DNA from: a virus
IMG/VR virus record: IMGVR_UViG_3300046820_000975
Span: 47,925 to 111,924 of that record
Direction: 5' to 3' (one strand)
Length of the DNA: 64,000 nucleotides
In this document: positions 1-64,000 of the stretch, in pieces
Numbering within the stretch: position 1 is the stretch's first letter
Layout of the letters: each line of letters starts with the position of its first letter
Program-made: the position numbers and the translations under genes
The notes under the pieces: model-generated
Database searches by the model: none
The model's input: the letters and a program-made list of their open reading frames with translations, nothing else
What the model was told of the DNA's origin: nothing

Positions 1-1488
1 GTTGTTATTGGTACAGCGTTAGATAAAGATCCAACAAATGGTGTCGGTGGTCCTTGTTCTATCTTCTTTCATGAGGAAGCAGGTATTGCTCATCAAATGG
101 GTACAACACTAGAGTATTTGCTACCTGCCATGAAATCTGGTATGATCTATACAGGTATGTTTATTGCAGCAGGATCTGTGGGTGATTTGGAACAATGTGA
201 ACCTTTGAAAGATCTTATACTAAATCCTGACGCAAAAGATGTACTTAAAGTAAGTACAGATCTGTTAGATGATCAGGGTCAAATAGGAGAATGTGGATTG
301 TTTATACCTGAGCAATGGAGCATGTTACCATGTATAGACAACTTTGGTAACAGTCTTGTTGAGAAAGCAAAAGAATTAATTCTGGCAGAACGTATTGAGT
401 GGAAACAGAAACTAAGAGCTGATGAATATCAGTTACGTGTTTCTCAGAAACCTATGTATATCTCAGAAGCTTTCAGTTCAAGAAAAGCCAGTGTGTTTCC
501 TATGCACTTGGTAACCAAGCAGTTACGCAGAATTGAGGACAAAGAATACTTTACAGAACATCTTGAATTATCACGCGATGACGCAGGTAAAGTAGTAGCT
601 AAAGAATCACGTAAGCTACCTATCAGAGAGTTTCCTATATCTCCAAAGACACAAGACAAGGAGGGCGTGTTATGCGTTTACGAAAGACCTGCAAAAGATC
701 CTGCGTTTGGAACTTATTATGCAAGTATTGACCCTGTATCTGAAGGTAAAACAACAACATCAGATTCATTGTGTTCTATATATGTTTACAAAACTAGCTT
801 AGAAGTAACAAAGCATAAAGCTGATGGTACAATAGAACAGTCAATTGAAAGAGACAAAATTGTAGCTTCTTGGTGTGGACGTTTTGACGATCTTAATAAA
901 ACGCATGAACGTCTGGAAATGATTATTGAGTGGTATAATGCTTGGACAATTGTGGAAAATAACGTTTCTTTGTTTATCCAGTACATGATATCACGCAGAA
1001 AACAAAAGTATTTGGTACCAAAAAGCCAGATTATGTTCCTTAAAGAACTAGGTTCTAACTCCAATGTATACCAAGAGTATGGTTGGAGAAACGTAGGTAA
1101 CATCTTTAAAGGAAACTTGATATCTTATGCTGTGCAGTTTTTGGAAGAAGAGATACACCATGAAACTAAAACTGATGGGGAGATTGTTAAAACTACCTAT
1201 GGTATTGAGCGTATCCCAGATATCATGTTATTAAAAGAAATGCAAGCTTACAGAGATGGATTGAACGTGGATAGACTAGTAAGTTTTTGCGCATTGGTGG
1301 CATTTGCAAGGGTTCAAGAGTCAAACAGAGGATATTCACGTCGTGTTGAACGAGAAGACACCAGTAATTTGGATAACTTGTCTAAAAGAGGTATATTAAG
1401 TATGAACCCCCACCATAATAACAGAAGGGGGCAAACAACTGTTTCACCATACCACAAACCTCGCAATCCATTTAGAAACCTACGTTAG
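1..1488 (+). CDS. terL: Terminase large subunit (5'-truncated at window edge)
   Basis: Frame 1 is open from base 1 (VVIGTALDKDPTNGVGGPCSIFFHEEAG, a Walker B-like FFHEEAG), so the gene starts upstream of the window. C-terminal RNase H-like nuclease motifs YYASIDPV, IVENN and NVDRLV. Lies directly upstream of the portal. Confidence 0.93.
   Translation, partial: VVIGTALDKDPTNGVGGPCSIFFHEEAGIAHQMGTTLEYLLPAMKSGMIYTGMFIAAGSVGDLEQCEPLKDLILNPDAKDVLKVSTDLLDDQGQIGECGLFIPEQWSMLPCIDNFGNSLVEKAKELILAERIEWKQKLRADEYQLRVSQKPMYISEAFSSRKASVFPMHLVTKQLRRIEDKEYFTEHLELSRDDAGKVVAKESRKLPIREFPISPKTQDKEGVLCVYERPAKDPAFGTYYASIDPVSEGKTTTSDSLCSIYVYKTSLEVTKHKADGTIEQSIERDKIVASWCGRFDDLNKTHERLEMIIEWYNAWTIVENNVSLFIQYMISRRKQKYLVPKSQIMFLKELGSNSNVYQEYGWRNVGNIFKGNLISYAVQFLEEEIHHETKTDGEIVKTTYGIERIPDIMLLKEMQAYRDGLNVDRLVSFCALVAFARVQESNRGYSRRVEREDTSNLDNLSKRGILSMNPHHNNRRGQTTVSPYHKPRNPFRNLR
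1368..1405 (+). promoter_or_regulatory. Putative promoter for portal, inside the terL 3' end
   Basis: TTTG(1368-1371)-N20-TATATTAAGTATGA; same motif as at 4317 and 9897. Confidence 0.5.
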
Positions 1489-1513
1489 GTAAATCACACA
1501 ATATTATAAGAAT

Positions 1514-4246
1514 ATGGCACTAGTATATAATGCAATGCAGTTAAAGAATGGGGCGAAAGCAGAGTACAACCGTATGGGTACTTTGACTCAACCTGTTCAA
1601 TTTTTGCCACGTGATGAAAAAAGTGATTCATGGGGTGGATGGAACATGGACTGGTTAGAGATGCAAGGTCTCAAACAGTTAAGACGTAATGCACGCAGAT
1701 TGTTAAAGAACTATAAATTAGCAAATGGTGTTATTGACAGAACTGACTACATTATTGAAGAAGATAATGAAATGGCAGATCTTATTGAAACCTTGACTAA
1801 AGAAGATCAAAGTGCGTTTGAATTAAAGTTTTTCCCAATTGTACCAAACGTATTAAATGTATTAACAGGAGAATTTGCTAAACGCAATGATCGCATTATT
1901 TATCGCGCTGTTGATGAAACGAGCTTCAATGAATTGTTGGAAGCAAAACGTACTATGTTGGAAGAATCGCTTGTTGCACTTGGTGAACAAAGGATGCAAG
2001 AAAACATTCAAAAGATGGGCCTTAATCCTCAAGATCAACAACAAGCACAACAGATTCAACAAATGATGTCTCCTGAGAGCATCAAGAGTTTACCAGAAAT
2101 TGAAGAGTTTTTTAAAAAGGACTATCGTTCTTTGGTAGAAGAATGGGCAACTCACCAACACAAAGTTGATGAGGAGCGCTTTTATATGAAAGAATTAGAG
2201 AATCTTGCATTCAGAGATATGCTTATTACAGATCGTGAGTTCTGGCATTTCAAGATGAATGAGGATGACTATGATATTGAGATTTGGAATCCAGTATTAA
2301 CATTCTACCACAAATCTCCTGATGCACGTTACATTTCACAATCTAACTGGGCAGGACGTATGGATCTTTTAACGTTATCTGACGTTATTGATAAGTATGG
2401 TTGGATGATGTCTGATGATCAGTTAAAGTCTTTGGAAGCTATTTATCCTGTAAAATCTGCAGGTTATATGATTCCAGGTGTACAGAATGATGGTAGTTAC
2501 TATGATCCTACACGTTCACATGAGTGGAACGTACAAGGACCATCATTAGGTATGCGTCAGTTCCTTAGCGCACGTGATACATTTGTTAATACAGGTGATG
2601 ATATTATCTTCCGCATTCTTAATGAATCAGAAGACTTGCAAGATTTAAGTAATTTGAATTTGCTACGTGTAACTACTTGTTATTGGAAGAGCCAACGTAT
2701 GGTTGGTCATCTAACTAAAGTAGATGAGGAAGGTATGTTGGAAGATATGATTGTAGATGAGAACTACAAAGTAACAGTTAAACCAATATATGACACGTCT
2801 GTGTTTAAAAAGAAATCACGTGAAACATTAGTTTCTGGTGAGCACATTGATTGGATCTGGATTAATGAAGTTTGGGGTGGTGTCAAAATTGGACCAAACA
2901 GACCAAGTTTCTATGGTAACGTTGATAACATGGGATTCTCTCCTATCTATTTAAATGTTAAACCAGTTAAGTTCCAGTTCAAAGGTGACTTTACTTTATA
3001 TGGTTGTAAGCTTCCAATTGAAGGTGCTGTATTCTCTGATCGTAATACAAAGAGTACATCATTAGTAGATAAGATGAAACCTTACCAGATTGGCTATAAT
3101 CTAGTTAATAACCAGATTGCTGATATCTTGGTAGATGAATTAGGTACTGTAATTGTACTTGATCAAAATGCATTACCACGTCACTCAATGGGTGAAGACT
3201 GGGGTAAGAACAATTTCTCAAAAGCATTTGTGGCAATGAAGAATTTCCAGATGCTTCCTTTAGATACTACAATTGCTAATACTGAAAGCGCTACTAACTT
3301 CCAACATTATCAAGTGTTGAACTTAGATCAAACTAATCGTTTGATGACACGTATTCAGTTATCTAACTACTTTAAGAGTCAGTGTTTTGAAGCTATTGGT
3401 GTTAATCCTCAACGTATGGGTACACCTATTTCACAGCAAACTGCTACTGGTGTAGAACAAGCAATGAACGCTTCTTACTCACAAACTGAGATGTACTTTG
3501 TACAACACTCAGAATACTTAATGCCACGTGTACACCAAATGCGTACAGACTTGGCACAGTACTATAACTCTAACAGACCATCTTTACGTTTACAATACGT
3601 AACTAGCTTGGATGAAAAAGTTAATTTCCAAATCAATGGTACTGAGTTACTTGCACGTGATTTAAATGTATTTGCTACAACACGTGTTAGTCAGCGTCAA
3701 GTTATGGAACAAATACGTCAACTTGCATTAAATAACAATACTGCAGGTGCTTCTATTTATGATTTGGGTAATATCATCAAAGCTGATTCATTAGCTGAGA
3801 TTACACATGTTATGAAGGGTATTGAAGAGAAGAATACAAATGCTAAGCAGCAAGAACAACAAGCAATGCAAGAGACTGAGAAAATGAAGCAAGAAGCAGA
3901 AAATCAACGTCAAGAAGCAATGCTTAAATTCCAAGCTGAACAAAAAGCATTGGATCGTGCAAATGATATCCAAGTTGCTGAAGTACGTTCTGCTGGTTAC
4001 ACTGCTATGCAAGACATGAACAAAGACAACCAATCAGATTATATTAACACACTTGAATACTTGGATAAGAAGCGCGCACGTGAAACAGATCAAGCTTTAT
4101 CACGTGACGCAGCTTTAACAAAACAAGCGTCTGAGCAACAAAAACTTGATTTGAAACGTCAAGAAATTGCATCACGCGAAAGAATTGCAGACAAGCAAGT
4201 TCAAGTTGCACGTGTGAACAAGAACAAGTACGACAAAAAAGATTAA
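1514..4246 (+). CDS. Portal protein (crAss-like)
   Basis: 910 aa, between terL and the capsid genes. FFPIVPNVLNVLTGE and SLVDKMKPYQIGYN segments, QTATGVEQA motif, long C-terminal coiled coil (barrel). Confidence 0.9.
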   Translation: MALVYNAMQLKNGAKAEYNRMGTLTQPVQFLPRDEKSDSWGGWNMDWLEMQGLKQLRRNARRLLKNYKLANGVIDRTDYIIEEDNEMADLIETLTKEDQSAFELKFFPIVPNVLNVLTGEFAKRNDRIIYRAVDETSFNELLEAKRTMLEESLVALGEQRMQENIQKMGLNPQDQQQAQQIQQMMSPESIKSLPEIEEFFKKDYRSLVEEWATHQHKVDEERFYMKELENLAFRDMLITDREFWHFKMNEDDYDIEIWNPVLTFYHKSPDARYISQSNWAGRMDLLTLSDVIDKYGWMMSDDQLKSLEAIYPVKSAGYMIPGVQNDGSYYDPTRSHEWNVQGPSLGMRQFLSARDTFVNTGDDIIFRILNESEDLQDLSNLNLLRVTTCYWKSQRMVGHLTKVDEEGMLEDMIVDENYKVTVKPIYDTSVFKKKSRETLVSGEHIDWIWINEVWGGVKIGPNRPSFYGNVDNMGFSPIYLNVKPVKFQFKGDFTLYGCKLPIEGAVFSDRNTKSTSLVDKMKPYQIGYNLVNNQIADILVDELGTVIVLDQNALPRHSMGEDWGKNNFSKAFVAMKNFQMLPLDTTIANTESATNFQHYQVLNLDQTNRLMTRIQLSNYFKSQCFEAIGVNPQRMGTPISQQTATGVEQAMNASYSQTEMYFVQHSEYLMPRVHQMRTDLAQYYNSNRPSLRLQYVTSLDEKVNFQINGTELLARDLNVFATTRVSQRQVMEQIRQLALNNNTAGASIYDLGNIIKADSLAEITHVMKGIEEKNTNAKQQEQQAMQETEKMKQEAENQRQEAMLKFQAEQKALDRANDIQVAEVRSAGYTAMQDMNKDNQSDYINTLEYLDKKRARETDQALSRDAALTKQASEQQKLDLKRQEIASRERIADKQVQVARVNKNKYDKKD

Positions 4247-4295
4247 CAAGATAGCGTTATAGTGCATATTTAATACACTTTACCTTTCTAAAATG

Positions 4296-4331
4296 TAAAT
4301 CTTTCAAGTTTATCTTGTAGATTGTATATGA
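4296..4331 (+). promoter_or_regulatory. 17-bp palindromic operator-like site plus promoter-like motif upstream of scaffold/MCP
   Basis: TAAATCT-TTC-AAGTTTA (4296-4312) followed by GTAGATTGTATATGA (4317-4331). Confidence 0.55.
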
Positions 4332-4355
4332 AGATAAATTTAAACCAACTATCTT

Positions 4356-5597
4356 ATGAGTATTGAAAACAAAAACACTACAGTTGATAGTGTTACAATT
4401 GACAGCATTGATGACTTTTTACCTATGCCAGGTGCTGAATCAATAGTAACACCAGAAGGTGGTGAAGAAGAAAAACCAGGAATTTTTTCAGCTCCTGGAA
4501 AAACAGTTGACATGGGATTCCTTGAATCTGATAAAGATGATGAGGAAAAAGAACCAACAGCAACTGAGAAAAAAGCTGAAACAGCACAAGCATTAGCTGC
4601 TTTAGATTCAGAACTTGAAGCTGCTGCAGAAGATGAAGAAGCTGGAAAACCTGGACGTAAGCGCTTAGACAAAAGTGGTCTAGTAGATACATTCAGTAAA
4701 CTCATCGAAGAAGGAATGATTGTTCCTTTTGAAGATGAAAAACCTTTGGAAGAGTATTCTATTAAAGATTGGAAAGAGTTGCTTCAAGCAAATTTTGAAG
4801 AACGCGAAAGATCAATTAGAGAACAAACTCCAAAAGAGTTCTTTGAATCTTTACCTCAAGAGTTACAGTATGCAGCTGAGTATGTTGCACGCGGTGGACA
4901 AGACATGAAAGGTCTTTTCCAAGCTTTAGCTCAAGTAGAAGAAGTACGTAACTTAGATGTCAATGAACCTGGACATCAAGAAATCATTGTACGTCAATAC
5001 TTACAAGCAACTAACTATGGTAATGGAGATGCAGATCTTATTGAAGATCAAATTACTGAGTGGATGGAAATGGGTACACTAAGTAAAAAAGCACTTCAGT
5101 TTAAACCAAAGTTAGATCAAAAGCAAGAAGAAATTGTTCAATATAAACTTGCACAACAAGAAGCTTTCCGTCAACAACAAGAAGAACAAAAACGTGCCTA
5201 CATGGACAACATTTATCACACCTTGAAACCAGGTGATTTAAATGGTGTTAAGTTGGATGGCAAACGTCAGAAGTTCTTATGGGATGAATTAACTACTGTA
5301 AAGTATGCTTCAATGACAGGACGTCCAACTAACTTGTTGGGTAAATTGTTAGAAGAGCATCAGTTTGGTAAAACTCCTCGTTATGACTTGATTGCAGAAA
5401 CACTTTGGTTATTATCTGATCCAGATGATTATAAAGAAAACATTCGCAAGCAAGTTAAATCTGAAGTTACACAGGATACAGTACGTAAACTAAAAACTGA
5501 AGAAGCACGCAAAATTGCTAGTTCTAATAAAGACGAAGAGGATGAAAAGCCAATCTCACGTAAGATTCCACGTCCTGCAAACATTTTTAAACGTTAA
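4356..5597 (+). CDS. Conserved crAss-like head morphogenesis protein, probable scaffolding protein
   Basis: 413 aa; acidic low-complexity N-terminus, helical body, basic C-terminal tail; immediately upstream of the MCP. Confidence 0.6.
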   Translation: MSIENKNTTVDSVTIDSIDDFLPMPGAESIVTPEGGEEEKPGIFSAPGKTVDMGFLESDKDDEEKEPTATEKKAETAQALAALDSELEAAAEDEEAGKPGRKRLDKSGLVDTFSKLIEEGMIVPFEDEKPLEEYSIKDWKELLQANFEERERSIREQTPKEFFESLPQELQYAAEYVARGGQDMKGLFQALAQVEEVRNLDVNEPGHQEIIVRQYLQATNYGNGDADLIEDQITEWMEMGTLSKKALQFKPKLDQKQEEIVQYKLAQQEAFRQQQEEQKRAYMDNIYHTLKPGDLNGVKLDGKRQKFLWDELTTVKYASMTGRPTNLLGKLLEEHQFGKTPRYDLIAETLWLLSDPDDYKENIRKQVKSEVTQDTVRKLKTEEARKIASSNKDEEDEKPISRKIPRPANIFKR

Positions 5598-5628
5598 CCT
5601 TAAACAATAAACAAAATAAACAATTACT

Positions 5629-7275
5629 ATGTCAACACCTGTTTTAAACAACGGACTGTTCCTACGCGATACTAACTACAAGGTTAGTTCCCATGTGGAC
5701 AGCTACCACTTGGTGAACATGCTAAAGAACACTGAACCTATGGATTTAGGTCCAGTTGATCTTTGGGCAATGACCCAAAAGGTAGAAATGCCTCTTTATC
5801 AGATGGCATCATTTGGTGGTAAAAACACCATTTTAGTAGACAACGCTCGTGGCGAGTACAAATGGCAAACTCCTATCGTACAGGATTTACCTTACATCGT
5901 TGAAGACGTTGAACCTACAAACACTACACTTGGTATTGATGGTACTACCTTCAAAATCAAATTAAACAAGCGTGCTTTTGGTCACGGTGATATCATCACT
6001 TATGACAAGTACAAGGGATTGGAAATGTACATCGTTGCTGATGACATTCTTCCTGGCGCTGATGGATTTATCTACACTGTTCAGTTGGTTAACAACAACA
6101 GTACTGCTTCTTTGGATAAGAAGTATTTGAAACCTGGTACTAAGTTCTTCCGTAAAGGTTCTGCTCGTGGTGAATACGGTGAGCGTTTCTCTGACATTGG
6201 AGAATTGAACGCTGGTTTCCGTGAGTACTACAACTTTGTTGGTGGTGCTGAAGCTCACGTTCACTATTCAGTATCTTCTCGTGCAGAGTTGATGATGAAA
6301 GGTGGTTTGAATGCTGATGGTACAGTTCCTGTAACTGAGATCTGGCGTTCATTTGACTCAAATCTTGCTAACGATCCTTCATTGACTAACATTGATGCGA
6401 TGGTTAACAAAATGGGTAAAGACTACATCAAGAAAGCTTATGACAATGGTACATTGACTCGTACGTTCTTGACAAAGATGGAAGCTGCTCACTTGAGCAA
6501 AGTTGCTAATGACATCGAAACTTACTTAATGTGGGGACAAGGTGGAAAGATTAAGCAAGATGGTCCAGATGATATCCGCTTGTCAGTGGGTCTTTGGGGT
6601 CAATTGGATAACTCTTTCAAACGTGTTTACAATAAGTCTGGTTTCAGTCTTGAGTTGTTCCGTTCTGAGATCTTCAACTTCTACAATGGTAAGGTTGAAT
6701 TAAAAGGACCAGATCCTCAACGTCAGATCATTGTACAAACTGGTATGGCTGGTATGCGTTTGATCAACGAAGCAATCAAGAAGGAAGCTTTCACAGCTAA
6801 CTTAGGTGGTGGTCTTATCGCAAACATGGATAAATCAGGTGTTGGTGCTATTTCTGGTAACAACTCTATGGATTTGAACTTTGGTTTTGCGTTCACTAGC
6901 TACACAATTCCATTCTTAGCTAACGTTAAGTTTGTATTGAACCCAGCTTTTGATAACGTTCATACCAACGATATTGAGAATCCAATCATTGATGGATATC
7001 CATTAAGCTCTTACAACTTCATCGTGTTTGATATCACTGATAACACAAATGACAACATTTACTTGTTGAAATTGAAGTGGGATAGCGAAATGAGATGGTT
7101 CTACCAAAACGGTACTATGGATTACATGGGACGTACGCAAGGTTTCGCTTCTAGTGGAAACTTCAACGGATACCGCGTATTCATGACACAAACAATGCCT
7201 TCTATCTGGGTTAAAGATCCAACGAAAGTATTGAAGATCGTTATGCGTAACCCAATCACTGGTGGTTCATTCTAA
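5629..7275 (+). CDS. Major capsid protein (HK97 fold, crAss-like)
   Basis: 548 aa; strongly biased codon usage typical of a highly expressed gene (ttc, aac, atc, cgt); EYKW, YLMWG, VQTGMAG and NPAFD segments; synteny. Confidence 0.9.
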   Translation: MSTPVLNNGLFLRDTNYKVSSHVDSYHLVNMLKNTEPMDLGPVDLWAMTQKVEMPLYQMASFGGKNTILVDNARGEYKWQTPIVQDLPYIVEDVEPTNTTLGIDGTTFKIKLNKRAFGHGDIITYDKYKGLEMYIVADDILPGADGFIYTVQLVNNNSTASLDKKYLKPGTKFFRKGSARGEYGERFSDIGELNAGFREYYNFVGGAEAHVHYSVSSRAELMMKGGLNADGTVPVTEIWRSFDSNLANDPSLTNIDAMVNKMGKDYIKKAYDNGTLTRTFLTKMEAAHLSKVANDIETYLMWGQGGKIKQDGPDDIRLSVGLWGQLDNSFKRVYNKSGFSLELFRSEIFNFYNGKVELKGPDPQRQIIVQTGMAGMRLINEAIKKEAFTANLGGGLIANMDKSGVGAISGNNSMDLNFGFAFTSYTIPFLANVKFVLNPAFDNVHTNDIENPIIDGYPLSSYNFIVFDITDNTNDNIYLLKLKWDSEMRWFYQNGTMDYMGRTQGFASSGNFNGYRVFMTQTMPSIWVKDPTKVLKIVMRNPITGGSF

Positions 7276-7280
7276 CTAAT

Positions 7281-7448
7281 TGTGTATCTTTGGGGAGATA
7301 ATCTTCTCCCCATTGACTACACATAACAATACTCCACCTCCCGTCAGTACTACTGACTTTTCTTTTCTGCCTGGCGAAATCCAGGCAACTCCTGTAAGCA
7401 ACACCTTGACGTGGTTCAGGAGCTTAGGCGCAAGCTGACCAACGTTGC
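7281..7448 (+). ncRNA. Candidate structured RNA (multi-hairpin) between MCP and the next gene
   Basis: GC-rich island with consecutive inverted repeats: 7291-7312, 7343-7357, 7368-7387, 7389-7422 and a GCAA-loop stem at about 7427-7436. Confidence 0.5.
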
Positions 7449-7483
7449 AAAAATTTAAAAACCCACAAACCAACAATCTCCGT

Positions 7484-8497
7484 ATGGAAGTAACAATGAT
7501 TGAGAAGCACAATTCTCTAAAAAGAAATGCTAGTATTAGCATTCGCCCTTATGTAGACAATACCTATGCAAACATGGGATTGGAACGCTACAACATGACG
7601 CTCTTTGAAGGATGTTTTCACGAAGAACCACTTATGTGTCTTGAAAACAATGGTATCAGACGTTACGTTACAGGTCTTAATGAGTTCGCACCAGAACTTA
7701 AAGATTTGGATAATGATGAAAGAGAAGCTGCAATTAAGCAGATACGTATTACAGTTGCGCAATTAGAAAAAGAATTAGCGTCAAATGTGATTGATCCAAA
7801 TGATAATGAGTTTTGGAATAAAGTTAAATTGCTACGTCCTGACAATGCAGAATTCTGGGAAAAGATTGTTTTGCGTTTAGGTAATGATCCTGTGTTTTTG
7901 GATCCTGCTAAAGATCCTTATGATCTTATCAAGATGAAAGCAATTGAAGCAGGTGGATTTTCTATGATTGCGAAATCAATGGAAGAGGCACGCAGAATTA
8001 CTGGTTCTAAATTCTATTTAGATAAGTTTGAAGAAACTGCTCAAATTCGTACTGAAGTTAAGAAGTTGCGTAACAAAGCTCTTGCAGAATTGCAGAAGTT
8101 GTTTGATAAAAATCAAAACAAGTTATTCTACGTTTGTAAGATTGTTGATCCAAATTCAACACAGTATCGTAAAACTACACCATCAGATATCATGTATGAT
8201 AACATGGATAAATATATCAATGGTGAAGGAGTAGATAAGGATAAAAAGAAAACAGCACAACGTTTCTTAGATGTTGCAAATCTAGACATGGAAACATTAA
8301 AGATGCGCGCAATCGTAAAAGATGCAAACTTCTACAAGTTAATTGCAACACGTGGTGATGGTTTTATTTATCACATGAAGAGTGCTACAATGGTAGGTAA
8401 AAACCCATCAGATGTAGTAGAGTATTTGAAAAATCCACTTAATGAGGAGATCTTAATGGATCTTACAAAGAATGTGGAGAAAATGTGGAACCAATAA
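7484..8497 (+). CDS. Conserved crAss-like protein downstream of MCP (function unknown)
   Basis: ATG at 7484 is preferred over the TTG at 7445 because it follows the AAACCAACAA leader. RYVTGLNEFAP and FW motifs; synteny. Confidence 0.7.
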   Translation: MEVTMIEKHNSLKRNASISIRPYVDNTYANMGLERYNMTLFEGCFHEEPLMCLENNGIRRYVTGLNEFAPELKDLDNDEREAAIKQIRITVAQLEKELASNVIDPNDNEFWNKVKLLRPDNAEFWEKIVLRLGNDPVFLDPAKDPYDLIKMKAIEAGGFSMIAKSMEEARRITGSKFYLDKFEETAQIRTEVKKLRNKALAELQKLFDKNQNKLFYVCKIVDPNSTQYRKTTPSDIMYDNMDKYINGEGVDKDKKKTAQRFLDVANLDMETLKMRAIVKDANFYKLIATRGDGFIYHMKSATMVGKNPSDVVEYLKNPLNEEILMDLTKNVEKMWNQ

Positions 8498-8556
8498 AAT
8501 TATACCTGAGCGGGTATAATTTGATTAGAAATACTTAAATTATACCCTAACGGGTA
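8497..8556. repeat. Two tandem palindromic elements AAATTATACC-N6-GGTA
   Basis: AAATTATACC-TGAGCG-GGTATAATTT (8497-8522, 10-bp perfect arms) and AAATTATACCC-TAAC-GGGTA (8537-8556), 40 bp apart. Confidence 0.8.
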
Positions 8557-8563
8557 CACGCAT

Positions 8564-9262
8564 ATGAACAACAACCTATTACAAATCAAGTTTAAAGAAC
8601 GCTTAAACAAATTAGCGTCTTTGGATTATGACAACATTGAATGTTGGCAGATTACTGAAGCTTTCAATAAAGCTCAGCTAGAATGGGTACGTCGTCAAGT
8701 TAATGGTATTAACCAGTCAAAAGCAGGTGATGAATCAACAGACATGAAGATTGATGATTTGCAAATACTTCTGAAATCAGATATATTGACAACTGCTAAA
8801 TACCCAACTTACAATGAGACTGAGTTTTTACCAGCTGATTATTTATACTTTAAACGTATAGGTGCAGAAGCAAAAACTGAATGTTGTCCTAATCGTGCAG
8901 TAATTGCTTATTTAGCTGCTGAAGCAGACGTAGACAATTTATTAGCTGATGTATTACGTGGTCCAAGTGCTGAATGGGGTGAAACATTTGCTACATTTAT
9001 AGGCAACAGAGTACGTATTTACACAAATGGTAAGTTTGATATTGAAAATGCTAAGTTAACTTATTATCGCAAACCACGTCCAATCAGCTTTTATGGTTGT
9101 ATGGATATTGCTACAAACACATTATCAGCAAATGTTGAGTGTGAATTTAAAGATGATATAGTTGAGTTAATTATTGATGATGCTGTAAGTATTATTGCTG
9201 GTGATATTGAAAGTTCTAACCAGTATTCACGTAACAAAACAAATTCAAATCTTAATACATAA
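8564..9262 (+). CDS. Tail ring / head-tail adaptor protein (crAss-like)
   Basis: 232 aa; FNKAQ, YYRKP and EF..DIVELIID.AV pattern typical of podophage ring/tube adaptor proteins; synteny. Confidence 0.65.
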   Translation: MNNNLLQIKFKERLNKLASLDYDNIECWQITEAFNKAQLEWVRRQVNGINQSKAGDESTDMKIDDLQILLKSDILTTAKYPTYNETEFLPADYLYFKRIGAEAKTECCPNRAVIAYLAAEADVDNLLADVLRGPSAEWGETFATFIGNRVRIYTNGKFDIENAKLTYYRKPRPISFYGCMDIATNTLSANVECEFKDDIVELIIDDAVSIIAGDIESSNQYSRNKTNSNLNT

Positions 9263-9858
9263 TGGAACAGTCAAGCAATGGCAATATGCTAAAACGTACA
9301 TTAGCGACTCCTGTTAAAAGCACTGCACCAACAGTTGCTCCTGGAGTTAAAGCACCATCAATAAAAGGTAAAAACATTTTATTATCTGATGAGTGCGTAT
9401 CTTATCTTAACTATCGCATTGAACAAGAAGAGTATTCTTCAAGAATATATCTTGCAATGTCTATGTGGTTAAACAACAATGGTTACACTAATGCTGCTGC
9501 ATTGTGGAAAAAATATTCAAATGAAGAATTAGCACATGCTGATTGGGCGCGTGAATATTTGTTAGCAATGGGTGTACAACCAATGACTCCAAGATTGGAT
9601 GCTCCAATTCAAGAGTTTTCTGGTTTACCACAAATCATCCATGATTCTTACGATCATGAGATTGTTGTAACTAAACAAGTTAAAGATCTAGCTACTGATG
9701 CTTTTAAGAAAGGTGATCACATGTTATATGAGTTAACCTTGAAATACTTGAAAGAACAAGTAGAAGAGCATGACAAAATGCAGAACTGGGTTGATCAATT
9801 AAATGCTTTTGGTACTGACAAAGTAGCATTACGTTTACTTGACAATGAAATGGGATAA
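9262..9858 (+). CDS. ftnA: Ferritin (non-haem, FtnA-like) with N-terminal extension
   Basis: Ferroxidase ligands intact: EEYSSRIY, NEELAH, DHE, KEQVEE; four-helix-bundle spacing. TAATG overlap with the upstream gene. Confidence 0.85.
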   Translation: MEQSSNGNMLKRTLATPVKSTAPTVAPGVKAPSIKGKNILLSDECVSYLNYRIEQEEYSSRIYLAMSMWLNNNGYTNAAALWKKYSNEELAHADWAREYLLAMGVQPMTPRLDAPIQEFSGLPQIIHDSYDHEIVVTKQVKDLATDAFKKGDHMLYELTLKYLKEQVEEHDKMQNWVDQLNAFGTDKVALRLLDNEMG

Positions 9859-9868
9859 TAATTTTTAG

Positions 9869-9911
9869 TAAATCTTTGAAGTTTAAAAACAGAATTGTAT
9901 ATTATATATGA
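9869..9911 (+). promoter_or_regulatory. Operator-like palindrome overlapping a promoter-like motif
   Basis: TAAATCT-TTG-AAGTTTA (9869-9885) contains TTTG; 19-nt spacer to TATATTATATATGA. Confidence 0.6.
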
Positions 9912-9961
9912 GTTCTGTTACTCACAAAATATTTTTTTATAAACCCAAAATCTAAATTAAA

Positions 9962-11677
9962 ATGGCTTATTTTCCTCACGCGTACCAGAAGATGCTGGTA
10001 ACAAAAGATGGCACCGATGCTTCAGGCTTCATCGTAGGTGCAGGTACAGCTACATCTGCTTTGACTTATGGTCAGTTGGCACTTGTTAGCGCTACCACTA
10101 ACACAAGCTTGGCTTTGTCTTCAGGTACTTCTTACACAGGTTCACCATTGGTGTACTTGGCACAAGGTAGCTACCACTCAGTAGACAAAATTGGACCTTA
10201 TCATGGAGGTTACAAAGAAACTGTTAAATCTAAGGGTATCAATCCTAAGTATGTTAGCGCTTTCTACGTTACACAACCAACTAGTCCAGTGAACGAAGTA
10301 ATGAACATTAGTTACACTTACTCTAGTTCATGTCCAGTTGTTTGTAACAAAACGTATCGTTTGCGTCTTGACATCAAGGGTTCTCCTGCTCTTCGTTTCT
10401 TGACACACAATGCTTACTTTACATTGGATGCTAACTCTGGTTGTTGCGATTCTTCAAACAGTGCAATTGATCCAAATTATGTAATGTTACAATGGGCAGA
10501 ACGTATTGCTACTTACAACACTTTGAAAGACTTTGTAATGCCAATCGTTTGGAGTCGTGTTAAAGTATCTGGTACAGCTGCTACTGCTTCTGCTACTGCT
10601 GCTTCTGCATTGACTATGACTCGCGATGGTATCTATGCTGGTGATAAAGTTATCTTTACTCCAACTACTGCTACTTCAGCTACAAGTTCAACAATTGCTG
10701 GTAACACTTTCACAGTTGGTACTGCTACTAACACTGTATTCTCTGTAGGTCAAACTATCACAGGTACTGGTGTTGCTGCTGGAACTGTTATTACTGCATT
10801 AGTTTCTGGTGGTGGTGGAACAGGTTCTGTATTCACAGTTAACATTGCACAGACTGTTTCTTCAACAACTATTTCTTCTACATCTCCTGTTACTGCTTTT
10901 GTAAGTTCTTCTTACACAAATACAACTGGTTCTGGTGCTGTTGCTTTAGTTGCTGCTACTAACTTGTACACTCCAAGTGCTACAACAATTAGTGCATTTA
11001 CAACTACTACAATCACTCCTGCTGTTTACCACAAAGTAAACACTTCTTTGGTTAATGGTACTTATTTGTATGATGCTACTTTGAACCCTTCTGGTTACCA
11101 ACCAATCACTGGTTCTGCTGTTGCAACTGCAAATCCTGAATCATTTATGGAATTAGTAACTGCTTATGTTGAAACACAATTTGGTAATGCTTCTTTTTAC
11201 CCAACTGACCACTTTGAATTACAACCTTTAGAACTTTATGCTTCTATGTTAGACAGTGAAGGTAACGTTTGTGTTACTTCATGTTTTGTTCCTACAGAAA
11301 AACAACAAAGTTTGCAAGGTCGTGGTTTTGGTGAACCATTAGTTCGTGAATTGATTCTTGCTAAACGCTACCAACAAGAACCATTCCAATTGGATCCACG
11401 TTTACGTGAAGTATTGAACGATACTACATTGTCTTATGTTGATGCAGCTGGTAACATTGTTAACGGTGAGATTAGTCGTGCAGCTAAATACTATGTATAT
11501 AACATTTTACACAGTGTTCCTCGCAAAGCTAACCCAAGTGGTACAATGGATAGTGATCAATATCTTATCAAGATTGTTACTCCTGCTCGTAACACTGCGT
11601 TTGAGCAAGGTTTCATCAAGATGTTGAATGACTTTGGTAACTACGATTGCGGTACTGCTATCACAGTAACTGTTTAA
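9962..11677 (+). CDS. Auxiliary capsid/decoration protein (crAss-like) with Thr/Ser-rich insertion
   Basis: 571 aa; highly expressed codon bias like the MCP; KSKGINPKY, YRLRLDIKGSPALRF and GFGE motifs; followed by a strong terminator. Confidence 0.6.
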   Translation: MAYFPHAYQKMLVTKDGTDASGFIVGAGTATSALTYGQLALVSATTNTSLALSSGTSYTGSPLVYLAQGSYHSVDKIGPYHGGYKETVKSKGINPKYVSAFYVTQPTSPVNEVMNISYTYSSSCPVVCNKTYRLRLDIKGSPALRFLTHNAYFTLDANSGCCDSSNSAIDPNYVMLQWAERIATYNTLKDFVMPIVWSRVKVSGTAATASATAASALTMTRDGIYAGDKVIFTPTTATSATSSTIAGNTFTVGTATNTVFSVGQTITGTGVAAGTVITALVSGGGGTGSVFTVNIAQTVSSTTISSTSPVTAFVSSSYTNTTGSGAVALVAATNLYTPSATTISAFTTTTITPAVYHKVNTSLVNGTYLYDATLNPSGYQPITGSAVATANPESFMELVTAYVETQFGNASFYPTDHFELQPLELYASMLDSEGNVCVTSCFVPTEKQQSLQGRGFGEPLVRELILAKRYQQEPFQLDPRLREVLNDTTLSYVDAAGNIVNGEISRAAKYYVYNILHSVPRKANPSGTMDSDQYLIKIVTPARNTAFEQGFIKMLNDFGNYDCGTAITVTV

Positions 11678-11695
11678 TCATAAACTTTAACAAAT

Positions 11696-11729
11696 AAAAG
11701 GAGGAAGAGGAAACTCTCCTCCTTTTTTT
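11696..11729 (+). terminator. Rho-independent terminator
   Basis: AAAAGGAGGA-AGAG-GAAA-CTC-TCCTCC-TTTTTTT. Confidence 0.88.
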
Positions 11730-11782
11730 GTTTTTGTCTGTAATTTTTTGTATTTTTTTAGTAGAGGATAATTTACATCAAA

Positions 11783-12340
11783 ATGGCACTTAAACATCAT
11801 TTAGCATTAGACATACCAGATACAGCATGTGATAACATATTGCGTATTGTAGACGCATCTGTTTATGCTACTGGATTAGACGTAGATTGTCCAAGATTGG
11901 ATATTACGCTACCTGGATTTACCATACCAGTTTATGTTACTACATTTGTTCCAGGTGAATCTATCAATTTAAATGCAATTGATTTAGGACTTATCCCTGT
12001 AAACTCACCAGAAATTATGAGTTTACCTGATGGTTTGTATACTATCAGATATAGTGTTTCACCTAATGATAAAGTATATGTAGAATACTATCACTTACGT
12101 GTAACAAAACTTTTGAATACATACTGGAAAGAAGTATGTAAAGTACAATTAGCTCCATGCGAACCTTCTGTTGAACAACATGAAAAGTTACATGACTTGC
12201 GTTATATCAAAATGTACATTGATGGAGCAAAAGCAAAAACTGAATACTGTCATTCACCTAAAGATGGTGTTAACATGTATCTTTATGCTAAAAATTTACT
12301 AAGTAAATTCCAATCAGGTTGTTGCATAACCTGTAAATAA
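11783..12340 (+). CDS. Tail hub/collar-like structural protein
   Basis: 185 aa; LPDGLYTIRYSV motif; Cys-rich C-terminus; synteny after the auxiliary capsid gene. Confidence 0.55.
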   Translation: MALKHHLALDIPDTACDNILRIVDASVYATGLDVDCPRLDITLPGFTIPVYVTTFVPGESINLNAIDLGLIPVNSPEIMSLPDGLYTIRYSVSPNDKVYVEYYHLRVTKLLNTYWKEVCKVQLAPCEPSVEQHEKLHDLRYIKMYIDGAKAKTEYCHSPKDGVNMYLYAKNLLSKFQSGCCITCK

Positions 12341-12360
12341 TAACTCTAAAACCAACAAAT

Positions 12361-12516
12361 ATGAGTACTTGTCAAAATTGCAATGCAGCATTAACATGCG
12401 GATGTCAAATCAGAACAGCTTCAAATGGTAAAAATGTATGTAGTTCATGCATACAATCTTACGAAGCTCAAATTGCTCAAGCTAAATTAAATCAAACAAA
12501 CTTATCACAAGGATGA
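12361..12516 (+). CDS. Small Cys-rich (Zn-ribbon-like) protein, 51 aa, absent from the ORF track
   Basis: MSTCQNCNAALTCGCQIRTASNGKNVCSSCIQSYEAQIAQAKLNQTNLSQG*. It fills the gap exactly, has the AAAACCAACAAA leader and overlaps the next gene by ATGA. Confidence 0.8.
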   Translation: MSTCQNCNAALTCGCQIRTASNGKNVCSSCIQSYEAQIAQAKLNQTNLSQG

Positions 12517-12746
12517 TGGAAACACCTATAGTTCATATTAACAGATTGTTTGCTGATACAGTTTTTCAAGAAGTGCGTAAAAAACGCTTTGGGTTAAAAA
12601 TTTGTAAAGCACATGTTGATATGGATCTTGCAGATGATTTAAGAAACATTTATACAAGACAATTAGAATTAATTGACTGTGGATGTAATCCAAATTTATC
12701 TTCTTGTGAAAGAGTAAAAGTTGAAGAACGCATTAATACATTATAA
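12513..12746 (+). CDS. Small hypothetical structural protein (tail hub region)
   Basis: 77 aa; translationally coupled at both ends; contains CGC. Confidence 0.7.
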   Translation: MMETPIVHINRLFADTVFQEVRKKRFGLKICKAHVDMDLADDLRNIYTRQLELIDCGCNPNLSSCERVKVEERINTL

Positions 12747-14296
12747 TGGAACCAATAAATACATCAAATAAAGATACGCAAGCTTGTATACCAATCAGTT
12801 CTAACTGTGTGGTATGGCAAGGTCCAGATATCCCATGTATTAACTTATGTTCTGGTGATAATATAACTGAGGTTGTATATAAACTTGCAACAAAGTTGTG
12901 TGAAATGGCTGATCAAGTACTTGATATTACTGCACTTGATTTGACATGTTTAAACCCTAGCACAGGAGTTACAAACCAAACTCAACTTATTCAGTTATTA
13001 ATTAACAAAATTTGTGAAGCATTAAATTGCTGTAACAACAGTGGTGGTATTGTGCCTGGTACTAGTTTTTATGATTTACCAGTATGTTTACAATATACTG
13101 AGAATGATCAAGTAATAACACAATTACCTTTAGACGATTACTTAACGTATTTGGCTACTAATATCTGTGATATAATTACAGATATAAATAGTTTAACTAC
13201 ACGTGTTACAACATTGGAAATTGCTGTAGCTGAATTACAAGAAGCAACATATCCAACTGCAGACATATTCATTACTACACAGTGTGCAAGTGGTGGAACA
13301 CCAGGTGTTACAATGGAAATACAAACAGCGTTTGAAAATTTTGAAGAAAAATTTTGTCAATTGCTGGGTTTACTTGGTTCTACTTCTGCCATAGATACGT
13401 TTATTGATGTTGAATGTGCAGGTATTGATACTGCTCCACAGTTAGCTGATCCAGGTAGTTTAATGAATGCATTACCAGGATGGACAAGTTCTCCATCAAC
13501 TGTAATGCAAAATCTAACCAACCTATGGTTAGTTGTTTGCGATATGCGAGAAAAGGTTACTACTTGTTGTACAGGAACAATTCCTTGTTCTGCTGTACCT
13601 GTAAGTAATATTAATACAATTGTAGATGGAGTAAACAATACATTTACATGGACACCACCAGCATTAATTGTTGGCGCTCCTACACCTACATCATTATTAC
13701 TTGAAATATTTAGATACACATCTGGTTCTGTTGTAACTCCTAGTGTGTATAATCAAACTTTTGCAGGAACAGCTGTTACATCAGGATCAATAAATGTAAG
13801 TGGATTTGCAGCATCTTATGATGAGTTATTTTATGTAAAAATAACAGCAATCTATTCTTGCGGTCAAGCTGAAGCATTTAACATTTTACATTTAGTGAAT
13901 CCTTCTGTTGCTCCTTGTGTTCGTGTAACTGATAATGTTGTAACATCTTCAACTTCAATTACTTGTAGCGGATCTAACTATCCTGCAACACAACGTAACA
14001 TTATAGTTGAATTGCGTGATGTAAGTAATAACTTAGTTATCAATACTTCAAGTGCTGCAACTGTACGTGTAATGTTCAGCTTAGCTTATTCTGGTGGTTC
14101 AACAACTACAGAATATGTTGATGTAGTTCTTCCAGTTGGTGTATCAAGCGTAAACTATACTTACTATAGTGCTGGTACACAAACTCATTCAGGATCTTGT
14201 ACAGCATTTACAAGAACTTATCTTGGAGTTAACTCAGCAAGTTCTTCAATTGGTTCTCGTGCATTCTGCTCAGGCATAACTTATTATACTCCATAA
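12746..14296 (+). CDS. Cys-rich tail fibre/spike protein with FN3/Ig-like C-terminal domains
   Basis: N-terminal SNCVVWQGPDIPC...KLC domain, a coiled coil, then an FN3-like segment (TFTWTPP...YVKITAIYSCG) and a beta-rich C-terminus. Confidence 0.6.
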   Translation: MEPINTSNKDTQACIPISSNCVVWQGPDIPCINLCSGDNITEVVYKLATKLCEMADQVLDITALDLTCLNPSTGVTNQTQLIQLLINKICEALNCCNNSGGIVPGTSFYDLPVCLQYTENDQVITQLPLDDYLTYLATNICDIITDINSLTTRVTTLEIAVAELQEATYPTADIFITTQCASGGTPGVTMEIQTAFENFEEKFCQLLGLLGSTSAIDTFIDVECAGIDTAPQLADPGSLMNALPGWTSSPSTVMQNLTNLWLVVCDMREKVTTCCTGTIPCSAVPVSNINTIVDGVNNTFTWTPPALIVGAPTPTSLLLEIFRYTSGSVVTPSVYNQTFAGTAVTSGSINVSGFAASYDELFYVKITAIYSCGQAEAFNILHLVNPSVAPCVRVTDNVVTSSTSITCSGSNYPATQRNIIVELRDVSNNLVINTSSAATVRVMFSLAYSGGSTTTEYVDVVLPVGVSSVNYTYYSAGTQTHSGSCTAFTRTYLGVNSASSSIGSRAFCSGITYYTP

Positions 14297-14316
14297 ACTG
14301 ATAAATATTTTTTGAG

Positions 14317-15228
14317 ATGTATCCAGAATTAAATAATAACTGCGGATGTCCAGATCCTACAGTACCAGCAGTAGAAATACCAGCACCTCCTGTATGTGAA
14401 GGTGAACCGTGTCCAGAAGTCATAAACACCACATGTGTTAGATATGATGGTCCTGCTATTGAATGTATTACTACTACAGTAAACATGACATTAAATGCTT
14501 TGATAATTGCAATTACAGATAAACTGTGTGCATTAGAAGCAGGTGGTAGTACAGGTGAAGGAGCTGTTACAGGCATTACATGGGGATGTGTTGTTGAACC
14601 AGAAACTACTTCAGTTTCTGATGCAGTACAAATGTTGGTTAATGCAATTAACAATACAATTATCAGATACAATGTAAATGATTTCACTGTAGTTGATGAT
14701 GATGATTGTTCTGCGCGCACATTAACAATTAAAAAAGGCGTTTGGACACAAATTGCAAACAATGATATCCTTTGGTATAATGGATTTAGTGCAGCTACTC
14801 CAATTTATTATTTGTTAGATGCAGATGGAGTGATCCATTTAAAAGGTACATTGAGCAAATCAACTGTAATGGTTATGTCTTCAGCTACTTATTCAAGTGG
14901 TGTAGGTATTAAAATTGCTGAATTACCAGGGTATTTATTACCAGTTGCTGAAAGAAATACTAATACTCCATCAGCAATAAATGATTTTCCAATTTTAACT
15001 GTACCTGGATTTAACAATACATGTATTTATTCTACAGCTGGTCCTGTTAATCCTAACTATGCTTTACAATGGACTTTATCATGCAGTAAAACTGTTAGTG
15101 GAAGTAACTACTATTTTGCTATTAACGCATATGTTCCTTATGGTGCAACTGTAAATGGTGGAGGTAATGTAAATGGTGCAACAAATGTTAGCATGTACTT
15201 ACATCCTGTAAAATACACAAGTTTATAA
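14317..15228 (+). CDS. Tail fibre / receptor-binding protein
   Basis: N-terminal TCVRYDGPAIEC...KLC is paralogous to the previous gene; C-terminal W..I...NGF....Y..D.DGVIHLKG...IAELP pattern typical of fibre head domains. Confidence 0.6.
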   Translation: MYPELNNNCGCPDPTVPAVEIPAPPVCEGEPCPEVINTTCVRYDGPAIECITTTVNMTLNALIIAITDKLCALEAGGSTGEGAVTGITWGCVVEPETTSVSDAVQMLVNAINNTIIRYNVNDFTVVDDDDCSARTLTIKKGVWTQIANNDILWYNGFSAATPIYYLLDADGVIHLKGTLSKSTVMVMSSATYSSGVGIKIAELPGYLLPVAERNTNTPSAINDFPILTVPGFNNTCIYSTAGPVNPNYALQWTLSCSKTVSGSNYYFAINAYVPYGATVNGGGNVNGATNVSMYLHPVKYTSL

Positions 15229-15272
15229 AAGTAATCATTCGTCAGGTTTGTTGGTTTTTTCCTGAAAGATGA

Positions 15273-15305
15273 TGCCCCTAGGTAAAACTGGGGGCAACTT
15301 TTTTT
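15273..15305 (+). terminator. Rho-independent terminator
   Basis: TGCCCCTAG-GTAAAA-CTGGGGGCA then a T7 run. Confidence 0.8.
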
Positions 15306-15311
15306 GCAGAA

Positions 15312-15343
15312 TTTGCTATTTGTATATAAAACCATTATATTTG
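15312..15343 (+). promoter_or_regulatory. Bacteroidota housekeeping-sigma promoter (-33/-7)
   Basis: TTTG(15312-15315)-N20-TATATTTG(15336-15343), an exact match to the TTTG-N19-21-TAnnTTTG consensus. Confidence 0.72.
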
Positions 15344-15372
15344 TTAGACTCATGTCTTAGAAAACCATTCTT

Positions 15373-16686
15373 ATGACCATTATATCAGCTGTTTACAACA
15401 GTCTTAAACGCAAAAAATCTGCAGAATCTGAAGCTAGCAGATTAGGAATCTCCCTCCCTCAGTACCTTAAAGTTAAAGATGCATTGTTAAAAGTTATCCA
15501 CAAGGTGGGTTCTAAAGTAGACAATGTTATAATTACTTTGGCTGAGCAAGAACTTAGCAAATCTTATTCTGTAAAAACAGAAAAAGAATTATTAAAAGCT
15601 CTCACAGAGAAATTACCTGAAACTGAATCTGCAAAGTACTTTGAAGTACATGAAGATCTTGAATCTGGTACAAGTAAAATTTCAGCAATTTCTTCTACTG
15701 AACCTAAAAGTGCAGAAGAGATTATTAAACTTCTTAAGATTGATACTTCTAAATGGAAGTTAAGTCAATACTGGAATAAAGAGAAATCTGATAAGTGGTT
15801 GGTATCTGCATTGGTAACTAAACGTCCAGAAGCAGAACAGATCCAAAGTACATTTTTGGATTTATTACAAAATTATGAATTAGCACAACCTGCTGCACCA
15901 GAATTTTACTATTTAAACTCAGGGGTATCAGAAGAAGTTTGTGCAGTAATCTCATTGCAAGATCTTCACTTTGGTAAAACTGGTAATGAAGATTTAGAAA
16001 TCCACGTAGAAAACGCTATAAAGTACCTTATTGGTAAAGCACATGTTAATTATACACTACAAAAAGTAGTTTTAGTTATTGGTGCTGACACCTTAAACAT
16101 GGATACTTTTAACGGTACAACTACAAAAGGAACTCCAGTTGAGAATTCAAGTACAGCTACTAATGCTTATTTACAAGCGTTTGATTCAATATCAAATGCT
16201 TTGTCTCACATATATAACTATACAGAAGAACTTGAAGTTGTATTTGTACCAGGTAACCATGATCGTTTGAGTTCTTTCCATTTACTTCACGCTTTAAAAC
16301 AAATGTTCCAAAATTGGGAACGTATGAAGTTTAGCATAGATTACGCTGAGCGTAAAGTACTTATGTATGGTAAAAATATGATTTGCTTTGAACATGGTGA
16401 TGTTTCTGCAAAGAACAACCCTTTAGTATTTGCAGTAGAATTCCCACAAGAATGGGGATCTTCTGTACACAGGATGCTTTATACTGGCCATTACCATGGA
16501 CGCAAAACAAAAGAGTATATTACTGAAAATGAGGAGAATGGATTTGTAAGTAGGATTATCCCTGCATTAACTAGCTCTGACTATTACCATTATCACAACA
16601 AATGGGTGGGTAATAAACGTGCAGCAATTTTGCACATTCATGACGCTAATAATGGATTGATAGGAGAATTTACTTATAGCGTGTAA
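15373..16686 (+). CDS. Calcineurin-like metallophosphoesterase with N-terminal extension
   Basis: All five motifs present: DLH(FGK), GAD, GNHD, EHGD, GHYH. Confidence 0.88.
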   Translation: MTIISAVYNSLKRKKSAESEASRLGISLPQYLKVKDALLKVIHKVGSKVDNVIITLAEQELSKSYSVKTEKELLKALTEKLPETESAKYFEVHEDLESGTSKISAISSTEPKSAEEIIKLLKIDTSKWKLSQYWNKEKSDKWLVSALVTKRPEAEQIQSTFLDLLQNYELAQPAAPEFYYLNSGVSEEVCAVISLQDLHFGKTGNEDLEIHVENAIKYLIGKAHVNYTLQKVVLVIGADTLNMDTFNGTTTKGTPVENSSTATNAYLQAFDSISNALSHIYNYTEELEVVFVPGNHDRLSSFHLLHALKQMFQNWERMKFSIDYAERKVLMYGKNMICFEHGDVSAKNNPLVFAVEFPQEWGSSVHRMLYTGHYHGRKTKEYITENEENGFVSRIIPALTSSDYYHYHNKWVGNKRAAILHIHDANNGLIGEFTYSV

Positions 16687-16737
16687 GTTGTTTCATAATG
16701 TCCTCCTTTTTTTGTAATTTTTATATGTAGTGGTATA

Positions 16738-17319
16738 ATGAGAGAAGCTAGAAAACCAAACTTAAATGGTCCCAGATACAGAAAGCCAAGCAAGAATCTT
16801 TTAACAAAAGAATTCATTAAAAAGTTAAGAGAGAATGTTCCTGGTTGTAATGTGTTATCTGATGATCAAATTAAGGAAGTGATTTACAAGTTTAACACAA
16901 ATGTCTGGAAAACAGTCATTGAAGTTAGAGATGGTGTAGAATTACCAAACTTGTTAGGTCATGTGTTTATTGGAACTTGCCAACCAAAGAAATCTAAAAA
17001 TGTAGATTTCAAAGCAAGTGCAGATTATTTAAAAGTAATTCAGCACAGAAATTGGGAAAGTGACAATTATCTAGCAAAGATCTTTTATACTACTTATGGA
17101 ACTAGATATCGTTTTAAAAACAATGAGATCTGGGCATTTAATCCAGCACGTGCGTTTACAAGGATGGTAGGTAAAACTTACCCTCAGCTTTGGAAACAAT
17201 ATGTTGTGGTTGATCCAACAAGAAAAATTAGTAAGTTGTTTAAAAGCTATGATTATCAAATACAGCGAGTAGAACAAACTAAAGATACAATAGAAAATTA
17301 CAACGAATTTGACTTATGA
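16738..17319 (+). CDS. IHF/HU-like DNA-binding protein (crAss-like)
   Basis: Basic 193-aa protein; helix-helix followed by GVELPNLLGHVFI beta-turn; position before the tail tube and stabilisation genes. Confidence 0.6.
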   Translation: MREARKPNLNGPRYRKPSKNLLTKEFIKKLRENVPGCNVLSDDQIKEVIYKFNTNVWKTVIEVRDGVELPNLLGHVFIGTCQPKKSKNVDFKASADYLKVIQHRNWESDNYLAKIFYTTYGTRYRFKNNEIWAFNPARAFTRMVGKTYPQLWKQYVVVDPTRKISKLFKSYDYQIQRVEQTKDTIENYNEFDL

Positions 17320-17987
17320 TAACAATAGGTGAAGTTACTTCAAGATTACGTAATCAGTTTAAATCATCAAAATATGATGCATTTATGACTGATCGCTTTA
17401 TCTATTCTATGGTCATGAAGCATGCAAGAATGCTTATGCGTAGACAAGATAGTTTAAATAAGTTGATGAAGTTCAATTCAATATTCCAGTCACTTGACTT
17501 TATGGAATTAATTGATGTTGATAGAGCACAAGCTGGTTGTAGAGGTATTGTTACTGGTTGTTATTTTAAGCGTACAAAAACAAAACTTCCAGCATTAATG
17601 GAAGGTTATTGGGGACCATTATTACGTTCAGTTACATCAATAGATTTATCACAAGATGTGACTCCTACATATCCAAACAGCTTTGAACAAATGTCAAAGC
17701 AAAAAACATTCAAATACAATACAAGAAAGTATTATTGGTATCTTGATGGATACTTGTATTTTCCTAATTTAGATTGGGATGCTATTCGTATTGAAGGTGT
17801 GTTTGAAGGAGATGTAAGTAAATATAACTGTGACCCATCAGATCTATGTAAATTTGTACAAGATGAGGAAATCAGAGTTCCTGAGTTTCTTTTAGCTGAA
17901 GTTGAACAATTGGTTTCTAAAGATTTAAGTTTGTTGTTACAAATACCACAAGATACTGACTCTGATAACCGTCATATAAATCGCTAA
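17316..17987 (+). CDS. Tail ring/tubular protein
   Basis: 223 aa; YYWYLDGYLY and IEGVFE motifs; ATGA overlap; synteny. Confidence 0.6.
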   Translation: MITIGEVTSRLRNQFKSSKYDAFMTDRFIYSMVMKHARMLMRRQDSLNKLMKFNSIFQSLDFMELIDVDRAQAGCRGIVTGCYFKRTKTKLPALMEGYWGPLLRSVTSIDLSQDVTPTYPNSFEQMSKQKTFKYNTRKYYWYLDGYLYFPNLDWDAIRIEGVFEGDVSKYNCDPSDLCKFVQDEEIRVPEFLLAEVEQLVSKDLSLLLQIPQDTDSDNRHINR

Positions 17988-17992
17988 TTCTC

Positions 17993-19120
17993 ATGTTAAC
18001 AGAACCTCAATACAGAACCTTTGATGAATTACTTGACAGTGTAAAGCTTGATTTAAAAAGCTTTGACTTAGAAGGTATGATTGATGCTCAGCAATTGATT
18101 AAAGTTGCTATGCGTGTCAATTATGAATTGGGATTGAGAATTAATCAGTCACGTGCTAAAGCTATTACTGTGTATAAAGGTAAAGCTAAGTTACCAGTTG
18201 ATTTTTATGTTTTAAACTTTGCTCTAATTTGTGAAGATACTACTTCATATAAAAGTGAAACTGAAGATAAAACATATACTGAAGGTATAACAGATGGTGT
18301 CTTGCAAGGTATTTATTTAGCACAACAATATTATTTGAATCATTCTGTTGGATCATATACTACTACATTAAATATTCCAAATGGTGTAACTACTATTACA
18401 CACAATCTTAATACTCATAATGTTATTGTTGAGGCATTTGCTCCTGATGGAACAATGCTTAGTTTTGAAGTACAAACCCCAACTGAAGATACAATTACAA
18501 TTACATCAACTGCTCCAACAACTCAGCTTGATATTAAAGTAGTTATTATTGGTGCACCTGAAACTCCTGCTACTACTGTTACTCAATTACAAGAAGCTGC
18601 GTGTCCTGCTGAATTAATTAATGATCCATTTATGCATATTCCAAAAGTGATTTATGTAACAAATGGTAAATTAATGCAAGCAAAACGTTTGGCTGCTATG
18701 CGTATTGAAAAGAGTAAAGATGTAAGCGCTGACTGTGTAAATTTACAAAGTACAGACTACAGAACTGCACACATTAAAAATGGTTTTTTAGTAACTAACT
18801 TTGACGAAGGTACAGTATATATTAACTACCAAAGTTTGATGGAAGATGACAATGGTAACTTAATGGTATTAGATCATCCTTTATGTAATGAGTTTTATGA
18901 ATATGCTATTAAACAACGCATATTTGAAAACTTGATGTTTGCTGGTGAAAATGTAGCAAACCATATACAGTTTGTTGAGCAAAGATTGAGAGCTGCTAGA
19001 AATAACGCATATTCATTTGTTAATACTCCTGACTTTAATGAGTTGAAGAAGAACTGGGAAATGAATCGTAAAGCTATGTACCATAGATACTACAACATGT
19101 TTAAAAGCAGCATTGTATGA
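17993..19120 (+). CDS. Tail tubular (ring) protein with an internal inserted domain
   Basis: KAKLPVDF and TNFDEGTVYINY...DDNG motifs; precedes the muzzle gene. Confidence 0.65.
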   Translation: MLTEPQYRTFDELLDSVKLDLKSFDLEGMIDAQQLIKVAMRVNYELGLRINQSRAKAITVYKGKAKLPVDFYVLNFALICEDTTSYKSETEDKTYTEGITDGVLQGIYLAQQYYLNHSVGSYTTTLNIPNGVTTITHNLNTHNVIVEAFAPDGTMLSFEVQTPTEDTITITSTAPTTQLDIKVVIIGAPETPATTVTQLQEAACPAELINDPFMHIPKVIYVTNGKLMQAKRLAAMRIEKSKDVSADCVNLQSTDYRTAHIKNGFLVTNFDEGTVYINYQSLMEDDNGNLMVLDHPLCNEFYEYAIKQRIFENLMFAGENVANHIQFVEQRLRAARNNAYSFVNTPDFNELKKNWEMNRKAMYHRYYNMFKSSIV

Positions 19121-19467
19121 TAACCAAAGGAAAAATCAAAATTTCAGTTTATGAAACTGAAGTGCAACTCATGGTTGTAGATTCAATGAGTGAATTGCAA
19201 GATTTGCTTATGAAAAAAGGTATTATGGTTCATGATGTAACTAATTGTGAAGGAATTACTTTAGGGTATAACAAAACGTATTTAGTTGTATTGGTTAAAG
19301 AACTTATTAGCCATAATCTAATTGCTCATGAATTGTTTCATTTAGCAACTATGGTTACAAAAGATATTGATATTGAGGATGAAGAATCTCAAGCGTGGTT
19401 GAATGGATACATAACAGAGCATGTGTACAAAATTTTGAACAAGAAAAATATAACAATCAAGTTATAA
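19117..19467 (+). CDS. Small zincin-like metallopeptidase domain protein
   Basis: IAHELFH followed by EESQAWL (third ligand); coupled by ATGA and TAATG overlaps. Confidence 0.7.
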   Translation: MITKGKIKISVYETEVQLMVVDSMSELQDLLMKKGIMVHDVTNCEGITLGYNKTYLVVLVKELISHNLIAHELFHLATMVTKDIDIEDEESQAWLNGYITEHVYKILNKKNITIKL

Positions 19468-22400
19468 TGAGTGACGAATTACAAAACGCTGGCACCAATA
19501 AGACCAATACCTTTACAGAAGGTATGGTCAAAGATACTGCTGATATTTATTTATCAGACAAAGTATGGACACATGCTGTCAATGCTATCAACAATACGCA
19601 TGTTGGTGAGACAGGTACATTAAGTAATGAATCAGCTAACTTTAAAACTGAAGAAGCTCCTTATACAATTATTGGTGCTGTTCATAAAACAGATACAGAA
19701 TGGATATTGTTTTCAACAAATGATATGGATTCTGAGATTGGTATTTATGATGAGCGTACAAGCACTTATACTCAAGTTGTAAATGATAGGTGTTTGGGAT
19801 TCAAACGTTCAAATATTATTACTGGTGTTTGTAAAGAAAACTACGATTGTACACGTTCTGTATATTGGCAAGATGGATTAAATCCTGATAGAGTTTTAAA
19901 TTTAAGTAGAGTACCTTATAAAATAATTGGAGATAGTGATCCATCTGAATGTGTGACTCCTATTTATTCTGATGAACTTGATTGTGATGCTTTACGTTTA
20001 CATCCATTAGTTGATCAACCATGTGTTACTATAAGAAAAGGAACTGGTGCTGGACAATTAAATAATGGTAGTTATATAGCTGTTGTTGCATATTCTGAGA
20101 ATGGTGTAAGATTAACAGATTATTCTGCACCAAGTCAACCACAAGCTTTGTGGGAACATGTTGGTATTGGAGGATCTTTGGATGTTAAAATAACAAACTT
20201 AGATACAAATTTTCATGAATTTGAATTAGTAATTGTTGCTGTAATTAATCAACAAACAATTGCTAAACGTATTGGTTATTACAGTATTGACCAATCAGAA
20301 ATACATTTAGATATTTTTGGTCAAGACTTACCAACTGTTGATTTAGCTCAAATTCCACTTAAGCATATTGTATATGAAAAGAGTGATAAGATATTTGAGT
20401 TAGGTGGGTACATGATTCGTACAGGTGTAACAACACAACCACAATTCAATTATCAACCTTTAGCAAATAATATACGCGTTAATTGGCATAGTGTAGAATA
20501 TCCAAAAGATTACTACTGGCATGGTGGAAATATCACTGGTTACATGCGTGATGAAGTTTATTCATTCTTTATACGCTGGGTGTATAATACTGGTGCAAGA
20601 AGTGCATCATACCATATTCCTGGAAGACCTAAAAACGCAAATGATTCTATTGCAGTAGGATCAACACCAGATAAAATTTCAGCAAATGAAACAGAACGTT
20701 GGCAAGTATACGATACCTCAACAGCTGGACTGGCTACAAATACCATTACCAAAGATGGTGGTCTTATTGTAGATGGAGGTCAAATGGGGTATTGGGAGAG
20801 TACAGAAAGATATCCAAATGATAAACCAGAAATCTGGGGTTCATTGTGTGGAGAACCAATACGTCATCACAAAATGCCATCAAATGAAACAACTCACATT
20901 CATAAAGGTAATAACATTTATATCCTTGGTGTTGAGTTTGTTAACATACAGCATCCATTAGATGAGAATGCAAATCCAATAAAAGATATTGTTGGGTATG
21001 AAATTTTGCGTGGTTCACGTGAAGGAAATAGAACTATTGTAGCCAAAGGTGTTTTCAATAACATTGTTCAGTATGACATGAATGGTAATCCACCAGCTGG
21101 TATGAAAGGATGTCATCAAAACTATCCATACAATGATTTGAGACCAGATAAATTCTTGACTCAAAACTATGCTTCTTTAGATGAAGGTACATCTGACTAT
21201 GGTAGAATTAATGGAGAATCTGATATTGATATATTTAAAGATTATCTTTTTAGTTTTCATTCTCCTGAAACAAACTTTGTACGTCCATACTTAGGTGGTA
21301 ATCATGTTAAAATTTATAGAGAAGAACGTGGTTATTCAGTTGGTGCATTTGAAGTACCATACAAACATCCAAAGAACAAGTTTATAACTAACGCTGTATT
21401 TGGTATGTCTGCATTAGTGTCTGTAGGTATTGCAGCATTAAATGCGGTTGGTAGTTCTACTACATCTGGTGGCCAATATATAGCTGCAGCACCTTATGGA
21501 GCTGGTACTGTACTTACTTCAGAAGGTTCTCGTCAGTCTGGTATTGCATCTTCTATTCCTGATTTAGTAAACGCCAGTTTTTTACAATCGCTAGGTATTT
21601 CATCTGCGGGTGGTACATTTGCTACAGCTGCTGCAGTAGCTACTGTTGTATTATCTTCTACCTATTATTTAGGTCAAGCAATGGATCTTGTATTAGATAT
21701 CTTTTACAAGATGATTCCACATCGTGATTATATGTTACAGTATAATTCACACGCACATTACGATTCATCTGCAGCACTTTCAAATTCTGCAGTTCCAAGC
21801 GGTATTAAACCTATGTATCGTAGAAACATACCATCTGGTTTAGCTAAGTATATTGGTTCTGGTGTTCAAGATTTTAGTCCAACTTACAGAGTTAACAATG
21901 TTAATCGTAACAAATTTGTTATGGTTCAAACTGCAAGCTCAATTCCAACACCAGCATTTTCAGATACCACAAGACAACGTCTAAGTGATGTTAGAGCAAC
22001 TAACAAACCATTTGAAAATTTTAGTCAACCTACATCTACTTATTATGGTGCAATAAAAGTTGATTTTCAAAATCAATATGGTCAGTTAACAAGCATTGTA
22101 CAATTACCAACTGACAGTTGTGTATTGGCTACTACACCAAATGGATTAATGCGTTTTAGATCAGGTGTTATATTTGGTGGAGATGTATACATAAATCGCT
22201 ATACAGAAAAGAATCCTTATTACTTCTTCAATAGTTGGTTGCAAGGTGAACCAAATGGTACAGAGTTTAATTATCGTAACTATGTTAATGGTCCAGCACC
22301 AAGATACTGGATAGATACTAATAAGTATGATATTACTGACTTAAACATAACATTACAGAACTGGCATTTAAACTTTGTCACTCCTTCTGACTTCCATAGA

Positions 22401-24119
22401 TTAGATAACAAAGATGCATTTAGAGGTGTATTTAGTGTGCGTAACTCTTATGCTTATTTGTTTTATAATGGTGTACGTGACTTCTATACAGAAAGTGAAT
22501 TAAACTTAGCGTATAGAGATTATGGTGAACCTGATACAGAAAAGTTTTATGATGTTTATGGAGGATCATTTGCTGATCTTTCTACAATGTTTAGATCTGA
22601 CAAAATTACATCTGCAATACAATATAAATATGATTTATCACTTTCATCCAGCAAGTTATTCTCTAACTTTGCATCTTGGGGATCAATCTTACCACGTGAC
22701 TACGACCCTGAAATCTACAGCACATGTTTTGAGTATTACCCTAAACGAGCAATCTACTCTTTACAACATCAGTCAGGGTTAAAGCGTGATAACTGGAGAA
22801 ACTATTTACCACTCAACTACAAAGATTTCAGTGGTAAAATTTCCACAATCAAAGCCTTAAATGCTCAAGGTGCTATTATATTATTTGAAGATGCAGAACC
22901 AGTACAATTTGCTGGTGTTGACCAACTTCAAACTAAATCTGGTACTAAGTTTACAATTGGTGATGGTGGATTGTTCCAGCAAAATATGCAAAGTATTGTA
23001 AATGCTGATGATTCGTTAGAGTATGGCTCATGTACCTCATCAAGATCTGCAGTAAATACACCATTTGGTTTATTCTACATATCTCAAAAACTAGGTAAGA
23101 TCATGCACTACACTGGTGGTGGATTGGATGAAATTTCACGTAATGGTCTTAAGTACTGGTTTACAAACCACTTACCAAGTAAGTTGTTACAAGCTGCAGG
23201 TGATTATAAATTGTATGACAATCCAGTATTTGGTATTGGTTGTCAAGCAATGTATGACCAACAATTTGAATTAGTATACTTTACTAAGAAGGATTACATA
23301 CCATTACGCGATGATTTGTATTACAACGATCCTACAGGTATTCCTTATTACATGGTGGAAGGAATTAAAAACTATGTTCAATTCTCTAATAAAGAATTCT
23401 TTAAACCTTGTAGTTGGACAGTAAGTTATGATCCAAAATCTAAAGCTTGGGTTAGTTTTCACTCATGGGTTCCTGATTTATTTATACCAGCGTATAGTCA
23501 TTTCTTTACAACAAAAGACAATGGTATTTGGAAACACAATAGTATGTGGAACAAATACTGTGAATATTATGGTGTACAGTATCCTTGGGAAGTTGAATTA
23601 CCAGTAATAACACCTGGTGCAATAACAACTCTCAGAAGTGTAGAATATTGGATGGATGCATATAAATACACAAATGCTGGCCAAGATTATAAACATATTT
23701 TAGATTATAATTTTGACACTGCAATTATTCATAATTCTGAGCAAATATCTGGAATTTTAAAGTTAAATTTGAAATCTAAAAATAACCCAGGTCAACAGAT
23801 ACAATATCCATTGGTAGGGTTATATGGGACTGATATCTTAGTAAGTAAAGAAGAGAATAAATATCGCTTCAATACATTCTGGGATGTTACAAATAATAGA
23901 GGAGAGTTTAACTATAATGAGACACCAATGTGGATTACTAGCTGCAATGGTTACCAACGTACGATAAATCCTTCGTATATTAATTATAACAAGTCACCTT
24001 TTGAACGTAAAAAGTTTAGACATTATGGTAATAGAATTGTATTACGCAAAAATGGTGTGATGGATGTTAAAATGATACTTAAATTACATACAACTAAACT
24101 TCTTCAAAGTCCACGATAA
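19467..24119 (+). CDS. Tail stabilisation / muzzle (nozzle) protein
   Basis: About 1550 aa, beta-rich. N-terminal F..GM.KD, GYMRDEVYSF, FGGDVYI and WTVSY...W.SFHSW.P motifs. The ATG at 19467 overlaps the upstream TAA. Confidence 0.8.
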   Translation: MSDELQNAGTNKTNTFTEGMVKDTADIYLSDKVWTHAVNAINNTHVGETGTLSNESANFKTEEAPYTIIGAVHKTDTEWILFSTNDMDSEIGIYDERTSTYTQVVNDRCLGFKRSNIITGVCKENYDCTRSVYWQDGLNPDRVLNLSRVPYKIIGDSDPSECVTPIYSDELDCDALRLHPLVDQPCVTIRKGTGAGQLNNGSYIAVVAYSENGVRLTDYSAPSQPQALWEHVGIGGSLDVKITNLDTNFHEFELVIVAVINQQTIAKRIGYYSIDQSEIHLDIFGQDLPTVDLAQIPLKHIVYEKSDKIFELGGYMIRTGVTTQPQFNYQPLANNIRVNWHSVEYPKDYYWHGGNITGYMRDEVYSFFIRWVYNTGARSASYHIPGRPKNANDSIAVGSTPDKISANETERWQVYDTSTAGLATNTITKDGGLIVDGGQMGYWESTERYPNDKPEIWGSLCGEPIRHHKMPSNETTHIHKGNNIYILGVEFVNIQHPLDENANPIKDIVGYEILRGSREGNRTIVAKGVFNNIVQYDMNGNPPAGMKGCHQNYPYNDLRPDKFLTQNYASLDEGTSDYGRINGESDIDIFKDYLFSFHSPETNFVRPYLGGNHVKIYREERGYSVGAFEVPYKHPKNKFITNAVFGMSALVSVGIAALNAVGSSTTSGGQYIAAAPYGAGTVLTSEGSRQSGIASSIPDLVNASFLQSLGISSAGGTFATAAAVATVVLSSTYYLGQAMDLVLDIFYKMIPHRDYMLQYNSHAHYDSSAALSNSAVPSGIKPMYRRNIPSGLAKYIGSGVQDFSPTYRVNNVNRNKFVMVQTASSIPTPAFSDTTRQRLSDVRATNKPFENFSQPTSTYYGAIKVDFQNQYGQLTSIVQLPTDSCVLATTPNGLMRFRSGVIFGGDVYINRYTEKNPYYFFNSWLQGEPNGTEFNYRNYVNGPAPRYWIDTNKYDITDLNITLQNWHLNFVTPSDFHRLDNKDAFRGVFSVRNSYAYLFYNGVRDFYTESELNLAYRDYGEPDTEKFYDVYGGSFADLSTMFRSDKITSAIQYKYDLSLSSSKLFSNFASWGSILPRDYDPEIYSTCFEYYPKRAIYSLQHQSGLKRDNWRNYLPLNYKDFSGKISTIKALNAQGAIILFEDAEPVQFAGVDQLQTKSGTKFTIGDGGLFQQNMQSIVNADDSLEYGSCTSSRSAVNTPFGLFYISQKLGKIMHYTGGGLDEISRNGLKYWFTNHLPSKLLQAAGDYKLYDNPVFGIGCQAMYDQQFELVYFTKKDYIPLRDDLYYNDPTGIPYYMVEGIKNYVQFSNKEFFKPCSWTVSYDPKSKAWVSFHSWVPDLFIPAYSHFFTTKDNGIWKHNSMWNKYCEYYGVQYPWEVELPVITPGAITTLRSVEYWMDAYKYTNAGQDYKHILDYNFDTAIIHNSEQISGILKLNLKSKNNPGQQIQYPLVGLYGTDILVSKEENKYRFNTFWDVTNNRGEFNYNETPMWITSCNGYQRTINPSYINYNKSPFERKKFRHYGNRIVLRKNGVMDVKMILKLHTTKLLQSPR

Positions 24120-26425
24120 TGGCACAAAATAGAGATATACTACTGAATTTTATCTTGTCTCAACGTCAGAGAATTGAGCCAGATCCTGCAAGACAAATGT
24201 TCCAGGTGGCTGGTACATCTGTGCGTCCAACAACAGCTAACAACATGATGCAGAGTGCTGTTGCAAACGTAGCTAAACAAAAACAAGCTCAAGCTCAAGC
24301 ACAAGCTCAGGCTGCAGCTGCGCAAGCAGCACATGAAGCTGAATTGGAAAGATTGCGTACTCAGTATGGTCAACAAGCAGCATCACGTATGACATCTGCT
24401 CAAGTAGCTCAAGCTAACAGAATGAGTCAACAAGCTGCTGCTGCACCACAAGCAACTGTAGCGCAAACTCAAACTCCTACAACAGTACAACAAATTCAAA
24501 ATTTTGCTACTCACCCATTGCAATCAATGACAGGTCGTGAGAATAATTTTGATATGTTGGCAGGTATTCCAGGTTATATAGCAACGGTAGCAGCTCCAAA
24601 TACTGCATACAATTTAACAGTTGGATTGCCTGATACTGCAGCAGATATTGCCAATGCAACAATTGGTGCTTCAGGAGAACTTTTAACTGGGCAACCTATT
24701 TCGCCAGAAACAAAACTTGCTGCATATAATACAGCTAATCGTTTATTAGATGCATCAGCAGTTTTACCTGTTGGTAAAGCTATTCAACCTGTAATGAAAG
24801 TATTTGGTCCTACAATGGAAGAAGTTGCAATGGCAGGAAAACATATATTACATTCAGGTGTAGGTCAAGTTGCAGAACAAGCTGCACACAAAGCTGCACA
24901 TAAGGCTGTTCACCATCAAGTTGAACATTTGGCTGACCATGGCGCAGATCAAAATGCCAATCAAACTCATCAATATACACAAAATATGAATAACTCATAT
25001 GAAAATCCATCACATGCTTATGGTGGTTTAATGAAATTTTTAGTAGGTGGAAGTAAAATTCATATTGATCCATCAAAGAAGGGAACGTTTACTGCTCAAG
25101 CTACTCGTATGAATATGGGTATCCAAGAAGCTGCTAGACATATTATGGCTAACAAAGAAGATTATTCACCTGAAATGGTTAAGAAAGCTGTGTTTGCACA
25201 TAACTTTGCAAAACAAATGGGTGGGTCATTAGAACAATATGGTTATGCAGGTGAAGTTTCTCCTAATGCACCTATTGATTTTAGTAACTATGTACCAGCT
25301 GCAAATAATACATATATAGATAGAAGTGGTGCAGGTCAACCTATGCAGATTGTTAATGGTGCACTTCAATATGTTCCACAACCACAAATCAAACCTGCTG
25401 CTACTCCTACAGTTAATGGTAGACAAATTACAGGATATACATATGATGGTACACCATTGTATAAACATGACATGGGTGGATTAGCTAAGTTTATAGCAAT
25501 GTATCCATTGCAAAAATTTGATATTGGTGGATATACTCCTGATGAACCAGGATTTGCTCCAAACATGTTTCCTGCAAGAACAACAAGATCAGTACATACA
25601 GATCCTGAAGTAGCTGCTCAAGCAGCTCGTCAACGTGTACAACAAACTACAGTACATGAACCAGCTAATGTTAATTGGTATGTTCCACAAGAAGGACAAT
25701 ATCCTCAAGCACAAATAAGTCAAGCTGGTTATCCTCAAGCTGTATATGCTCCTACTCAAAGATTTGCTCCTATAGGTAACATGCCTGCAGAAGCAATGTC
25801 TGATCAAGCTCAAATGATGAAATGGCTTGCTGCAAATCCAGGAGTATCTGGATTTACTGCTGCTTATCCTAATGGAGCACCTGCTCCAACACCTGGTAGT
25901 GTTACATATCCTATTACTGGAGGTGAAGATAAAGTAACGCCTTATAATGGAGGTGATTTACCTACAGTTGTTAAATCTGCGGTGCGTCCTTCAAAAGCTG
26001 ATCCATTTGGTAATGGTTTAACAAAAGATGATGTTAAGAAAGTTCAACGTGAACTTATTGCTTCTGGTATTTTGGAACCATCGGGTAAGAAATTTGCTAA
26101 TGGAGAAGATCGCGAAGTTGACGGCATGTGGGGTCCTAAAACTCAAGCAGCGTATGAAAAGTATATTGCTAAAAAGAATTTAGAAAGTATGGAACTTATG
26201 CCTGAAAGATGGAATACTCCTTCCATGGAACAATATGTACCAGGGCAAATTCCAACACAAGCTCCAGCTGAACCATCACCAATGCCTCAACGTTATGCAG
26301 GTATGGATATTCAACCACGTCGTACTGGTAGTGCTTTAAAAACTGAAAAGCGTGGCAAAGATGAAAAAGCTTATGGTGGATACAGTGGATATGGATTTGC
26401 TAAATGGTTAGATCAATTTAAATAA
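24119..26425 (+). CDS. Internal virion/cargo protein, modular, with a C-terminal peptidoglycan-binding domain
   Basis: Q/A/P-rich; GG-motif linkers; DVKKVQREL...VDGMWGPKTQAAY matches the PG_binding_1 pattern. Confidence 0.6.
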   Translation: MAQNRDILLNFILSQRQRIEPDPARQMFQVAGTSVRPTTANNMMQSAVANVAKQKQAQAQAQAQAAAAQAAHEAELERLRTQYGQQAASRMTSAQVAQANRMSQQAAAAPQATVAQTQTPTTVQQIQNFATHPLQSMTGRENNFDMLAGIPGYIATVAAPNTAYNLTVGLPDTAADIANATIGASGELLTGQPISPETKLAAYNTANRLLDASAVLPVGKAIQPVMKVFGPTMEEVAMAGKHILHSGVGQVAEQAAHKAAHKAVHHQVEHLADHGADQNANQTHQYTQNMNNSYENPSHAYGGLMKFLVGGSKIHIDPSKKGTFTAQATRMNMGIQEAARHIMANKEDYSPEMVKKAVFAHNFAKQMGGSLEQYGYAGEVSPNAPIDFSNYVPAANNTYIDRSGAGQPMQIVNGALQYVPQPQIKPAATPTVNGRQITGYTYDGTPLYKHDMGGLAKFIAMYPLQKFDIGGYTPDEPGFAPNMFPARTTRSVHTDPEVAAQAARQRVQQTTVHEPANVNWYVPQEGQYPQAQISQAGYPQAVYAPTQRFAPIGNMPAEAMSDQAQMMKWLAANPGVSGFTAAYPNGAPAPTPGSVTYPITGGEDKVTPYNGGDLPTVVKSAVRPSKADPFGNGLTKDDVKKVQRELIASGILEPSGKKFANGEDREVDGMWGPKTQAAYEKYIAKKNLESMELMPERWNTPSMEQYVPGQIPTQAPAEPSPMPQRYAGMDIQPRRTGSALKTEKRGKDEKAYGGYSGYGFAKWLDQFK

Positions 26426-26431
26426 ACCAAT

Positions 26432-29290
26432 ATGATAGACAGTTTTTTAAGAATTGCGGGTGTAAAAAGTGAAGCTGAATTTTACAAAAAATACCCAACA
26501 CAGGAATCTTTTTTTGAAGATCATCCTGAAGCTATTGAATTGTCTAAACATGAAATAGGAGGACAGTTTAGAATTAGAGATACTGAAACAAACCCTATGA
26601 TGTTAAAGGCTGCTGAAGGATTTCAAATGCCTGGTTATACACCACAAGAAGGTGATAACATTTATACACAAACATCACAACATACTCTTGCTGATTTAAA
26701 AAACAGTGATTGGAACAAAGGTCTTGCTACTATTAACAGCTTGGGTAACTATAACAATATGTTAGGTCAGTTACCTGACAAAGGTTTATTTGGTAAAATT
26801 AAAGCTGGCGCTGGTATTGCTGCTGGTGCTTCAGGTGCCATATTAGGATATGAAAAAATGTTCAATCCTAATAAAACAACTACAAACACTTTAGTTAATA
26901 CAAATACTGGTGAATTTGGTTCAGCTGAAGATGTTATTAAACAACGTGCTAAAACTGCTAAAGAAAAAGAAGTTAGTACTGCGTTAGGTGTACACCCTCC
27001 AATGGTTGCACAGAATAATGAATTTTCATTTCCTAATTTTGCACCTGGTACTCCTGAGTTTAATAACTTTGCAACAAATGGTTTTCAAGGTTTAGGAGCA
27101 AAAACATCTCCTACTAAACCTACAGTTGCTAGTGGTCCAACTAATACTGCTCCTGTTCAACCAACAACATCTACTGCACCAGGTTCAACCATGAAAGCTA
27201 CTGGTTCTGGTATGCAATCAATGTATAATCAAAATGAAATTGATCAACAGTTAGGTTTAACAACTAATCAGTATGGTGGATTAACCAAGTTTTTACCTGA
27301 TGAAGCATACACAGATGAATACCCAATGATGGCAAAAGGTGGGTATACTGTAACAAGAAGTCATGATCGTAAAGGTAAAACTCACAAAGTAACAGGACCT
27401 GATGGAACTGTTAAGTACTTTGGTGATTCTAAGTTAGGACAACATCCTAATGATCCTGCAAGAAAGAAAGCTTTTTATGCTAGACATAAACATAACTTAG
27501 AAAAAAATCCTTATTTCAGAGCATTTGCTAGAGCTACTTGGGAAGAAGGTGGTGAAGTTAATGAAATGAAACATGGTGGTGAAATGATACGTAGAGCAGA
27601 TGGTAGTTATTCACAAAGAGGATTATGGGATAATATTAGAGCCAATGCAGGTTCTGGTAAAAAGCCTAGCAAAGAGATGTTAGAACAAGAAGCAAAGATA
27701 AAAGCTGCTTATGGTGGATTAATGAGATTTGAAGAAGGAGGCGCAGGTAATACAAATCAACCTGTTACACAAACAAAACAAATATCAGGAACTACACAGG
27801 CTATACCTGGTCAACAAGCATCTTATAATGCAACTATTACTCCAGGTAATCAAAATACAGGAAATACTGTAAATGCTTTAAATACTTCTGCTACTGTTGG
27901 TAATAATAATTATTCAGTAACAGGTAATGCTAATGTTGCAAATGATAGATTAGCAGATTATGGTGTAAATGCAAATGTAAACAAAGGTAATTTTAGTGGA
28001 GGTGCTAGTTATAACACTACAACTCAACCAGGAAGTCCAGATAAATATACTGCAAATGCTGCTTATAATTCTCCATCAGGTTTAAACATAAATGGTTCTC
28101 TCAATGGAACAACTGCTACTGGTGTCAATGATGTAAATCTTGGAGCTTCTTACAATAAAAATAATGTACAAGCACAAGCACAATATACTAGAAATTTAAA
28201 TACACCTGGTGCTTATAATTATACAGGTTCTGTTGGATATGGTACACCTAAGATGAATATAACTGGTAATGTTAGTGGTAATAATAATGCACCAGTAAGT
28301 TCATATGGTGTAACAGCTGGATATTCACCAGCTCCTGGTGTAACAGCTACTGCAAATTATACACATAATGTAGGATCAAGTCCAGAACAACCAGCTAACT
28401 CTGCCAATGTTGGAATGCGTTATAATGTTCCAAGTTCTACACCAAGACAACAACCAAAAACATTTACAAATGCTGTACCTGCTCCTGATCCATTTTTGTC
28501 TTCAACACAACAACAAAAATTTGGAGGATTGATGAAATTTGTAAATGGTGGTGAACCTACGTTTAAACAATGGTTTGCAGAAAATGCAGGCAGACCTGAT
28601 GTAATGAGTAATGTTGGTAATTACCAAGCATTGCAACGTATGTTTTTAGATGAGAACCCTATGGCTCAAACAGCTCAGGGTGCATATGGTCCAACAAACA
28701 ATGGGATGTTCAGTAATGAACCTGCGCAATCAGCATTATCTGCACCAATGCAATCACAATATACTGGTAGAAATGCAGGTACACGTTCTGGTATGGCGTC
28801 TGTATATAATACTAATCAACAAACAGATTGGACAGATCCTGCAATAGCTGGTGCTAATACAGCAAATGTAGCACCAACAGCTAACCAATTAAAATTCCAA
28901 CAGTTTGCAAACAAGTCTATCAAACGTGGAGATGATTCAGGAACAATTGCTGCTAATAATGCATTGCAAGGTTTAGGTATGGCTAGCTCAGCTTTAGGTA
29001 CCATGGATAAAGAAGCAGAGTACAATAAAAGATTGCGTGAAATTGGTAATACAAATTTCTCTACACAACCTTCAAATCCAACAAATCCATTTGGTAATTA
29101 TACACTAAATGCTGGTCCTGCATCTAACTTTGGTTTAGTAGCAAACACTCCAATACAAGATATTGGTACTAGTGGAATTGCTGCAAAATATGGTGGATCT
29201 AAAATGTATAGAGAAGGTGGTACATATTTATTGTCACCTGAAGAAGTTCGTAACATTTTAGCTAATGGTGGTGAAGTAGAGTTCATATAA
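26432..29290 (+). CDS. Internal virion/cargo protein, modular (basic modules plus a beta-barrel-like domain)
   Basis: N-terminal SEAEFYKKYP..ESFF motif; about 12 GG motifs; Asn/Gly/Tyr-rich amphipathic strand region; ends ILANGGEVEFI. Confidence 0.6.
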   Translation: MIDSFLRIAGVKSEAEFYKKYPTQESFFEDHPEAIELSKHEIGGQFRIRDTETNPMMLKAAEGFQMPGYTPQEGDNIYTQTSQHTLADLKNSDWNKGLATINSLGNYNNMLGQLPDKGLFGKIKAGAGIAAGASGAILGYEKMFNPNKTTTNTLVNTNTGEFGSAEDVIKQRAKTAKEKEVSTALGVHPPMVAQNNEFSFPNFAPGTPEFNNFATNGFQGLGAKTSPTKPTVASGPTNTAPVQPTTSTAPGSTMKATGSGMQSMYNQNEIDQQLGLTTNQYGGLTKFLPDEAYTDEYPMMAKGGYTVTRSHDRKGKTHKVTGPDGTVKYFGDSKLGQHPNDPARKKAFYARHKHNLEKNPYFRAFARATWEEGGEVNEMKHGGEMIRRADGSYSQRGLWDNIRANAGSGKKPSKEMLEQEAKIKAAYGGLMRFEEGGAGNTNQPVTQTKQISGTTQAIPGQQASYNATITPGNQNTGNTVNALNTSATVGNNNYSVTGNANVANDRLADYGVNANVNKGNFSGGASYNTTTQPGSPDKYTANAAYNSPSGLNINGSLNGTTATGVNDVNLGASYNKNNVQAQAQYTRNLNTPGAYNYTGSVGYGTPKMNITGNVSGNNNAPVSSYGVTAGYSPAPGVTATANYTHNVGSSPEQPANSANVGMRYNVPSSTPRQQPKTFTNAVPAPDPFLSSTQQQKFGGLMKFVNGGEPTFKQWFAENAGRPDVMSNVGNYQALQRMFLDENPMAQTAQGAYGPTNNGMFSNEPAQSALSAPMQSQYTGRNAGTRSGMASVYNTNQQTDWTDPAIAGANTANVAPTANQLKFQQFANKSIKRGDDSGTIAANNALQGLGMASSALGTMDKEAEYNKRLREIGNTNFSTQPSNPTNPFGNYTLNAGPASNFGLVANTPIQDIGTSGIAAKYGGSKMYREGGTYLLSPEEVRNILANGGEVEFI

Positions 29291-29305
29291 GAAACTGCAC
29301 TTAAT

Positions 29306-29383
29306 TTAGGAAAAGTCTAACTAATTTTGTACTTTTAAATGTAAGAGGTTTAGTGTGAGTTTCCTTTAAACTTCAAAAGTTTA
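29306..29383 (+). promoter_or_regulatory. Promoter-like motif with two 17-bp palindromic operators
   Basis: GTACTTTTAAATGT at 29329; TAAATGT-AAG-AGGTTTA (29336-29352); perfect TAAACTT-CAA-AAGTTTA (29367-29383) overlapping the ATG. Confidence 0.6.
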
Positions 29384-32300
29384 TGCAAAGAATACGTATT
29401 AAAAAAGCTCCAAATAAAGGAGACCAACGCGACTACAGTCTTTATGACAGAACTAGTTTAAATCCAGGTGCACCAGATAATACTGAGCACATAGGAACTA
29501 CTATGGGTCCAGTAGATCGCGAAGATGCCAATGTAGAAGTTGAAAGAGGTGAAGTTGTTATTGGTGATACAAACCAAGATGGTTTTTTAGAACTATTTAC
29601 GTTCACTGGTAAACCTCACAGTAAAGGAGGTACTCCAGTTAATATACCACCAGGTTCATTTATTTATTCTAATACACGTAAACTGCGTATTAAAGATGCA
29701 GAATTATTGAAAAGTCAGTTTGGACTTTCAATGAAGAAAGGTGGATGGACTCCTGCTGAAATTGCAAATAAATTTCAAATTAATGAGTATGTATCTGATT
29801 TAAAAAATCCAGATACAGATAACCTTACAAAGCGTTCTTCAGACAGAATGCTTAAAAACAATTTGCAGAAGTTAGGTATTCTTGCGTTGATTCAAGAATC
29901 AATGAAAGGATTCCCTGATGGTATTCCTGCAATTGCTGAACCTGTTATGCAAGAGATGGGCGTAGATCCATCTATTATTACTGGACAACAACCACAAGAA
30001 CAAGCTCCGCAATTACAAGAAGCTCCTGAACAAGAAGTACAAGAGCAACCACAAGAAGCACCAGCTGAAGAATCTGGAGAAGGCATGCCATCTTTAGAAG
30101 AGTTTCAAGCTATGCAAGAACAAGGTATGCAAAAGTATGGTGGATTAACACAATATGCTGGTGGTGGGATGACAGTTCAGCAAGCGCAAGCTTTAAGTAA
30201 GAATTTGATTGCTAAATATCAAGATGCTTATAAAAGAAAAGATTATGCTGCATTAGCAACATTAGCACCACAGTTAAGACAAGCATCAAATCAGATTAAT
30301 CAATTTAATGATGCTGGTTGGTATTCATTAGGTATGATACCTGGAACAGATCAATCAGCATTTAATAGTTATACAAGTCAGTTAAGTCAAGCAGCAAATG
30401 ATATTGAAAGAAATATTATACCACAAAGTAATTTTGTTAGTACTATTGGTAATCAGCTTAAAACATTAACTGATCAATATCAAGCTGATTATAATAAGTT
30501 GAATTCAGGACAATTGACAAATTTGTCAACTGAAGATATGCAAAAGATAAAACAAATCTATGAGTTAAATAATAGATTTGCAGCTCATGCAGCTAATATT
30601 AAAGCTGGTGGTGCTGGTATGCCTGTATCTGAATTAGCTAGATTACAAAATCAGTTAGCAAAATATTCAGCTCCATCATCTACTGGTGATAATGGAATGT
30701 CTAGTACATTAGATAGCGCTGAAGTATTAAATGCAGAATCATCTGCACCAGCTTCTACAAATACATATACATCATCTCCATTTAAAAAAGGTGATGTTTA
30801 TAAATCTAAATGGGGTAGTTATGAGATTGTAAATCCAGCAGCTGATGCTGATGGAATGATTCAGCTTGTTAACAAACAAAATAATGCAAAGACTAAAGTT
30901 AAGTTAAGTACAATGCAACAAGCAATTGGTACTGGTTTAACTAAAGGTGGAGCTGATCTTATTAGTACTGCTCCTGCTGAAACTCCTGCACAACCACCAG
31001 CACAACCAAGAGTTGGTTCTACAACTACTCCAAGTCAAGGAACACAAACAACACCAGCAGCTTCATCTGGAAGATCATCACAAGGTCCTTCAAGTGCTAC
31101 TACTGGACCAATGTTCTCAGATGATATTTACAAGATGCGTTATGGTGGATATTTAAAACGATTTGATGGAGCTGGTACAAACAATGTTCCATTAAACACT
31201 AATGCTACTACACCTGCAACTGATGAAGAAAAGTTTGTTAGTGATGTTTCAGTTAATGGTCAAACGTATAAGAAATATAGCAAAGGTGATTTAGTAATTA
31301 TTAAAGATGCTAATGGTAGAACATTATCATCTAAGAATATTAAAACTGGTGAAAAGACAGACTACAGACCAGATGCAACAATTACATATAATGCTAAGAA
31401 TGAGCGTATTAACATTGATGCACCAGATCCATCTGTAGATTATAAAGCTAAAGATTGGAAAGGTAAATATTCAGCAAGCGCAGATGAGTTTGAAAAACTT
31501 ATAAATGATCCAGGAAATGAAGATTTGCGTAACTCTATTTATGAAGAGTTTAAAAAAATTGCACAAGATCATGCTGCAAGAACAGGAGATAAAAGCTTAT
31601 TAAACATTGATAAAGCTAATGCTATTCAAATGCTTATTAAAGGTAACAGAGATAATGCTACCATTAATAGTGTTTATGAAAAAAATCCTGAGTTATTAAA
31701 AAGTGGAGATTGGGATAAAACTCAACCTAATGATTACGTAGATGCAGCAGGTAATAAAGTAAGTGGTAAAAACCTTATTTATAATAGAGTTGCTAGCAAA
31801 CTTGGTATTACACCAATGGATGCTCTTGGAACTAAAGTTTTCCAAGGAATTTATCAAGCTTCTCAGAATGTTGCACGTCAACCACAATACGTTGAGAAAT
31901 TTACTAAAAGTGGATTTGACATTACACCAATTGGTCTTAGTGATCAAACACGTTTAAATCAACCAATTTCTCCTGTAGATGAAATCTATGGTAACACTAC
32001 TGTAGGTCAAATGTACAAGTTAAAACAAGATCCAGAAATACCAATTACTGTTCCTCCAGGAAAGAAAGTAAAATACTATTGCGTTAAACAAGCAAATGGT
32101 ATGGGTAATGTGGTATCTGTCACTTATAATGAAGGTGAACAACCTATTGCACCTGCAGGCGCAGGAGCAGGATTTGATGACAGATCTACTGCTGCTATGA
32201 ATTGTTCACAAGAACAACCTGGATTAGAGCAAGCACCAGTTAAATCTGGCCCATGGTGGTTACCTGATATTGTTAACTATACTGGTACATTAACAGATAA

Positions 32301-33087
32301 GATTAACAGATACGAACCTACGTTAGAGCAATTAAGCTCACGTACTCCAGGATATGTTTTATTAGATCCAACACGTCAATTGGCTGCTAACCAAAGTCAA
32401 ATGCAACAATACAACGACATGCTTTCAAATACGATGGCAGGTAATGTTGCAGCAGCTACTGCGTTAGGTGCTTCTGGTGAAGGATTTAATAATGCTGCTA
32501 ATGTATTAGCATCTGTTGAGGGACAAAACGTTGGTATTGTTAATAATGTTGCGGCAAGTAATGCGCAGATTCAAAATCAACAAGATATGTTGAATGCGCA
32601 AGCACGTCAGAATTATGTTGGTCAAATGGCAACATTAAATCAAAATCTTGACAATGCTGAGCAACAACGTAAGTGGAGACAAATAGCTGCATTTAACAAT
32701 GGTACTAATAACTGGTATCGTAAAAAACAAATGGAGCAAGTATTATTCCCTCAAGTATTTATCAATCCAATCTCTGGTGATGCAGAATTTTCTGGCAAAG
32801 GTAGAGATTATGCAGGATATGATGTATATTCGCCCGCGTATGCATCTAACACAAAAGCTAATACTTTTGATGTTCAAGGTACATATAACAAATATATCAA
32901 GGCTGGTAATACAGATGCACAAGCTAAATGGTTAACAGAAAAAGAACTTGAGTTAAATAAAACTTCAAGTTCTGGTTCAGATGCTAGTTCAAGACAAGCA
33001 TATATGAATGCTATTATGAACCAATCAGCTGGTCAAGCAATTGAGCGTTGGGGCGGTGCAATTACACCTTGGGATTTTGACGTTTAA
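29383..33087 (+). CDS. Cargo (ejection) protein, crAss-like
   Basis: ANVEVERGEVV...GKPHSKGGTPVN N-terminal domain; Q/N/A-rich helical C-terminus; synteny between muzzle and vRNAP genes. Confidence 0.65.
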   Translation: MQRIRIKKAPNKGDQRDYSLYDRTSLNPGAPDNTEHIGTTMGPVDREDANVEVERGEVVIGDTNQDGFLELFTFTGKPHSKGGTPVNIPPGSFIYSNTRKLRIKDAELLKSQFGLSMKKGGWTPAEIANKFQINEYVSDLKNPDTDNLTKRSSDRMLKNNLQKLGILALIQESMKGFPDGIPAIAEPVMQEMGVDPSIITGQQPQEQAPQLQEAPEQEVQEQPQEAPAEESGEGMPSLEEFQAMQEQGMQKYGGLTQYAGGGMTVQQAQALSKNLIAKYQDAYKRKDYAALATLAPQLRQASNQINQFNDAGWYSLGMIPGTDQSAFNSYTSQLSQAANDIERNIIPQSNFVSTIGNQLKTLTDQYQADYNKLNSGQLTNLSTEDMQKIKQIYELNNRFAAHAANIKAGGAGMPVSELARLQNQLAKYSAPSSTGDNGMSSTLDSAEVLNAESSAPASTNTYTSSPFKKGDVYKSKWGSYEIVNPAADADGMIQLVNKQNNAKTKVKLSTMQQAIGTGLTKGGADLISTAPAETPAQPPAQPRVGSTTTPSQGTQTTPAASSGRSSQGPSSATTGPMFSDDIYKMRYGGYLKRFDGAGTNNVPLNTNATTPATDEEKFVSDVSVNGQTYKKYSKGDLVIIKDANGRTLSSKNIKTGEKTDYRPDATITYNAKNERINIDAPDPSVDYKAKDWKGKYSASADEFEKLINDPGNEDLRNSIYEEFKKIAQDHAARTGDKSLLNIDKANAIQMLIKGNRDNATINSVYEKNPELLKSGDWDKTQPNDYVDAAGNKVSGKNLIYNRVASKLGITPMDALGTKVFQGIYQASQNVARQPQYVEKFTKSGFDITPIGLSDQTRLNQPISPVDEIYGNTTVGQMYKLKQDPEIPITVPPGKKVKYYCVKQANGMGNVVSVTYNEGEQPIAPAGAGAGFDDRSTAAMNCSQEQPGLEQAPVKSGPWWLPDIVNYTGTLTDKINRYEPTLEQLSSRTPGYVLLDPTRQLAANQSQMQQYNDMLSNTMAGNVAAATALGASGEGFNNAANVLASVEGQNVGIVNNVAASNAQIQNQQDMLNAQARQNYVGQMATLNQNLDNAEQQRKWRQIAAFNNGTNNWYRKKQMEQVLFPQVFINPISGDAEFSGKGRDYAGYDVYSPAYASNTKANTFDVQGTYNKYIKAGNTDAQAKWLTEKELELNKTSSSGSDASSRQAYMNAIMNQSAGQAIERWGGAITPWDFDV

Positions 33088-33102
33088 AAAACATATTATA
33101 GA

Positions 33103-35787
33103 ATGGCTACGTTTACTAATCAAACAGACCAGTTTGGTCCATTGCAACTTTATAAACCTGATTACAGTTTTCTGACTCAGGTTTATGGAACACGTCAGGC
33201 TGAATATGATCGTGGTTTTAACACAGTTAAAAGTTTATATAATTCAGCACTTAACAGTCCTGTCACTAGTGAAGCTAATGAAGCTTTTCGTCAAGAAGCT
33301 TTTAAGAAAATTCAAAACTCACTTAAATCAGTTAGTGGAGTTGACTTATCAAATCCAACTAACATAACACGCGCACAAAACTTACTAAATCCGATTACAG
33401 ATGATGAAGAGTTAATGCGTGATATGTCAGTTACACGTTATAACGCAGATCAAGAACAACGCTTAAATGCTGTTAAAAATAGTTCAGATCCTGAAATACG
33501 TAAACAATACAATGAGTATAGCGCAAAAGCTATTCAATTATCTAAAGAAGATTTACGTACAGCAAAACGTGGTACTGGTGAAGTATCTAAAGTTAGACCA
33601 GGTGAGTTTATTCCACAAGAAGATATTGCTGAATACTTAAACAAAGCAGCAAAGGAACAAGGTATTAAAATTGCTTTTTCTGAAGCTGATGGTAAAGGTT
33701 ACATTATCAATACAGAAAATGGTACACGTGCTTACGGTGCGTTTACCAACTGGGCAAAAACTATGATGGGTAATCGCTTTGACCGTCAATTACAACAAAG
33801 AGGTTATGTAGAAAGTGAGAATATTATACGTAACACAATGGCAGAAAACAAAGTAGGACGTGATGTAGCTACACAAATGGTTTCTGACAAGTTATCAAAA
33901 GAACTTACTACACAATCTGCTACTGATGGAGTTGAAGCTGACAAGCAACTTAAAGAGTTGAATGACAACATCAATCTTTATAAAAAAGAATACCCTAATG
34001 GTGTACCTGAAACTAAACTAGCAGATTTTAAAAAGCTGGTTACACAACGTGATGAATACAAAAAACAATTAGAAGAAGCACGTACAGTAAACTACAATGT
34101 ACAAAATGATGGGGCAGCTTACGTTGCTGCAAACATTGCAGGTATTTTTACTAAAGAAGCTAAGAACTCAATTGCACATAACTGGGCAAAGACAAGAGCT
34201 GATGCAACTGCAAAGACTGAATTGAAAGATGATCAGGTTGTTTTAACTAAATGGAAAATAGCGTCTGATGAGCGTCAAACCTCTATGCGTATTGCATCTT
34301 CTGAGAAAATTGCACAAATGCATGAAGCTGGTACGCAAGCACGTTGGGAAAAAGATCATGAACTTAAAGTTGCTAAACTTAAAGCAGAAAACAAATTACC
34401 TAACGAAGATCGTATTGGTACATTTGCTACTACATCAGATACAAAAGGTGTTGACATATTAGGTCAAGCTAATAAAGAAACACAAGAAAGAATGTTTAAT
34501 ACAGTATTTTCAGCTGGTGATGGTATTGTAAACCAAGTACTTGATACTAAATATCAAGGTCAGCTTTACTCTGTTATGGCAAAAGTTAAGCAGATTGAAT
34601 CTGGCAATGATGTTAAATTAACAGCAGAAGAAAAGAATCTGATTGCTCAAGTTGGTAAGCAACTTAATGTTACTGTATATAACCCAACTAACTCAGCTAC
34701 AGCTCGTGCAGTAATTGATAACATTACTACTGGTATGGTTACTAAAGCACAAGGACGTATTAAGCAATACGCTAGTATGGGTAAAAGTAGCAAAGCTGGT
34801 CAATTAGCTACTGCTCTTAATGGTGTAATATCTGATATGCATACGTTAAATGAACAATATGATAATCAGAAAAGCAACTACAAAAAAGTAGCAGCTATTG
34901 TTACAGATGGTTCAGGTCATATTAAATCTGGATTTGAAGGAGCTAAGATAACTGGATACTTTAAAGATGGTACACCTATCATTGATGTAACTGGCATGTC
35001 TGTTGAAAAACGTGACTTTGTTAGTAAACAAGTTGATGATCAATACAATACACGTGCTGGTCAAGCAGGAGCAATTTATCAATTTAATGCACTTGATGCA
35101 AAAGATGTATTTGCTATTACTAACAGTAATGGTATGGTATCTGCTAAAGATCAAAATGGTAATGATGTGGATATGAGTACTTTACGTTCATTACCTGCAG
35201 ATCAATTAAAAGAAATGCTAGGTAAAACTGCACAGGTAGCTTATGATCCAGGTAACAAGAATGTAGTAGTAAAACTTAAGGTTGATCCTTCATCAGGTAT
35301 TGCTAAAACATTAAAACTTGATCGTACATCTGTTATTGATGTAACAATTCCTTATAAAGCTATTCAAGCTAATCCAGATGACTATGGACGTTTAGGTATG
35401 TACATAAACAAAAACACAGCTAATGTTACTTCATATAATAACAATTTTGCTAAATTTGTAAGTGAACCTACTGCTACAATTACTGCGCCATCTACGTATA
35501 CAAATGCGGGATTTGACTATTCTATATCTGGAACAAGAAACAGTAATGGTCAGTATGGTTTAAATATTAACTACGAATATACAAACCCTTCAACAGGTAA
35601 AACTGAAAGACACCATTCATTTAAGCCAATCAACAATCCTGGAGATCCTGCAGAATTTCTTGCTGCTCAAAGTATGATTACCAGTGTATTTGATTCTTAT
35701 ACATTGAATAGACAACAGTATGAAGATCAAGTAAATGGTAACGTAAGTACTTATGAATATTCAGATGATGATTTTGACTTAGATTAA
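33103..35787 (+). CDS. Cargo (ejection) protein
   Basis: 894 aa; N-terminal YKPDYSFL..V....QAEYD, helical; synteny. Confidence 0.55.
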   Translation: MATFTNQTDQFGPLQLYKPDYSFLTQVYGTRQAEYDRGFNTVKSLYNSALNSPVTSEANEAFRQEAFKKIQNSLKSVSGVDLSNPTNITRAQNLLNPITDDEELMRDMSVTRYNADQEQRLNAVKNSSDPEIRKQYNEYSAKAIQLSKEDLRTAKRGTGEVSKVRPGEFIPQEDIAEYLNKAAKEQGIKIAFSEADGKGYIINTENGTRAYGAFTNWAKTMMGNRFDRQLQQRGYVESENIIRNTMAENKVGRDVATQMVSDKLSKELTTQSATDGVEADKQLKELNDNINLYKKEYPNGVPETKLADFKKLVTQRDEYKKQLEEARTVNYNVQNDGAAYVAANIAGIFTKEAKNSIAHNWAKTRADATAKTELKDDQVVLTKWKIASDERQTSMRIASSEKIAQMHEAGTQARWEKDHELKVAKLKAENKLPNEDRIGTFATTSDTKGVDILGQANKETQERMFNTVFSAGDGIVNQVLDTKYQGQLYSVMAKVKQIESGNDVKLTAEEKNLIAQVGKQLNVTVYNPTNSATARAVIDNITTGMVTKAQGRIKQYASMGKSSKAGQLATALNGVISDMHTLNEQYDNQKSNYKKVAAIVTDGSGHIKSGFEGAKITGYFKDGTPIIDVTGMSVEKRDFVSKQVDDQYNTRAGQAGAIYQFNALDAKDVFAITNSNGMVSAKDQNGNDVDMSTLRSLPADQLKEMLGKTAQVAYDPGNKNVVVKLKVDPSSGIAKTLKLDRTSVIDVTIPYKAIQANPDDYGRLGMYINKNTANVTSYNNNFAKFVSEPTATITAPSTYTNAGFDYSISGTRNSNGQYGLNINYEYTNPSTGKTERHHSFKPINNPGDPAEFLAAQSMITSVFDSYTLNRQQYEDQVNGNVSTYEYSDDDFDLD

Positions 35788-35800
35788 ACTTAACAAAACA

Positions 35801-38800
35801 ATGGCTGATCAACTAGAACCATTAAGCATACAAGATGCAATAAAACAGGCTACAGCTCCAGCAGGTGCTCAACCTAAAACTAATGATTTTGCATCTTCAA
35901 TGAATGATGTATTCAATGATGCTAATGCAAAATTTACTGTACCAGAAGATGTACCTACTTCACCATTGCGTGCGGGTGGTCCTGGTGTACAATTTTATAA
36001 TGCAGATGATGCAGCCAAATATCAACTTCAATCAGATTTTGATGCGTGGGGTTTTAATCCAAACAATCCAGCAAACTATGATCGCATGGTTGCAAAAGAG
36101 GATTGGGGTTCAGCTATTAGTAAAGGTTGGGATGGTTTAAAAACAAACTTTGGAAATACATACGTTGGTAACTTTACTGGTTATGGACGTATGGTTGATG
36201 CTATTGCTCATCTAGATATGTCTAGACTTATGGATGATGAAAGCACCATGATTGATCAGGCATATGCACAAAAACAAATGGGTAACAAAAATTTTGTTTT
36301 TGTTAAACCAGAAGAAGAAGATGACATCTTTGGAAAAAAGTTTGTTGCTGAAAGTATGCAAAGTGCTGGATTTAGCCTCGGTACTGTTGCTGCATTTGGA
36401 ACTGAATTATTAGCAGATGCGTTAATTACAGCTGCAACTGCAGGTGGAGGTATTGAAACATTTGGCGCATCTATAGCTAAATTTGGTGCTAGACTTGGAA
36501 TGGAGACAGCTGGTAAAGCTATCGGTAAAGGTGTTAGTGCTGTTGGTAAAGTAGCTAAAGGATTTACAGAAGTTGAAAGTTTAGGCAAAGGTGCATTAAA
36601 TGCTGCAGATAAAGGACTTGATGTTGCAGGTAAATTAAAAGGTGCATTGACTAGTCCTACAATTAGAAAGGAAGTAATTAATGATACATTTGAAGCCATG
36701 ACTAAAACAATGGCACAACTTTCTAATCCTAGCAAAATTGGAGAATGGAGTATGAAAGCTCTTGAAAAAACTCCATTATTAGGTACTGGTGTAAAGTTTG
36801 GTAAAACCATTCGTGCTGCTGCAAAAGGAGGAGCAGGCGCTTCTGAATTAATTGGTATGGGTCTTGGTGCTACAAGACGCGTAATGCAAGAATATAACAT
36901 GGCTTCTACTGAAGCTAACATGGAAGCTGTATCATCTTATTCAGATACTCTGGATGATATGGTAAGACAATATAAAGCATCTAATGGTGGTGACACACCT
37001 TCAGAACTTGAATTTGCATCTATGAGAAATGATGCAATGAAATCTGCTGGTGCTAACTATAAGACAAACATGTCTGTTTTATTAGCAATGAACTCACTTC
37101 AATTTGGTAACGTGTTGAATAAGTATGGTTCTGCCAATAAGTTTATACGTGACTTTATGATGGAAGGTGCAGAAGATGTACTTGCTGTTGAAGGTAAACG
37201 TATATTAAAACAAGGTGCAAAAGAAGTAGTTAAAGAAGGAGTTGAACAAGCTGGTAAACAAGCAGCAAAAGAAGGTGTTAAAGAAGCTGTTGAGCAAGGT
37301 GTAAAACAATCATTTACAAAGTTATATGAAAAAGGTGCTTTAGGTACATTAGGTCTTGTGGGACAAATCTCAAGAGACTTTGGTAAGAAGGAAGCAGCAT
37401 ATCAATTAGGTAGATCTTTTGTAAGAAACTTTGCAAAGTTTGAAGCATTAGAAGGTTTGCAAGAAAATATACAAGAAGCTTCAGGTAAAGCATGGCGCGA
37501 TTATTATGCAGCAAAACATGACACAGCTGTTAAAACTATTTATGATACATTCTCTGATGCTATAGGTGATCAAATGAGCAAGCAAGGTTTTAGAACTTTC
37601 TTGTCAGGTGCACTTGGTGGTGTGTTGTCACATGGTCCATCAATGATAATAAACAAAACAATTGCTAAAGCTGCTGAAGGTGCTAATTCATTAAATTACA
37701 GAAATGATCCTTCTCAGAATCCAGCAACACAAGCTCAAAAAGCATTGAAAGAAAACATTGCAAATCTTAATGCAATGTTTGAACAAACTTCAAGTAGTAC
37801 TATTGATAAGTCATTATTTAACTTTGCCAACCAGATTCATGCTGGTAAAGAAATGACACAGGCTGCTGCTAAAAATCAGCAGTATGAGTTTACCAATGGT
37901 AGAGATAATGCTTTATTGTCTGCTGTAATTTCAGCTAAACAAACTGGTACAGTTGATGTTCTTGCACGTTCATTCCGTGAGATGGGTAATAATATGACTG
38001 CTGAACAATTTGAAAACAACTTTGGTATAAGCCTTAGTGATACAAAATATAATTCAGTTGAAGATTTTACTAATTCAATAGGAGATGATATTGAAAAATA
38101 TTCAGAATCAATTGATGATGTTAAACGTAATGTAGGTGATTTAGCTAATCCTAATCTATATAAAGTAGGTAGCAAAGAATATTATCTTGCAATACATAAA
38201 CGTAGAACGCAAGAAGAAGCTGTTAATATTATCTCTTACAATATGTTACGTGGAGAAATGACAGCTGAACGTGTTCAACAATTAGCACAAGAAGTAAGAG
38301 CTAATCCTGTATTGGCCCATTCTGCTGATTATGTAATGCGTGTATTACACAATGGTGAGAATTTAGATGCTGAAATTGGCAATGTTCAAAGTGAAGTTAC
38401 AATACTTAATGAACAACTTAAAGGTGAAGGATTAGATCCAAAACTTAAAGCTGATTTAGAAAAACAATTAGAACTCAAAAAAGAACATCTAGTTGATTTA
38501 AAAATATGGCAGAGTTACTTTGACAAATCAGCACGTAAAAGAACAGCTGGTAAAGAAAGCGCTGTTGAGTATACTAGTGGTAAATTTGTAGGTAAAGGTA
38601 AAAAGTCAACATTTGATGATCAGGGTAAACTTGTTCAAGAATTTGAACCTACATCAGAAGAACTAAATGATCCTGAAGTACTTGCAAGATTTAAAAAGCT
38701 ATTGGTTAATTTAAATAACCAAGCTGGTATTTCTGTACAAATGACTGATGCTCAAGCGCGTGAAGCATTATCAAAAGTTACTGATATTAGTCGCCTTAAC

Positions 38801-41800
38801 AATGATGCAAAAGAATACATGCAAAGCGTGGATGTGTTATACAATCCAGAAGCTTTTGAGTATGCTACATCAAGAATGTTAGATGGTGAAATCAAATTCA
38901 AAATTAATGCTACTTTAAAACAGTTGTCAGAAAGTACAGATAATTCAATTGCTATGATCATTCTTGGGTATCAGATAACTGATCCAAATGAACAAAGAGC
39001 AATTGCACAAGAAGTATTTGATGCTGTACAAAAGTCTAATGAGTATACTAAACTAATAGCACTTATAGTTGACCCTAATTTAGGGTATCAATCTGGTACT
39101 TACGCAAATGAATTATTTCAATCTTTATTCAAAAAGCTTACAGATAAAGTAAGAGAGATTTCAAATCGCTATGATAAGTCTGGCGCAACTGATATCTCAG
39201 ATACTGATTATGAAGCGTTTAAGAAAGATGGTACAGTACCTGAAGATGTAAAGCAGCGTATAGCTCAAATGCTTTATGATCGTAATCCTCTTACAGATAA
39301 GATGAAAGAGGTTTATGATAAACATAAAGAAGACATTGACAAAATGGTTGATGCTTTAGAAGAAGAGTTTAAGAGAAAGCGTGATGCAGCTCGTGGTCAA
39401 AAGATCTATGATAATTCTGCTAACTCGTATGAAGGTCAAGCATCAAAGCGATTATACGTCATGGAGAATGATCGTAGATTTGCAGAAGACATTGAGAAAT
39501 ATTATGAAACACGCGATGGTCAAGTAGGTAGCCTTAAAGAGATGGTTCAAAAGGCAATTGAAAATCCTTTAACACATCCTTATATTAAAGAAGGATTAAA
39601 GAAATTAGTTGATAAGATAGGTGATGATGCGCTAGTTAAATTTGATTCAAAACAAACTATTGCTCCAGGATACTATGATCCTAAAGAGCATCTTGTTGTA
39701 TTAGATCCAGAATTAGTAAACTCTGGTAATGTAAGTTTTGAAGCTGTTATGTTCCATGAATTAATACATTACTTTACTTCAAGAGAACTTAATAAAGATA
39801 CTGAGTTTACTCAGAAAATTGAGAAAATGTATGCTAATGCCAAAGTGTTTATGATGGCAAACAACATTAGTACCAATTACTATGGCATGTCTAACTTGGA
39901 TGAATTCCTTGCTGAAGCATTTACAAATCCAGAATTCCAAAGTCAGTTAAATAAAATTCCAGGTGATCAAGGTAAAACCATGTGGCAATCATTCTTGGAT
40001 GCATTAACTAAGTTTTTAAAAGAAGCTTTGAATGTTAATGTTACTCCATCAATGCTTACAGATGTAATGAAAGCTGTACAGGAGTTTATTGATGATCCAA
40101 CTTACAATGGTGCAGTAGAGTTCTTAAAAAACAAAGGACTAACTGATGCTGAGATACAAGAATTTTCACGTGCTGAAGTATTGTCTATTGCTGAACAAGA
40201 AGGATATAATAAAGATCAGAATCCTCCAGCTTCAGAAGATTCATTAAATAAACCTGAAGAAATTATTCCTGAATTACAACAAGCTGCAGAAGGTCTTACA
40301 GGACAAGAAACTGGTGCTGTTGCAGAAATAATCCCTCCTACAGATTCTGAAAACATGACTGCTGAAGAAATTGAAAGACAAGCAACTTCTTTAGCTGAAA
40401 ATGATGTAAAGGAAAATACAGAAGCTTTAGAAAGATTAACTGGTAAAGGTCAAGTTGGTAGTACTGTTACAGATGTAGCTTCAAATGAAATGTCTGGTGC
40501 TCCTGACATGAGTCAATTATTAGCTGGTAAATTAGGTGCAGGCGCAACTGTTAATGTACCTATCAAAAATGGTTTAGTACAAATTACTATTAATGATAAC
40601 AATGTATATAAGGAAGCTTATGTATTCAATGTTAAAGACGGTGTAATTGTTAAAGCTACACATGTCACTAGATTTAAAAACTCTACAGAACCTACAGCAG
40701 ATAAAAAGACACAGGTTGCTAATCCTATTGAAACTTATAATAATCTTGCGTCTAATCCAGCTTACAAAGTTGATGTGCGTGATGATGATAAAGTCAAAGA
40801 AACACCTGCACAACAAACAACTACTCCAGATATTCAAGCTAAAAAAGCTGAGATTGAAAAAAGAAGAGAACAAGAAATCAAAGAGAACGTTCAATTACTT
40901 GATGTAAATGATGTAAGAAGACCTAATGGTGCAATTGGTACACAAGGGTTTGATCCATCAACAATGAAAGATTTAGTAAAATTTATATCAGGTAAGATGG
41001 GATTTGCAATACCATCTGAATTACTTGATAAAAAGACTGATAAATTAAAACCTCTAATTGATTATATAATTGAAAATCAAGACATTAAAGCTAAAATACT
41101 TGATTATATTACAAGCAATCCATCAGAAATATCTGTCATGCCTGATGATTCTATTCAATTTTTGGATGGTAACCATAGAGCAAATTTATTAAACATCATT
41201 GGTTCTGCAGTTATTCCTGTTATAAATCAGACTTCAAAAAAACAAATTGATTCTAAATATGATGCAGAACTAGCTGCTTTAAATACTGAAAGTACTGGTG
41301 AAGCTGCTATAGCTTTAGATGAGAAAGTAAGTACAGCTCCTGTTGTAACTGGTAACATTGAAGTTAAAGGTACAGAAGAAACTGGGTTACAAGTAGTTGA
41401 TACTCAAACAAATACAACAGTTGCAAAAGATATTGAAAATTTAGATGAAGCTAACAAAATAGCACAATCATTTAACAACAGTGTATCTGATGTAGAAGTA
41501 GCAAAACAAATTCTAGATAAGTTGATGAATGGCAGTGCAACTCCTGAAGCTATTGTAGCATTCTGTGAATCAGCTAAAAACAGTTTGCGTTCATATAATA
41601 ATATGAATAAGACAGATCTTAAAACTTTAAGTGAGTATGCTAATACTCCTAAAGGTATGGAGTTGTTGACCAATCTAGCTAAAAAGAAATTGGGAATACA
41701 AGAAACAAAGAAGAAAACTGCAAAGGTTGAAAAGAAAGAAACTGCTGCACAACCTGATTTGTTTAACACTACTAACGAAACAACTAACAAAGATTTAACT

Positions 41801-41944
41801 TCTGAAAGTTTAAATACGCTTGCAAAATTAGTTATGGAAAAAGCTACAGAATTGCAACAAGATACCACAAAAAGTAGTAACTTAGTAGTGGATACTTCCT
41901 CTATTTTAGATATGATAAAGGACGTACATTCTTGTAACCAATAA
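35801..41944 (+). CDS. Giant ejected protein (vRNAP-associated) with zincin and ParB-like domains
   Basis: 2047 aa; Gly/Ala-rich hydrophobic N-terminal third with EGLQENIQE; zincin MFHELIH...DEFLAEAFTNPEF; LDGNHRA. Confidence 0.75.
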   Translation: MADQLEPLSIQDAIKQATAPAGAQPKTNDFASSMNDVFNDANAKFTVPEDVPTSPLRAGGPGVQFYNADDAAKYQLQSDFDAWGFNPNNPANYDRMVAKEDWGSAISKGWDGLKTNFGNTYVGNFTGYGRMVDAIAHLDMSRLMDDESTMIDQAYAQKQMGNKNFVFVKPEEEDDIFGKKFVAESMQSAGFSLGTVAAFGTELLADALITAATAGGGIETFGASIAKFGARLGMETAGKAIGKGVSAVGKVAKGFTEVESLGKGALNAADKGLDVAGKLKGALTSPTIRKEVINDTFEAMTKTMAQLSNPSKIGEWSMKALEKTPLLGTGVKFGKTIRAAAKGGAGASELIGMGLGATRRVMQEYNMASTEANMEAVSSYSDTLDDMVRQYKASNGGDTPSELEFASMRNDAMKSAGANYKTNMSVLLAMNSLQFGNVLNKYGSANKFIRDFMMEGAEDVLAVEGKRILKQGAKEVVKEGVEQAGKQAAKEGVKEAVEQGVKQSFTKLYEKGALGTLGLVGQISRDFGKKEAAYQLGRSFVRNFAKFEALEGLQENIQEASGKAWRDYYAAKHDTAVKTIYDTFSDAIGDQMSKQGFRTFLSGALGGVLSHGPSMIINKTIAKAAEGANSLNYRNDPSQNPATQAQKALKENIANLNAMFEQTSSSTIDKSLFNFANQIHAGKEMTQAAAKNQQYEFTNGRDNALLSAVISAKQTGTVDVLARSFREMGNNMTAEQFENNFGISLSDTKYNSVEDFTNSIGDDIEKYSESIDDVKRNVGDLANPNLYKVGSKEYYLAIHKRRTQEEAVNIISYNMLRGEMTAERVQQLAQEVRANPVLAHSADYVMRVLHNGENLDAEIGNVQSEVTILNEQLKGEGLDPKLKADLEKQLELKKEHLVDLKIWQSYFDKSARKRTAGKESAVEYTSGKFVGKGKKSTFDDQGKLVQEFEPTSEELNDPEVLARFKKLLVNLNNQAGISVQMTDAQAREALSKVTDISRLNNDAKEYMQSVDVLYNPEAFEYATSRMLDGEIKFKINATLKQLSESTDNSIAMIILGYQITDPNEQRAIAQEVFDAVQKSNEYTKLIALIVDPNLGYQSGTYANELFQSLFKKLTDKVREISNRYDKSGATDISDTDYEAFKKDGTVPEDVKQRIAQMLYDRNPLTDKMKEVYDKHKEDIDKMVDALEEEFKRKRDAARGQKIYDNSANSYEGQASKRLYVMENDRRFAEDIEKYYETRDGQVGSLKEMVQKAIENPLTHPYIKEGLKKLVDKIGDDALVKFDSKQTIAPGYYDPKEHLVVLDPELVNSGNVSFEAVMFHELIHYFTSRELNKDTEFTQKIEKMYANAKVFMMANNISTNYYGMSNLDEFLAEAFTNPEFQSQLNKIPGDQGKTMWQSFLDALTKFLKEALNVNVTPSMLTDVMKAVQEFIDDPTYNGAVEFLKNKGLTDAEIQEFSRAEVLSIAEQEGYNKDQNPPASEDSLNKPEEIIPELQQAAEGLTGQETGAVAEIIPPTDSENMTAEEIERQATSLAENDVKENTEALERLTGKGQVGSTVTDVASNEMSGAPDMSQLLAGKLGAGATVNVPIKNGLVQITINDNNVYKEAYVFNVKDGVIVKATHVTRFKNSTEPTADKKTQVANPIETYNNLASNPAYKVDVRDDDKVKETPAQQTTTPDIQAKKAEIEKRREQEIKENVQLLDVNDVRRPNGAIGTQGFDPSTMKDLVKFISGKMGFAIPSELLDKKTDKLKPLIDYIIENQDIKAKILDYITSNPSEISVMPDDSIQFLDGNHRANLLNIIGSAVIPVINQTSKKQIDSKYDAELAALNTESTGEAAIALDEKVSTAPVVTGNIEVKGTEETGLQVVDTQTNTTVAKDIENLDEANKIAQSFNNSVSDVEVAKQILDKLMNGSATPEAIVAFCESAKNSLRSYNNMNKTDLKTLSEYANTPKGMELLTNLAKKKLGIQETKKKTAKVEKKETAAQPDLFNTTNETTNKDLTSESLNTLAKLVMEKATELQQDTTKSSNLVVDTSSILDMIKDVHSCNQ

Positions 41945-41968
41945 TTGCAAATCTGAAAGCATTTTTCT

Positions 41969-44900
41969 ATGTCTTGTGAAACGCAGATAAGTAAGTACAC
42001 TCACATTGTACAAGCCTTATTAACTCAGAACTTTAATGTATATAAGAGTTTTGACAACGCTGTTAAGTTTATTCTTTCTTCAGACTTAACACCTGAAGTA
42101 AAGAAATTAACTATTCATAACTTTGCTTACATATATGAGCAGTTAGATAACATAGTAAAAGCAAGTCCAGAAGTTAAAACATCTTATCTTGATATTGAAA
42201 ATACAGATAAGGTAAAAGAAGCTGTGCATCTTTTAAATGATACTGACCTTTACATTAAAGCAATGGAAGGTATCTTTAAAATTAAAGCTACTTCTCCAGT
42301 AACAGTTGAAGATATTCAAAAAGGGATTGATGATTTAACAACCCTTAAATCAATCAATCGTGCTACTGATCTTGCTGGTCCAGAAGGCATCTTGGCAAAG
42401 ATTAAATCTTATGTTGAGAATACTGCATTTGAAGATTTGGGAATGCGTAATAGCTTTGTACAAAGTTCAATTGATGCTCTTATTTCTGCAATTAATTATT
42501 TTACAGAAAGTCCTGTATATAACAATGGTTTAATTACTTATGTAAGATCAGAATTAAGCAAGCTTTCTAAGACAAGTGAGTATGTTCCTATTTCAGCTAT
42601 TAAAGATCTTGCTGAGGTTAGTTTAAACAATATGATTGTAACACTTACTAACAAAGAAATGTTAGAAGGTTACCAGCAAGATGATAAAGTATTTGTGTTT
42701 CTTCCAGATGGTACTGTTGAAGAAATGGACAAACGTTATATTAAAAGTATCAAACCAGCTTTACCTACATACTCAAATGATATTGGTAATGGCTTGTCAT
42801 ATTTTACTAATGAGCAATTAGATTCTTCTTTAGAAATGCGTCCTTCTGCTAATGGATATGCAGAAAGAAATGCATTTAAAAGTCGTTTAGAATCAATGGC
42901 TAATCCACAAGGTCAAGTTTCTATTCATGCTGTTAGATTAGGTGCTGCTGATAGACGTGTTGAACGTATGCAACAGTTATCTAAATCTGATCCTAACTAT
43001 GTTCAGTTAGCAAATCGTACACATGAAACTTATGAAACTGAAAGTCAGATTAGTAAACTTAAATCTGGACCAAATGAAGTAATCTTATCTGTTGCACGTC
43101 CTACGTCAGAAGATCAAGATATTGCAATCACTGGTGTTCTTTCAGAAACAGGAGATATCTTTAACATTTATTCAACTGACAACTATACATTTGTGTATAG
43201 TAATAACAAGACTGTTAAGGTAGATTTTACCAATCCTGATCACAGAGCATTGGTTAAACAATTAGCTGTAAGATTAGTAGATAATAAAAAGATTGAATTG
43301 ACAGATGCAGACTTAGCTAAGTTGGCAGATGCTCAAAGTAAGTATAATGCTTTTAAGAAGGATGTAATTGAAACACATGGTGAAACTTTAAAATTAAATC
43401 CATCTGTTGATATCAGTGATATCTTTTACAAACACTATTCAATTTTACCTTCATCTAGAACAACCAAAAAGCAACCTACATTAGCTGAACAAATGGAAGC
43501 TGATGATCGTTACTCACGCTCATTAGAAATCTTTAAGCGTAATGCAGATGGAACTTATACTCCAACAGGTTCTAAAAAAATTCCTTTTGTATATACCAAA
43601 TGGAACAATAATAGTGCATCGCCATTTATGCTTAACAGCATGTTGGCATCTGATGAAGTAATTTTTTATGCTGGTTCTTATTATTCACATGATGAATATG
43701 CGCGTGATGTTTTAAAATTAAACGCACGTGAATTAGATAAATTAGCTCAAGCAACAAAAGGTACAGAAAACAGTACTGCACTTGTAATTAAATTTGATGC
43801 TAAAGGTAAAATGACAGTTGATAATCTGATGAGGATTAAGCCAATGGCTGAAGCTGAACATTTTGCTTTGTTCATGATTAACTTTGGCGAGGCTGTAACA
43901 AAATCAAATCCTAAAGAACGTGCTGAAGCTGTTAAAGATTTAAACTTTAACAAGTATACATTCAAATCACGTAGTTTAAGTACAGTACTTGGTGGTGGTA
44001 CTTTATATTTTAATATCACAACTGAAGGTTCTGGGTTTACTCCAAGCATATCATTAAAGTATACAGGTTCAAATCCTGATATGCTAAATATAAATGATAG
44101 CAGAAACAGTTTTTCTGTTCCTTTACCTTTAGGGTTGATATCTAAAATGCATGATACTTTCATGGGTAAAAATTCTGACTTATTAAAACAAGTTCAGAAT
44201 GAAAATGAAACATTAAAAGTATATGATTTAAGTACAAAAGAAGGACTTGAGTCTTTCTATATGGCATTACCAGTTCTTGCTTCAAACAATACATTAGGTG
44301 CAAAAGGACGTAGCTTAATGACAAAGATTGCTGAAGCTAATACTGTCTTTGCTAAAGGAGTTGCAACTAATTATTTTAATGAATTAAGAAAACGTGCTGA
44401 AGCTGAAAAAGCAGCAAGCACAGAAGAAGATACCTCTGGTGAGAAAATTGTAGGCAACGTTTTAGCAGTAATGCAAAAAATGATGAGTGGTCTACAAGTA
44501 GAAGCAATGCTTGCAGAAAGTGATGGTAATGGTAATTTCCATCCACAAGTTGAATTTACAAATGCTAATAGTAGTTCTTACAAATCAGCATTTATGACTG
44601 GTGGTAATAACTTTAGATTAGTTAGTGCGCCAACTGTAACTCAACCTGTTATTGTATCTAAAGGATCTGTATTACCATATTCTGGTAAACCAGTTGTTGA
44701 ACCTGCACCTGTTAATGTAACACGTTCAGAAAAACCTACAGCTACTCAAGAAGTACCTACAACTCAAATTAAAACTGAGGAAGCTAAGACAGAACCTAAA
44801 GCTCCAGTTAAAGTTGGTAATAAAACTTTTACAAACAAGAACAATCCTTTCTCTTTAGCTAGTACTAAAGAAGGTGTGAGTGCTTCTAGTGAAGCAGAAA

Positions 44901-47900
44901 TACAAAGTGCTGTGTCATTGATTAAATCAATCTTGCCACAGTTTGATATTAACCTAGAAGATATGTCAGATGTAGTTGATTTAACTGCAATTGATGGTAA
45001 TGTCTTAGGTATGTATAAAGACAAAGTTCTTTATTTAAATGAGAAATTGAAAGTTGCTGGTGTACTTTACCACGAAGCTTTCCATGGTGTATTTAGACAT
45101 TTAATGAAGTATGAAAACCGTCGCGCTTTATTAGATGCTGTTATTGGTAATGCACGTAACAAGAGTAAGTTTACAGAAAAAGCGTTACTTGAATTTGGAC
45201 GCAAACGTAACTTACAATTAAGTTTAAGTGAGTTAAGAGATTTAGCTGCAGAAGAAATCTTAGCTGATGGGTTCAAAGAATATTTAACTAAGAAAACATC
45301 TACAACAAAAAAGAGTTTATTGACTAAGTTCTTTGAACTTCTTAAGAAGGTTTTAAATATGTTTAGTTCATCTAGAAAATTGATTGAACAAACATACGAA
45401 GATATTGCTACTGGTCATTACAAGCATGTTGCTATTCAATCAGGTATGTATGATGGAAAAGCTGCTTATGAATTAGTAGAAGGTATAAATGAGTTATCAT
45501 TAGATAACCCTGCTAATCCTGAAGATGTTTCTTACAAATCTAAAAGTTTAACTGTTGACCAACAAAATCAAATGATTTATATGGTCACAAGACATATACT
45601 TAATGACAGTCGTTCTGTATCATTTGATGAAAAGTTTGATGCAGCAACTAAGTATATACGTGAAGAAGTTTACAATGTTGATGCTATTGCTAGTAAATGG
45701 CCAGGGATGGATGTTACTGCATTTAAAGCTAAATATGGTAACTTATATTCTCAATACCAGTTCATGTTAGGTGGACGTATGTTTGGTATGAATATCAATG
45801 ATATTAACTCAACAGGTCTAGAAGAGAATAACAATATCGTTTTAGAAAACACAATTACAAATAGTGAAGGTGAGTCCATTGATAACACAATGGGTCAGTT
45901 CTCTTACAATCAAGTTAAACAGATGGTAAGTGAACATATGAAGAACCTTAACAATGATGTTCTAGAAGATGAAAGTGCCAGTGTGTCAACTGTGATGGGT
46001 GAAATGAATGGTGACAATTCAGAATTAACTGGTGATGAAAATGCATCAGATACAAATGACGAAGTTTCATCTGATCAATATGATAAGAATTTCTATGAGA
46101 TAAACATCTTAGATTCTGCACCTACACAATTCCGCAAGTTTTTGTCAATGATTCAACGTGATGTATTTGATCCTGAGTTAGGATGTACAGTACCTCACAT
46201 GATTGATGCAAACTACATGATGCCTATGTTGCTTACGTTGTCTTCTGACAATGTTCCAGCAGACATCGTAGACAACTTATACGTGCGTGCAGAACAAATG
46301 CGCGACAATGGATACATTACTCATGCTGATGATGTCACTGCTGTTTATAATGCAATTAAAGAATTGCCACAGGGATCACACATGCGTAACATGATTATTG
46401 ATACTCTACATGCTACTCAGATCGGGTATTTGATGTTCAATGTAACATCACCTACTGTATATAAGACAACAGCTGAGGAAGAGTCAAACATGTTAAAAGA
46501 CAATAAACTTAAGGTTACTTTACAAGATCGTATGACTGCTAACACAGCGCGTGAGTATAAGAATGGCCTTGTGTCTTCTATGATTCTTGAGTACAAGAAA
46601 AATAACAATCCTAAAAATCGTGCTGCATATGATGAGAAGATGAAGGATTTAAGATACTTGTTAAGTGATATAACTAATACAAAAAACATTCTTGGTGAAA
46701 GTAATCCATCTGCACGTCTAGATGAGTTTACTAACGAGTTGCATAAAGGTTTAGTTAGCATTGGGTTAAGTATTCCAAAATCAATGTTGAAACTATCAAT
46801 CATTGGTATTGAAATGCAAAACAATAATCGCAAGGATATACTAAGCAGATTAAGTGAAAAGCAATTAACTGAATATAATCTTGATAGTAATTACATTCAA
46901 GAAAACTTACACTTGGAAAAATCATTCTTTGTAAGTCTTTCCTCTATTATTCAAGGTGTACTTGATACGCATGAGTCATTAGAAAAGTTATTGGATGACA
47001 AGTCATCAGCTCAATACATAATCACTTTTAATAACATTTTAAGACGTAGTTCTACTTACATGTCTAAGTATGATCCAACTGCGCCAAATACAATCATCAA
47101 AAACGCAAGTGGTAAAAACATCTATTCTTTTGTAAAGTATACTCCATTAATGACTATTGCACAAAGTGTACGTCGCAATGGTTTAAAAGCTACTTTGGAA
47201 AACGATCCATACTTTAAACGTTTCTTGAAAGACTTCATTGGAAACAATCCTATGTTGGGTGGAGTTATGACTGGAGCTACTGATGAGCAAACTAAAAAAG
47301 TAGAATTGTTTTTAAAGAACATGCAAACAGTATTGTTTGGTGGTGTTCAACAAGGCAATAATAAAATTGTAAAAGAAGGTCAAACATTTAAAGACATTGA
47401 AACTGGTTCATTAGCAATCTTGAACATTATGAGTTTCATGGATCGTCAGCGTGAATTTTCTACTGATATATCAGGAGGTACTACAGAGATTCAAACGTTC
47501 ATGCGTAGCTATGGTCAGTTAGAAGCTTCACAAACAAACTTTATGGTTACTGGTTTATATGATCAGTATGTAAACGATAAAGGTGTAGTTGATAAATCTA
47601 AAATTAGTAACGCTTTACTTGGAGTTATTAAACAAGAGTATGAGCGTATTAGAAAAGAGTATGCTAACCGTGAAGAAAACAAAAGAACTCATGGTACAAC
47701 TGATCTTGCAACTGGTGAAGTAGTAAACAATGTTATTAATAACTACAATGGTAAATTAGGTGAAGATCGCGTATCAATTGATACTGATTCTAATAGTTTA
47801 CGCGCATACACTTTTGGTAAGTTAGCTGATTTCTTTAATGATAAAGATGACGTAAAACAATCATTGATTCAAAGTGCAAAAGAAAACAAAGAGTTTTCTG

Positions 47901-50900
47901 AGAATGATTTAAAATCAATTCAAGAAGCACTTGGAACATATGCTGAAAACATGTTTAAAAAGCATGTTGACAATTTAGTACGCAAAGGTGTAGTTAAAGT
48001 TAATACCTACAGACAAGCAAAAACATTTGGTGTATCTGGTAAAGCTGAAACATTTTTTACTCAAGGTGCTGGTGGTAAAGTAAAAACTACTGAAGTATTT
48101 GAAATACCATTATTACCTGATACAATTAAGTTAGGATATACAGATAAAACATCTGTTGTTAATCAATACGGTTCTCCTGAAAATGCTACCAAGTTAGTTA
48201 ATGATGATGGTGATACAATTGGTTCTGCAATTATGCCTAACATGAAAGGTTTACTGCAAGATGCGTTCTATAATACCTGGATTAACTCATTGGTATTCAA
48301 TGATATCTTTGATGGTGATGCTGCAATGAATATCAAAAATGCAGTTGACATGGTAAAACGTAATAAGAAATGGTTAGCTTCTGGAAGTAATATGAAAGAA
48401 GGTTACCACACTGTTGCGTACCTTGATACCATTTTAGGATTCATTCACCCAGTACACAGTACACATGGACCATATCGTTCAGAACAAGAGATCATTGCTG
48501 ATCCTAAGTTGACTGAAGAAATGCGTGCTGAAATTTTAGAAGATTTTAAAAAAGCAGTAAGTGGTCTTAAAGTAAAAGATCCAATCACAGGTAAAGTAAC
48601 ATTTGACTGGGGTAATACCATGCAAAAAATGTTTGATGGTCAATCAGTTAGTTTATTGATGCATCAAATGGATATGTTTGATACATTAGGACGTATGTCT
48701 GAAGATGCAAAACAAATCTTAATTGCAAAACATTATCGTCCATTAACTGAAGGTGAAGAAAGAACATTGGAAGCAATGAAGATTGTTCTTAATCCTAAGA
48801 AAACAGTTACTGCAGCTCGTACAAGTTACCATAAGTTGAGTGAAAACTTAATTGATCGTAATGATGTCAGTGTTATTAAACCTTCAAAGATGATTGATGA
48901 AATAGGTAATCCTGTTTCAATGAGTACAATCTATGAGGAGTTAGGTAAATTGTGGAACTTAGTATATGATAATCGTAAGTACTATCAAGAAGCATTGATT
49001 GCAGGTAATCAAGAAGATGCTAAACAGCACATGAGTGACATACAAAATATTATGACACTTATTCATGATTACTATGAACCAATCAAACATCGCCAGGAAT
49101 TACATGATATGTTAAATTCTATGGAGTATCACCAGATTGATCAGATCATGGATACTGAAGCTTCTAAGTGTGCTACTAAACTTCCATTAAACCACAGTGC
49201 TGCTCAACGTGATTCTAAAGGTTATATCAATCTTCCAGTATCAAGTGTTAAAGTAGAAAACAACTTTAAATACTTACAGGTAGAAACATCTGGTGTTCAC
49301 GATACAGCTAAATACTCAGTTCAATCTAAAGTATTAATTCCTGCTGATATCCAGTCATTGGCTGAAATTATCAGTAACAATATGATAAATGAAACTGGTG
49401 AACGTTTAAGCAAAGAAGATGAAGAAAAAATTAATGCTATTAGTGAAAAGTTATTAGGTGATTATGAATCATCTATGTACGAGGTAATGAATGCAAGATT
49501 TGAGTATTTGAAAAACATCATGCGTGGTGTTGTTAATCCTGAAACTGGTGAGTTAGAAGACAAAGGATTTAACACTGGTAAGATCTTTAATCTTATTAGA
49601 GAAAGTATGTTGAGTCAACGTGCCCCATCTAACGTTGTTAAATTATTTGAAGTTAATCCAGATGGGACAACTAAGTACAATCCAAACTTACCAGAAATTC
49701 GCAAGGCTTTACAGTATTATTTCTTCTCACAATATTCAAAACATGTAACTGATGAAAAAGGAGCTGGTGGTAAATCAATCCACGTAAGTTCTGTTGGTTA
49801 CAATGTACTTGAACAAAACGGTAATGTAATTACTACAGAAGAATACAAAAAGAATCCTGCTGCATATCAAGATGCATTGGTACGCCAGTTAGGTGTATCA
49901 GTTGAAGAAGAAATGGTTGATGGACAAATGATAAAACACTACTATGTTGAGTGTATCATTCCTATGCCACGTTTTGCAAGTGAGCAACATAAAGAAGTAT
50001 TTAAAGAACATTTGATGAAGATGTTTGGAACGCGTATTCCTACAGAGGATAAACGTTCAATGGTATCTTTAAAAGTTGTTGACTTTGTTGATAGTACAAA
50101 TGCAAACGCTATTATTGTACCTCAATTTGTACACTTACTCGCAGGTTCTGACTTTGACGTAGATGCTTTATATCAAAGAATGAAAGCAGTTTATGCAGAT
50201 GCTGCAGGAACTTATCATGCTTATGGTAACTATAACTATTACAGATCAAATCAAGAAGGTCAATTTGTAGAATTTATAAACAGTATTGCTAGCAGATCTG
50301 AATTCTCAGGATTAATATCTGCAGAAATGGATAAGTTGCGTGAACAAGACAGCATACTTCCAACTGAAGACGTTAGTAAATTACTTGAGTATATTGGATT
50401 CTTTGATCACGCTGATCATCATCATCGTGACATGAGCCTTACTGAATTGAAACAACGTCATGAGCTTGTGAAAGACATGTTGAAGGATCTTAAAGAATCT
50501 GCTAAAGAATACAATAAAGATGCTTCAGAATACTTAGACGCAATTCTTCGTGGTGAGATTGATTTAGGACCAGCTGGTGCAGGGTTACTTGAAAAATTAC
50601 AAAGCGCGCATGAAGTAAGCAAAGACATTGACCAAGCTTTAAGAGAGCGTAACGAAATCAGTACTGATAAACGTATTGCTTATGCTGCGTTAAAGTTACA
50701 AGCAACAGTAAATGTACTAAGCAAATATGGTATTCCTACAAGTCTTGAAAGTTTTAATGAAGATGGAAAGTGGGGAGGCATGGTTGCAGAAAAATTCCAA
50801 AATAAAAACTTGGATGCTACATTAAACATTCTTTCTAATGAATTAGTGTTTGATAACTTATATATCAATGAGCGTTCTAGTGTTGAACGTTTTGAAGATA

Positions 50901-53900
50901 TCATGGAAGCATTTGGTATCAATATGGAAGATGTTGCTACAAATATGAACCATTACACATTGGACTTTGCATTATATGCAAAAGAGATCAATGAAATGAA
51001 CAAAGATGGTATTGGTATCACAGCAAACCTAAACAAATTCTTAGCATTATGTAGCTGGTTTAATTTAGAATTATCAAATCCAATTTGGAGTTTTAATTCT
51101 ACAAATACTGCAGGTGAATTTGAAAGTCAATTAAAAAATAAGTTTGGTGCAATCAATGAAGAAAAGGTACGTACCATTGCATTGATTGGTAACATCTTAG
51201 GTATGTTTGCAGATGGTGCTAAAAAACCTATTCCTGCAGCATTACAAATGAACGAGATAAATGCTAATACAATCTTATCTATGGTTGGTATTGGTTTATC
51301 TCCTGAGTTTGCAATAGCATTTAACTTTATACCTGAAGTTAGAAAAGCAGTTGATACTGTTAAATACAGTCAGAAAGCATTACAAGAAAATGTATCTGCA
51401 AATACTGTTTATTTAAACAATGCTTTAAAAGAACAGTTGCTAGATTTATATGGAAGACAAGATTTCTCTGGTAAAACTGTATTGCAAAGTTTACAACAAA
51501 AAGGTGTATTTACTGCTGATAATCCTAGTAGTTACAGAGTGAATCCTATTAATAAATCAAATATTGTTATTGATTTTGCAGCAAGACAATTTGCAAATGA
51601 AACTGGAGGATTAGATGCAATGATGTCTAATACATTACCACTTAGCCAAATTGGATTTAATGTTAAAACAAAAACAAGTGAATTAACTGAAGATGAACAA
51701 AAAGCAATATTGCTAACTTACTACTATGATCAAGTTTCACAATCATGGGATTTATTAAGAAGTGGTAGTATCACTAATTTGTTTAAACGTTTGAATCCTG
51801 ATTTTAATGCATTTGATAAATTAAAACAAAACGTTGATGGATTACTTTCTGGTGATCAAACAATATTTACACCAGATTCATTAAATCGTTTAAAACTTGG
51901 ATACCAAGTTTGGAATGTTTTACATTCTACATTAAATGATTTAGATAATCAAGCTTCTAAATTATTCTTAGAACGCAGTGATGTAATGCGCCCACTAATG
52001 AATTCTTTCAAGGGTATGTTCATGCGTCCTGAAACAATGGCTGACGTTTTAGTTGGAACAATTGGTATTCAACACGTTGTAAATACATTACCTGGTTCTA
52101 TTAAGAGTCCTAATCCAGAAATTCAAGCAATGCTTGATGATTTAGATAGTACTATCAAAAATTCTTTCACTACTGAATACTGGTTTACACATAACCTTGG
52201 TGATGACTTAAGCAAACTTCAACAGAAATATCCTGGTAATAAGTTCTTAGAAATCTTACGTGAAGATCGTGGCTCTGATGTTATTAAAGGTGTAACTGTT
52301 ACAGGAATGGAAGTAGATGTACCAATGCGTTTTATCAGAACAATTGGTGGTTATGAATCTAGTGACCAACGCGTCAAAGATATTCATGATGATGCTGCTG
52401 CATTAATGCAAAACACTGATTCACGTTTGTTTATGAGAAAGTTATATTTCCATGAGCTAGCGCGTACTGGTGCAGGTTATGCTAAGAACTCATTCATGCA
52501 ATTCTTACCTACAGAATTAAAGAAACCTTTATCAGATAGCATTGGTGAATTTGTAAGAATCTTTACTGAAAATAGTAATGATAGAGAAGGATTGTTAGAA
52601 AACTTAAAATCTTATTTAGGACCTGAAGCTACAAACGAACAAGTATATGATATGTTTAAAAACATAGCATTACAAATGGCGTATGCTGCATCAAGAGAAG
52701 TAGGTAATACAAAGATCAAAGGTGTATCTCCTATTTCTTACTTTATTGATAAATCAGGTATTGAAGGTTCTTACACTAGTGGTCTTTTAAGAAACATGGA
52801 GATTGTTAAGAATTCTAAAGGTAACACTGATCTTATGGCAATGAAAGAAAGTGCCATTAAGTTAGTTGCAAAAACTTTTGGGATTGATCCTTCAAAAGCT
52901 GCTAGTGCAAAAGCATTTACTCCTAATGTTAAAACTTTAGGTGATTCATTCGTACTAAACATGGATGCATATCAAGATGTTTATAATGCAACTGAGAAAG
53001 CACAATTATCTATTGGTTACAAATTAGGTTTACGTTACAAGAGTGGTACATATACATTCCCATTAATCATTCGTGTTGAAGGTGGTACGTATATTTTATC
53101 AGGAACTGATAAAGCATCAAGCTCAGATTTAGGCAAAAACATTTTTAATGCTATCACATATACAGAAGCTGACTATACAAAGATGCTAATGGAAGGTGAA
53201 GATATTCAGTTAGGAATTCCTTTAAGTGGTTCTAAAGCTAAATATGAATTAATACCAACTGAGTATGTCAATTCAAATCTTAATCCTGTAGGTTTCAGTA
53301 AAGAACAAGCTGATGTTTACAAAAACCTAATGCAAAGAAAAACAAAGATTGAATTATCTAAAAACAAAGCATTAATTGCTACAGGTGAAAAGCGTATTGC
53401 TGATGAAGATATTGCTACATTCAATGCATTGGTTAAAACTTTAAAACGTTTACCACAAGAGTTCTCTACACGTGAGTCACGTTTTACAGAGTTCTATAAT
53501 CCAACAACTGGTTACAGAGAGAAGGCACCTCAATCTTCTATTTGGTTTAAGAATGAAAATGATTTATATGACTTGGTAGATAAAGAAGAAGGTGAAGTTT
53601 ATATTAGCAACGTTAACTTGTCTACTGGACGCCAATACAAAATAGCAACTCCAGAAGAAATAGCTGCTGCTAAAATGAATGTAGCTTCTGAAACTACACC
53701 AGCAACTATAGAAATCTTTGATGGTATCACAGCTTCTAAAATGGCTGCTAAAGAAGGTAAAGGTATTTATGCTATGACTGTTAACCCAGGTGAAAAGATT
53801 CCAGGCCTTACTGAGAAAACTCACTTTGGAAATCCTTGGAGTGTTGGTAACAAGAACAAAGAATTCAGTACTGATACTAATGAGGAAGCAGTAGCTAACT

Positions 53901-55297
53901 ACAGATCTTGGTTGAAAGGTGAAGAGTTTACTGAAGTTGAACCTGAACGTAGAAACTGGATTGTTGGTATTATTAACTCTGGTAGATTAGACAACAAGAA
54001 GTTCATATACTTTAAATCTGGAATCTACTCTCATGCTGATGCATTGGTGGAAATGATTAATACCAGAGATAAAGAAGCTGTTCAACCAACAGCACCTTCT
54101 GGAAATAAAGTTGATGTTACTAAAGTAGCACCAACGTTAGATTTATTCATGGTAACAAAAACATTACCAGGAGGAGTTACTTTAAAATATTACACTAAAG
54201 ATTCTCAGACTGCTGCAAAGTTTGGCGATGAAGCTGTCAAAGTTAAATTCAATACTGCAAATGTATTAGATCGTAAGTCTGACTTGTTTAAGCAATTAGT
54301 TACTGAATACAACAATGCAACTGGAGCAAAAGTTGATATCAGTCCTGGTAAGTTAGAACAACAATATGGTTTGTTTGAATATTTGAAAGGACGTGGATTT
54401 ACTTCTATTACTGCAGGTAGTGCAATTGTAGAATTTGGCGCATCTTCTGTTAAGAAGATTGAAACTGAAGTAAAAGCAAATCCAGATGAATATACTAATC
54501 ATTCTGGAGGAGCAGTTGGTGCTGATAGCAAGTTTGATGAAATCGGTAAAGAGTTTGGTCAATTAAATCATCAACATTACTATTATGGTTCTAAAACACC
54601 ATTAGGTAATGTATTATTGACAGATTCACAATTGCAAGAAGGTATTGAGGAAATGAAAAAAGCTGCTAAAATTCTTAATAGATTTCCAGCTAAAAAAGAT
54701 ACTATAAACCTTTTAGCAAGAAACTGGTTCCAAGTTAAAAACAGTACTCAAATTATTGCAATAGCTCCTATCGATTCATCTATGAAATTTGTTGAAGGTG
54801 GAACAGGTTGGGCAGTTGCAATGGGTCAAGCTAATAATAAAGAGATTAATGTTTTTAATCTTAAAGATAATAACTGGTATAAATGGAACGGTACAACTTT
54901 TGTCAAATCATCAGTTCCAGTTTTAGCTAAAAATTTTGCTGGCATTGGTAGTAGACAAAATTATGGAGTAATGACACCTCAGTCTATTCAAGCTATCAGA
55001 GATGTTTATGAAAATACATTTGGTACATCTGCTAAATCATCCACTGAATCTACAACTGAAGCACCAGATAGTACAGATGCACTAGCTGCTATGATGAAAA
55101 ACATGGAGAAGATAATGACAGATAACCTTGATTTGTCAGATCCTAAAACTGTAGATTATTTGTATAACCTATCTAGTAAAACTAGAACTAAAGAGAATTT
55201 CCAAATGGAAGCTCAAAAATTAGTTGTAAATTTACGTAGTAATAATGCAAACATTTCTAACGAAGAAATTCTAGATAATATAAAAAATTGTTTCTAA
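41969..55297 (+). CDS. Virion RNA polymerase polyprotein (two-barrel, crAss-like)
   Basis: 4442 aa; GSDFDVD catalytic loop at about 50144-50164 preceded by RIPT (50033); FDGQ motif; zincin YHEAFH (45068-45085); accessory C-terminal domains. Confidence 0.92.
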   Translation: MSCETQISKYTHIVQALLTQNFNVYKSFDNAVKFILSSDLTPEVKKLTIHNFAYIYEQLDNIVKASPEVKTSYLDIENTDKVKEAVHLLNDTDLYIKAMEGIFKIKATSPVTVEDIQKGIDDLTTLKSINRATDLAGPEGILAKIKSYVENTAFEDLGMRNSFVQSSIDALISAINYFTESPVYNNGLITYVRSELSKLSKTSEYVPISAIKDLAEVSLNNMIVTLTNKEMLEGYQQDDKVFVFLPDGTVEEMDKRYIKSIKPALPTYSNDIGNGLSYFTNEQLDSSLEMRPSANGYAERNAFKSRLESMANPQGQVSIHAVRLGAADRRVERMQQLSKSDPNYVQLANRTHETYETESQISKLKSGPNEVILSVARPTSEDQDIAITGVLSETGDIFNIYSTDNYTFVYSNNKTVKVDFTNPDHRALVKQLAVRLVDNKKIELTDADLAKLADAQSKYNAFKKDVIETHGETLKLNPSVDISDIFYKHYSILPSSRTTKKQPTLAEQMEADDRYSRSLEIFKRNADGTYTPTGSKKIPFVYTKWNNNSASPFMLNSMLASDEVIFYAGSYYSHDEYARDVLKLNARELDKLAQATKGTENSTALVIKFDAKGKMTVDNLMRIKPMAEAEHFALFMINFGEAVTKSNPKERAEAVKDLNFNKYTFKSRSLSTVLGGGTLYFNITTEGSGFTPSISLKYTGSNPDMLNINDSRNSFSVPLPLGLISKMHDTFMGKNSDLLKQVQNENETLKVYDLSTKEGLESFYMALPVLASNNTLGAKGRSLMTKIAEANTVFAKGVATNYFNELRKRAEAEKAASTEEDTSGEKIVGNVLAVMQKMMSGLQVEAMLAESDGNGNFHPQVEFTNANSSSYKSAFMTGGNNFRLVSAPTVTQPVIVSKGSVLPYSGKPVVEPAPVNVTRSEKPTATQEVPTTQIKTEEAKTEPKAPVKVGNKTFTNKNNPFSLASTKEGVSASSEAEIQSAVSLIKSILPQFDINLEDMSDVVDLTAIDGNVLGMYKDKVLYLNEKLKVAGVLYHEAFHGVFRHLMKYENRRALLDAVIGNARNKSKFTEKALLEFGRKRNLQLSLSELRDLAAEEILADGFKEYLTKKTSTTKKSLLTKFFELLKKVLNMFSSSRKLIEQTYEDIATGHYKHVAIQSGMYDGKAAYELVEGINELSLDNPANPEDVSYKSKSLTVDQQNQMIYMVTRHILNDSRSVSFDEKFDAATKYIREEVYNVDAIASKWPGMDVTAFKAKYGNLYSQYQFMLGGRMFGMNINDINSTGLEENNNIVLENTITNSEGESIDNTMGQFSYNQVKQMVSEHMKNLNNDVLEDESASVSTVMGEMNGDNSELTGDENASDTNDEVSSDQYDKNFYEINILDSAPTQFRKFLSMIQRDVFDPELGCTVPHMIDANYMMPMLLTLSSDNVPADIVDNLYVRAEQMRDNGYITHADDVTAVYNAIKELPQGSHMRNMIIDTLHATQIGYLMFNVTSPTVYKTTAEEESNMLKDNKLKVTLQDRMTANTAREYKNGLVSSMILEYKKNNNPKNRAAYDEKMKDLRYLLSDITNTKNILGESNPSARLDEFTNELHKGLVSIGLSIPKSMLKLSIIGIEMQNNNRKDILSRLSEKQLTEYNLDSNYIQENLHLEKSFFVSLSSIIQGVLDTHESLEKLLDDKSSAQYIITFNNILRRSSTYMSKYDPTAPNTIIKNASGKNIYSFVKYTPLMTIAQSVRRNGLKATLENDPYFKRFLKDFIGNNPMLGGVMTGATDEQTKKVELFLKNMQTVLFGGVQQGNNKIVKEGQTFKDIETGSLAILNIMSFMDRQREFSTDISGGTTEIQTFMRSYGQLEASQTNFMVTGLYDQYVNDKGVVDKSKISNALLGVIKQEYERIRKEYANREENKRTHGTTDLATGEVVNNVINNYNGKLGEDRVSIDTDSNSLRAYTFGKLADFFNDKDDVKQSLIQSAKENKEFSENDLKSIQEALGTYAENMFKKHVDNLVRKGVVKVNTYRQAKTFGVSGKAETFFTQGAGGKVKTTEVFEIPLLPDTIKLGYTDKTSVVNQYGSPENATKLVNDDGDTIGSAIMPNMKGLLQDAFYNTWINSLVFNDIFDGDAAMNIKNAVDMVKRNKKWLASGSNMKEGYHTVAYLDTILGFIHPVHSTHGPYRSEQEIIADPKLTEEMRAEILEDFKKAVSGLKVKDPITGKVTFDWGNTMQKMFDGQSVSLLMHQMDMFDTLGRMSEDAKQILIAKHYRPLTEGEERTLEAMKIVLNPKKTVTAARTSYHKLSENLIDRNDVSVIKPSKMIDEIGNPVSMSTIYEELGKLWNLVYDNRKYYQEALIAGNQEDAKQHMSDIQNIMTLIHDYYEPIKHRQELHDMLNSMEYHQIDQIMDTEASKCATKLPLNHSAAQRDSKGYINLPVSSVKVENNFKYLQVETSGVHDTAKYSVQSKVLIPADIQSLAEIISNNMINETGERLSKEDEEKINAISEKLLGDYESSMYEVMNARFEYLKNIMRGVVNPETGELEDKGFNTGKIFNLIRESMLSQRAPSNVVKLFEVNPDGTTKYNPNLPEIRKALQYYFFSQYSKHVTDEKGAGGKSIHVSSVGYNVLEQNGNVITTEEYKKNPAAYQDALVRQLGVSVEEEMVDGQMIKHYYVECIIPMPRFASEQHKEVFKEHLMKMFGTRIPTEDKRSMVSLKVVDFVDSTNANAIIVPQFVHLLAGSDFDVDALYQRMKAVYADAAGTYHAYGNYNYYRSNQEGQFVEFINSIASRSEFSGLISAEMDKLREQDSILPTEDVSKLLEYIGFFDHADHHHRDMSLTELKQRHELVKDMLKDLKESAKEYNKDASEYLDAILRGEIDLGPAGAGLLEKLQSAHEVSKDIDQALRERNEISTDKRIAYAALKLQATVNVLSKYGIPTSLESFNEDGKWGGMVAEKFQNKNLDATLNILSNELVFDNLYINERSSVERFEDIMEAFGINMEDVATNMNHYTLDFALYAKEINEMNKDGIGITANLNKFLALCSWFNLELSNPIWSFNSTNTAGEFESQLKNKFGAINEEKVRTIALIGNILGMFADGAKKPIPAALQMNEINANTILSMVGIGLSPEFAIAFNFIPEVRKAVDTVKYSQKALQENVSANTVYLNNALKEQLLDLYGRQDFSGKTVLQSLQQKGVFTADNPSSYRVNPINKSNIVIDFAARQFANETGGLDAMMSNTLPLSQIGFNVKTKTSELTEDEQKAILLTYYYDQVSQSWDLLRSGSITNLFKRLNPDFNAFDKLKQNVDGLLSGDQTIFTPDSLNRLKLGYQVWNVLHSTLNDLDNQASKLFLERSDVMRPLMNSFKGMFMRPETMADVLVGTIGIQHVVNTLPGSIKSPNPEIQAMLDDLDSTIKNSFTTEYWFTHNLGDDLSKLQQKYPGNKFLEILREDRGSDVIKGVTVTGMEVDVPMRFIRTIGGYESSDQRVKDIHDDAAALMQNTDSRLFMRKLYFHELARTGAGYAKNSFMQFLPTELKKPLSDSIGEFVRIFTENSNDREGLLENLKSYLGPEATNEQVYDMFKNIALQMAYAASREVGNTKIKGVSPISYFIDKSGIEGSYTSGLLRNMEIVKNSKGNTDLMAMKESAIKLVAKTFGIDPSKAASAKAFTPNVKTLGDSFVLNMDAYQDVYNATEKAQLSIGYKLGLRYKSGTYTFPLIIRVEGGTYILSGTDKASSSDLGKNIFNAITYTEADYTKMLMEGEDIQLGIPLSGSKAKYELIPTEYVNSNLNPVGFSKEQADVYKNLMQRKTKIELSKNKALIATGEKRIADEDIATFNALVKTLKRLPQEFSTRESRFTEFYNPTTGYREKAPQSSIWFKNENDLYDLVDKEEGEVYISNVNLSTGRQYKIATPEEIAAAKMNVASETTPATIEIFDGITASKMAAKEGKGIYAMTVNPGEKIPGLTEKTHFGNPWSVGNKNKEFSTDTNEEAVANYRSWLKGEEFTEVEPERRNWIVGIINSGRLDNKKFIYFKSGIYSHADALVEMINTRDKEAVQPTAPSGNKVDVTKVAPTLDLFMVTKTLPGGVTLKYYTKDSQTAAKFGDEAVKVKFNTANVLDRKSDLFKQLVTEYNNATGAKVDISPGKLEQQYGLFEYLKGRGFTSITAGSAIVEFGASSVKKIETEVKANPDEYTNHSGGAVGADSKFDEIGKEFGQLNHQHYYYGSKTPLGNVLLTDSQLQEGIEEMKKAAKILNRFPAKKDTINLLARNWFQVKNSTQIIAIAPIDSSMKFVEGGTGWAVAMGQANNKEINVFNLKDNNWYKWNGTTFVKSSVPVLAKNFAGIGSRQNYGVMTPQSIQAIRDVYENTFGTSAKSSTESTTEAPDSTDALAAMMKNMEKIMTDNLDLSDPKTVDYLYNLSSKTRTKENFQMEAQKLVVNLRSNNANISNEEILDNIKNCF

Positions 55298-55298
55298 C

Positions 55299-58200
55299 AT
55301 GGCAAACTTTTGTCCATCTGGCCCAGAATGGTCAGCACTTGAAAAAGAATTAGGTAAAGGTGACGCAACAACTGCGTTACTTTTAAATGGTAATGCTGGC
55401 CTAAGTAATCCAATTCCATCTGTAGCTGAAGCAAAAGCTATATTACACAATCTAATGATTGATGATAAAGATGAGCAGATGGTTAAATCATCTGACTCAT
55501 ATAAGCTGGTAAAAGCAAAAGAGGAGTTGGCACGTTTGCAAAACGCAATGATCAGTGCTACGCCAGATCAACAACAAACACTTGAAGTTCTCAGAAAGAG
55601 TGCTGAGTCTCGCGTCTTGTTTCACAAAGGAAATATTGAACGTGTAGCTAAAGGAGAAGAACCAATTAAAACTTTATCTGTCAGTACGCTAATGGGATCT
55701 TCAGAATTTAATGGAGATCCTTCTAAGTATGAAGCATTTAAATTGTTTGGTACTTTTATGCACGAGGTTATTGAAAGAGCACAGATCTTAACTAACCTTG
55801 CAAACAAACCTAACGTAAACATTAATGATGTCTTTAACAGAGAGTTCTTTGATGAAGTATACGCTAAGTTTCAAAAGAGAAGTCAGTTTGAAATATCAGG
55901 ACTAACACCTGATACATTGTTTGTTTTATCTAAACAACTTATTGATCAGATCAGCCATTACAAAGCACAAGGTTGTGTAATATTACCAGAGGTAAGTATC
56001 AGTGGATATACTAACTATGCTAACATGGTAGTAGGAAGGATTGATATGATGGTCATTGATCCATTTGGTAAAATTAAAATCCTTGATTTTAAAACTAAAA
56101 AGTGTCACTCAATCATTGATGTGGACGCTTCAGGTAATCGTATAGTAAGTGCTGATAGAGTATACCTTGAACTTGCAGATGAATCAAAAGAGATTACTGC
56201 AAAACCAGGAACACACTCAAGCTTTGCAAAAGGTAAACGTTCTGCTTATGACTCATGGGCATTACAGCTACAGATCTATAACAATATGTTAGAAAGCGCA
56301 GGTTTATCTGTTGACAATCATTCTATCATTGGTCTTGTTTACCAAACTAATGATTCTCAAGAGTTTATGGGTGCATCAACATTAGTGTTTAATGATGATA
56401 ACTTTTATAACTATGCAGGTGTTGCTGTAGTACCAAACGGTGCAGGATATGTTAAAGTAGATCCAGCAGCTAAAAAGAAAAAGATTGATGGCTTACGTGC
56501 ATTAGTTGATGAGATTATTCCTACAGGTAAGGAGAAAGAAAAAGCAGCAGAGAAACAAGCAAAGCAAGATTTCATACCAACCAAAGCACAAAACGATAAG
56601 TTACGTGATAAAATTCAATCTGTATTAAATTCAGAATTAGCTGACCTTGGTAAACAAATCAATCTTCTTTCAAAGAATGATAAGAACAATCCTACCTTGG
56701 CTGTACTTAAACAGCACAGAGAAGCTTTGATGAAACTTAGAACACGTTTCCAAAACATGTCTGAAGAAGACAGACAGTACTCTTACAACTTCTCATTAAC
56801 CATGGACTTCGTTCTACAAGAGTTGGCAAACTTTGAGAAAGAGTCAATGGCTGATATGGAAAAGATACGTAGCACTGATACTGAAAACTTAACGCAGAAC
56901 AATGATACGTTAAAAGCAATGACTGCGCGTTTCCAAAAATCAAGAACTGCAGCTGCTATTGTTGATGCGTTAAGTGAGATTGTCAGTGAAGCAAGACGTA
57001 ATAAGTCTAACGGTATCACAGAAGGTAGTGAAGTATATGAGAAGATTGAAACATTACGTTCAATGATTGCAGGTGTTGAAGCTGATTTCAGAGAAGCAAG
57101 TATTAAATGCGCTATTAAAATTTTTAGATCTCCAGGTGAAGAGAATTTTAAAAGCGTAAAGAAAGATGTACAAAATGCATTAGCACCTAAGTTAGCATTA
57201 GCAAGAAAACAACTTGAAGATTTAAAAGCTGGTAAGTATGCTGGTGTATGGAATACAATCAAAGCTAAAACATTTAGTTTCTTAAGTAAAGATTATAAAG
57301 AGAAACTTGCACAAAAGATTGGACCTGATGGTGCTGGTATCTTAAACGCTATTGAATCTAAAGAGCGTGAAGTTATGAAGCTTGAAGCTTTAGTAAATCA
57401 TGGTATTGACTACAATGATGATTCTATGGCAGCTTACATAAATGGATTAACAGATCCTGCAGCTGTTGGATTATTTGTTGGTAACTCTAACATATATAAT
57501 CCTAGTGCAATCATGGGAGGAATTGGAGCTATGCTTGTAGATCCAGGTTCTCTTGTCGCAGGCGCATCAAGTTCTGAACTTGGTATATCTTCGTTTGTAT
57601 TATGCATGAAGAATGCAGAGGCACAAATGCGTAGAAACTTACAAGAAGATTTTCTTGCATTAGATTTTGATAAACGTATGGAAAAAATGCTAAAGCGTTT
57701 TTCAATTGAAGAATTGAATGATGCTATTAGCGAATGGCGTACTGTTTCTTACAGAGATAAAGATGGCAACTTACAAGAAAAGCAAGAGTTATATATTGTT
57801 AAACCTTACTCAGAACAGTATGAGAAAACTTATACTGAACACAATGATACCTTAAGAACTTACTCTAAAGAAATTAGTGAACTAGAAGAAAAAGTATATT
57901 CAAGTTTTGGTAAACCAGAACATGATGGGTTAAAAGCTGATTTGATTGCAAAGCGTTCTGAACGTGACATGTACAAAGCGCAACATATTCAATGGATGAT
58001 TGACAACTGTAGTCTTCCTTATAATGAGGACTTCTACAAGTTGCAGCAGATGTTACCAGAAGAGATACGTGAACCATTACAGAAATTGTATTTGGAAATG
58101 GAAATTCTTCAACATACATCAGGTGCTGAAAACAGATCATCTGTCATGGATGCTGATGACTTTGATCGTATGCAAGAGATTCAAGTTGAGATACGTAAAC

Positions 58201-61200
58201 TAAGAAACAAAGCAAAAGAACTTAATCCGCAGTACGCAGAGTACATGGATAAGTTTAATGAGTTGTACGATTATGAAGAAGATGAAGCTGCGTTTAAACG
58301 TGCACACGATGCTGCGTTAGCTAAATATTCTGGTACACCTCAGATGGAAGAATGGTTAAAACAAAATGAAATCATGGTTCCAACTGAAGAATGGTACGAG
58401 CGTCTTAATGAATTGTATGAAGAGCGTGCTGCTTTATATGGTGAAGATGCTGATAGCGAAGCTATCGCAGAGTTAATGGAACGTCGCAGAGAGATCTTGC
58501 GTCCTCATAAACCTAACGGTAAATTTACTTCTAAGTTTATGACTGCAGATGAAGTTTCTGAATTGGATTCTATCTATAATGCGTTAGATCAAATTTTTGC
58601 AGAAAAAGAAATATCTGGTAAAGGTAAAGTTTTAACTGGTGCATCTAAAGATAGAGCGCGTAGTATCAGAAACGAGATTAACAGATTAAGTCAAACAAAG
58701 ATCAGCAACACATACACTGAAACATTTAACTCAATGACTAATTTGTTAAATGCAAGAAAGTCTGAAGTACTTACAGCAGAAGCAAATGAAATCAAAGTAA
58801 AAGCTGCAGGTAGTGGTGCAACAGCAGAAGAGATTGCTAAAGCTGAACAAGAAAGAATTGCTGTAACTGAAGCATTCTCAAGATATGAAACTGAATACAA
58901 AGAGTGGTATAATAAAAACCACAATACAAAGTATGAATCTATTTTGACAGGATTTGATCCACATAACAAAGTAGTTAAGCAATTTAACTATGAGCGTGTA
59001 CCTTCTGTTGAAGCTGAAGCACAATACCTTAAACCAAAACATCCTAAGTTTACAAAACGTGTATTAAAAGAGTCAGCTAAGAATCCTAATTATCATCTTA
59101 GTGCAGACAATATTCCAATGCCTAAAGGTGTAAACAAAGATGCTAAAGGTCAGATTGATATTGATAATCGTACTGTTGATCCAAGAAACATCAACGCAAA
59201 GTACAATCAAATAATGGCTGATCCTGAACTTAGTGAGTTTTATACTGCACTAACTTCAATGCACTTTAATCTTCAAAAAAAGATTGAAGGTAATCCTGTT
59301 GGTTATAAAGTTCCTGGATACGCTGCGTCAACTGTAGAAAACATTGCGCGTAAAGGTATTATGGGATCTATTGATGCTGAAGTAAAGAAGTTCATTGATG
59401 CAAACTTAAACGTTCATGGTGAACAAGACTTAGCTGCAAACGTGTTTGGTGATGCTGGTCAAGTAATACGCATGGGTCACTCACACCAATTAAGCAAAGA
59501 CTTGCAAACGCAAGATGCTATTGGTGCTGTAATGAAATACGCATTAGAAGCACATCATAACATTGCAATGCAAGAAGTTGCACCAATGTCAGAAGCTTAC
59601 ATTCAGTTGTTAGAACTTAAAGCTGAAGATCTTAAAAAAGAAATTCAAAAAGGTAAGACTACCTATACAGATGACAAAGGCAACGTTATTGAAGTTGACA
59701 TGTCTAAACGTTTGAATGACTTGCAGAATGTTATTGAACAATGTAAGTTTGAACGTGATAAGTATATTTATGGTCAAACTGAATTCAGTAATTCAGAAGC
59801 AAGTAGAAAGATTAAGAAGTTTGTAAATGGCGTATTCAAATATACAAGCTTTATTCGTTTGAGCTTTGATATGGCAGCTCAAACAAAGAACTATTTCTCT
59901 GGTAACATCCAAGCATTTATTGCTGCAGGTGGTAGCAAATCAGATCACTACTCTATGCAAGACTTTGCATGGGCCAAAGGTAAGTTATATGGTTATGATG
60001 GATTCCTAGCTAATTACTTTAAAGACTGGGGTAAAGTTTCTGACATTAGTGAATCAACAATGCTTTATCGTATGTTGAATCCTGCACAGAAAGATTACTC
60101 ACATTATCTTGAAGACATTACTGCAGGACGTACCAGACGTATAGGAGCTAAGCTTCTTAACTTCCAGGAAATGGGATATATGTTACAGGAAAACGGTGAT
60201 ACAGAAATTGCTGTTACTGTGATGTATGCTGTTATGAAACACTACAAGTACGAGAAGATTAAGAAAGTTAATCCTGATGGATCAGTAGAATTTGAATTAG
60301 ATGATAATGGTAACCCAGTAATGGTAAGTGCAGCTGAAGCATATTACAAAGATGCAAAAGGAATGCTTGTACGCAGACCTGATGTTAACTATAAACAATC
60401 TGATGAAGATCGTTTGAGAAACATTATCTACTCAGAAATGCGTCGTACACAAGGTAACTATGCTAAAGCAGATATGACCAGATTTGAACGTGGTCCTATT
60501 GGTAAGTTTGTTTTCTTCTTCCGTAAGTACTTGATACCACAATTGTTAAATCGTTTTGGTTACATGCGTCCTAACTATGAAGCAGGTGAAGCAGCTATGG
60601 GATACTGGCGTGCTGTATATGATTGCTGGAAATTCTATGGTGCAGCAAACACTACAAAACACTTTATATTAGGTAACAAACTTGCTAAAAAGTTTGGTAG
60701 CAACGTTGACGTATATGATGTAATTGACCCTGCAACTGGAAAAACTGTTCAGATGAGTGGTGATTTCTATAGCAGAAAGATTGATCAATCAAGACGTGAT
60801 GCTATTGCAATGGCCATTGTATCTATGATGGGTATGATGCTAGTAGCAGCATTACGTGGACGTGATGATGATGAACCTATTGGTATGATTGAAGGTAATA
60901 TGATGCGTGTTCTCTGGGGTGTAAAGGGTGAAACCTTGGCAATGTTCCCACTAGGTGGTGGATCAGATGAGTATATCAGAAACTTCACAACCATCTCAGT
61001 TTATACACGTGAAGTACAAGCAGCTGGACGTTTTGCGTCACACGCCTGGACTCTGGGACGTGCTAAACTTATGGGATTGGATGAAATGCCTGACAGAGAT
61101 GAGGATCCATACAGCTATGAGATCTACAAAGGAGCTTATTACACACGTAAATCTGGCTCTTATGAGAAAGGGGAAGCTAAGATTGTAAAGGACTTTGTTG

Positions 61201-61277
61201 ACTTCTCAGGTATGCGTAACTTCAGAAACTTCTTCAGTCCAGAAGAAATGGTACAACAACAGAAAAGACAACAATAA
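55299..61277 (+). CDS. Giant ejected protein with N-terminal PD-(D/E)XK nuclease domain
   Basis: 1992 aa; SVST..., GTFMHEVIE, E, GRIDMMVID...ILDFKTK, QLQIY (RecB/Cas4-like motifs); C-terminal QGNY...FFRKY segment and hydrophobic helix. Confidence 0.8.
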   Translation: MANFCPSGPEWSALEKELGKGDATTALLLNGNAGLSNPIPSVAEAKAILHNLMIDDKDEQMVKSSDSYKLVKAKEELARLQNAMISATPDQQQTLEVLRKSAESRVLFHKGNIERVAKGEEPIKTLSVSTLMGSSEFNGDPSKYEAFKLFGTFMHEVIERAQILTNLANKPNVNINDVFNREFFDEVYAKFQKRSQFEISGLTPDTLFVLSKQLIDQISHYKAQGCVILPEVSISGYTNYANMVVGRIDMMVIDPFGKIKILDFKTKKCHSIIDVDASGNRIVSADRVYLELADESKEITAKPGTHSSFAKGKRSAYDSWALQLQIYNNMLESAGLSVDNHSIIGLVYQTNDSQEFMGASTLVFNDDNFYNYAGVAVVPNGAGYVKVDPAAKKKKIDGLRALVDEIIPTGKEKEKAAEKQAKQDFIPTKAQNDKLRDKIQSVLNSELADLGKQINLLSKNDKNNPTLAVLKQHREALMKLRTRFQNMSEEDRQYSYNFSLTMDFVLQELANFEKESMADMEKIRSTDTENLTQNNDTLKAMTARFQKSRTAAAIVDALSEIVSEARRNKSNGITEGSEVYEKIETLRSMIAGVEADFREASIKCAIKIFRSPGEENFKSVKKDVQNALAPKLALARKQLEDLKAGKYAGVWNTIKAKTFSFLSKDYKEKLAQKIGPDGAGILNAIESKEREVMKLEALVNHGIDYNDDSMAAYINGLTDPAAVGLFVGNSNIYNPSAIMGGIGAMLVDPGSLVAGASSSELGISSFVLCMKNAEAQMRRNLQEDFLALDFDKRMEKMLKRFSIEELNDAISEWRTVSYRDKDGNLQEKQELYIVKPYSEQYEKTYTEHNDTLRTYSKEISELEEKVYSSFGKPEHDGLKADLIAKRSERDMYKAQHIQWMIDNCSLPYNEDFYKLQQMLPEEIREPLQKLYLEMEILQHTSGAENRSSVMDADDFDRMQEIQVEIRKLRNKAKELNPQYAEYMDKFNELYDYEEDEAAFKRAHDAALAKYSGTPQMEEWLKQNEIMVPTEEWYERLNELYEERAALYGEDADSEAIAELMERRREILRPHKPNGKFTSKFMTADEVSELDSIYNALDQIFAEKEISGKGKVLTGASKDRARSIRNEINRLSQTKISNTYTETFNSMTNLLNARKSEVLTAEANEIKVKAAGSGATAEEIAKAEQERIAVTEAFSRYETEYKEWYNKNHNTKYESILTGFDPHNKVVKQFNYERVPSVEAEAQYLKPKHPKFTKRVLKESAKNPNYHLSADNIPMPKGVNKDAKGQIDIDNRTVDPRNINAKYNQIMADPELSEFYTALTSMHFNLQKKIEGNPVGYKVPGYAASTVENIARKGIMGSIDAEVKKFIDANLNVHGEQDLAANVFGDAGQVIRMGHSHQLSKDLQTQDAIGAVMKYALEAHHNIAMQEVAPMSEAYIQLLELKAEDLKKEIQKGKTTYTDDKGNVIEVDMSKRLNDLQNVIEQCKFERDKYIYGQTEFSNSEASRKIKKFVNGVFKYTSFIRLSFDMAAQTKNYFSGNIQAFIAAGGSKSDHYSMQDFAWAKGKLYGYDGFLANYFKDWGKVSDISESTMLYRMLNPAQKDYSHYLEDITAGRTRRIGAKLLNFQEMGYMLQENGDTEIAVTVMYAVMKHYKYEKIKKVNPDGSVEFELDDNGNPVMVSAAEAYYKDAKGMLVRRPDVNYKQSDEDRLRNIIYSEMRRTQGNYAKADMTRFERGPIGKFVFFFRKYLIPQLLNRFGYMRPNYEAGEAAMGYWRAVYDCWKFYGAANTTKHFILGNKLAKKFGSNVDVYDVIDPATGKTVQMSGDFYSRKIDQSRRDAIAMAIVSMMGMMLVAALRGRDDDEPIGMIEGNMMRVLWGVKGETLAMFPLGGGSDEYIRNFTTISVYTREVQAAGRFASHAWTLGRAKLMGLDEMPDRDEDPYSYEIYKGAYYTRKSGSYEKGEAKIVKDFVDFSGMRNFRNFFSPEEMVQQQKRQQ

Positions 61278-61291
61278 TAGCTAAAAAATTG

Positions 61292-61327
61292 GTAAATTAT
61301 AATAAGGGGTAGCCAAAAACTACCCCT
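61292..61327 (+). promoter_or_regulatory. Promoter-like motif followed by a GC-rich hairpin
   Basis: GTAAATTATAATAA then AGGGGTAG-CCAAAAA-CTACCCCT with no U-tract; possibly a 5' stabilising stem. Confidence 0.45.
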
Positions 61328-61336
61328 ACAATTAAC

Positions 61337-63502
61337 ATGGGTTCAAAGTTTATCGTTCCTTTAGAGCTACCAAACTATAACGCTACACCAACAAACACAG
61401 CTGACCCTAGCTTTGGATTGGTGTATCTTAAAGATGATTGGTTAAAACGCGCACTCAATCTTGGTATTGAACAAGATTTGGTATTGGAACACCCTTTGGA
61501 TAACTTTAGCGTTTTGGGTACTGGTAATACTGGTGCTATCACAAGTGCTGATACAGTTGAAGAAGCATTTGATAAACTTCAGCAAAGTCTTTATATAAAT
61601 TTAGTTGGTGACGTTACTGGTACTGCAGCATATAATGCAGGCAATCTTGAAATTGTCACAACTGTTGTAGGAGGAGGATCTTCCGTTCCATTAACTGCAA
61701 CAAAGTTTAATACAAATCATAATACAGCACTTGGTAACCCATACCTTATAGATGATATTGTCTATTATTCTGGACATATTTATAAAGCACTAGCAAACAA
61801 TGATGCAATTACTCCAGCAATAGGAGGTAATGCATACTGGTCAGATTTAGGTGCTGGTTTTCCGTACAGACAAAATGTTGTTGATTGGAATGCCACTTCT
61901 GGTGATTATCAGATTTTAAATAAACCTACTAGTCTAAGTAGTTTTACTAATGATCCTGGGTATTTAACCGTAGAATCTGATCCTGTGTTTACTGCATCTG
62001 ATGCATATGGTATTACAGCAACTGATATTTCTAATTGGAATGCTGCTTATGCTGCAATAGATACAGCTCACATACTTTCAGCTACTGTTTACGCAACTGA
62101 AGATATTCCGCGAGGACATGTTGTTAATGTAATAACTGGACATACAGTCAATCCTTCGTTAGGATTACCTGGGGTTGCTAATGCTGATAAAGCAACAGAA
62201 TCTTTATCTAACAATGTATTAGGTATTGTACCATTTACAATCAACAATAATGATACTGGTGAAGTTATCATGAAAGGTCCTGTTTACGGATTAGATACAC
62301 ATGGTGCAAGTCTTGGTGACTTTGCTTGGGTAGGAGCTTCTGGTGATTTAGTATATACAAGACCTTCAGCTCCAGAACATGCTGTTTATGTTGGTGTTGT
62401 TACAGTTGTTGATGCATCTAATGGATCTATCTTTGTAGATGTTCAAAATGGTTTTGAATTGTCAGAACTTCATGATGTATTGATATCAGGTACACCTAAT
62501 GATAAAGATGTTCTTTATTATGATGCTCCTAGTGGAACTTGGAAAAATGATTCTATTTCTGCTATTGGTGGTGGATCTACTGGTGGTGTTGCTCATGCAA
62601 CTGTTTCAGGAACAGATACATACACTGCAACAATTACAGGTGTTGCATCTTACGCTGATGGTGATGCTTATTTGATAAGATTTACAAACGGTAATACTAC
62701 AAGTGCTACGTTAAACATTAACAGTTTAGGTGCTATTGCATTATATAGAAACAATGATGGTCCATTAATTGGTGGTGATATAGTTGATGGTGCTGAAATG
62801 CTTTGTGTTTATAATTCTACAACAAATGCATTTCAATGTATTGGTACTGCACCAAATACATTATTAGCATACGTAACTAACGCAGAATCAACAACTATTA
62901 CAAAAGGTCAACCTGTTTATGTATATGGTGGTACTGGTGATAGAATTACTGTTAAGTTAGCTTACAATACTTCTGATGCAACTTCTGCTCAGACAATTGG
63001 TATTGTTCAATCTGCATCAATTGCAGCAAACCAAAAAGGTTTAATTGTAGTTCAAGGTCAGTTAGATAATTTAAGTTTGTTTCCAACTTCTACTTGGGCA
63101 GATGGTGATTTTATTTACTTAGGTGCAACTCCTGGATCTGTTACAAATGTAAAACCTTATGCTCCAAGTCATTTGGTTTACTTAGGTTATGTAACTACAG
63201 CAAGTAACGGTAGTGCAGGTAGAATGCATGTTAAAGTTCAGAATGGTTATGAGCTTGATGAATTGCATAATGTACAAGCAACAAGTCCTTCTAACAATGA
63301 TGTACTAGCTTATGAAACTGGTACACCTGGACAATGGAAAACTAAATCTATATCAACTGTACTAGGATATACTCCTGTCCCTGATACAAGAAATATTACT
63401 ATTAATGGGGAAACTCATAACTTAACTGCTGATGCAACCTTTACAGTTTCTGCAGGTAATACAGTCGGAATAAACTTAGCAAACTATTATAACTTCTTTT
63501 AA
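61337..63502 (+). CDS. Tail/head fibre protein with carbohydrate-binding-like module and internal duplication
   Basis: YLIDDIVYYSGHIYKAL...YW (CBM5/12-like); DWNATSG..QILNKP and ESDPVF fibre motifs; two copies of a beta-domain ending VQNG(F/Y)EL.ELH.V. Confidence 0.7.
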   Translation: MGSKFIVPLELPNYNATPTNTADPSFGLVYLKDDWLKRALNLGIEQDLVLEHPLDNFSVLGTGNTGAITSADTVEEAFDKLQQSLYINLVGDVTGTAAYNAGNLEIVTTVVGGGSSVPLTATKFNTNHNTALGNPYLIDDIVYYSGHIYKALANNDAITPAIGGNAYWSDLGAGFPYRQNVVDWNATSGDYQILNKPTSLSSFTNDPGYLTVESDPVFTASDAYGITATDISNWNAAYAAIDTAHILSATVYATEDIPRGHVVNVITGHTVNPSLGLPGVANADKATESLSNNVLGIVPFTINNNDTGEVIMKGPVYGLDTHGASLGDFAWVGASGDLVYTRPSAPEHAVYVGVVTVVDASNGSIFVDVQNGFELSELHDVLISGTPNDKDVLYYDAPSGTWKNDSISAIGGGSTGGVAHATVSGTDTYTATITGVASYADGDAYLIRFTNGNTTSATLNINSLGAIALYRNNDGPLIGGDIVDGAEMLCVYNSTTNAFQCIGTAPNTLLAYVTNAESTTITKGQPVYVYGGTGDRITVKLAYNTSDATSAQTIGIVQSASIAANQKGLIVVQGQLDNLSLFPTSTWADGDFIYLGATPGSVTNVKPYAPSHLVYLGYVTTASNGSAGRMHVKVQNGYELDELHNVQATSPSNNDVLAYETGTPGQWKTKSISTVLGYTPVPDTRNITINGETHNLTADATFTVSAGNTVGINLANYYNFF

Positions 63503-63528
63503 TTTTGTAAACCAAACAAATATTAACT

Positions 63529-63978
63529 ATGCCCGCAAATACAACTCCCGTCTTCGTCTTAACTCCCAATCGTGGTACCGATGGTAGTGGTAACTATGGT
63601 ACAAGATTGACTACAGCAAATGCTACACGTGACTTATCTACTACTACAAATGGTGGACTTATATTATCTGCAGGTGCCAATGGTACTCGTGTAGAATCAA
63701 TCACTTTTACACATAACGCAGCTTCTCAAACTCAGGCTTCTATTGCAGCAGTTGGACGTATATTTATATGTACATCTGCAGCAGCTGCAAACCCTAGAAT
63801 TCTTTCTGAAGTTGCTTTAGCAGCTGTAACTCCTTCTGCAACAGCAGTTGGTCAAACACAAACAATTACTTTTTCACCTCCTTTGTTTGTACCTTCTGGT
63901 GCTCATTTATGGGCAACTATCAGTGCTACACAAACTTCAGGAGCATATGATGTTACTGTTCAAGGTGGTGATTACTAA
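63529..63978 (+). CDS. Small beta-rich structural protein (fibre-associated)
   Basis: 149 aa; MPANTTPVF...GANGTRVESI...GGDY; AAACCAAACAAA leader. Confidence 0.6.
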   Translation: MPANTTPVFVLTPNRGTDGSGNYGTRLTTANATRDLSTTTNGGLILSAGANGTRVESITFTHNAASQTQASIAAVGRIFICTSAAAANPRILSEVALAAVTPSATAVGQTQTITFSPPLFVPSGAHLWATISATQTSGAYDVTVQGGDY

Positions 63979-64000
63979 TTTTTAAATTTATAACTATGTC

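Follow-up and report, generated by a model that had tools for sequence, protein, structure and literature searches.

A recurrent Gly-Gly seam at the module borders of three C1-related, putative cargo proteins of a crAss-like phage

Introduction

In an uncultured crAss-like phage, what role is played by the Gly-Gly motifs that recur along three adjacent genes, at the borders between one small protein module and the next? The Crassvirales, with their relatives, count as some of the most abundant phages known, and their particles store and eject megadaltons of protein. The genes, here called P1, P2 and P3, lie in IMGVR_UViG_3300046820_000975, a 111.9-kb record (89% complete) that matched no deposited phage in megablast and tblastn searches. 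Coordinates refer to the window, the whole stretch of 64,000 nucleotides of this record that was analysed. The original prediction, made from the sequence alone, held that the gene products are injected strings of modules, that the GG linkers (hereafter seams) are maturation cleavage sites or docking tags, and that the DNA repeated at them could seed module shuffling.

Gene neighbourhood and kinship with cargo protein 1

P1, P2 and P3 (2,954 aa in total) are neighbouring genes that follow a muzzle-like gene on the same strand:

19395..24119, plus strand: muzzle-like virion protein, 1,574 aa, preceding P1 (phrog_37948/15100 'virion structural protein')
24119..26425, plus strand: P1, 768 aa, counterpart of the N-terminal portion of cargo protein 1 (C1), with three seam motifs
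26432..29290, plus strand: P2, 952 aa, mosaic cargo protein with four seam motifs
29383..33087, plus strand: P3, 1,234 aa, with a conserved N-terminal domain (aa 1-213), a variable middle and a conserved C-terminal region

The muzzle-like ORF matches crAss001 gp44 (BLASTP, E 1.5e-4), an assignment which fixes the synteny of P1-P3, and the giant genes downstream match crAss001 gp47, gp50 (E 3e-11) and gp49. The order of the locus is that of crAss001 gp44-gp50, with P1-P3 in the slot between the muzzle-like gene and the virion-RNA-polymerase giants where crAss001 holds C1 (gp45) and C2. A giant protein beside P1-P3 combines a zincin with a reported ParB-like domain.

Sequence homology to known C1 proteins was found via P1, of which aa 300-368 are 58.6% identical to aa 229-298 of Dulem virus 41 C1 (E 2e-17, seam included) and aa 165-371 are colinear with aa 130-328 of IAS virus C1 (E 2e-7); P1 also matches the C1 proteins of cr128 and bajarodcaudo virus 1. 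P2 gave no direct BLAST match to gp45 itself, and PF25725 (crAss_CARG1) found no Pfam match in P1-P3 (E <=10 for whole proteins, <=1 for excised pieces) or in their orthologues. A weak likeness to the CARG1 part of C1 (aa 481-543) was detected by hhalign in P3 aa 93-175 (probability 51%, E 1.5e-4), and in one P2 homologue (P0119) CARG1 occurs alongside modules A, B and C, described below.

The C1 of crAss001 thus occupies the same slot as P1-P3, and the homology of C1 to P1 runs across the AYGG..GG seam and module C. Where gp45 is a protein of 842 aa with one or two long seams, the present phage spreads the function over three ORFs with about nine, and it has extra modules (A, B and a strand-rich region). 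P2 lies in the frame of P1, separated from it by TAA and 6 nt, and in the relatives L003-L006 it is fused to the P1 equivalent. The synteny with gp44-gp50, the P1-C1 homology and the GG-delimited modules bear out the view of injected cargo-type proteins built as strings of modules, and P1-P3 are probably particle-borne "cargo" proteins of a distant crAss-like phage.

Seams and modules

The seams and the modules that they delimit, all on the plus strand, are as follows.

25016..25051, plus strand: double seam AYGGLMKFLVGG, P1 aa 300-311
25052..25219, plus strand: module C, P1 aa 312-367, helical basic mini-domain 'IHI-P-KG-FT' with QMGG at its end
25469..25531, plus strand: seam DMGGLAKF...KFDIGG, P1 aa 451-471
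26369..26422, plus strand: seam-like C-terminal tail of P1, AYGGYSGYGFAKWLDQFK
27269..27343, plus strand: seam QYGGLTKF...MMAKGG, P2 aa 280-304 (pLDDT <50)
27344..27547, plus strand: module A, P2 aa 305-372, DUF5754-like alpha/beta mini-domain
27539..27580, plus strand: seam TWEEGGEVNEMKHGG, P2 aa 370-383 (pLDDT <50)
27581..27706, plus strand: module B, P2 aa 384-425, two helices, 'RADGSYS-RGLWDNIRAN-GSGKKP'
27707..27742, plus strand: double seam AYGGLMRFEEGG, P2 aa 426-437 (pLDDT <50)
28517..28552, plus strand: double seam KFGGLMKFVNGG, P2 aa 696-707
29186..29287, plus strand: double seam KYGGSKMYREGG and C-terminal tail ...LSPEEVRNILANGGEVEFI, P2 aa 919-952
30133..30168, plus strand: double seam KYGGLTQYAGGG, P3 aa 251-262
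31138..31176, plus strand: seam RYGGYLKRFDGAG, P3 aa 586-598 (G588 and G589 invariant in 5 orthologues)
33043..33084, plus strand: seam-like C-terminal tail of P3, ERWGGAITPWDFDV

The peptides on which the original prediction was built were all found in their places, and the repeated DNA TATGGTGGA occurs in exactly six copies in the window (26372, 27272, 27710, 29189, 30136 and 31141), its codons reading Tyr-Gly-Gly in every one. The idea that these proteins are punctuated by GG was upheld for the context of the dipeptide and not for its frequency, since the raw count of 30 is close to the ~25 predicted from the glycine content. The pattern [YFWM]GGxxx[FYW], on the other hand, occurs eight times in the 2,954 aa of P1-P3 and never in the other 22 ORFs of the window (17,736 aa); eight of its nine matches in the whole 111.9-kb record fall in P1-P3, and in 2,000 residue shuffles of these proteins it appeared 0.21 times on average and at most 3 times. 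Across 762 non-redundant GG contexts, position -3 is W, Y, M or F in 56%, position +2 is I or V, and conservation extends to both sides of the GG.

The claim that the motifs fall at module borders was confirmed by three tests in agreement. Among 263 homologues, 54-73% of the BLAST match ends in P1 and P2 lie within 6 aa of a GG, as against 12-14% for random positions. When module C was searched without its flanks and 142 diverged occurrences were scored for neighbouring GG, one stood directly upstream in 135 (95%; random 3%) and just downstream in 138 (97%; random 12%). All three seams around modules A and B were predicted by AlphaFold2 to be disordered linkers between folded mini-domains, and no ordered structure was obtained for seams, whereas module A reached a pLDDT of ~90 (3 strands and 3 helices), with structural matches to DUF5754 in the Atlas; in 40 sequences, each end of this module carries an invariant GG. 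The coincidence of border and GG may nevertheless be partly circular, because the GG abuts the first conserved residues of the modules and could be inherited with them as a domain cap.

Such caps would make the seams flexible ends of mini-domains that lack any specific partner, the aromatic residue or Met packing back on its own module, and borders would then coincide with GG because recombinants survive only if broken in linkers. In modules A and C the GG is at most 1 aa from the first conserved residue, AlphaFold2 confidence climbs right at the GG, and module families prefer flanks of their own (MANGG before A, MKYGG before C), all of which suit this account. It does not readily explain why one grammar is common to unrelated modules (A, B, C, CARG1 and the C-terminal tails), nor why the long form YGG-x3-F-x2-GG stands as a self-contained unit in disordered sequence with no fold beside it. 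This long form is moreover conserved from gut Steigviridae to the present phage, despite portals that are 22-26% identical. We regard the account as rather improbable, though less so than the accounts by cleavage and by a DNA-level signal discussed below.

The depth of conservation is apparent in P3, where at least 75 of 120 orthologues have the counterpart of the KYGGLTQYAGGG seam at the same place, preceded by an acidic linker, with column entropies of 0-2 bits in the motif and 3-3.5 bits in the flanks. Seam-like peptides also close the chains. In 62 of the 120 P3 orthologues [YFWM]GG occurs within the last 17 residues, typically as ..E[FY]GG.[MV].[LF]PW.[DE].[DE], and the tail core GG-x-[IVL]-E-[FY]-[ILM], found 50 times in the 263 homologues, lies at most 3 aa from the C-terminus in all 50, a conserved short peptide confined to the chain terminus; the tail samples were chosen by similarity to P2 and P3. 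The P2 tail was modelled as one helix (pLDDT 68-76), and weak DUF7210 matches were obtained in homologues. The seam pattern is real and widespread.

Module exchange and the repeated DNA

A comparison of relatives, close ones included, revealed modules gained, lost and reordered at the GG motifs, as had been anticipated. P2 has more than 900 homologues that share only parts of it; module B takes a different place in the chain in two relatives (L005 and L008), module C is carried by 1,555 representative clusters and occurs in Crassvirales C1, and relatives of P2 carry SET, YkuD, SLT, LysM and DUF3597 modules. Module A is also encoded as a free-standing ORF of 78 aa, MGNGG-...-TWKDGG-SYV, with both seams kept.

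Shuffling at seams is therefore supported by the break-points and the reordering, and it may be asked whether the DNA itself directs it, the near-identical seam codons (TAT GGT GGA TTA ATG AAA TTT) serving as microhomology for cassette exchange in the manner of the His-box motifs of T-even tail-fibre genes. Among direct repeats of the 9-kb region the seam forms the top family (36 nt, four copies, up to 83% identity), TAT GGT GGA is used in six of seven YGG copies although elsewhere only 25% of GG pairs read GGT-GGA (p ~1e-3 by our own estimate), and module order varies among relatives with break-points at seams. Exact DNA runs between seams, however, are just 9-12 nt, the amino-acid motif is conserved across phages whose DNA has completely diverged, and a strong codon bias (GGT 68%, TAT 68%) accounts for most of the identity. 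A conserved peptide and this bias suffice to produce the repeat, so that DNA-seeded shuffling, though possible, is not needed. A cause of the shuffling at the level of DNA is unsupported, and it is very unlikely that the seam is kept mainly as such a recombination signal.

A proposed hinge and docking anchor

P1-P3 are homologous to C1, modular and reshuffled, and their motif is confined to them, disordered, deeply conserved and placed at module borders. The reading which we favour, at a probability of roughly 0.5, is that the seams stay uncut and act as combined hinge and anchor (docking) motifs in an ejection protein that is threaded. P1, P2 and P3 would together represent cargo (ejection) protein 1, here divided among three genes and grown larger through the insertion of mini-domains, with each chain resembling beads on a string in which small, independently folding modules (A, B, C ('IHI..KG.FT'), a weak peptidoglycan-binding-like segment, the strand-rich region and the weakly CARG1-like domain) alternate with disordered linkers. 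Each junction and C-terminus bears one conserved short motif, Phi-x-x-G-G (Phi = Y/F/W/M) or the longer [AK][KR][YF]-G-G-x3-[FY]-x2-[GA]-G, which we read as a glycine hinge joined to a hydrophobic anchor that could place successive segments of the intact, extended chain either on neighbouring chains or on symmetric surfaces of the particle interior (portal wing, tail-barrel rings). Such a chain would be stored pre-threaded and exit in N-to-C order. As the junction is common to all module families, cassettes could enter, leave or change place at seams and packaging would go on undisturbed.

The structural comparison was afforded by gp45 of crAss001, the C1 described by Bayfield et al. 2023 (PMC10172136; PDB 7QOG, 7QOI, 7QOJ, 7QOL, 8CKB), whose residues 214-245 were located by cryo-EM at rings R1/R2 of the tail barrel, and its residues 425-552 at the portal wing. 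gp45 shares the [YF]GG motifs of P1-P3, and in it they abut both resolved docked segments: the first opens with F214 of Y208-G-G-P-L-E-F214, and the second runs from A425 of A-F-G-G-W to 10 residues ahead of Y561-G-G. That gp45 is one uncut chain is inferred and unproven in that study, in which its tryptic peptides span no seam; its text leaves the seam motif unmentioned and holds no occurrence of 'cleav' or 'proteoly'. The motif is apparently undescribed before. The P1 double seam AYGGLMKFLVGG is the positional counterpart of [FY]SAYGGP[LI]..GG in Steigviridae C1 proteins; the SAYGGP seam is kept in all five Steigviridae C1 homologues that carry it, and none was found in C2 proteins.

Adenain of adenovirus and pS273R of ASFV process core polyproteins at GG-X, the adenain consensus, (M/I/L)-X-G-G↓X, placing the hydrophobic residue at P4. 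Were a protease of the virus or its host to cut the seams likewise behind GG, small basic proteins and enzymes would be freed, either in the capsid or once injected. The seams are exposed and disordered, modules exist also as free-standing small ORFs, the split between P1 and P2 falls 13 aa past a seam, and the adjacent 2,047-aa cargo protein carries a HELIH zincin motif (HExxH; weak Peptidase_M76 match), zincins of polyvalent proteins having been proposed to process such proteins (PMC5512222). Searches of the 111.9-kb, 89%-complete record nevertheless returned no Peptidase_C5 or Peptidase_C48 match at E <= 1, although positive controls fired, and no C39 or S78 (prohead-type) protease, which leaves room for a protease of another kind or of the host. 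An adenain-type consensus was rejected for the seams, in which the enriched hydrophobic residue is at -3 from the first G, that is at P5 and not P4. Cutting a double seam would yield useless 8-mers, seams 5-17 residues from C-termini and the M-x-x-GG at the N-terminus of the 78-aa ORF make poor sense as cut sites, the residues past GG are conserved as well, and in gp45 the AFGG seam is ordered, forming the start of the portal-bound domain that was resolved. To our knowledge, no processed products of P1-P3-type proteins have been described, and the crAss001 papers show no band or peptide that speaks for or against cutting. Cleavage at the seams is possible but unsupported, and we consider it unlikely.

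Between the two functions originally offered for the linkers, the docking tag thus fits better than the maturation site of a polyprotein: cutting the conserved C-terminal tails would free only 5-12 residues, the motif is kept at both ends of the free-standing module, both sides of the GG are conserved, and the two docked gp45 segments begin at F214 (YGGPLEF) and A425 (AFGGW).

Comparison with known systems

The likeness to adenovirus and ASFV core polyproteins lies in the Gly-Gly at junctions of proteins known or predicted to be virion-internal, and giant viruses share some modules with the present cargo proteins (DUF5754, DUF5872); the motif of P1-P3 differs in running past GG, in sitting at chain ends too and in its hydrophobic residue at P5. 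These small viral DUF families and their relatives spread as cassettes within cargo proteins. The podovirus ejection proteins (T7 gp14-16, P22 gp7/16/20; reviewed in PMC8954989) are, as P1-P3 are predicted to be, virion-internal, mosaic and partly unfolded, exit through the tail and include family members with cell-wall-directed domains; no sequence relation to P1-P3 was found and a comparable junction motif has not been described.

The polyvalent proteins of phages and conjugative elements (Iyer, Burroughs, Anand, de Souza and Aravind 2017, PMC5512222) are multi-domain, mosaic and delivered with DNA, and the relatives of P2 resemble them in their SET, YkuD, SLT, LysM and DUF3597 modules, as does the giant protein beside P1-P3 in its zincin and reported ParB-like domain; that paper describes no conserved junction peptide, the words 'linker' and 'glycine' being absent from its text. 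The present family likewise unites unrelated domains in one chain, in a late/virion gene setting and with an architecture that varies among relatives. Its modules differ in being mostly 40-70-aa basic mini-domains of unknown function and not enzymes; no conflict-effector domain was recognised in P1-P3, while homologues have SET, YkuD and SLT.

For crAss-like phages the seam offers a concrete handle. It delimits every module and is kept between gut Steigviridae and an environmental relative that is very distant from them; of gp45, moreover, just two segments were seen docked in the crAss001 particle, and the start of each coincides with a seam. Residues to mutate, peptides to seek by mass spectrometry and places at which foreign modules may be inserted are all predicted by it.

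Encapsulin cargo-loading peptides and the capsid-targeting sequences of T4 internal proteins are short Gly/hydrophobic terminal or linker peptides that dock cargo in an HK97-fold shell. Proteins of the P2 and P3 types resemble these in their strictly C-terminal conserved tails, and the seam motif differs in being also internal and repeated; by analogy with crAss001, its putative receptor is likely to be the portal or tail barrel and not the capsid wall. More tentatively, the seam may be a general 'packaging grammar' of crAss-like virions: through repeated docking of the motif itself on the 12-fold portal and the rings of the tail barrel, any mini-domain bracketed by Phi-x-x-GG or YGG-x3-F-x2-GG would be accepted into the pre-threaded cargo chain. 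If so, it would explain the free swapping of injected modules and constitute a phage analogue of the encapsulin peptides that is internal, repeated and order-defining.

Genomic Setting of the Cargo Genes

The viral record (111,924 bp, estimated 89% complete) carries a terminase, a portal, and a major capsid protein recognised by PHROG matches, and the window covers its bases 47,925-111,924. In window coordinates the portal gene lies at 1514-4246 and that of the major capsid protein at 5629-7275, with putative ring proteins encoded by ORFs between 7445 and 19120. The source phage is, on sequence grounds, a distant crAss-like phage, since the nearest deposited relatives of its portal are those of Leptolyngbya phage Lbo-JY46 (31%), csAssE-Sib, and the Cellulophaga phages phi17:2 and phi4:1 (25%); many Crassvirales portals match at 22-23%. 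The features discussed here are as follows.

24119-26425, + strand: P1, first cargo-type ORF, 768 aa
26432-29290, + strand: P2, second cargo-type ORF, 952 aa
29383-33087, + strand: P3, third cargo-type ORF, 1,234 aa
35801-41944: 2,047-aa ORF with a HELIH zincin motif at about 39536-39787 (aa about 1246-1329; weak Peptidase_M76 match, E 0.005)

Upstream of P1-P3 lies a 1,574-aa “virion structural protein” matching gp44, the muzzle protein of crAss001, and downstream an 894-aa ORF is followed by three giants matching gp47, gp50, and gp49. The crAss001 cargo proteins C1 (gp45) and C2 (gp46) occupy the identical genomic slot (PMC10172136). A DNA-repair exonuclease homologue (15373-16686; phrog_704, E 1e-53) sits within the otherwise structural block running from the capsid to the muzzle genes.

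Megablast and tblastn searches of 50,697 deposited phage records with the region, P2, and its modules A and B returned no matches, and a search for related loci with P2 as the query found none. Pfam and PHROGs yielded nothing on P1-P3 except weak DUF5754 and PG_binding_1 matches, the PDB sequence search gave noise only, and Foldseek found no match to the model of modules A and B. At the end of P1 (aa 620-768; 25976-26422), weak matches to PG_binding_1 (E 0.043) and PG_binding_3 (E 0.12) around “DVKKVQRELIASG...DGMWGPKTQAAYEKY” suggest a peptidoglycan-binding module.

A Junction Peptide at Module Borders

The three proteins share a junction peptide, here termed the seam, of the form Phi-x-x-GG (Phi being Y, F, W, or M) or, as a double seam, the longer YGG-x3-F-x2-GG. 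All of the peptides quoted in the original prediction are present, and its “about 20 GG motifs” become, on recounting, some nine long seams and some 11 Phi-x-x-GG seams, the plain GG count (30 against 25 expected from Gly content) being close to expectation. The pattern [YFWM]GGxxx[FYW] occurs eight times in P1-P3 and not at all in the remaining 17,736 aa of the window ORFs (mean 0.21 and maximum 3 in 2,000 shuffles); genome-wide, eight of nine matches fall in these proteins. The ninth long copy, RYGGYLKRF, has a spacer of four residues. In 762 non-redundant contexts from P2 homologues, which, like those of P3, were picked by similarity to the query protein, an aromatic residue (W, Y, or F) or Met fills position -3 of the GG in 56% (3.3-4.7-fold enriched) and the second residue after it is I or V. 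Between the two best double seams of P2 runs a 258-aa, strand-like stretch rich in Asn, Thr, Gly, and Tyr (aa 438-695; 27743-28516), for which neither a family nor a PDB match was obtained.

More than 900 homologues of P2 are of like length and more than 1,200 are shorter, most sharing just 8-30% of the query at identities of up to 89%. The discrete shared pieces are module A (aa 305-372) and module B (aa 384-425) of P2 and module C (aa 312-367) of P1, together with the last 120 aa and, towards the N-terminus, a conserved core (aa 74-177). For 54% (P1) and 73% (P2) of the ends of BLAST matches to homologues, a GG stands no more than 6 aa away, as compared with 12-14% for random positions; with each distinct position counted once, the shares are 49% and 46%, respectively. 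So that the seam itself would not bias the sample, module C was also stripped of its flanks and searched against 1.84 billion cluster representatives. It matched 1,555 clusters, its position varying between 5% and 85% of the host protein's length; among the 142 fully flanked occurrences, 135 have a GG no more than one residue from where the module starts (random 3%), 106 have an aromatic residue or Met one to three residues ahead of that GG (random 2%), and 138 have a GG in the 9 aa that follow the module (random 12%). AlphaFold2, run on a 40-sequence alignment, modelled module A as three strands and three helices (pLDDT about 90) and module B with moderate confidence, the three seams around them scoring below 50. 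The claim that the modules are bordered by GG motifs is thus borne out by the BLAST ends, the flank test, and the structural models alike.

Chance or low complexity as the source of the motif is ruled out by the shuffles, the context enrichment, and the module C flank test. A β-hairpin turn for Phi-x-x-GG-x-[IV] is unsupported, AlphaFold2 showing no strands at the seams in either model; nor does YGGLMKF suit an outer-membrane β-signal, as its sixth residue is often Lys and the neighbours of most copies are helical basic modules.

The seam also closes proteins. The tail of the P2 type, ...GG-x-Y-x-L-S-x-E-E-[IV]-x-x-[IF]-L-x-x-GG-x-[IV]-E-[FY]-[IL], was seen 50 times in 263 homologues, every time at the very end, and it is there that AlphaFold2 places its sole moderately confident structure, a short helix. 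P3 orthologues bear a second seam-like terminal tail, ..E[FY]GG.[MV].[LF]PW.[DE].[DE], and P1 too ends in a seam. Both seams persist in a free-standing module A ORF of 78 aa, where the initiator Met takes the Phi position. Stand-alone module A ORFs of 78-123 aa (P0217, P0176) start M-G-[NR]-G-G, and the module structurally resembles giant-virus DUF5754 (Atlas TM 0.45-0.59).

Shuffling among Relatives and the Repeated DNA

Seven related loci were reached via the muzzle gene (61-75% identity). In four of them, L003-L006, the equivalents of P1 and P2 form a single ORF of 1,003-1,510 aa. In the present phage the two share one frame and are separated at 26423-26434 by TAA and 6 nt (TAA ACC AAT ATG), which looks from the sequence like gene fission 13 aa past a seam; recoding of the stop is unlikely because TAA is the normal stop, ending 22 of 25 genes. 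The cassettes differ among related loci (DUF5872, DUF5754, SET, DUF6973), and module B, which follows A here, precedes it in L008 and lies at the N-terminus in L005. P3 in related loci keeps its first 213 and last ~275 residues around an unrelated middle. The original prediction was to fall if module boundaries in relatives lay elsewhere than at GG motifs; they coincide with them. Between the seams of L003-L006 and of the homologous proteins P0052, P0072, P0120, P0216, and P0218 lie SET, YkuD (L,D-transpeptidase), SLT, LysM, SH3_5, DUF3597, DUF5872, and DUF6973 domains, so that the cargo proteins of related phages would carry a varied injected toolkit, in part directed at the cell wall.

The repeated DNA reported earlier was recovered at all six TATGGTGGA sites, and among direct repeats of the cargo region the seam family ranks first. 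Six of seven YGG copies use identical codons; given the codon use (GGT 68%, GGA 25%, TAT 68%, with GGT-GGA making up 25% of other GG pairs), this is somewhat above the codon-bias prediction (p about 1e-3 by our own estimate). Exact runs among seams reach 9-12 nt only, and the repeat may ease illegitimate recombination. The octamer GCTGGTGG, identical to E. coli Chi and lying within Ala-Gly-Gly codons, occurs seven times in the window against 0.76 expected from dinucleotide shuffles, scattered over both strands (e.g., 30157, 30604, and 48068), an excess likely due to the GCT/GGT preference for Ala-Gly-Gly.

Docking or Cleavage: Comparison with crAss001

Residues 300-368 of P1, comprising the double seam AYGGLMKFLVGG and module C, are 58.6% identical to the C1 of Dulem virus 41 (E 2e-17) and match three more Crassvirales-type C1 proteins (cr128, bajarodcaudo virus 1, and IAS virus), that of IAS virus being colinear with P1 aa 165-371. 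The pattern [FY][SA]AYGGP[LI]...Phi..GG is kept in five of five C1 proteins (crAss001, DAC15, bajarodcaudo virus 1, Dulem virus 41, and cr128) and is absent from the C2 proteins of the same five phages; in IAS virus C1 the corresponding stretch reads ALGGYLNHFGNGG. The gp45 seams of crAss001 are Y208-G-G-P-L-E-F214, A425-F-G-G-W...Q-G-G-D-F437 (425-437, AFGGWLNTQGGDF), and F559-A-Y-G-G563. Just two parts of gp45 are resolved, residues 214-245, which bind the tail-barrel rings R1/R2, and residues 425-552, which bind the portal wing, each in 12 copies, and Bayfield et al. proposed that a single chain bridges the ~420 Å between them (PMC10172136). On our reading of the published residue numbers against the sequence, both resolved pieces begin at a seam and the second stops ten residues short of the next. 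The motif is not discussed in that paper, whose text contains neither “cleav” nor “proteoly”.

The original prediction had left the seams as either maturation cleavage sites or docking tags, and the docking half fits better: we favour a binding-and-hinge motif because conservation spans at least 11 residues on both sides of the GG, copies occupy chain termini, a cut double form would give 8-mers, and in crAss001 the resolved portal-bound domain opens with a seam whose residues are ordered. The same four points weigh against cutting by a protease, a possible reading to which the incompleteness of the record (89%) and the HELIH motif in the adjacent 2,047-aa protein lend some room, zincin processing of polyvalent proteins having been proposed (PMC5512222). 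Apart from that HELIH region, by sequence a candidate polyvalent-protein-type MPTase, nothing protease-like was seen in the neighbourhood of the cargo genes. Peptidase_C5, C48, C39, and S78 were sought by HMM in the six-frame translation of the record and none turned up, with the positive controls detected. Two crAss001 papers and their supplements hold neither gel-band nor peptide evidence for or against gp45 processing. Tryptic peptides that bridge a seam run to 35-65 aa.

A full-text literature search returned no paper tying Crassvirales cargo proteins to glycine motifs, and the polyvalent-protein paper (PMC5512222) mentions neither linkers nor glycine. New here are the flank test free of seam selection, the P1-C1 homology that runs through the seam, the agreement in position between seams and the resolved parts of gp45, the tails confined to the terminus, and the negative protease scan. 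The likeness to crAss001 extends to P3, whose N-terminal domain weakly matches, by profile comparison (probability 51%, E 1.5e-4), the second half of CARG1, the portal-binding domain of C1. As in gp45, the P3 domain is followed by a linker and then a seam. At least 75 of 120 orthologues keep that seam in position, and column entropy is low inside the motif and high on both sides.

Follow-up and report, generated by a model that had tools for sequence, protein, structure and literature searches.

A beta-strand-prone accessory cassette in a probable cargo protein of a distant crAss-like phage

To our knowledge, breaching of the outer membrane by short-tailed phages is understood for a few model phages only, and the pore proteins that these eject are helical. 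Among podophages, the outer-membrane ejection proteins T7 gp14 and N4 gp52 leave the virion first and build a conduit across the envelope (PMC13434306). In crassviruses, both capsid and tail contain the cargo proteins encoded at the position considered here, and some unfolding is needed for these to leave (Bayfield et al. 2023, PMC10172136); the cargo proteins of crAss001 other than gp45 (gp46, gp47, gp49, and gp50) are predicted to be helical (PMC10172136). The protein described here, P0001, occupies the same gene slot as the PhiCrAss001 cargo proteins C1 and C2 (gp45 and gp46) and is of similar size. It also shares with gp45 a hydrophobic stretch rich in Gly and Ala close to the N-terminus (aa 121-158 in gp45) and repeated [YF]GG motifs, which in gp45 fall at aa 208, 331, 426, and 561, bordering the pieces resolved by cryo-EM (214-245 and 425-552; PMC10172136). 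No homology of P0001 to gp45 or gp46 was detected by BLASTP (best E 0.42) or by hhalign comparison of the N- and C-module profiles (probability at most 0.7%), and gp45, unlike P0001, contains no comparable array of beta strands. The job of P0001 is presumed to be that of T7 gp14 and N4 gp52, which are alpha-helical, in contrast to the all-beta stretch of P0001.

The window analyzed here, a 64-kb stretch of phage DNA, presents a ring protein, a muzzle protein, four further ORFs, and RNA polymerase-related giants in the order found in crAss001 (Table 1). The muzzle homologue additionally matches phrog_37948, a virion structural protein (E 2.5e-64), and the giant ORFs match crAss001 gp50 (the RNA polymerase, E 3e-11), gp47 (E 9e-6), and gp49 (E 5e-5), with homology to gp47 and gp50 at 35801-55297 and homology to gp49 at 55299-61277. 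Since its gene lies between the muzzle (gp44) and the virion RNA polymerase homologues, P0001 sits in the cargo slot. The first cargo-slot ORF is syntenic with L039:2749-3516 of a metagenomic relative, and RYGGYLKRF is found at aa 587 of the third. The original prediction held P0001 to be packaged and delivered at infection; the gene position, as in crAss001, agrees with a cargo protein, whereas presence in the virion, unfolding, and refolding are extrapolated from crAss001. By the same analogy, P0001 of this distant crAss-like phage, a virus represented solely by a metagenomic record, is probably ejected into the host.

Table 1. Features of the P0001 locus (nucleotide positions are those of the 64-kb window)
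Feature	Position	Strand	Residues of P0001	Remarks
Ring-protein homologue (crAss001 gp40)	17316-17987			Gene order
Muzzle homologue (crAss001 gp44), 1574 aa	19395-24119	+		BLASTP E 2e-5 pairwise, E 2.8e-4
First cargo-slot ORF, 768 aa	24119-26425	+		Same motif, AYGGLMKFLVGG, at aa 301
P0001, modular protein, 952 aa, cargo (ejection-protein) position	26432-29290	+	1-952	Second among the four ORFs that separate the muzzle homologue from the RNA polymerase-related giants
Conserved N-module	26432-27295	+	1-288	Ends in junction motif 1
Gly/Ala-rich hydrophobic stretch	26783-26851	+	118-140	Inside N-module
Junction motif 1, YGGLTKFL	27272-27295	+	281-288	End of N-module
Insertion cassette, ~406 aa	27296-28513	+	289-694	Absent from the closest relative, P0002
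Two small, very conserved basic domains	27317-27706	+	296-425	Homologue coverage
Junction motif 2, YGGLMRFEEGG	27710-27742	+	427-437	Upstream bracket of the strand array
Beta-strand array, 205 aa	27815-28429	+	462-666	Asn/Gly/Ala/Thr/Tyr-rich, uncharged, 13-14 short amphipathic strands
Pro/Gln/Thr-rich linker	28430-28519	+	667-696	From last strand to motif 3; from sequence
Junction motif 3, FGGLMKFVNGG	28520-28552	+	697-707	Downstream bracket of the strand array
Conserved C-module	28553-29290	+	708-952	Covered by 23-41 homologues
Motif 4, YGGSKMYREGG	29189-29221	+	920-930	Inside C-module
Third and fourth cargo-slot ORFs, 1234 and 894 aa	29383-35787	+		Syntenic with L039 ORFs
Three giant ORFs, 2047, 4442, and 1992 aa	35801-61277	+		Weak homology to crAss001 gp47, gp50, and gp49

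P0001 matches no family in Pfam (E 0.01) or PHROG. About 40 homologues cover aa 81-160, and P0001 is 57-80% identical to its closest relative, P0002, over the N-module and 71% identical over the C-module. The two basic domains (KGKTHKVTGPDG...FGD, aa 296-372, and GGEMIRR...GLWDNIRAN, aa 382-425) have 78-108 homologues in many different architectures, with identity up to 89%; the P0001 copies have no Pfam match. Further low-complexity linkers occupy aa 201-280 and aa 745-830, and many relatives carry a motif comparable to motif 4 at 30-40 aa upstream of the C-terminus. The double GG motifs reported at about 27710 and 28520 are present as [YF]GGLxKF..GG brackets on either side of the strand array. 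In P0002, the N-module is joined straight to the C-module at one YGGLMKF motif with no insertion. The insertion is lacking in all relatives that have both flanking modules, the modules being at most 149 aa apart in 39 of 39 as compared to ~630 aa in P0001. These comparisons show a block of ~406 residues, made up of the strand array and the two basic domains, at a permissive, [YF]GGLxKF-marked junction between the N-module and the C-module.

Positions 27815-28429 correspond exactly to aa 462-666 of a single long ORF, as originally described, and every peptide quoted from this stretch is found there. The description of consecutive amphipathic strands with tight turns is likewise borne out, by the dyad moment, by counts of Tyr-ended strands, and by the strand calls of AlphaFold2. 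The stretch is of low sequence entropy, six residue types making up 72% of it (N 19.5%, G 12%, A 12%, T 11%, S 9%, V 8%, and Y 7% being the most frequent residues), and contains a single Phe, no Trp, and 12 charged residues among 205. Its period-2 (beta) hydrophobic moment on the Kyte-Doolittle scale exceeds that of 500 shuffles by a z of 3.2-3.5, while no excess over the shuffles was seen at helical angles. A strand-end pattern, defined as apolar-x-apolar-x-apolar-x-apolar in which the final or antepenultimate residue is aromatic, occurs at seven positions, six of them Tyr-ended, as compared to 1.0 ± 1.1 in shuffled sequences, and none of 2000 shuffles reached seven matches. Among the 24 large ORFs of the window, this stretch is the top beta-amphipathic segment of 120 aa. 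Tight turns of 4-5 residues alternate with connections that are a little longer, and Tyr is concentrated at the two ends of the strands. Protein BLAST of the stretch against itself gave no off-diagonal similarity indicative of internal repeats, and a search for a DNA tandem repeat over it found none. The beta-strand pattern in the stretch is real.

An exhaustive phmmer search with aa 445-690 against 1.84 billion representative proteins returned no true homologue; the only match besides the query itself was P0121, a eukaryote-like repeat protein, and was spurious. No match to P0001 was obtained by tblastn among 50,697 phage records. Searched alone against Pfam at E 10, the stretch gave one match, to T4 gp7 domain VI, which is noise; the OMP_b-brl family (PF13505) had no match anywhere in the phage record at E 10; and a PDB sequence search yielded noise only, such as a match of the Gly/Ala-rich stretch to a carboxysome shell protein (E 0.029). 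Judged by sequence, the stretch is a member of no outer-membrane protein family, and the best reading is that of an orphan, lineage-specific, beta-prone accessory cassette. The stretch is missing from the nearest relatives and so cannot be indispensable to a channel.

Outer-membrane barrels (OmpA/OmpX, porins, LptD, and ushers) resemble the stretch in their antiparallel-type amphipathic strands of ~9 residues, tight turns, and Tyr at strand ends, and its dyad moment of 0.93 lies within the range of OmpA, OmpX, OmpF, and OmpC (0.80-1.00). They differ from it in having a family match, a signal peptide, and a terminal aromatic beta-signal, all three of which the stretch lacks. The N-terminus of P0001 is not signal-like, in line with the original prediction, and the stretch itself bears no signal peptide since it is internal, starting at residue 462 of 952. 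E. coli barrels also contain more charged residues (17-21% versus 5.9%), more L/I/F/W/M (15-18% versus 5.9%), more aromatic residues (13-17% versus 7.8%), and less Asn (5-9% versus 19.5%). In the stretch, charged residues and bulky hydrophobic ones are about one-third as frequent as in these barrels, and the hydrophobicity of its apolar face is half of theirs, with a Wimley-White octanol mean of -0.27 kcal/mol per residue versus -0.53 to -0.67 for OmpF, OmpA, OmpX, and OmpC (controls from E. coli, not Bacteroidota).

Curli and functional-amyloid beta-solenoids (E. coli CsgA/CsgB, Pontibacter CsgA 8c50, and FapC) were compared in the same way. Like the stretch, CsgA and CsgB are rich in Asn, Gln, Gly, Ser, Thr, and Ala, poor in charge, and have nearly the same apolar-face values (-0.26/-0.27 versus -0.27). 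Unlike curli, the stretch has no sequence repeats of 19-23 residues, no Ser/Gln/Asn ladder consensus, and no Sec signal or CsgG-type secretion context, being located inside a virion protein; it is also richer in Tyr and has a stronger dyad periodicity (0.93 versus 0.74). Pfam Curlin_rpt did not match the stretch. In composition, curli CsgA is the closest comparison, nearer than the E. coli membrane barrels. Of the porin-like module originally proposed, a signal-less amphipathic strand array in a gene at the cargo position thus stands, whereas the absence of any outer-membrane protein family match and the curli-like composition and apolar-face hydrophobicity count against the porin likeness.

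The lack of homologues means that there is no alignment to improve a fold prediction. The AlphaFold2 model of the stretch has a pLDDT of 37.6, below 50 throughout, and contains 13 strands, 6-10 residues long, in each of which one face is apolar (A/V/Y/L/I/G) and the other consists purely of N/T/S/Q. At this confidence, its best structural neighbors are of the SufB/D beta-solenoid type (Z 12.3, rmsd 5.3, 222 residues aligned), curli CsgA structures score VIA Z 8.6 (8c50) and 7.3 (8enq), and no membrane barrel is found among the top 50. A soluble beta-solenoid is the outcome that the original prediction had named as speaking against it; the AlphaFold2 model resembles a beta-solenoid, although at low confidence only, and with such a pLDDT the solenoid topology carries little weight. 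Foldseek of a single-sequence model against the PDB gave nothing below E 0.6, the top rows being beta-helices with TM 0.1-0.3. The ESM Atlas model of the stretch resembles LptD, usher, and porin barrels (query-normalized TM 0.71-0.75 over ~210 residues), and across models of LptD, usher, TcfC, and Porin_3 the same model, spanning aa 445-666, gives a query-normalized TM of 0.55-0.75. A feature search of the ESM Atlas placed the stretch nearest to the named clusters Porin_4 (0.80), Attacin_C (0.79), Gloverin (0.78), and BcsC_C (0.77), all below 0.9 and hence leads only.

A different all-beta module was found in the same slot of a relative. ORF 51-2729 of L039 is syntenic with P0001, matching aa 290-550, its neighbors matching other cargo ORFs, and it carries a module of 125 aa that follows immediately on the GLWDNIR domain and an EGG motif. 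This P0076/P0074-type module ("NPTRRG...GFGFNNEKF...NASYRK"), whose genomic context comes from one metagenome pattern scan, is bounded by GG motifs when internal, is conserved at 74-100% identity in 17 proteins, and has an outer-membrane protein-like composition, unlike the stretch. AlphaFold2 models the 125 residues with pLDDT 65-87 as an open, eight-stranded sheet of outer-membrane type that is predicted to pair edge to edge with its own copies, and the model has SusC-like, OmpT, PapC, KdgM, TamA, FhaC, and LptD structures as neighbors (Z 10.7-9.0). No description of the module was found in the literature, and the IMG/VR loci retrieved with P0076 lack the beta tail. By comparison, the stretch, an orphan, is the longer of the two and far less hydrophobic. 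A BLAST match between the two (E 3e-5 uncorrected) fell to E 0.47 with composition correction and is compositional; hhalign gave a probability of 0.7% (E 0.08), inside the range of 30 shuffles, and hmmsearch with the module profile found nothing in the phage record. A confidently modeled outer-membrane-type sheet in the same slot of a syntenic relative does make a membrane role for the slot plausible.

The reading that we prefer, at a probability of roughly 45%, is that the stretch is a lineage-specific accessory cassette of a modular cargo protein, selected for beta-sheet formation, which folds after ejection as a spacer or self-assembling element and is not a porin. By analogy with other crassvirus cargo, P0001 would probably stay unfolded, or only loosely folded, inside the virion and leave it by threading through the tail. 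An unfolded state would be easily maintained in the stretch, which has hardly any charge and lacks a core of bulky hydrophobic residues, and outside the virion the stretch may fold or self-associate into a sheet or solenoid. Its weak Ala/Val/Tyr face would then pack on protein, either its own or that of other copies, rather than on lipid, and the stretch would serve the envelope-spanning ejection apparatus as a spacer or self-assembling element instead of a classical BAM-inserted porin. The low entropy, the pLDDT below 50 throughout, the lack of conservation anywhere, and the presence of other low-complexity linkers in P0001 are also consistent with an intrinsically disordered spacer, either a flexible uncharged tether or near-neutral filler grown by slippage in an AT-rich genome; uncharged segments of 100 aa occur in 16 of 120 homologues. 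We nevertheless consider this unlikely, as dyad periodicity and Tyr-ended strands are far above what composition predicts, two independent predictors (ESM Atlas and AlphaFold2) give regular strands, the uncharged linkers of relatives are rich in Pro, Gln, Thr, and Ala and do not show the pattern of the stretch, and no DNA tandem repeat points to slippage.

Similarly doubtful is a membrane-inserting beta module, whether a monomeric barrel of ~14 strands or part of an oligomeric sheet, that forms, lines, or anchors the outer-membrane end of the DNA conduit. The barrel-like ESM Atlas model argues for it, as do the 13-14 strands with their alternating connections, the well-modeled P0076-type module in the slot, and a charge-free polar face with Tyr at both ends that would suit the lining of a pore; moreover, podophages are known to use helical outer-membrane ejection proteins (PMC13434306), so that the phage group of P0001 may have a solution of its own. 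Against this, the apolar faces are only as hydrophobic as those of curli, bulky hydrophobic residues are scarce, and the apolar runs of 4-5 residues with a Tyr-to-Tyr spacing of 6 residues appear short for a bilayer. The AlphaFold2 model is solenoid-like, no outer-membrane protein family matches even at E 10, the P0076-type module is not homologous, and all close relatives manage without the stretch. Far less probable still is a BAM substrate or decoy, in which NVGMRYNV would engage host BamA and either insert a barrel or block outer-membrane protein assembly or superinfection. This octapeptide, originally compared to the C-terminal beta-signal of porins, does fit a loose polar-x-G-x-x-aromatic-x-hydrophobic consensus, and the predicted neighbors of the P0076-type module include hybrid-barrel states of BamA and TamA. 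However, six other strands of the stretch end alike, the loose consensus occurs twice more in P0001 (aa 41 and aa 927), the octapeptide ends in Val, not in Phe, Tyr, or Trp, and the motif lies 286 residues before the C-terminus, followed by a Pro-rich linker, with no sign of proteolytic release at the GG motifs. The comparison to a porin-type beta-signal is accordingly not upheld.

The broader proposal that the stretch is a virion-delivered, signal-less, charge-free beta-sheet module that goes into or lines the host outer membrane once ejected, and a divergent member of an undescribed class of swappable barrel-type cassettes, is improbable on balance. If true, it would constitute a beta-type component of an outer-membrane ejectosome, all characterized ones being helical, and a new entry mechanism in which beta-sheet modules come together within or on the outer membrane independently of Sec and BAM, as well as a natural barrel-forming polypeptide that is stored unfolded and inserted from the cell exterior. 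The stretch alone cannot carry the claim of a new entry mechanism, being an orphan with curli-like rather than porin-like chemistry and a low-confidence fold. Its main value is comparative, in that the slot after the GLWDNIR domain of modular cargo proteins accepts unrelated all-beta cassettes. The P0076-type module, according to its model, would be a cleaner member of such a class, which would span cargo proteins of environmental crAss-like phages, and is a better experimental object than the stretch. When dyad, charge, and aromatic criteria were applied together to 121 proteins, qualifying segments were found in three, with an extended run only in P0001 (13 segments, versus one each in the others). 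In the rest of the genome, the other segments of low charge and high dyad moment fall in tail or ring-type ORFs rather than in cargo ORFs.

The window, which makes up the right-hand 64 kb of an IMG/VR virus record of 111,924 bp, has a G+C content of 32-40% and carries all of its large genes on the + strand. Nucleotides 27815-28429 (the stretch) correspond exactly to residues 462-666 of one unbroken ORF (26432-29290, +) encoding a 952-aa protein, P0001. This frame has no competing ORF of at least 80 aa, whether on the same or the opposite strand, and conserved modules flank the stretch on both sides in the same frame; thus, the stretch is translated if the gene is. The large terminase, portal, and major head protein were assigned by PHROGs to the left part of the window, and the gene order of ring, muzzle, four ORFs (768, 952, 1234, and 894 aa), and polymerase-related giants is as in the Bacteroides phage crAss001. 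In that phage, the muzzle-polymerase interval encodes the cargo proteins C1 (gp45) and C2 (gp46), which are packed in capsid and tail, require partial unfolding for exit, and are expected to build a trans-envelope channel (PMC10172136). On the basis of this crAss001-like gene order, P0001 is, by position only, a putative occupant of the cargo slot in a distant crAss-like phage; BLASTP and profile comparison revealed no homology to gp45 or gp46. Further downstream, a 4442-aa ORF (41969-55297) unites regions homologous to crAss001 gp47 and gp50 (RNA polymerase), with a further DprA-like region at aa 4172-4307 (phrog_768, E 3e-10).

Coordinates of virion gene homologues, P0001 elements, and the beta module of P0001 relatives
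Feature	Location	Strand	Remarks
Ring protein gp40 match	17316-17987	+	
Muzzle homologue	19395-24119	+	1574 aa; virion structural PHROG; crAss001 gp44 homologue, E 2e-5
[YF]GG motif copies in P0001	27272-27295, 27710-27742, 28520-28552, 29189-29221	+	
Two small basic domains	27317-27706 (aa 296-425 of P0001)		KGKTHKVTGPDG...FGD...YARHK and GGEMIRR...GLWDNIRAN
Three giant ORFs	35801-61277	+	Matches to crAss001 gp47, gp50 (RNA polymerase), gp49
P0076-type module	L039:2322-2726	+	End of ORF L039:51-2729
P0076-type module, other copies	P0076 aa 478-600; P0122 aa 333-459		

The array of amphipathic strands in the stretch is genuine and not a product of chance. Its period-2 (beta) hydrophobic moment on the Kyte-Doolittle scale lies z = 3.2-3.5 above 500 shuffles, and the same test gave no excess at helical angles. 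AlphaFold2 called 13 strands of 6-10 residues, each with one face of A/V/Y/L/I/G and the other solely of N/T/S/Q. A strand-end pattern (apolar-x-apolar-x-apolar-x-apolar, with an aromatic residue last or third from last) occurs at seven positions, six of which end in Tyr, as compared to 1.0 +/- 1.1 in shuffles, none of 2000 reaching seven. No other 120-residue segment in the large ORFs of the window is as beta-amphipathic, and GG motifs bracket the stretch at aa 427-437 and aa 697-707. Moment, strand ends, and motif positions confirm the part of the original prediction that described an amphipathic array of short strands between GG motifs. Second to it in beta-amphipathicity across the proteome ranks the segment 35233-35592, aa 711-830 of ORF 33103-35787, the fourth cargo-slot ORF; as 17% of its residues are charged, an ordinary proportion, it looks like a soluble beta domain. 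At the record start, beyond the window, a 384-aa ORF (G000:C1:54-1208) is charge-poor with strong dyad periodicity over its first 220 residues.

A search of 5.8 billion clusters returned 363 relatives of P0001, which cover aa 61-180, 281-440, and 700-952; aa 580-660 are covered by none. In the closest relative, P0002 (57-80% identical), the N-terminal module is joined straight to the C-terminal module at a single YGGLMKF motif, and aa 289-694 of P0001 are entirely missing. The gap between these modules is at most 149 residues in 39 of the 39 relatives having both, and approximately 630 in P0001. Within the inserted block, two small basic domains precede the beta stretch. Both recur with up to 89% identity across approximately 100 proteins of very different architectures, where relatives pair them with DUF5754, DUF5872, DUF3597, a YkuD transpeptidase domain, or a SET domain; no Pfam model matched them in P0001. 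Shuffled cassettes make up the P0001 family. Exhaustive phmmer searching of 1.84 billion representatives with aa 445-690 recovered only the query itself and a single repeat protein, a spurious hit. The stretch is an orphan, inserted into a modular protein of the cargo slot.

Proteins from the E. coli K-12 record, and none from Bacteroidota, served as controls for the chemistry of the stretch, and apolar faces were scored on the Wimley-White hydrophobicity scale. In this comparison, OmpF, the OmpA membrane domain, OmpX, and OmpC contain 17-21% charged, 15-18% L/I/F/W/M, 13-17% aromatic, and 5-9% Asn residues, with an apolar-face Wimley-White mean of -0.53 to -0.67 kcal/mol per residue. The stretch has 12 charged residues in 205 (5.9%), 5.9% L/I/F/W/M, 7.8% aromatic residues (one Phe, no Trp), and 19.5% Asn, with Gly, Ala, Thr, Ser, Val, and Tyr abundant and an apolar-face mean of -0.27 kcal/mol per residue. 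By composition, the nearest compared protein is curli CsgA (10.7% charged, 10.7% L/I/F/W/M, 6.1% aromatic, 12.2% Asn, apolar face -0.26 kcal/mol per residue), and the CsgB apolar-face mean (-0.27) is the same as that of the stretch. Composition and apolar-face values therefore liken the stretch chemically to a soluble or amyloid-type sheet rather than a lipid-facing one. Searches of Pfam, PHROGs, and PDB sequences gave no match to the stretch, even at E 10, and a PF13505 search of the phage record found nothing. The stretch, initially proposed as a porin-like module, has no membership among the outer-membrane proteins (OMPs) and failed the chemistry comparison with E. coli barrels.

Prediction without an alignment gave an AlphaFold2 model of the stretch with a pLDDT of 37.6, for which Foldseek found nothing. 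VIA-align placed this model closest to beta-solenoids (SufB/D-type, Z 12.3, rmsd 5.3, 222 aligned), with curli CsgA (Z 8.6 and 7.3) and then adhesins and tailspikes following and no membrane barrel among the top 50 neighbours. The low-confidence ESM Atlas model of the same residues resembles models of LptD, an usher, TcfC, and Porin_3 (query-normalised TM 0.55-0.75). The two folds disagree and both are of low confidence, so that "regular short strands" is the sole robust structural statement these predictions allow. Modeling thus upheld the short strands anticipated for the stretch, and the solenoid likeness of the AlphaFold2 model speaks against a barrel only at low confidence.

At least 17 related proteins carry, directly after the GLWDNIR domain, a conserved module of approximately 125 aa (NPTRRG...GFGFNNEKF...NASYRK; 74-100% identical), named here after its bearer P0076. 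It is C-terminal in most bearers and internal and GG-bounded in four. One bearer, ORF L039:51-2729 of a related phage's metagenome locus, is the syntenic counterpart of P0001, and its neighbours match the other cargo ORFs of the window. The P0076-type module is OMP-like (15% charged, 19% L/I/F/W/M, 14% aromatic, apolar face -0.66) and was predicted by AlphaFold2 from a 17-sequence alignment as eight antiparallel strands (pLDDT 65-87). Its best structural neighbours in VIA-align (Z 10.7-9.0) are outer-membrane barrels almost throughout, including SusC-like BT1762 (Z 10.7, rmsd 5.7, 121 aligned), Vibrio OmpT (Z 10.0), PapC (9.8), KdgM (9.6), and TamA, FhaC, and LptD (Z 9.3-9.1). Foldseek matched FimD, PapC, and OccD2 with probability 0.99-1.00, yet with E values of only 0.03-0.1, and ESM Atlas neighbours agree with the barrel likeness. 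A three-copy model scored 0.50 (best of three controls, 0.00). Among proteins of solved structure, 20 of 30 one-chain pairs and 1 of 23 single chains attained the mark, counts that apply only roughly to this model because it was built with a custom alignment and as three copies. Different runs shared at least 87% of contacts, with partner pLDDT of at least 82; the last modelled strand of one copy forms an antiparallel pair with the first of the next, and the three-copy sheet is not closed. The model supports, rather than shows, edge-to-edge binding between copies. The P0076-type module has no homology to the stretch and is absent from this phage. Its presence in relatives suggests that the slot after GLWDNIR can accept an outer-membrane-type sheet, which says nothing firm on the occupant in P0001. 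As a phage-delivered beta pore, the P0076-type module is the better candidate of the two.

We tentatively favor, at a probability of approximately 0.45, the stretch serving the ejection apparatus as an accessory beta-sheet or solenoid packed against protein. The polypeptide would travel unfolded among the cargo, and the stretch may fold or self-associate after ejection. Genuine membrane insertion is favored by the relatives, whose same slot holds a predicted outer-membrane-type sheet, but is unlikely for a stretch that lacks OMP membership and failed the chemistry test; if true, it would be new because the outer-membrane ejection proteins characterised in podophages are helical (PMC13434306). 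A structureless spacer, set beside the low-confidence folds on one side and the non-random strand array on the other, is likewise doubtful. NVGMRYNV, originally taken for a beta-signal, is merely the last of the seven like strand ends, finishes in Val, and sits 286 residues before the P0001 C terminus; that the stretch acts as a BAM signal or decoy is highly improbable.

Elsewhere in P0001, a Gly/Ala-rich hydrophobic stretch (26783-26851, aa 118-140) is conserved in approximately 40 relatives; its only PDB match is a carboxysome shell protein at chance level (E 0.029). It is reminiscent of the Gly/Ala-rich region at aa 121-158 of crAss001 gp45, in which a transmembrane helix was predicted at aa 136-158 (Bayfield et al., PMC10172136). 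The motif [YF]GG-x2-3-[KR]-[FYM], usually followed by GG, is confined within the genome to three consecutive cargo ORFs (24119-33087), is present in 70 of 120 relatives, and marks the point of module joining or swapping. Similar motifs occur in gp45 at aa 208, 331, 426, and 561, bordering its two cryo-EM-resolved pieces, 214-245 and 425-552 (PMC10172136), which suggests that [YF]GG may be a docking or boundary element, instead of or besides a cleavage site.

Follow-up and report, generated by a model that had tools for sequence, protein, structure and literature searches.

Crass-like phages include the most abundant human gut viruses, and they pack and inject over half a megadalton of protein, RNA polymerase included. 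In the cultured representatives phi14:2 and crAss001, the cargo proteins have been detected in particles by mass spectrometry (PMC10172136; phi14:2 annotation), and those of crAss001 are located in the cargo zone of the capsid (PMC10172136). According to published models the cargo must partly unfold, its order of exit being unknown; the available structure, PDB 6VR4, is that of the recombinant gp66 polymerase alone. Disulfides have been described in the tail and in gp57 of crAss001 particles (PMC10172136), and these bonds of the tail ring, the hub and gp57 are inter-subunit contacts in the interior of folded proteins, not at the ends of cargo proteins. The searchable literature on the phi14:2 and crAss001 cargo module does not mention cysteines, and no paper was found that describes, for Crassvirales, the rule of facing terminal cysteines reported here.

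The nearest solved precedent is cyanopodophage A4 (Anabaena phage A-4L), in which cryo-EM revealed a disulfide between Cys1715 of gp27 and Cys5 of gp26 (PNAS 2025, PMC12002296). The C-terminal helix of gp27 is docked in a cleft of gp26 (PDB 9K3A), and the bond stabilises the ring that the two proteins build around the portal axis in mortise-and-tenon fashion (PMC12002296). In the database record of phage A4, these are the sole cysteines of gp27 (1717 aa) and gp26 (1114 aa), and the signature is retained in Pf-WMP3, Pf-WMP4 and TR020 at ~25% identity. The bond was reported as a structural detail and not as a rule that tracks gene splits and fusions. A second relevant group is the N4-like phages (Schitoviridae vRNAP, DEV gp71-gp73), whose giant injected polymerases contain 0.00075% Cys against 0.865% for the proteomes, a scarcity explained as avoidance of oxidation during passage through the periplasm (PMC11445570). 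The injected polymerase is Cys-poor in those phages as it is in the module described below, but that study mentions no terminal pair, whereas in the crAss-like module the purge of cysteine ends exactly at the facing protein ends.

The DNA analysed here (the window) is a 64,000-nt stretch of the viral record IMGVR_UViG_3300046820_000975, a genome consisting of a single 111,924-bp contig that also encodes a crAss-type portal (phrog_6547, 1.4e-89) and a major head protein (phrog_11589, 6.6e-36). Three consecutive plus-strand genes form the module: gene B (35801-41944, 2047 aa), gene C (41969-55297, 4442 aa), which encodes the virion RNA polymerase, and gene D (55299-61277, 1992 aa), B and D being the first and last links of a proposed chain. 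From their genes alone, the three proteins are best read as the capsid-packed cargo of a crAss-like podophage. Each of them begins at the earliest start available downstream of the preceding stop.

At both junctions, cysteines face each other across the gene boundary. B ends in ...ILDMIKDVHSCNQ, and the end segment SSILDMIKDVHSCNQ (41897-41941) holds Cys2045 (TGT, 41933-41935), the third residue from the C-terminus, opposite Cys3 of C (TGT, 41975-41977) in the N-terminal sequence MSCETQ. C in turn closes with a conserved tail of ~57 aa (55124-55294) ending EEILDNIKNCF, in which the second-last residue, Cys4441 (TGT, 55289-55291), faces Cys5 of D (TGT, 55311-55313) within MANFCPSGPEW. The outer ends of the trio, the start of B (MADQLEPL) and the end of D (...QQQKRQQ), are free of cysteine. 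This arrangement had been proposed in an initial annotation for the range 41905-55330, and both the facing residues and the Cys-free outer termini were borne out; the range itself takes in the two junctions and falls short of the whole genes, which span 35801-61277. The counts of about two cysteines in B and six in C given there were exact (positions 1922 and 2045 in B; 3, 1406, 2401, 2662, 3028 and 4441 in C), and D has eight (5, 226, 269, 604, 769, 904, 1482 and 1776). Cysteine makes up 0.10% of B, 0.14% of C and 0.40% of D, against 0.9% genome-wide. Given the actual Cys counts of the three proteins, the chance of finding a cysteine at most five residues from all four facing ends is ~4e-9 (0.0049 x 3.8e-5 x 0.020). 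The interior cysteines (1 in B, 4 in C and 7 in D) could mispair, and the window is in this respect less clean than its relatives.

The locus resembles gp27-gp26 of phage A4 in having consecutive, very large, putatively capsid-internal ejection proteins with a near-C-terminal cysteine facing one close to the N-terminus of the next protein, Cys5 in both gp26 and D. The end-to-end pattern is present at both junctions (Cys2045 of 2047 in B with Cys3 of C; Cys4441 of 4442 in C with Cys5 of D), and so is the depletion of cysteine in B, C and D, though it is less complete than in relatives. There are also differences: phage A4 has a single link and no RNA polymerase, whereas the window has two proposed links with the polymerase in the middle; and D has an N-terminal nuclease-like domain of alpha/beta type, gp26 an all-alpha fold. 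Because a BLASTP comparison of the three proteins with gp25-gp29 of phage A4 found no similarity (best E 0.16), common descent is not supported, and the link was classed as A4-like in its working, not as a member of the A4 family.

Domain analysis places the module closest to phi14:2 g067-g066-g065 and crAss001 gp47-gp50-gp49, with which it shares a gp66-homologous polymerase, zincin-like HExxH parts and the terminal-Cys rule. The catalytic DFDVD motif of C (50150-50164, residues 2728-2732) is of the DFDxD type of two-barrel RNA polymerases, and GSDFDxD is invariant in an alignment of 33 sequences (A6; G347, D349, D351 and D353). PDB searches with the C sequence alone or with a two-sequence profile (A1) gave no match; the A6 profile of the C core, with the window sequence first, matched phi14:2 gp66 (PDB 6VR4_A) over residues 1042-1781 at E 6.8e-94, a profile match that identifies C as a homologue of that polymerase. 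C is a fusion of the polymerase to an upstream zincin-like part, with HEAFH at residue 1035 and similarity to residues 2103-2293 of crAss001 gp47 (E 1.3e-7), and it also contains a DprA-like region at residues 4172-4307. C thus unites in one protein the counterparts of the gp47 end and of gp50, which are separate in crAss001. The zincin-like motif of B, HELIH, is at residue 1319, within a stretch (residues 1290-1430) that is similar to the zincin region of phi14:2 g065 (residues 215-353; E 1.2e-7); this region lies in B here and in the downstream protein of phi14:2. Compared with the cultured crassviruses, the window clade has B as an additional upstream link. D shows weak similarity to phi14:2 g065 and crAss001 gp49, in the C-terminal part of each. 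As context outside the link, it contains a PD-(D/E)xK nuclease-like domain (55671-56393, residues ~125-365) with an invariant D249...D263-F-K265 (alignment A2); the model of this domain has a mean pLDDT of 76, and its best Foldseek matches are all Exo5/Cas4/AddB/RecE-type nucleases at marginal E values (~5e-4).

The terminal cysteines are retained among relatives. Related loci surfaced only through the two-sequence alignment A1; searches with a single B-tail or C-tail sequence found none, and blastn against the phage collection gave no match. The only database homologue of C (P0002, 34-38% identity) begins with MAC... and has three cysteines, including one at position 3 and one as the penultimate residue. 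Its ~57-aa tail can still be recognised, whereas the ~600 aa before it are just 11-21% identical. Cys3 of C is invariant in P0002 and in the alignment of C N-termini (alignment A4). Clade homologues of B have a single cysteine in the last 1-5 residues, and this cysteine is one of two invariant columns in the B-tail alignment (A5, n=6). Cys5 of D is invariant in alignment A2. Among 93 full-length representatives of the D family, 90 have a cysteine in the first eight residues and not one of the 93 has any in the last eight, and the start motif M-x-x-C-P-N-x-x-x-P-E-W recurs in many lineages. An ILDxIK motif precedes the terminal cysteine in both the B and C tails, as had been remarked from the first reading of the DNA, and a comparable short motif is kept within the clade. 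A profile comparison between these tails was not significant (hhalign probability 6%), and the likeness is a short clade-specific motif with no demonstrable homology. The N-termini of C and D likewise gave no match to each other in profile comparison. The two junctions as copies of one cassette were rejected on these tail and N-terminal comparisons.

The cultured crassviruses follow the same pattern. In phi14:2, g067 has one cysteine, its last residue, g066 has only Cys3 and Cys2179, and g065 only Cys3. In crAss001, gp47 has only Cys2339 (of 2341 residues), gp50 has Cys5, Cys1334 and Cys2404, and gp49 only Cys5; gp47 is encoded on the opposite strand, yet keeps its terminal cysteine. DAC17, IAS virus and crAssphage LMMB also follow the rule, and in IAS virus and DAC17 the gp47-type protein retains its C-terminal cysteine even though its gene is on the opposite strand and apart from that of its partner.

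To survey the rule more broadly, 65 non-redundant IMG/VR loci were examined, giving 138 junctions at which one ORF of 400 aa or more follows another. Cysteine was present on both sides of 56 junctions, on neither side of 79 and on one side only of 3. The Fisher value for this pairing is 4.5e-35, which is not a true probability since the loci are related; with related sequences behind the counts, independent events are far fewer than junctions. With an end window of 10 residues, 57 junctions were paired, and in these the upstream cysteine lies 1-4 residues from the C-terminus in 51 and the downstream cysteine at position 3-5 in 54; none uses position 2. Together, the 83 complete chain proteins (206,544 aa) contain 211 cysteines, 107 of them terminal, and 46 of these proteins have terminal cysteines only. 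Both cysteine codons are used at the ends (TGT 93, TGC 21). Genes at paired junctions are spaced by -23 to +32 nt, and pairs are also kept over gaps of 488-874 nt. Two-protein systems with exactly two cysteines exist (e.g. L024 and L056), in which pairing is possible only across the junction. In these comparisons the rule holds across Crassvirales, and terminal cysteines, whose conservation at crAss-like vRNAP loci the initial annotation had singled out for checking, are kept down to very low identity. The proposal thereby withstood the first of the refuting outcomes named there, a lack of conservation.

The rule is maintained when the cargo genes are split, fused or rearranged. Additional gene breaks bear additional Cys pairs, as in L023 (4012 + 326 + 2034 aa) and L012 (4341 + 655 + 2291 aa), and in L019 a break inside the polymerase also has a Cys pair, with extra residues at the break. 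The site matching the gp47/gp50 break of crAss001 (residues ~1180-1630 of C), placed on fused proteins by using the zincin-like region as an anchor, is Cys-ended in 9 of 9 split lineages. The same site has no cysteine in 29 of 35 fused proteins, so that the loss of cysteines on gene fusion, another suggested check, is true for most. It is Cys-free in all 10 scored clade relatives of C, and C itself is one of five fused proteins with a single cysteine (Cys1406) in this span. Fully fused giants with one cysteine in all are found in L046 (5677 aa) and in L028 and L049, both open-ended. Finally, L059, L066 and L074 offer a natural control: an intron of group I (RF00028, 54.3 bits) interrupts their polymerase genes, and the pseudo-ends are Cys-free. 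An intein-like or polyprotein-processing relic was rejected as the origin of the pairs, the site being Cys-free in most fused forms. Because the point at which this giant cargo protein is divided differs between lineages, the Cys pair can be seen as an evolutionary stand-in for a peptide bond.

We consider it probable that the cargo proteins are tethered head to tail by disulfides, a chemistry suggested by the solved phage A4 analogue. At each junction, the upstream protein would contribute a cysteine 1-4 residues from its C-terminus and the downstream protein one at position 3-5; in the window, B Cys2045 would be bonded to C Cys3, and C Cys4441 to D Cys5. B, C and D would in this way become one covalent chain of 8,481 residues, without branches and following the order of the genes. 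Bonding would take place inside the particle, probably once it is released into oxic water, and the bonds would hold the cargo pieces together, equal in number and ordered, until the reducing host cytoplasm reopened them after injection. They may have a role in packaging and ejection, and we infer that the trio could pass the tail as one chain. The interpretation given in the initial annotation is in this sense partly supported. In the fullest version, which we regard as tentative, only the leading end of an ~8,500-residue polymer would engage the tail channel, the polymer would be threaded whole, and the reducing host cytoplasm would cut it into its working parts, the RNA polymerase among them, a redox-gated delivery. 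If true, this would explain how lineages can freely cut and re-fuse their giant cargo genes. Gut crassviruses keep the rule despite an anoxic habitat and assembly in a reducing cytoplasm, an observation that was counted against the proposal.

The disulfides could also be real but act as static staples of an ordered capsid core, with the proteins parting before or during ejection and no single thread. The Cys1715-Cys5 bond of phage A4 is described as ring-stabilising and not as a threading device (PMC12002296), and the crAss001 cargo sits in the cargo zone of the capsid (PMC10172136); the pairs, however, all lie within a few residues of chain ends, as would be required of an unbranched thread, whereas a staple would be free to occupy any surface position, and we view this reading as possible but not very likely. 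It is improbable that the ends dock non-covalently and that the two cysteines share a metal ion or have another local interface role. A histidine does stand two residues ahead of the cysteine in B (DVHSC), and a short amphipathic motif precedes the cysteine in both tails, but one cysteine per end provides only two ligands, relatives have no conserved His, Cys, Asp or Glu beside the cysteine (AAECFK, ITRCFS, KIKCL, NTIC), and the solved phage A4 analogue has a disulfide.

Other covalent chemistry, such as thioester formation, acylation, anchoring to a further component of the particle, or processing by the zincin-like domains, is very improbable. Although zincin-like HExxH domains accompany the module and proteolytic activation of the polymerase was suggested by Drobysheva et al., such chemistry leaves unexplained the facing pairs, the Cys-free outer ends (none of 93 D-family C-termini) and the mostly Cys-free fused sites. 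The least credible explanation is that the cysteines are a side effect of signals in the nucleotide sequence where genes meet (coupled translation, context of the start or stop codon) or arose by chance. All four window codons are indeed TGT and the stop codon of C is one base apart from the start of D, but the gp47-type cysteine of crAss001, IAS virus and DAC17 is kept in spite of the gene's separate location on the opposite strand; pairs persist across the 488-874 nt gaps; codon, spacing and Cys position vary; and the 79 control junctions in the same loci are Cys-free, as is the intron-interrupted gene. These results already contradict this explanation, and the chance estimate for the window speaks against coincidence.

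Read as a disulfide tether, the facing-Cys rule predicts which cargo ends are joined, in what order, and which residues to mutate in the growable phages phi14:2 and crAss001. It can also aid annotation: it marks the true starts and ends of giant cargo genes, tells real protein breaks from intron interruptions, and locates cargo partners encoded elsewhere in a genome.

Among ten candidate CxxC or Cys-rich ORFs of the genome, no thiol oxidase, thioredoxin or glutaredoxin was recognised, a result also counted against the tether; CPYC and CPVC are present in two small proteins without a family match. The phage was found in freshwater metagenomes from several studies, which was counted in favour of the tether, runs with under one fifth of the sampled words having been left out of this habitat call.

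Three giant cargo proteins are encoded consecutively on the plus strand of the window: B (35801-41944, 2047 aa), C (41969-55297, 4442 aa) and D (55299-61277, 1992 aa). The phage is represented by one contig of 111,924 bp, of which the window is the final 64 kb; a portal and a major capsid protein of the crAss type are also encoded in the window, and the phage is present in freshwater metagenomes from several studies. On sequence grounds, the virion RNA polymerase is C, which carries DFDVD at residues 2728-2732; a profile of its core (33 sequences) matches the solved phi14:2 gp66 (6VR4) with an E-value of 6.8e-94.

The cysteines that the initial annotation described at the facing ends of these proteins (the C-terminus of one and the N-terminus of the next) were confirmed. 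B ends in ...ILDMIKDVHSCNQ and has cysteines at 1922 and 2045; C starts with MSCETQ, ends in ...ILDNIKNCF and has cysteines at 3, 1406, 2401, 2662, 3028 and 4441; D starts with MANFCP, and Cys5 is among its eight cysteines. The outer ends of the trio are free of cysteine. Given the cysteine counts, the chance of one lying at most 5 residues from each of the four facing ends is ~4e-9. Cysteine content averages 0.9% across the genome; eight large late proteins that form a block have 0-0.4%, and three of these have none. Upstream of B, at 24119-35787, are four large proteins (768, 952, 1234 and 894 aa) with 0, 0, 2 and 0 cysteines, and the major capsid protein has 0 (the portal has 3), so cysteine avoidance reaches beyond the three proteins of the putative chain.

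The facing-cysteine pattern is genuine: it far exceeds what chance would give and is kept throughout the order. Database word searches returned one homologue of C (P0002, 4191 aa, 34-38% identity), whose three cysteines are at position 3, position 2808 and the second-last residue; over the last 600 aa the two proteins are just 11-21% identical, with the final ~57 aa and the cysteine retained. Their alignment, used as a query, identified 79 IMG/VR loci. Close-clade members carry a single cysteine in the B homologue (in the last 1-5 residues), two or three in the polymerase (including one at position 3-4 and another at the end) and a single one in the D homologue (position 3-5). The window is a somewhat relaxed example of this rule, since B, C and D have 1, 4 and 7 interior cysteines besides. 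Facing pairs are kept in distant lineages as well, so that the terminal cysteines, whose conservation across crAss-like loci the initial annotation had left to be checked, are indeed conserved.

To quantify pairing, loci were clustered to 65, and the last and first 8 residues were scored wherever two ORFs of 400 aa or more follow one another, which gave 138 junctions. Cysteine was found on both sides of 56 junctions, on neither side of 79 and on one side only of 3, in one of which a cysteine lies nine residues from the end (Fisher 4.5e-35, a descriptive figure and no true probability, since the sequences are related). Widening the end window to 10 residues gives 57 paired junctions; their C-end cysteine lies 1-4 residues from the end in 51/57 and their N-end cysteine at position 3-5 in 54/57 and at position 2 in 0. 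Gene spacing ranges from -23 to +32 nt, and the terminal cysteine codons are TGT (93) and TGC (21). The 83 complete chain proteins (206,544 aa) contain 211 cysteines, of which 107 are terminal, and terminal cysteines are the only ones in 46 proteins. A D N-terminus profile searched against 1.84 billion representatives gave an independent set of 93 full-length proteins, in which cysteine occurs in the first eight residues of 90/93 and in the last eight of 0/93.

Extra gene breaks come with extra cysteine pairs. In L023, a 4012-aa protein ending ...DTTDC faces a 326-aa protein (MPC... to ...KIKCL), which in turn faces MSKSC...; L012 has an additional 655-aa link with a cysteine at each end; and in L019 (L019:2-17819) the polymerase is broken ~290 aa before DFDxD, where phi14:2 has one polypeptide. 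The facing ends at that break read ...HAKKCTTV and MANNCLNW..., and the ~60 and 220 extra residues at the new ends cannot be aligned to unbroken polymerases. At the equivalent of the crAss001 gp47/gp50 break (C residues ~1180-1630), lineages that are split have a cysteine end in 9/9 cases, and fused proteins have no cysteine in the span in 29/35 and a single one in 5/35. The expected removal of terminal cysteines by fusion thus mostly holds; C itself is among the five with a single cysteine (Cys1406), against 0/10 scored clade relatives. The fully fused giants L046 (5677 aa), L028 and L049 (both open-ended) each have just one cysteine in all. Some two-protein systems (e.g. L024, L056) have exactly two, so that pairing is possible only across the junction.

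Introns provide a control. In L059, L066 and L074, ~920 nt interrupt the polymerase gene, with a group I intron inside (RF00028, 54.3 bits; gathering score 50), and the two pieces sum to the intact 2431-aa protein of L071. The pseudo-ends lack cysteine, which indicates that the pairs track protein breaks, not DNA breaks. The L059 interruption (L059:9112-10030), from a gut crAss-like lineage, holds the intron at L059:9730-9973 and a 181-aa ORF.

Cultured crassviruses follow the same rule. In phi14:2, g067 (1797 aa) ends in its single cysteine, the crystallised polymerase g066 has only Cys 3 and 2179, and g065 only Cys3. In crAss001, gp47 has only Cys2339 of 2341 residues, gp50 (length 2412) has Cys 5, 1334 and 2404, and gp49 only Cys5. 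The rule also holds in DAC17 and IAS virus. These two phages and crAss001 encode the gp47-type protein on the strand opposite to its partner, which rules out gene adjacency or translational coupling as the cause. The zincin fusion protein of crAssphage LMMB has the C-terminus ...FSCM; the polymerase there is fused to the downstream subunit, begins with MSC and has no cysteine at its C-terminus. An 861-aa protein (L082:1573-4158), encoded two genes upstream of the zincin fusion, has its single cysteine at 860/861; the protein after it has 0, leaving this end cysteine without a partner.

The pattern is probably best explained by the proposed head-to-tail disulfide tether of the cargo proteins. 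In cyanopodophage A4 (Anabaena phage A-4L), the C-terminal helix of the ejection protein gp27 enters a cleft of gp26 and is held by a Cys1715-Cys5 disulfide (PMC12002296). By the A-4L record, these proteins (1717 aa for gp27, 1114 aa for gp26, whose structure is PDB 9K3A) have no other cysteine, an arrangement like that of B-C-D, with a cysteine near the C-end upstream and one near the N-end downstream. Pf-WMP3, Pf-WMP4 and TR020 (~25% identical to A4 gp26) show the same layout, with one cysteine 2-3 residues short of the end and another at position 5. No similarity of B, C or D to the A4 proteins was found, making A4 an analogue rather than a homologue; for one case in an unrelated family of podophages, experiment has thus verified that this terminal-cysteine signature means a disulfide. 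More doubtful is the further step in which the cargo would be threaded as one chain and released by reduction in the host. Bayfield et al. assigned gp47, gp49 and gp50 to the cargo zone of the capsid, noted that these need partial unfolding to pass the tail, and described disulfides in the tail and gp57, leaving the cargo protein ends unmentioned (PMC10172136). The preprint of Drobysheva et al. describes fusion of the three proteins in some phages and does not mention cysteine. The near-total cysteine suppression in N4-like injected proteins was ascribed to periplasm passage in the DEV paper (PMC11445570). Full-text literature searches found no description of a terminal-cysteine rule in Crassvirales.

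The ILDxIK element reported before the cysteine in both B and C was upheld in part. A similar short amphipathic motif precedes the cysteine in both tails of the window clade (S-I-L-x-x-L...C-F in B, E-I-L-E-K-I-K-C-L in C). Comparison of the B and C tail profiles gave no significant similarity. The motif is absent in distant lineages, and the N-terminal regions of C and D, the receiving sides, are unrelated to each other. In models of the D N-terminal 385 aa (pLDDT 76) and the C N-terminal 400 aa (pLDDT 66), the first 5-7 residues, including the cysteine, have low confidence, which is compatible with a free tip and weak as evidence for it. D residues ~125-365 (55671-56393) resemble a PD-(D/E)xK nuclease, with D249...D263-F-K265 invariant, and the best Foldseek matches of the D model are all Exo5, Cas4, AddB and RecE type nucleases, at marginal scores (E ~5e-4, TM 0.14-0.32). 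In the model this region looks like such a nuclease, a putative injected enzyme beside the polymerase.

Judged by sequence similarity, modules have shifted along the chain between lineages. A zincin-like HEAFH region in C resembles the end of crAss001 gp47, and HELIH in B resembles the zincin part of phi14:2 g065; as these parts sit in different proteins per lineage, the same modules are cut and joined differently. The zincin-like region lies in the upstream link B (35801-41944) here and in the downstream link g065 in phi14:2 (L081:17921-22186). Near its C-terminus, C has a DprA-like region (residues 4172-4307, 54482-54889; phrog_768, E 3.4e-10), at whose place P0002, its closest homologue, has a large gap.

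Cysteine-rich late neighbours are encoded at 11783-15228: proteins of 185 aa with 8 cysteines (ending SGCCITCK), 516 aa with 23 and 303 aa with 11. These three had no Pfam match and may be disulfide-rich outer or fibre parts. Outside the window, a spore photoproduct lyase-like protein of the radical SAM type (PF20903, E 5.7e-21) is encoded at G000:C1:20917-21768 (L087:917-1765, minus strand).
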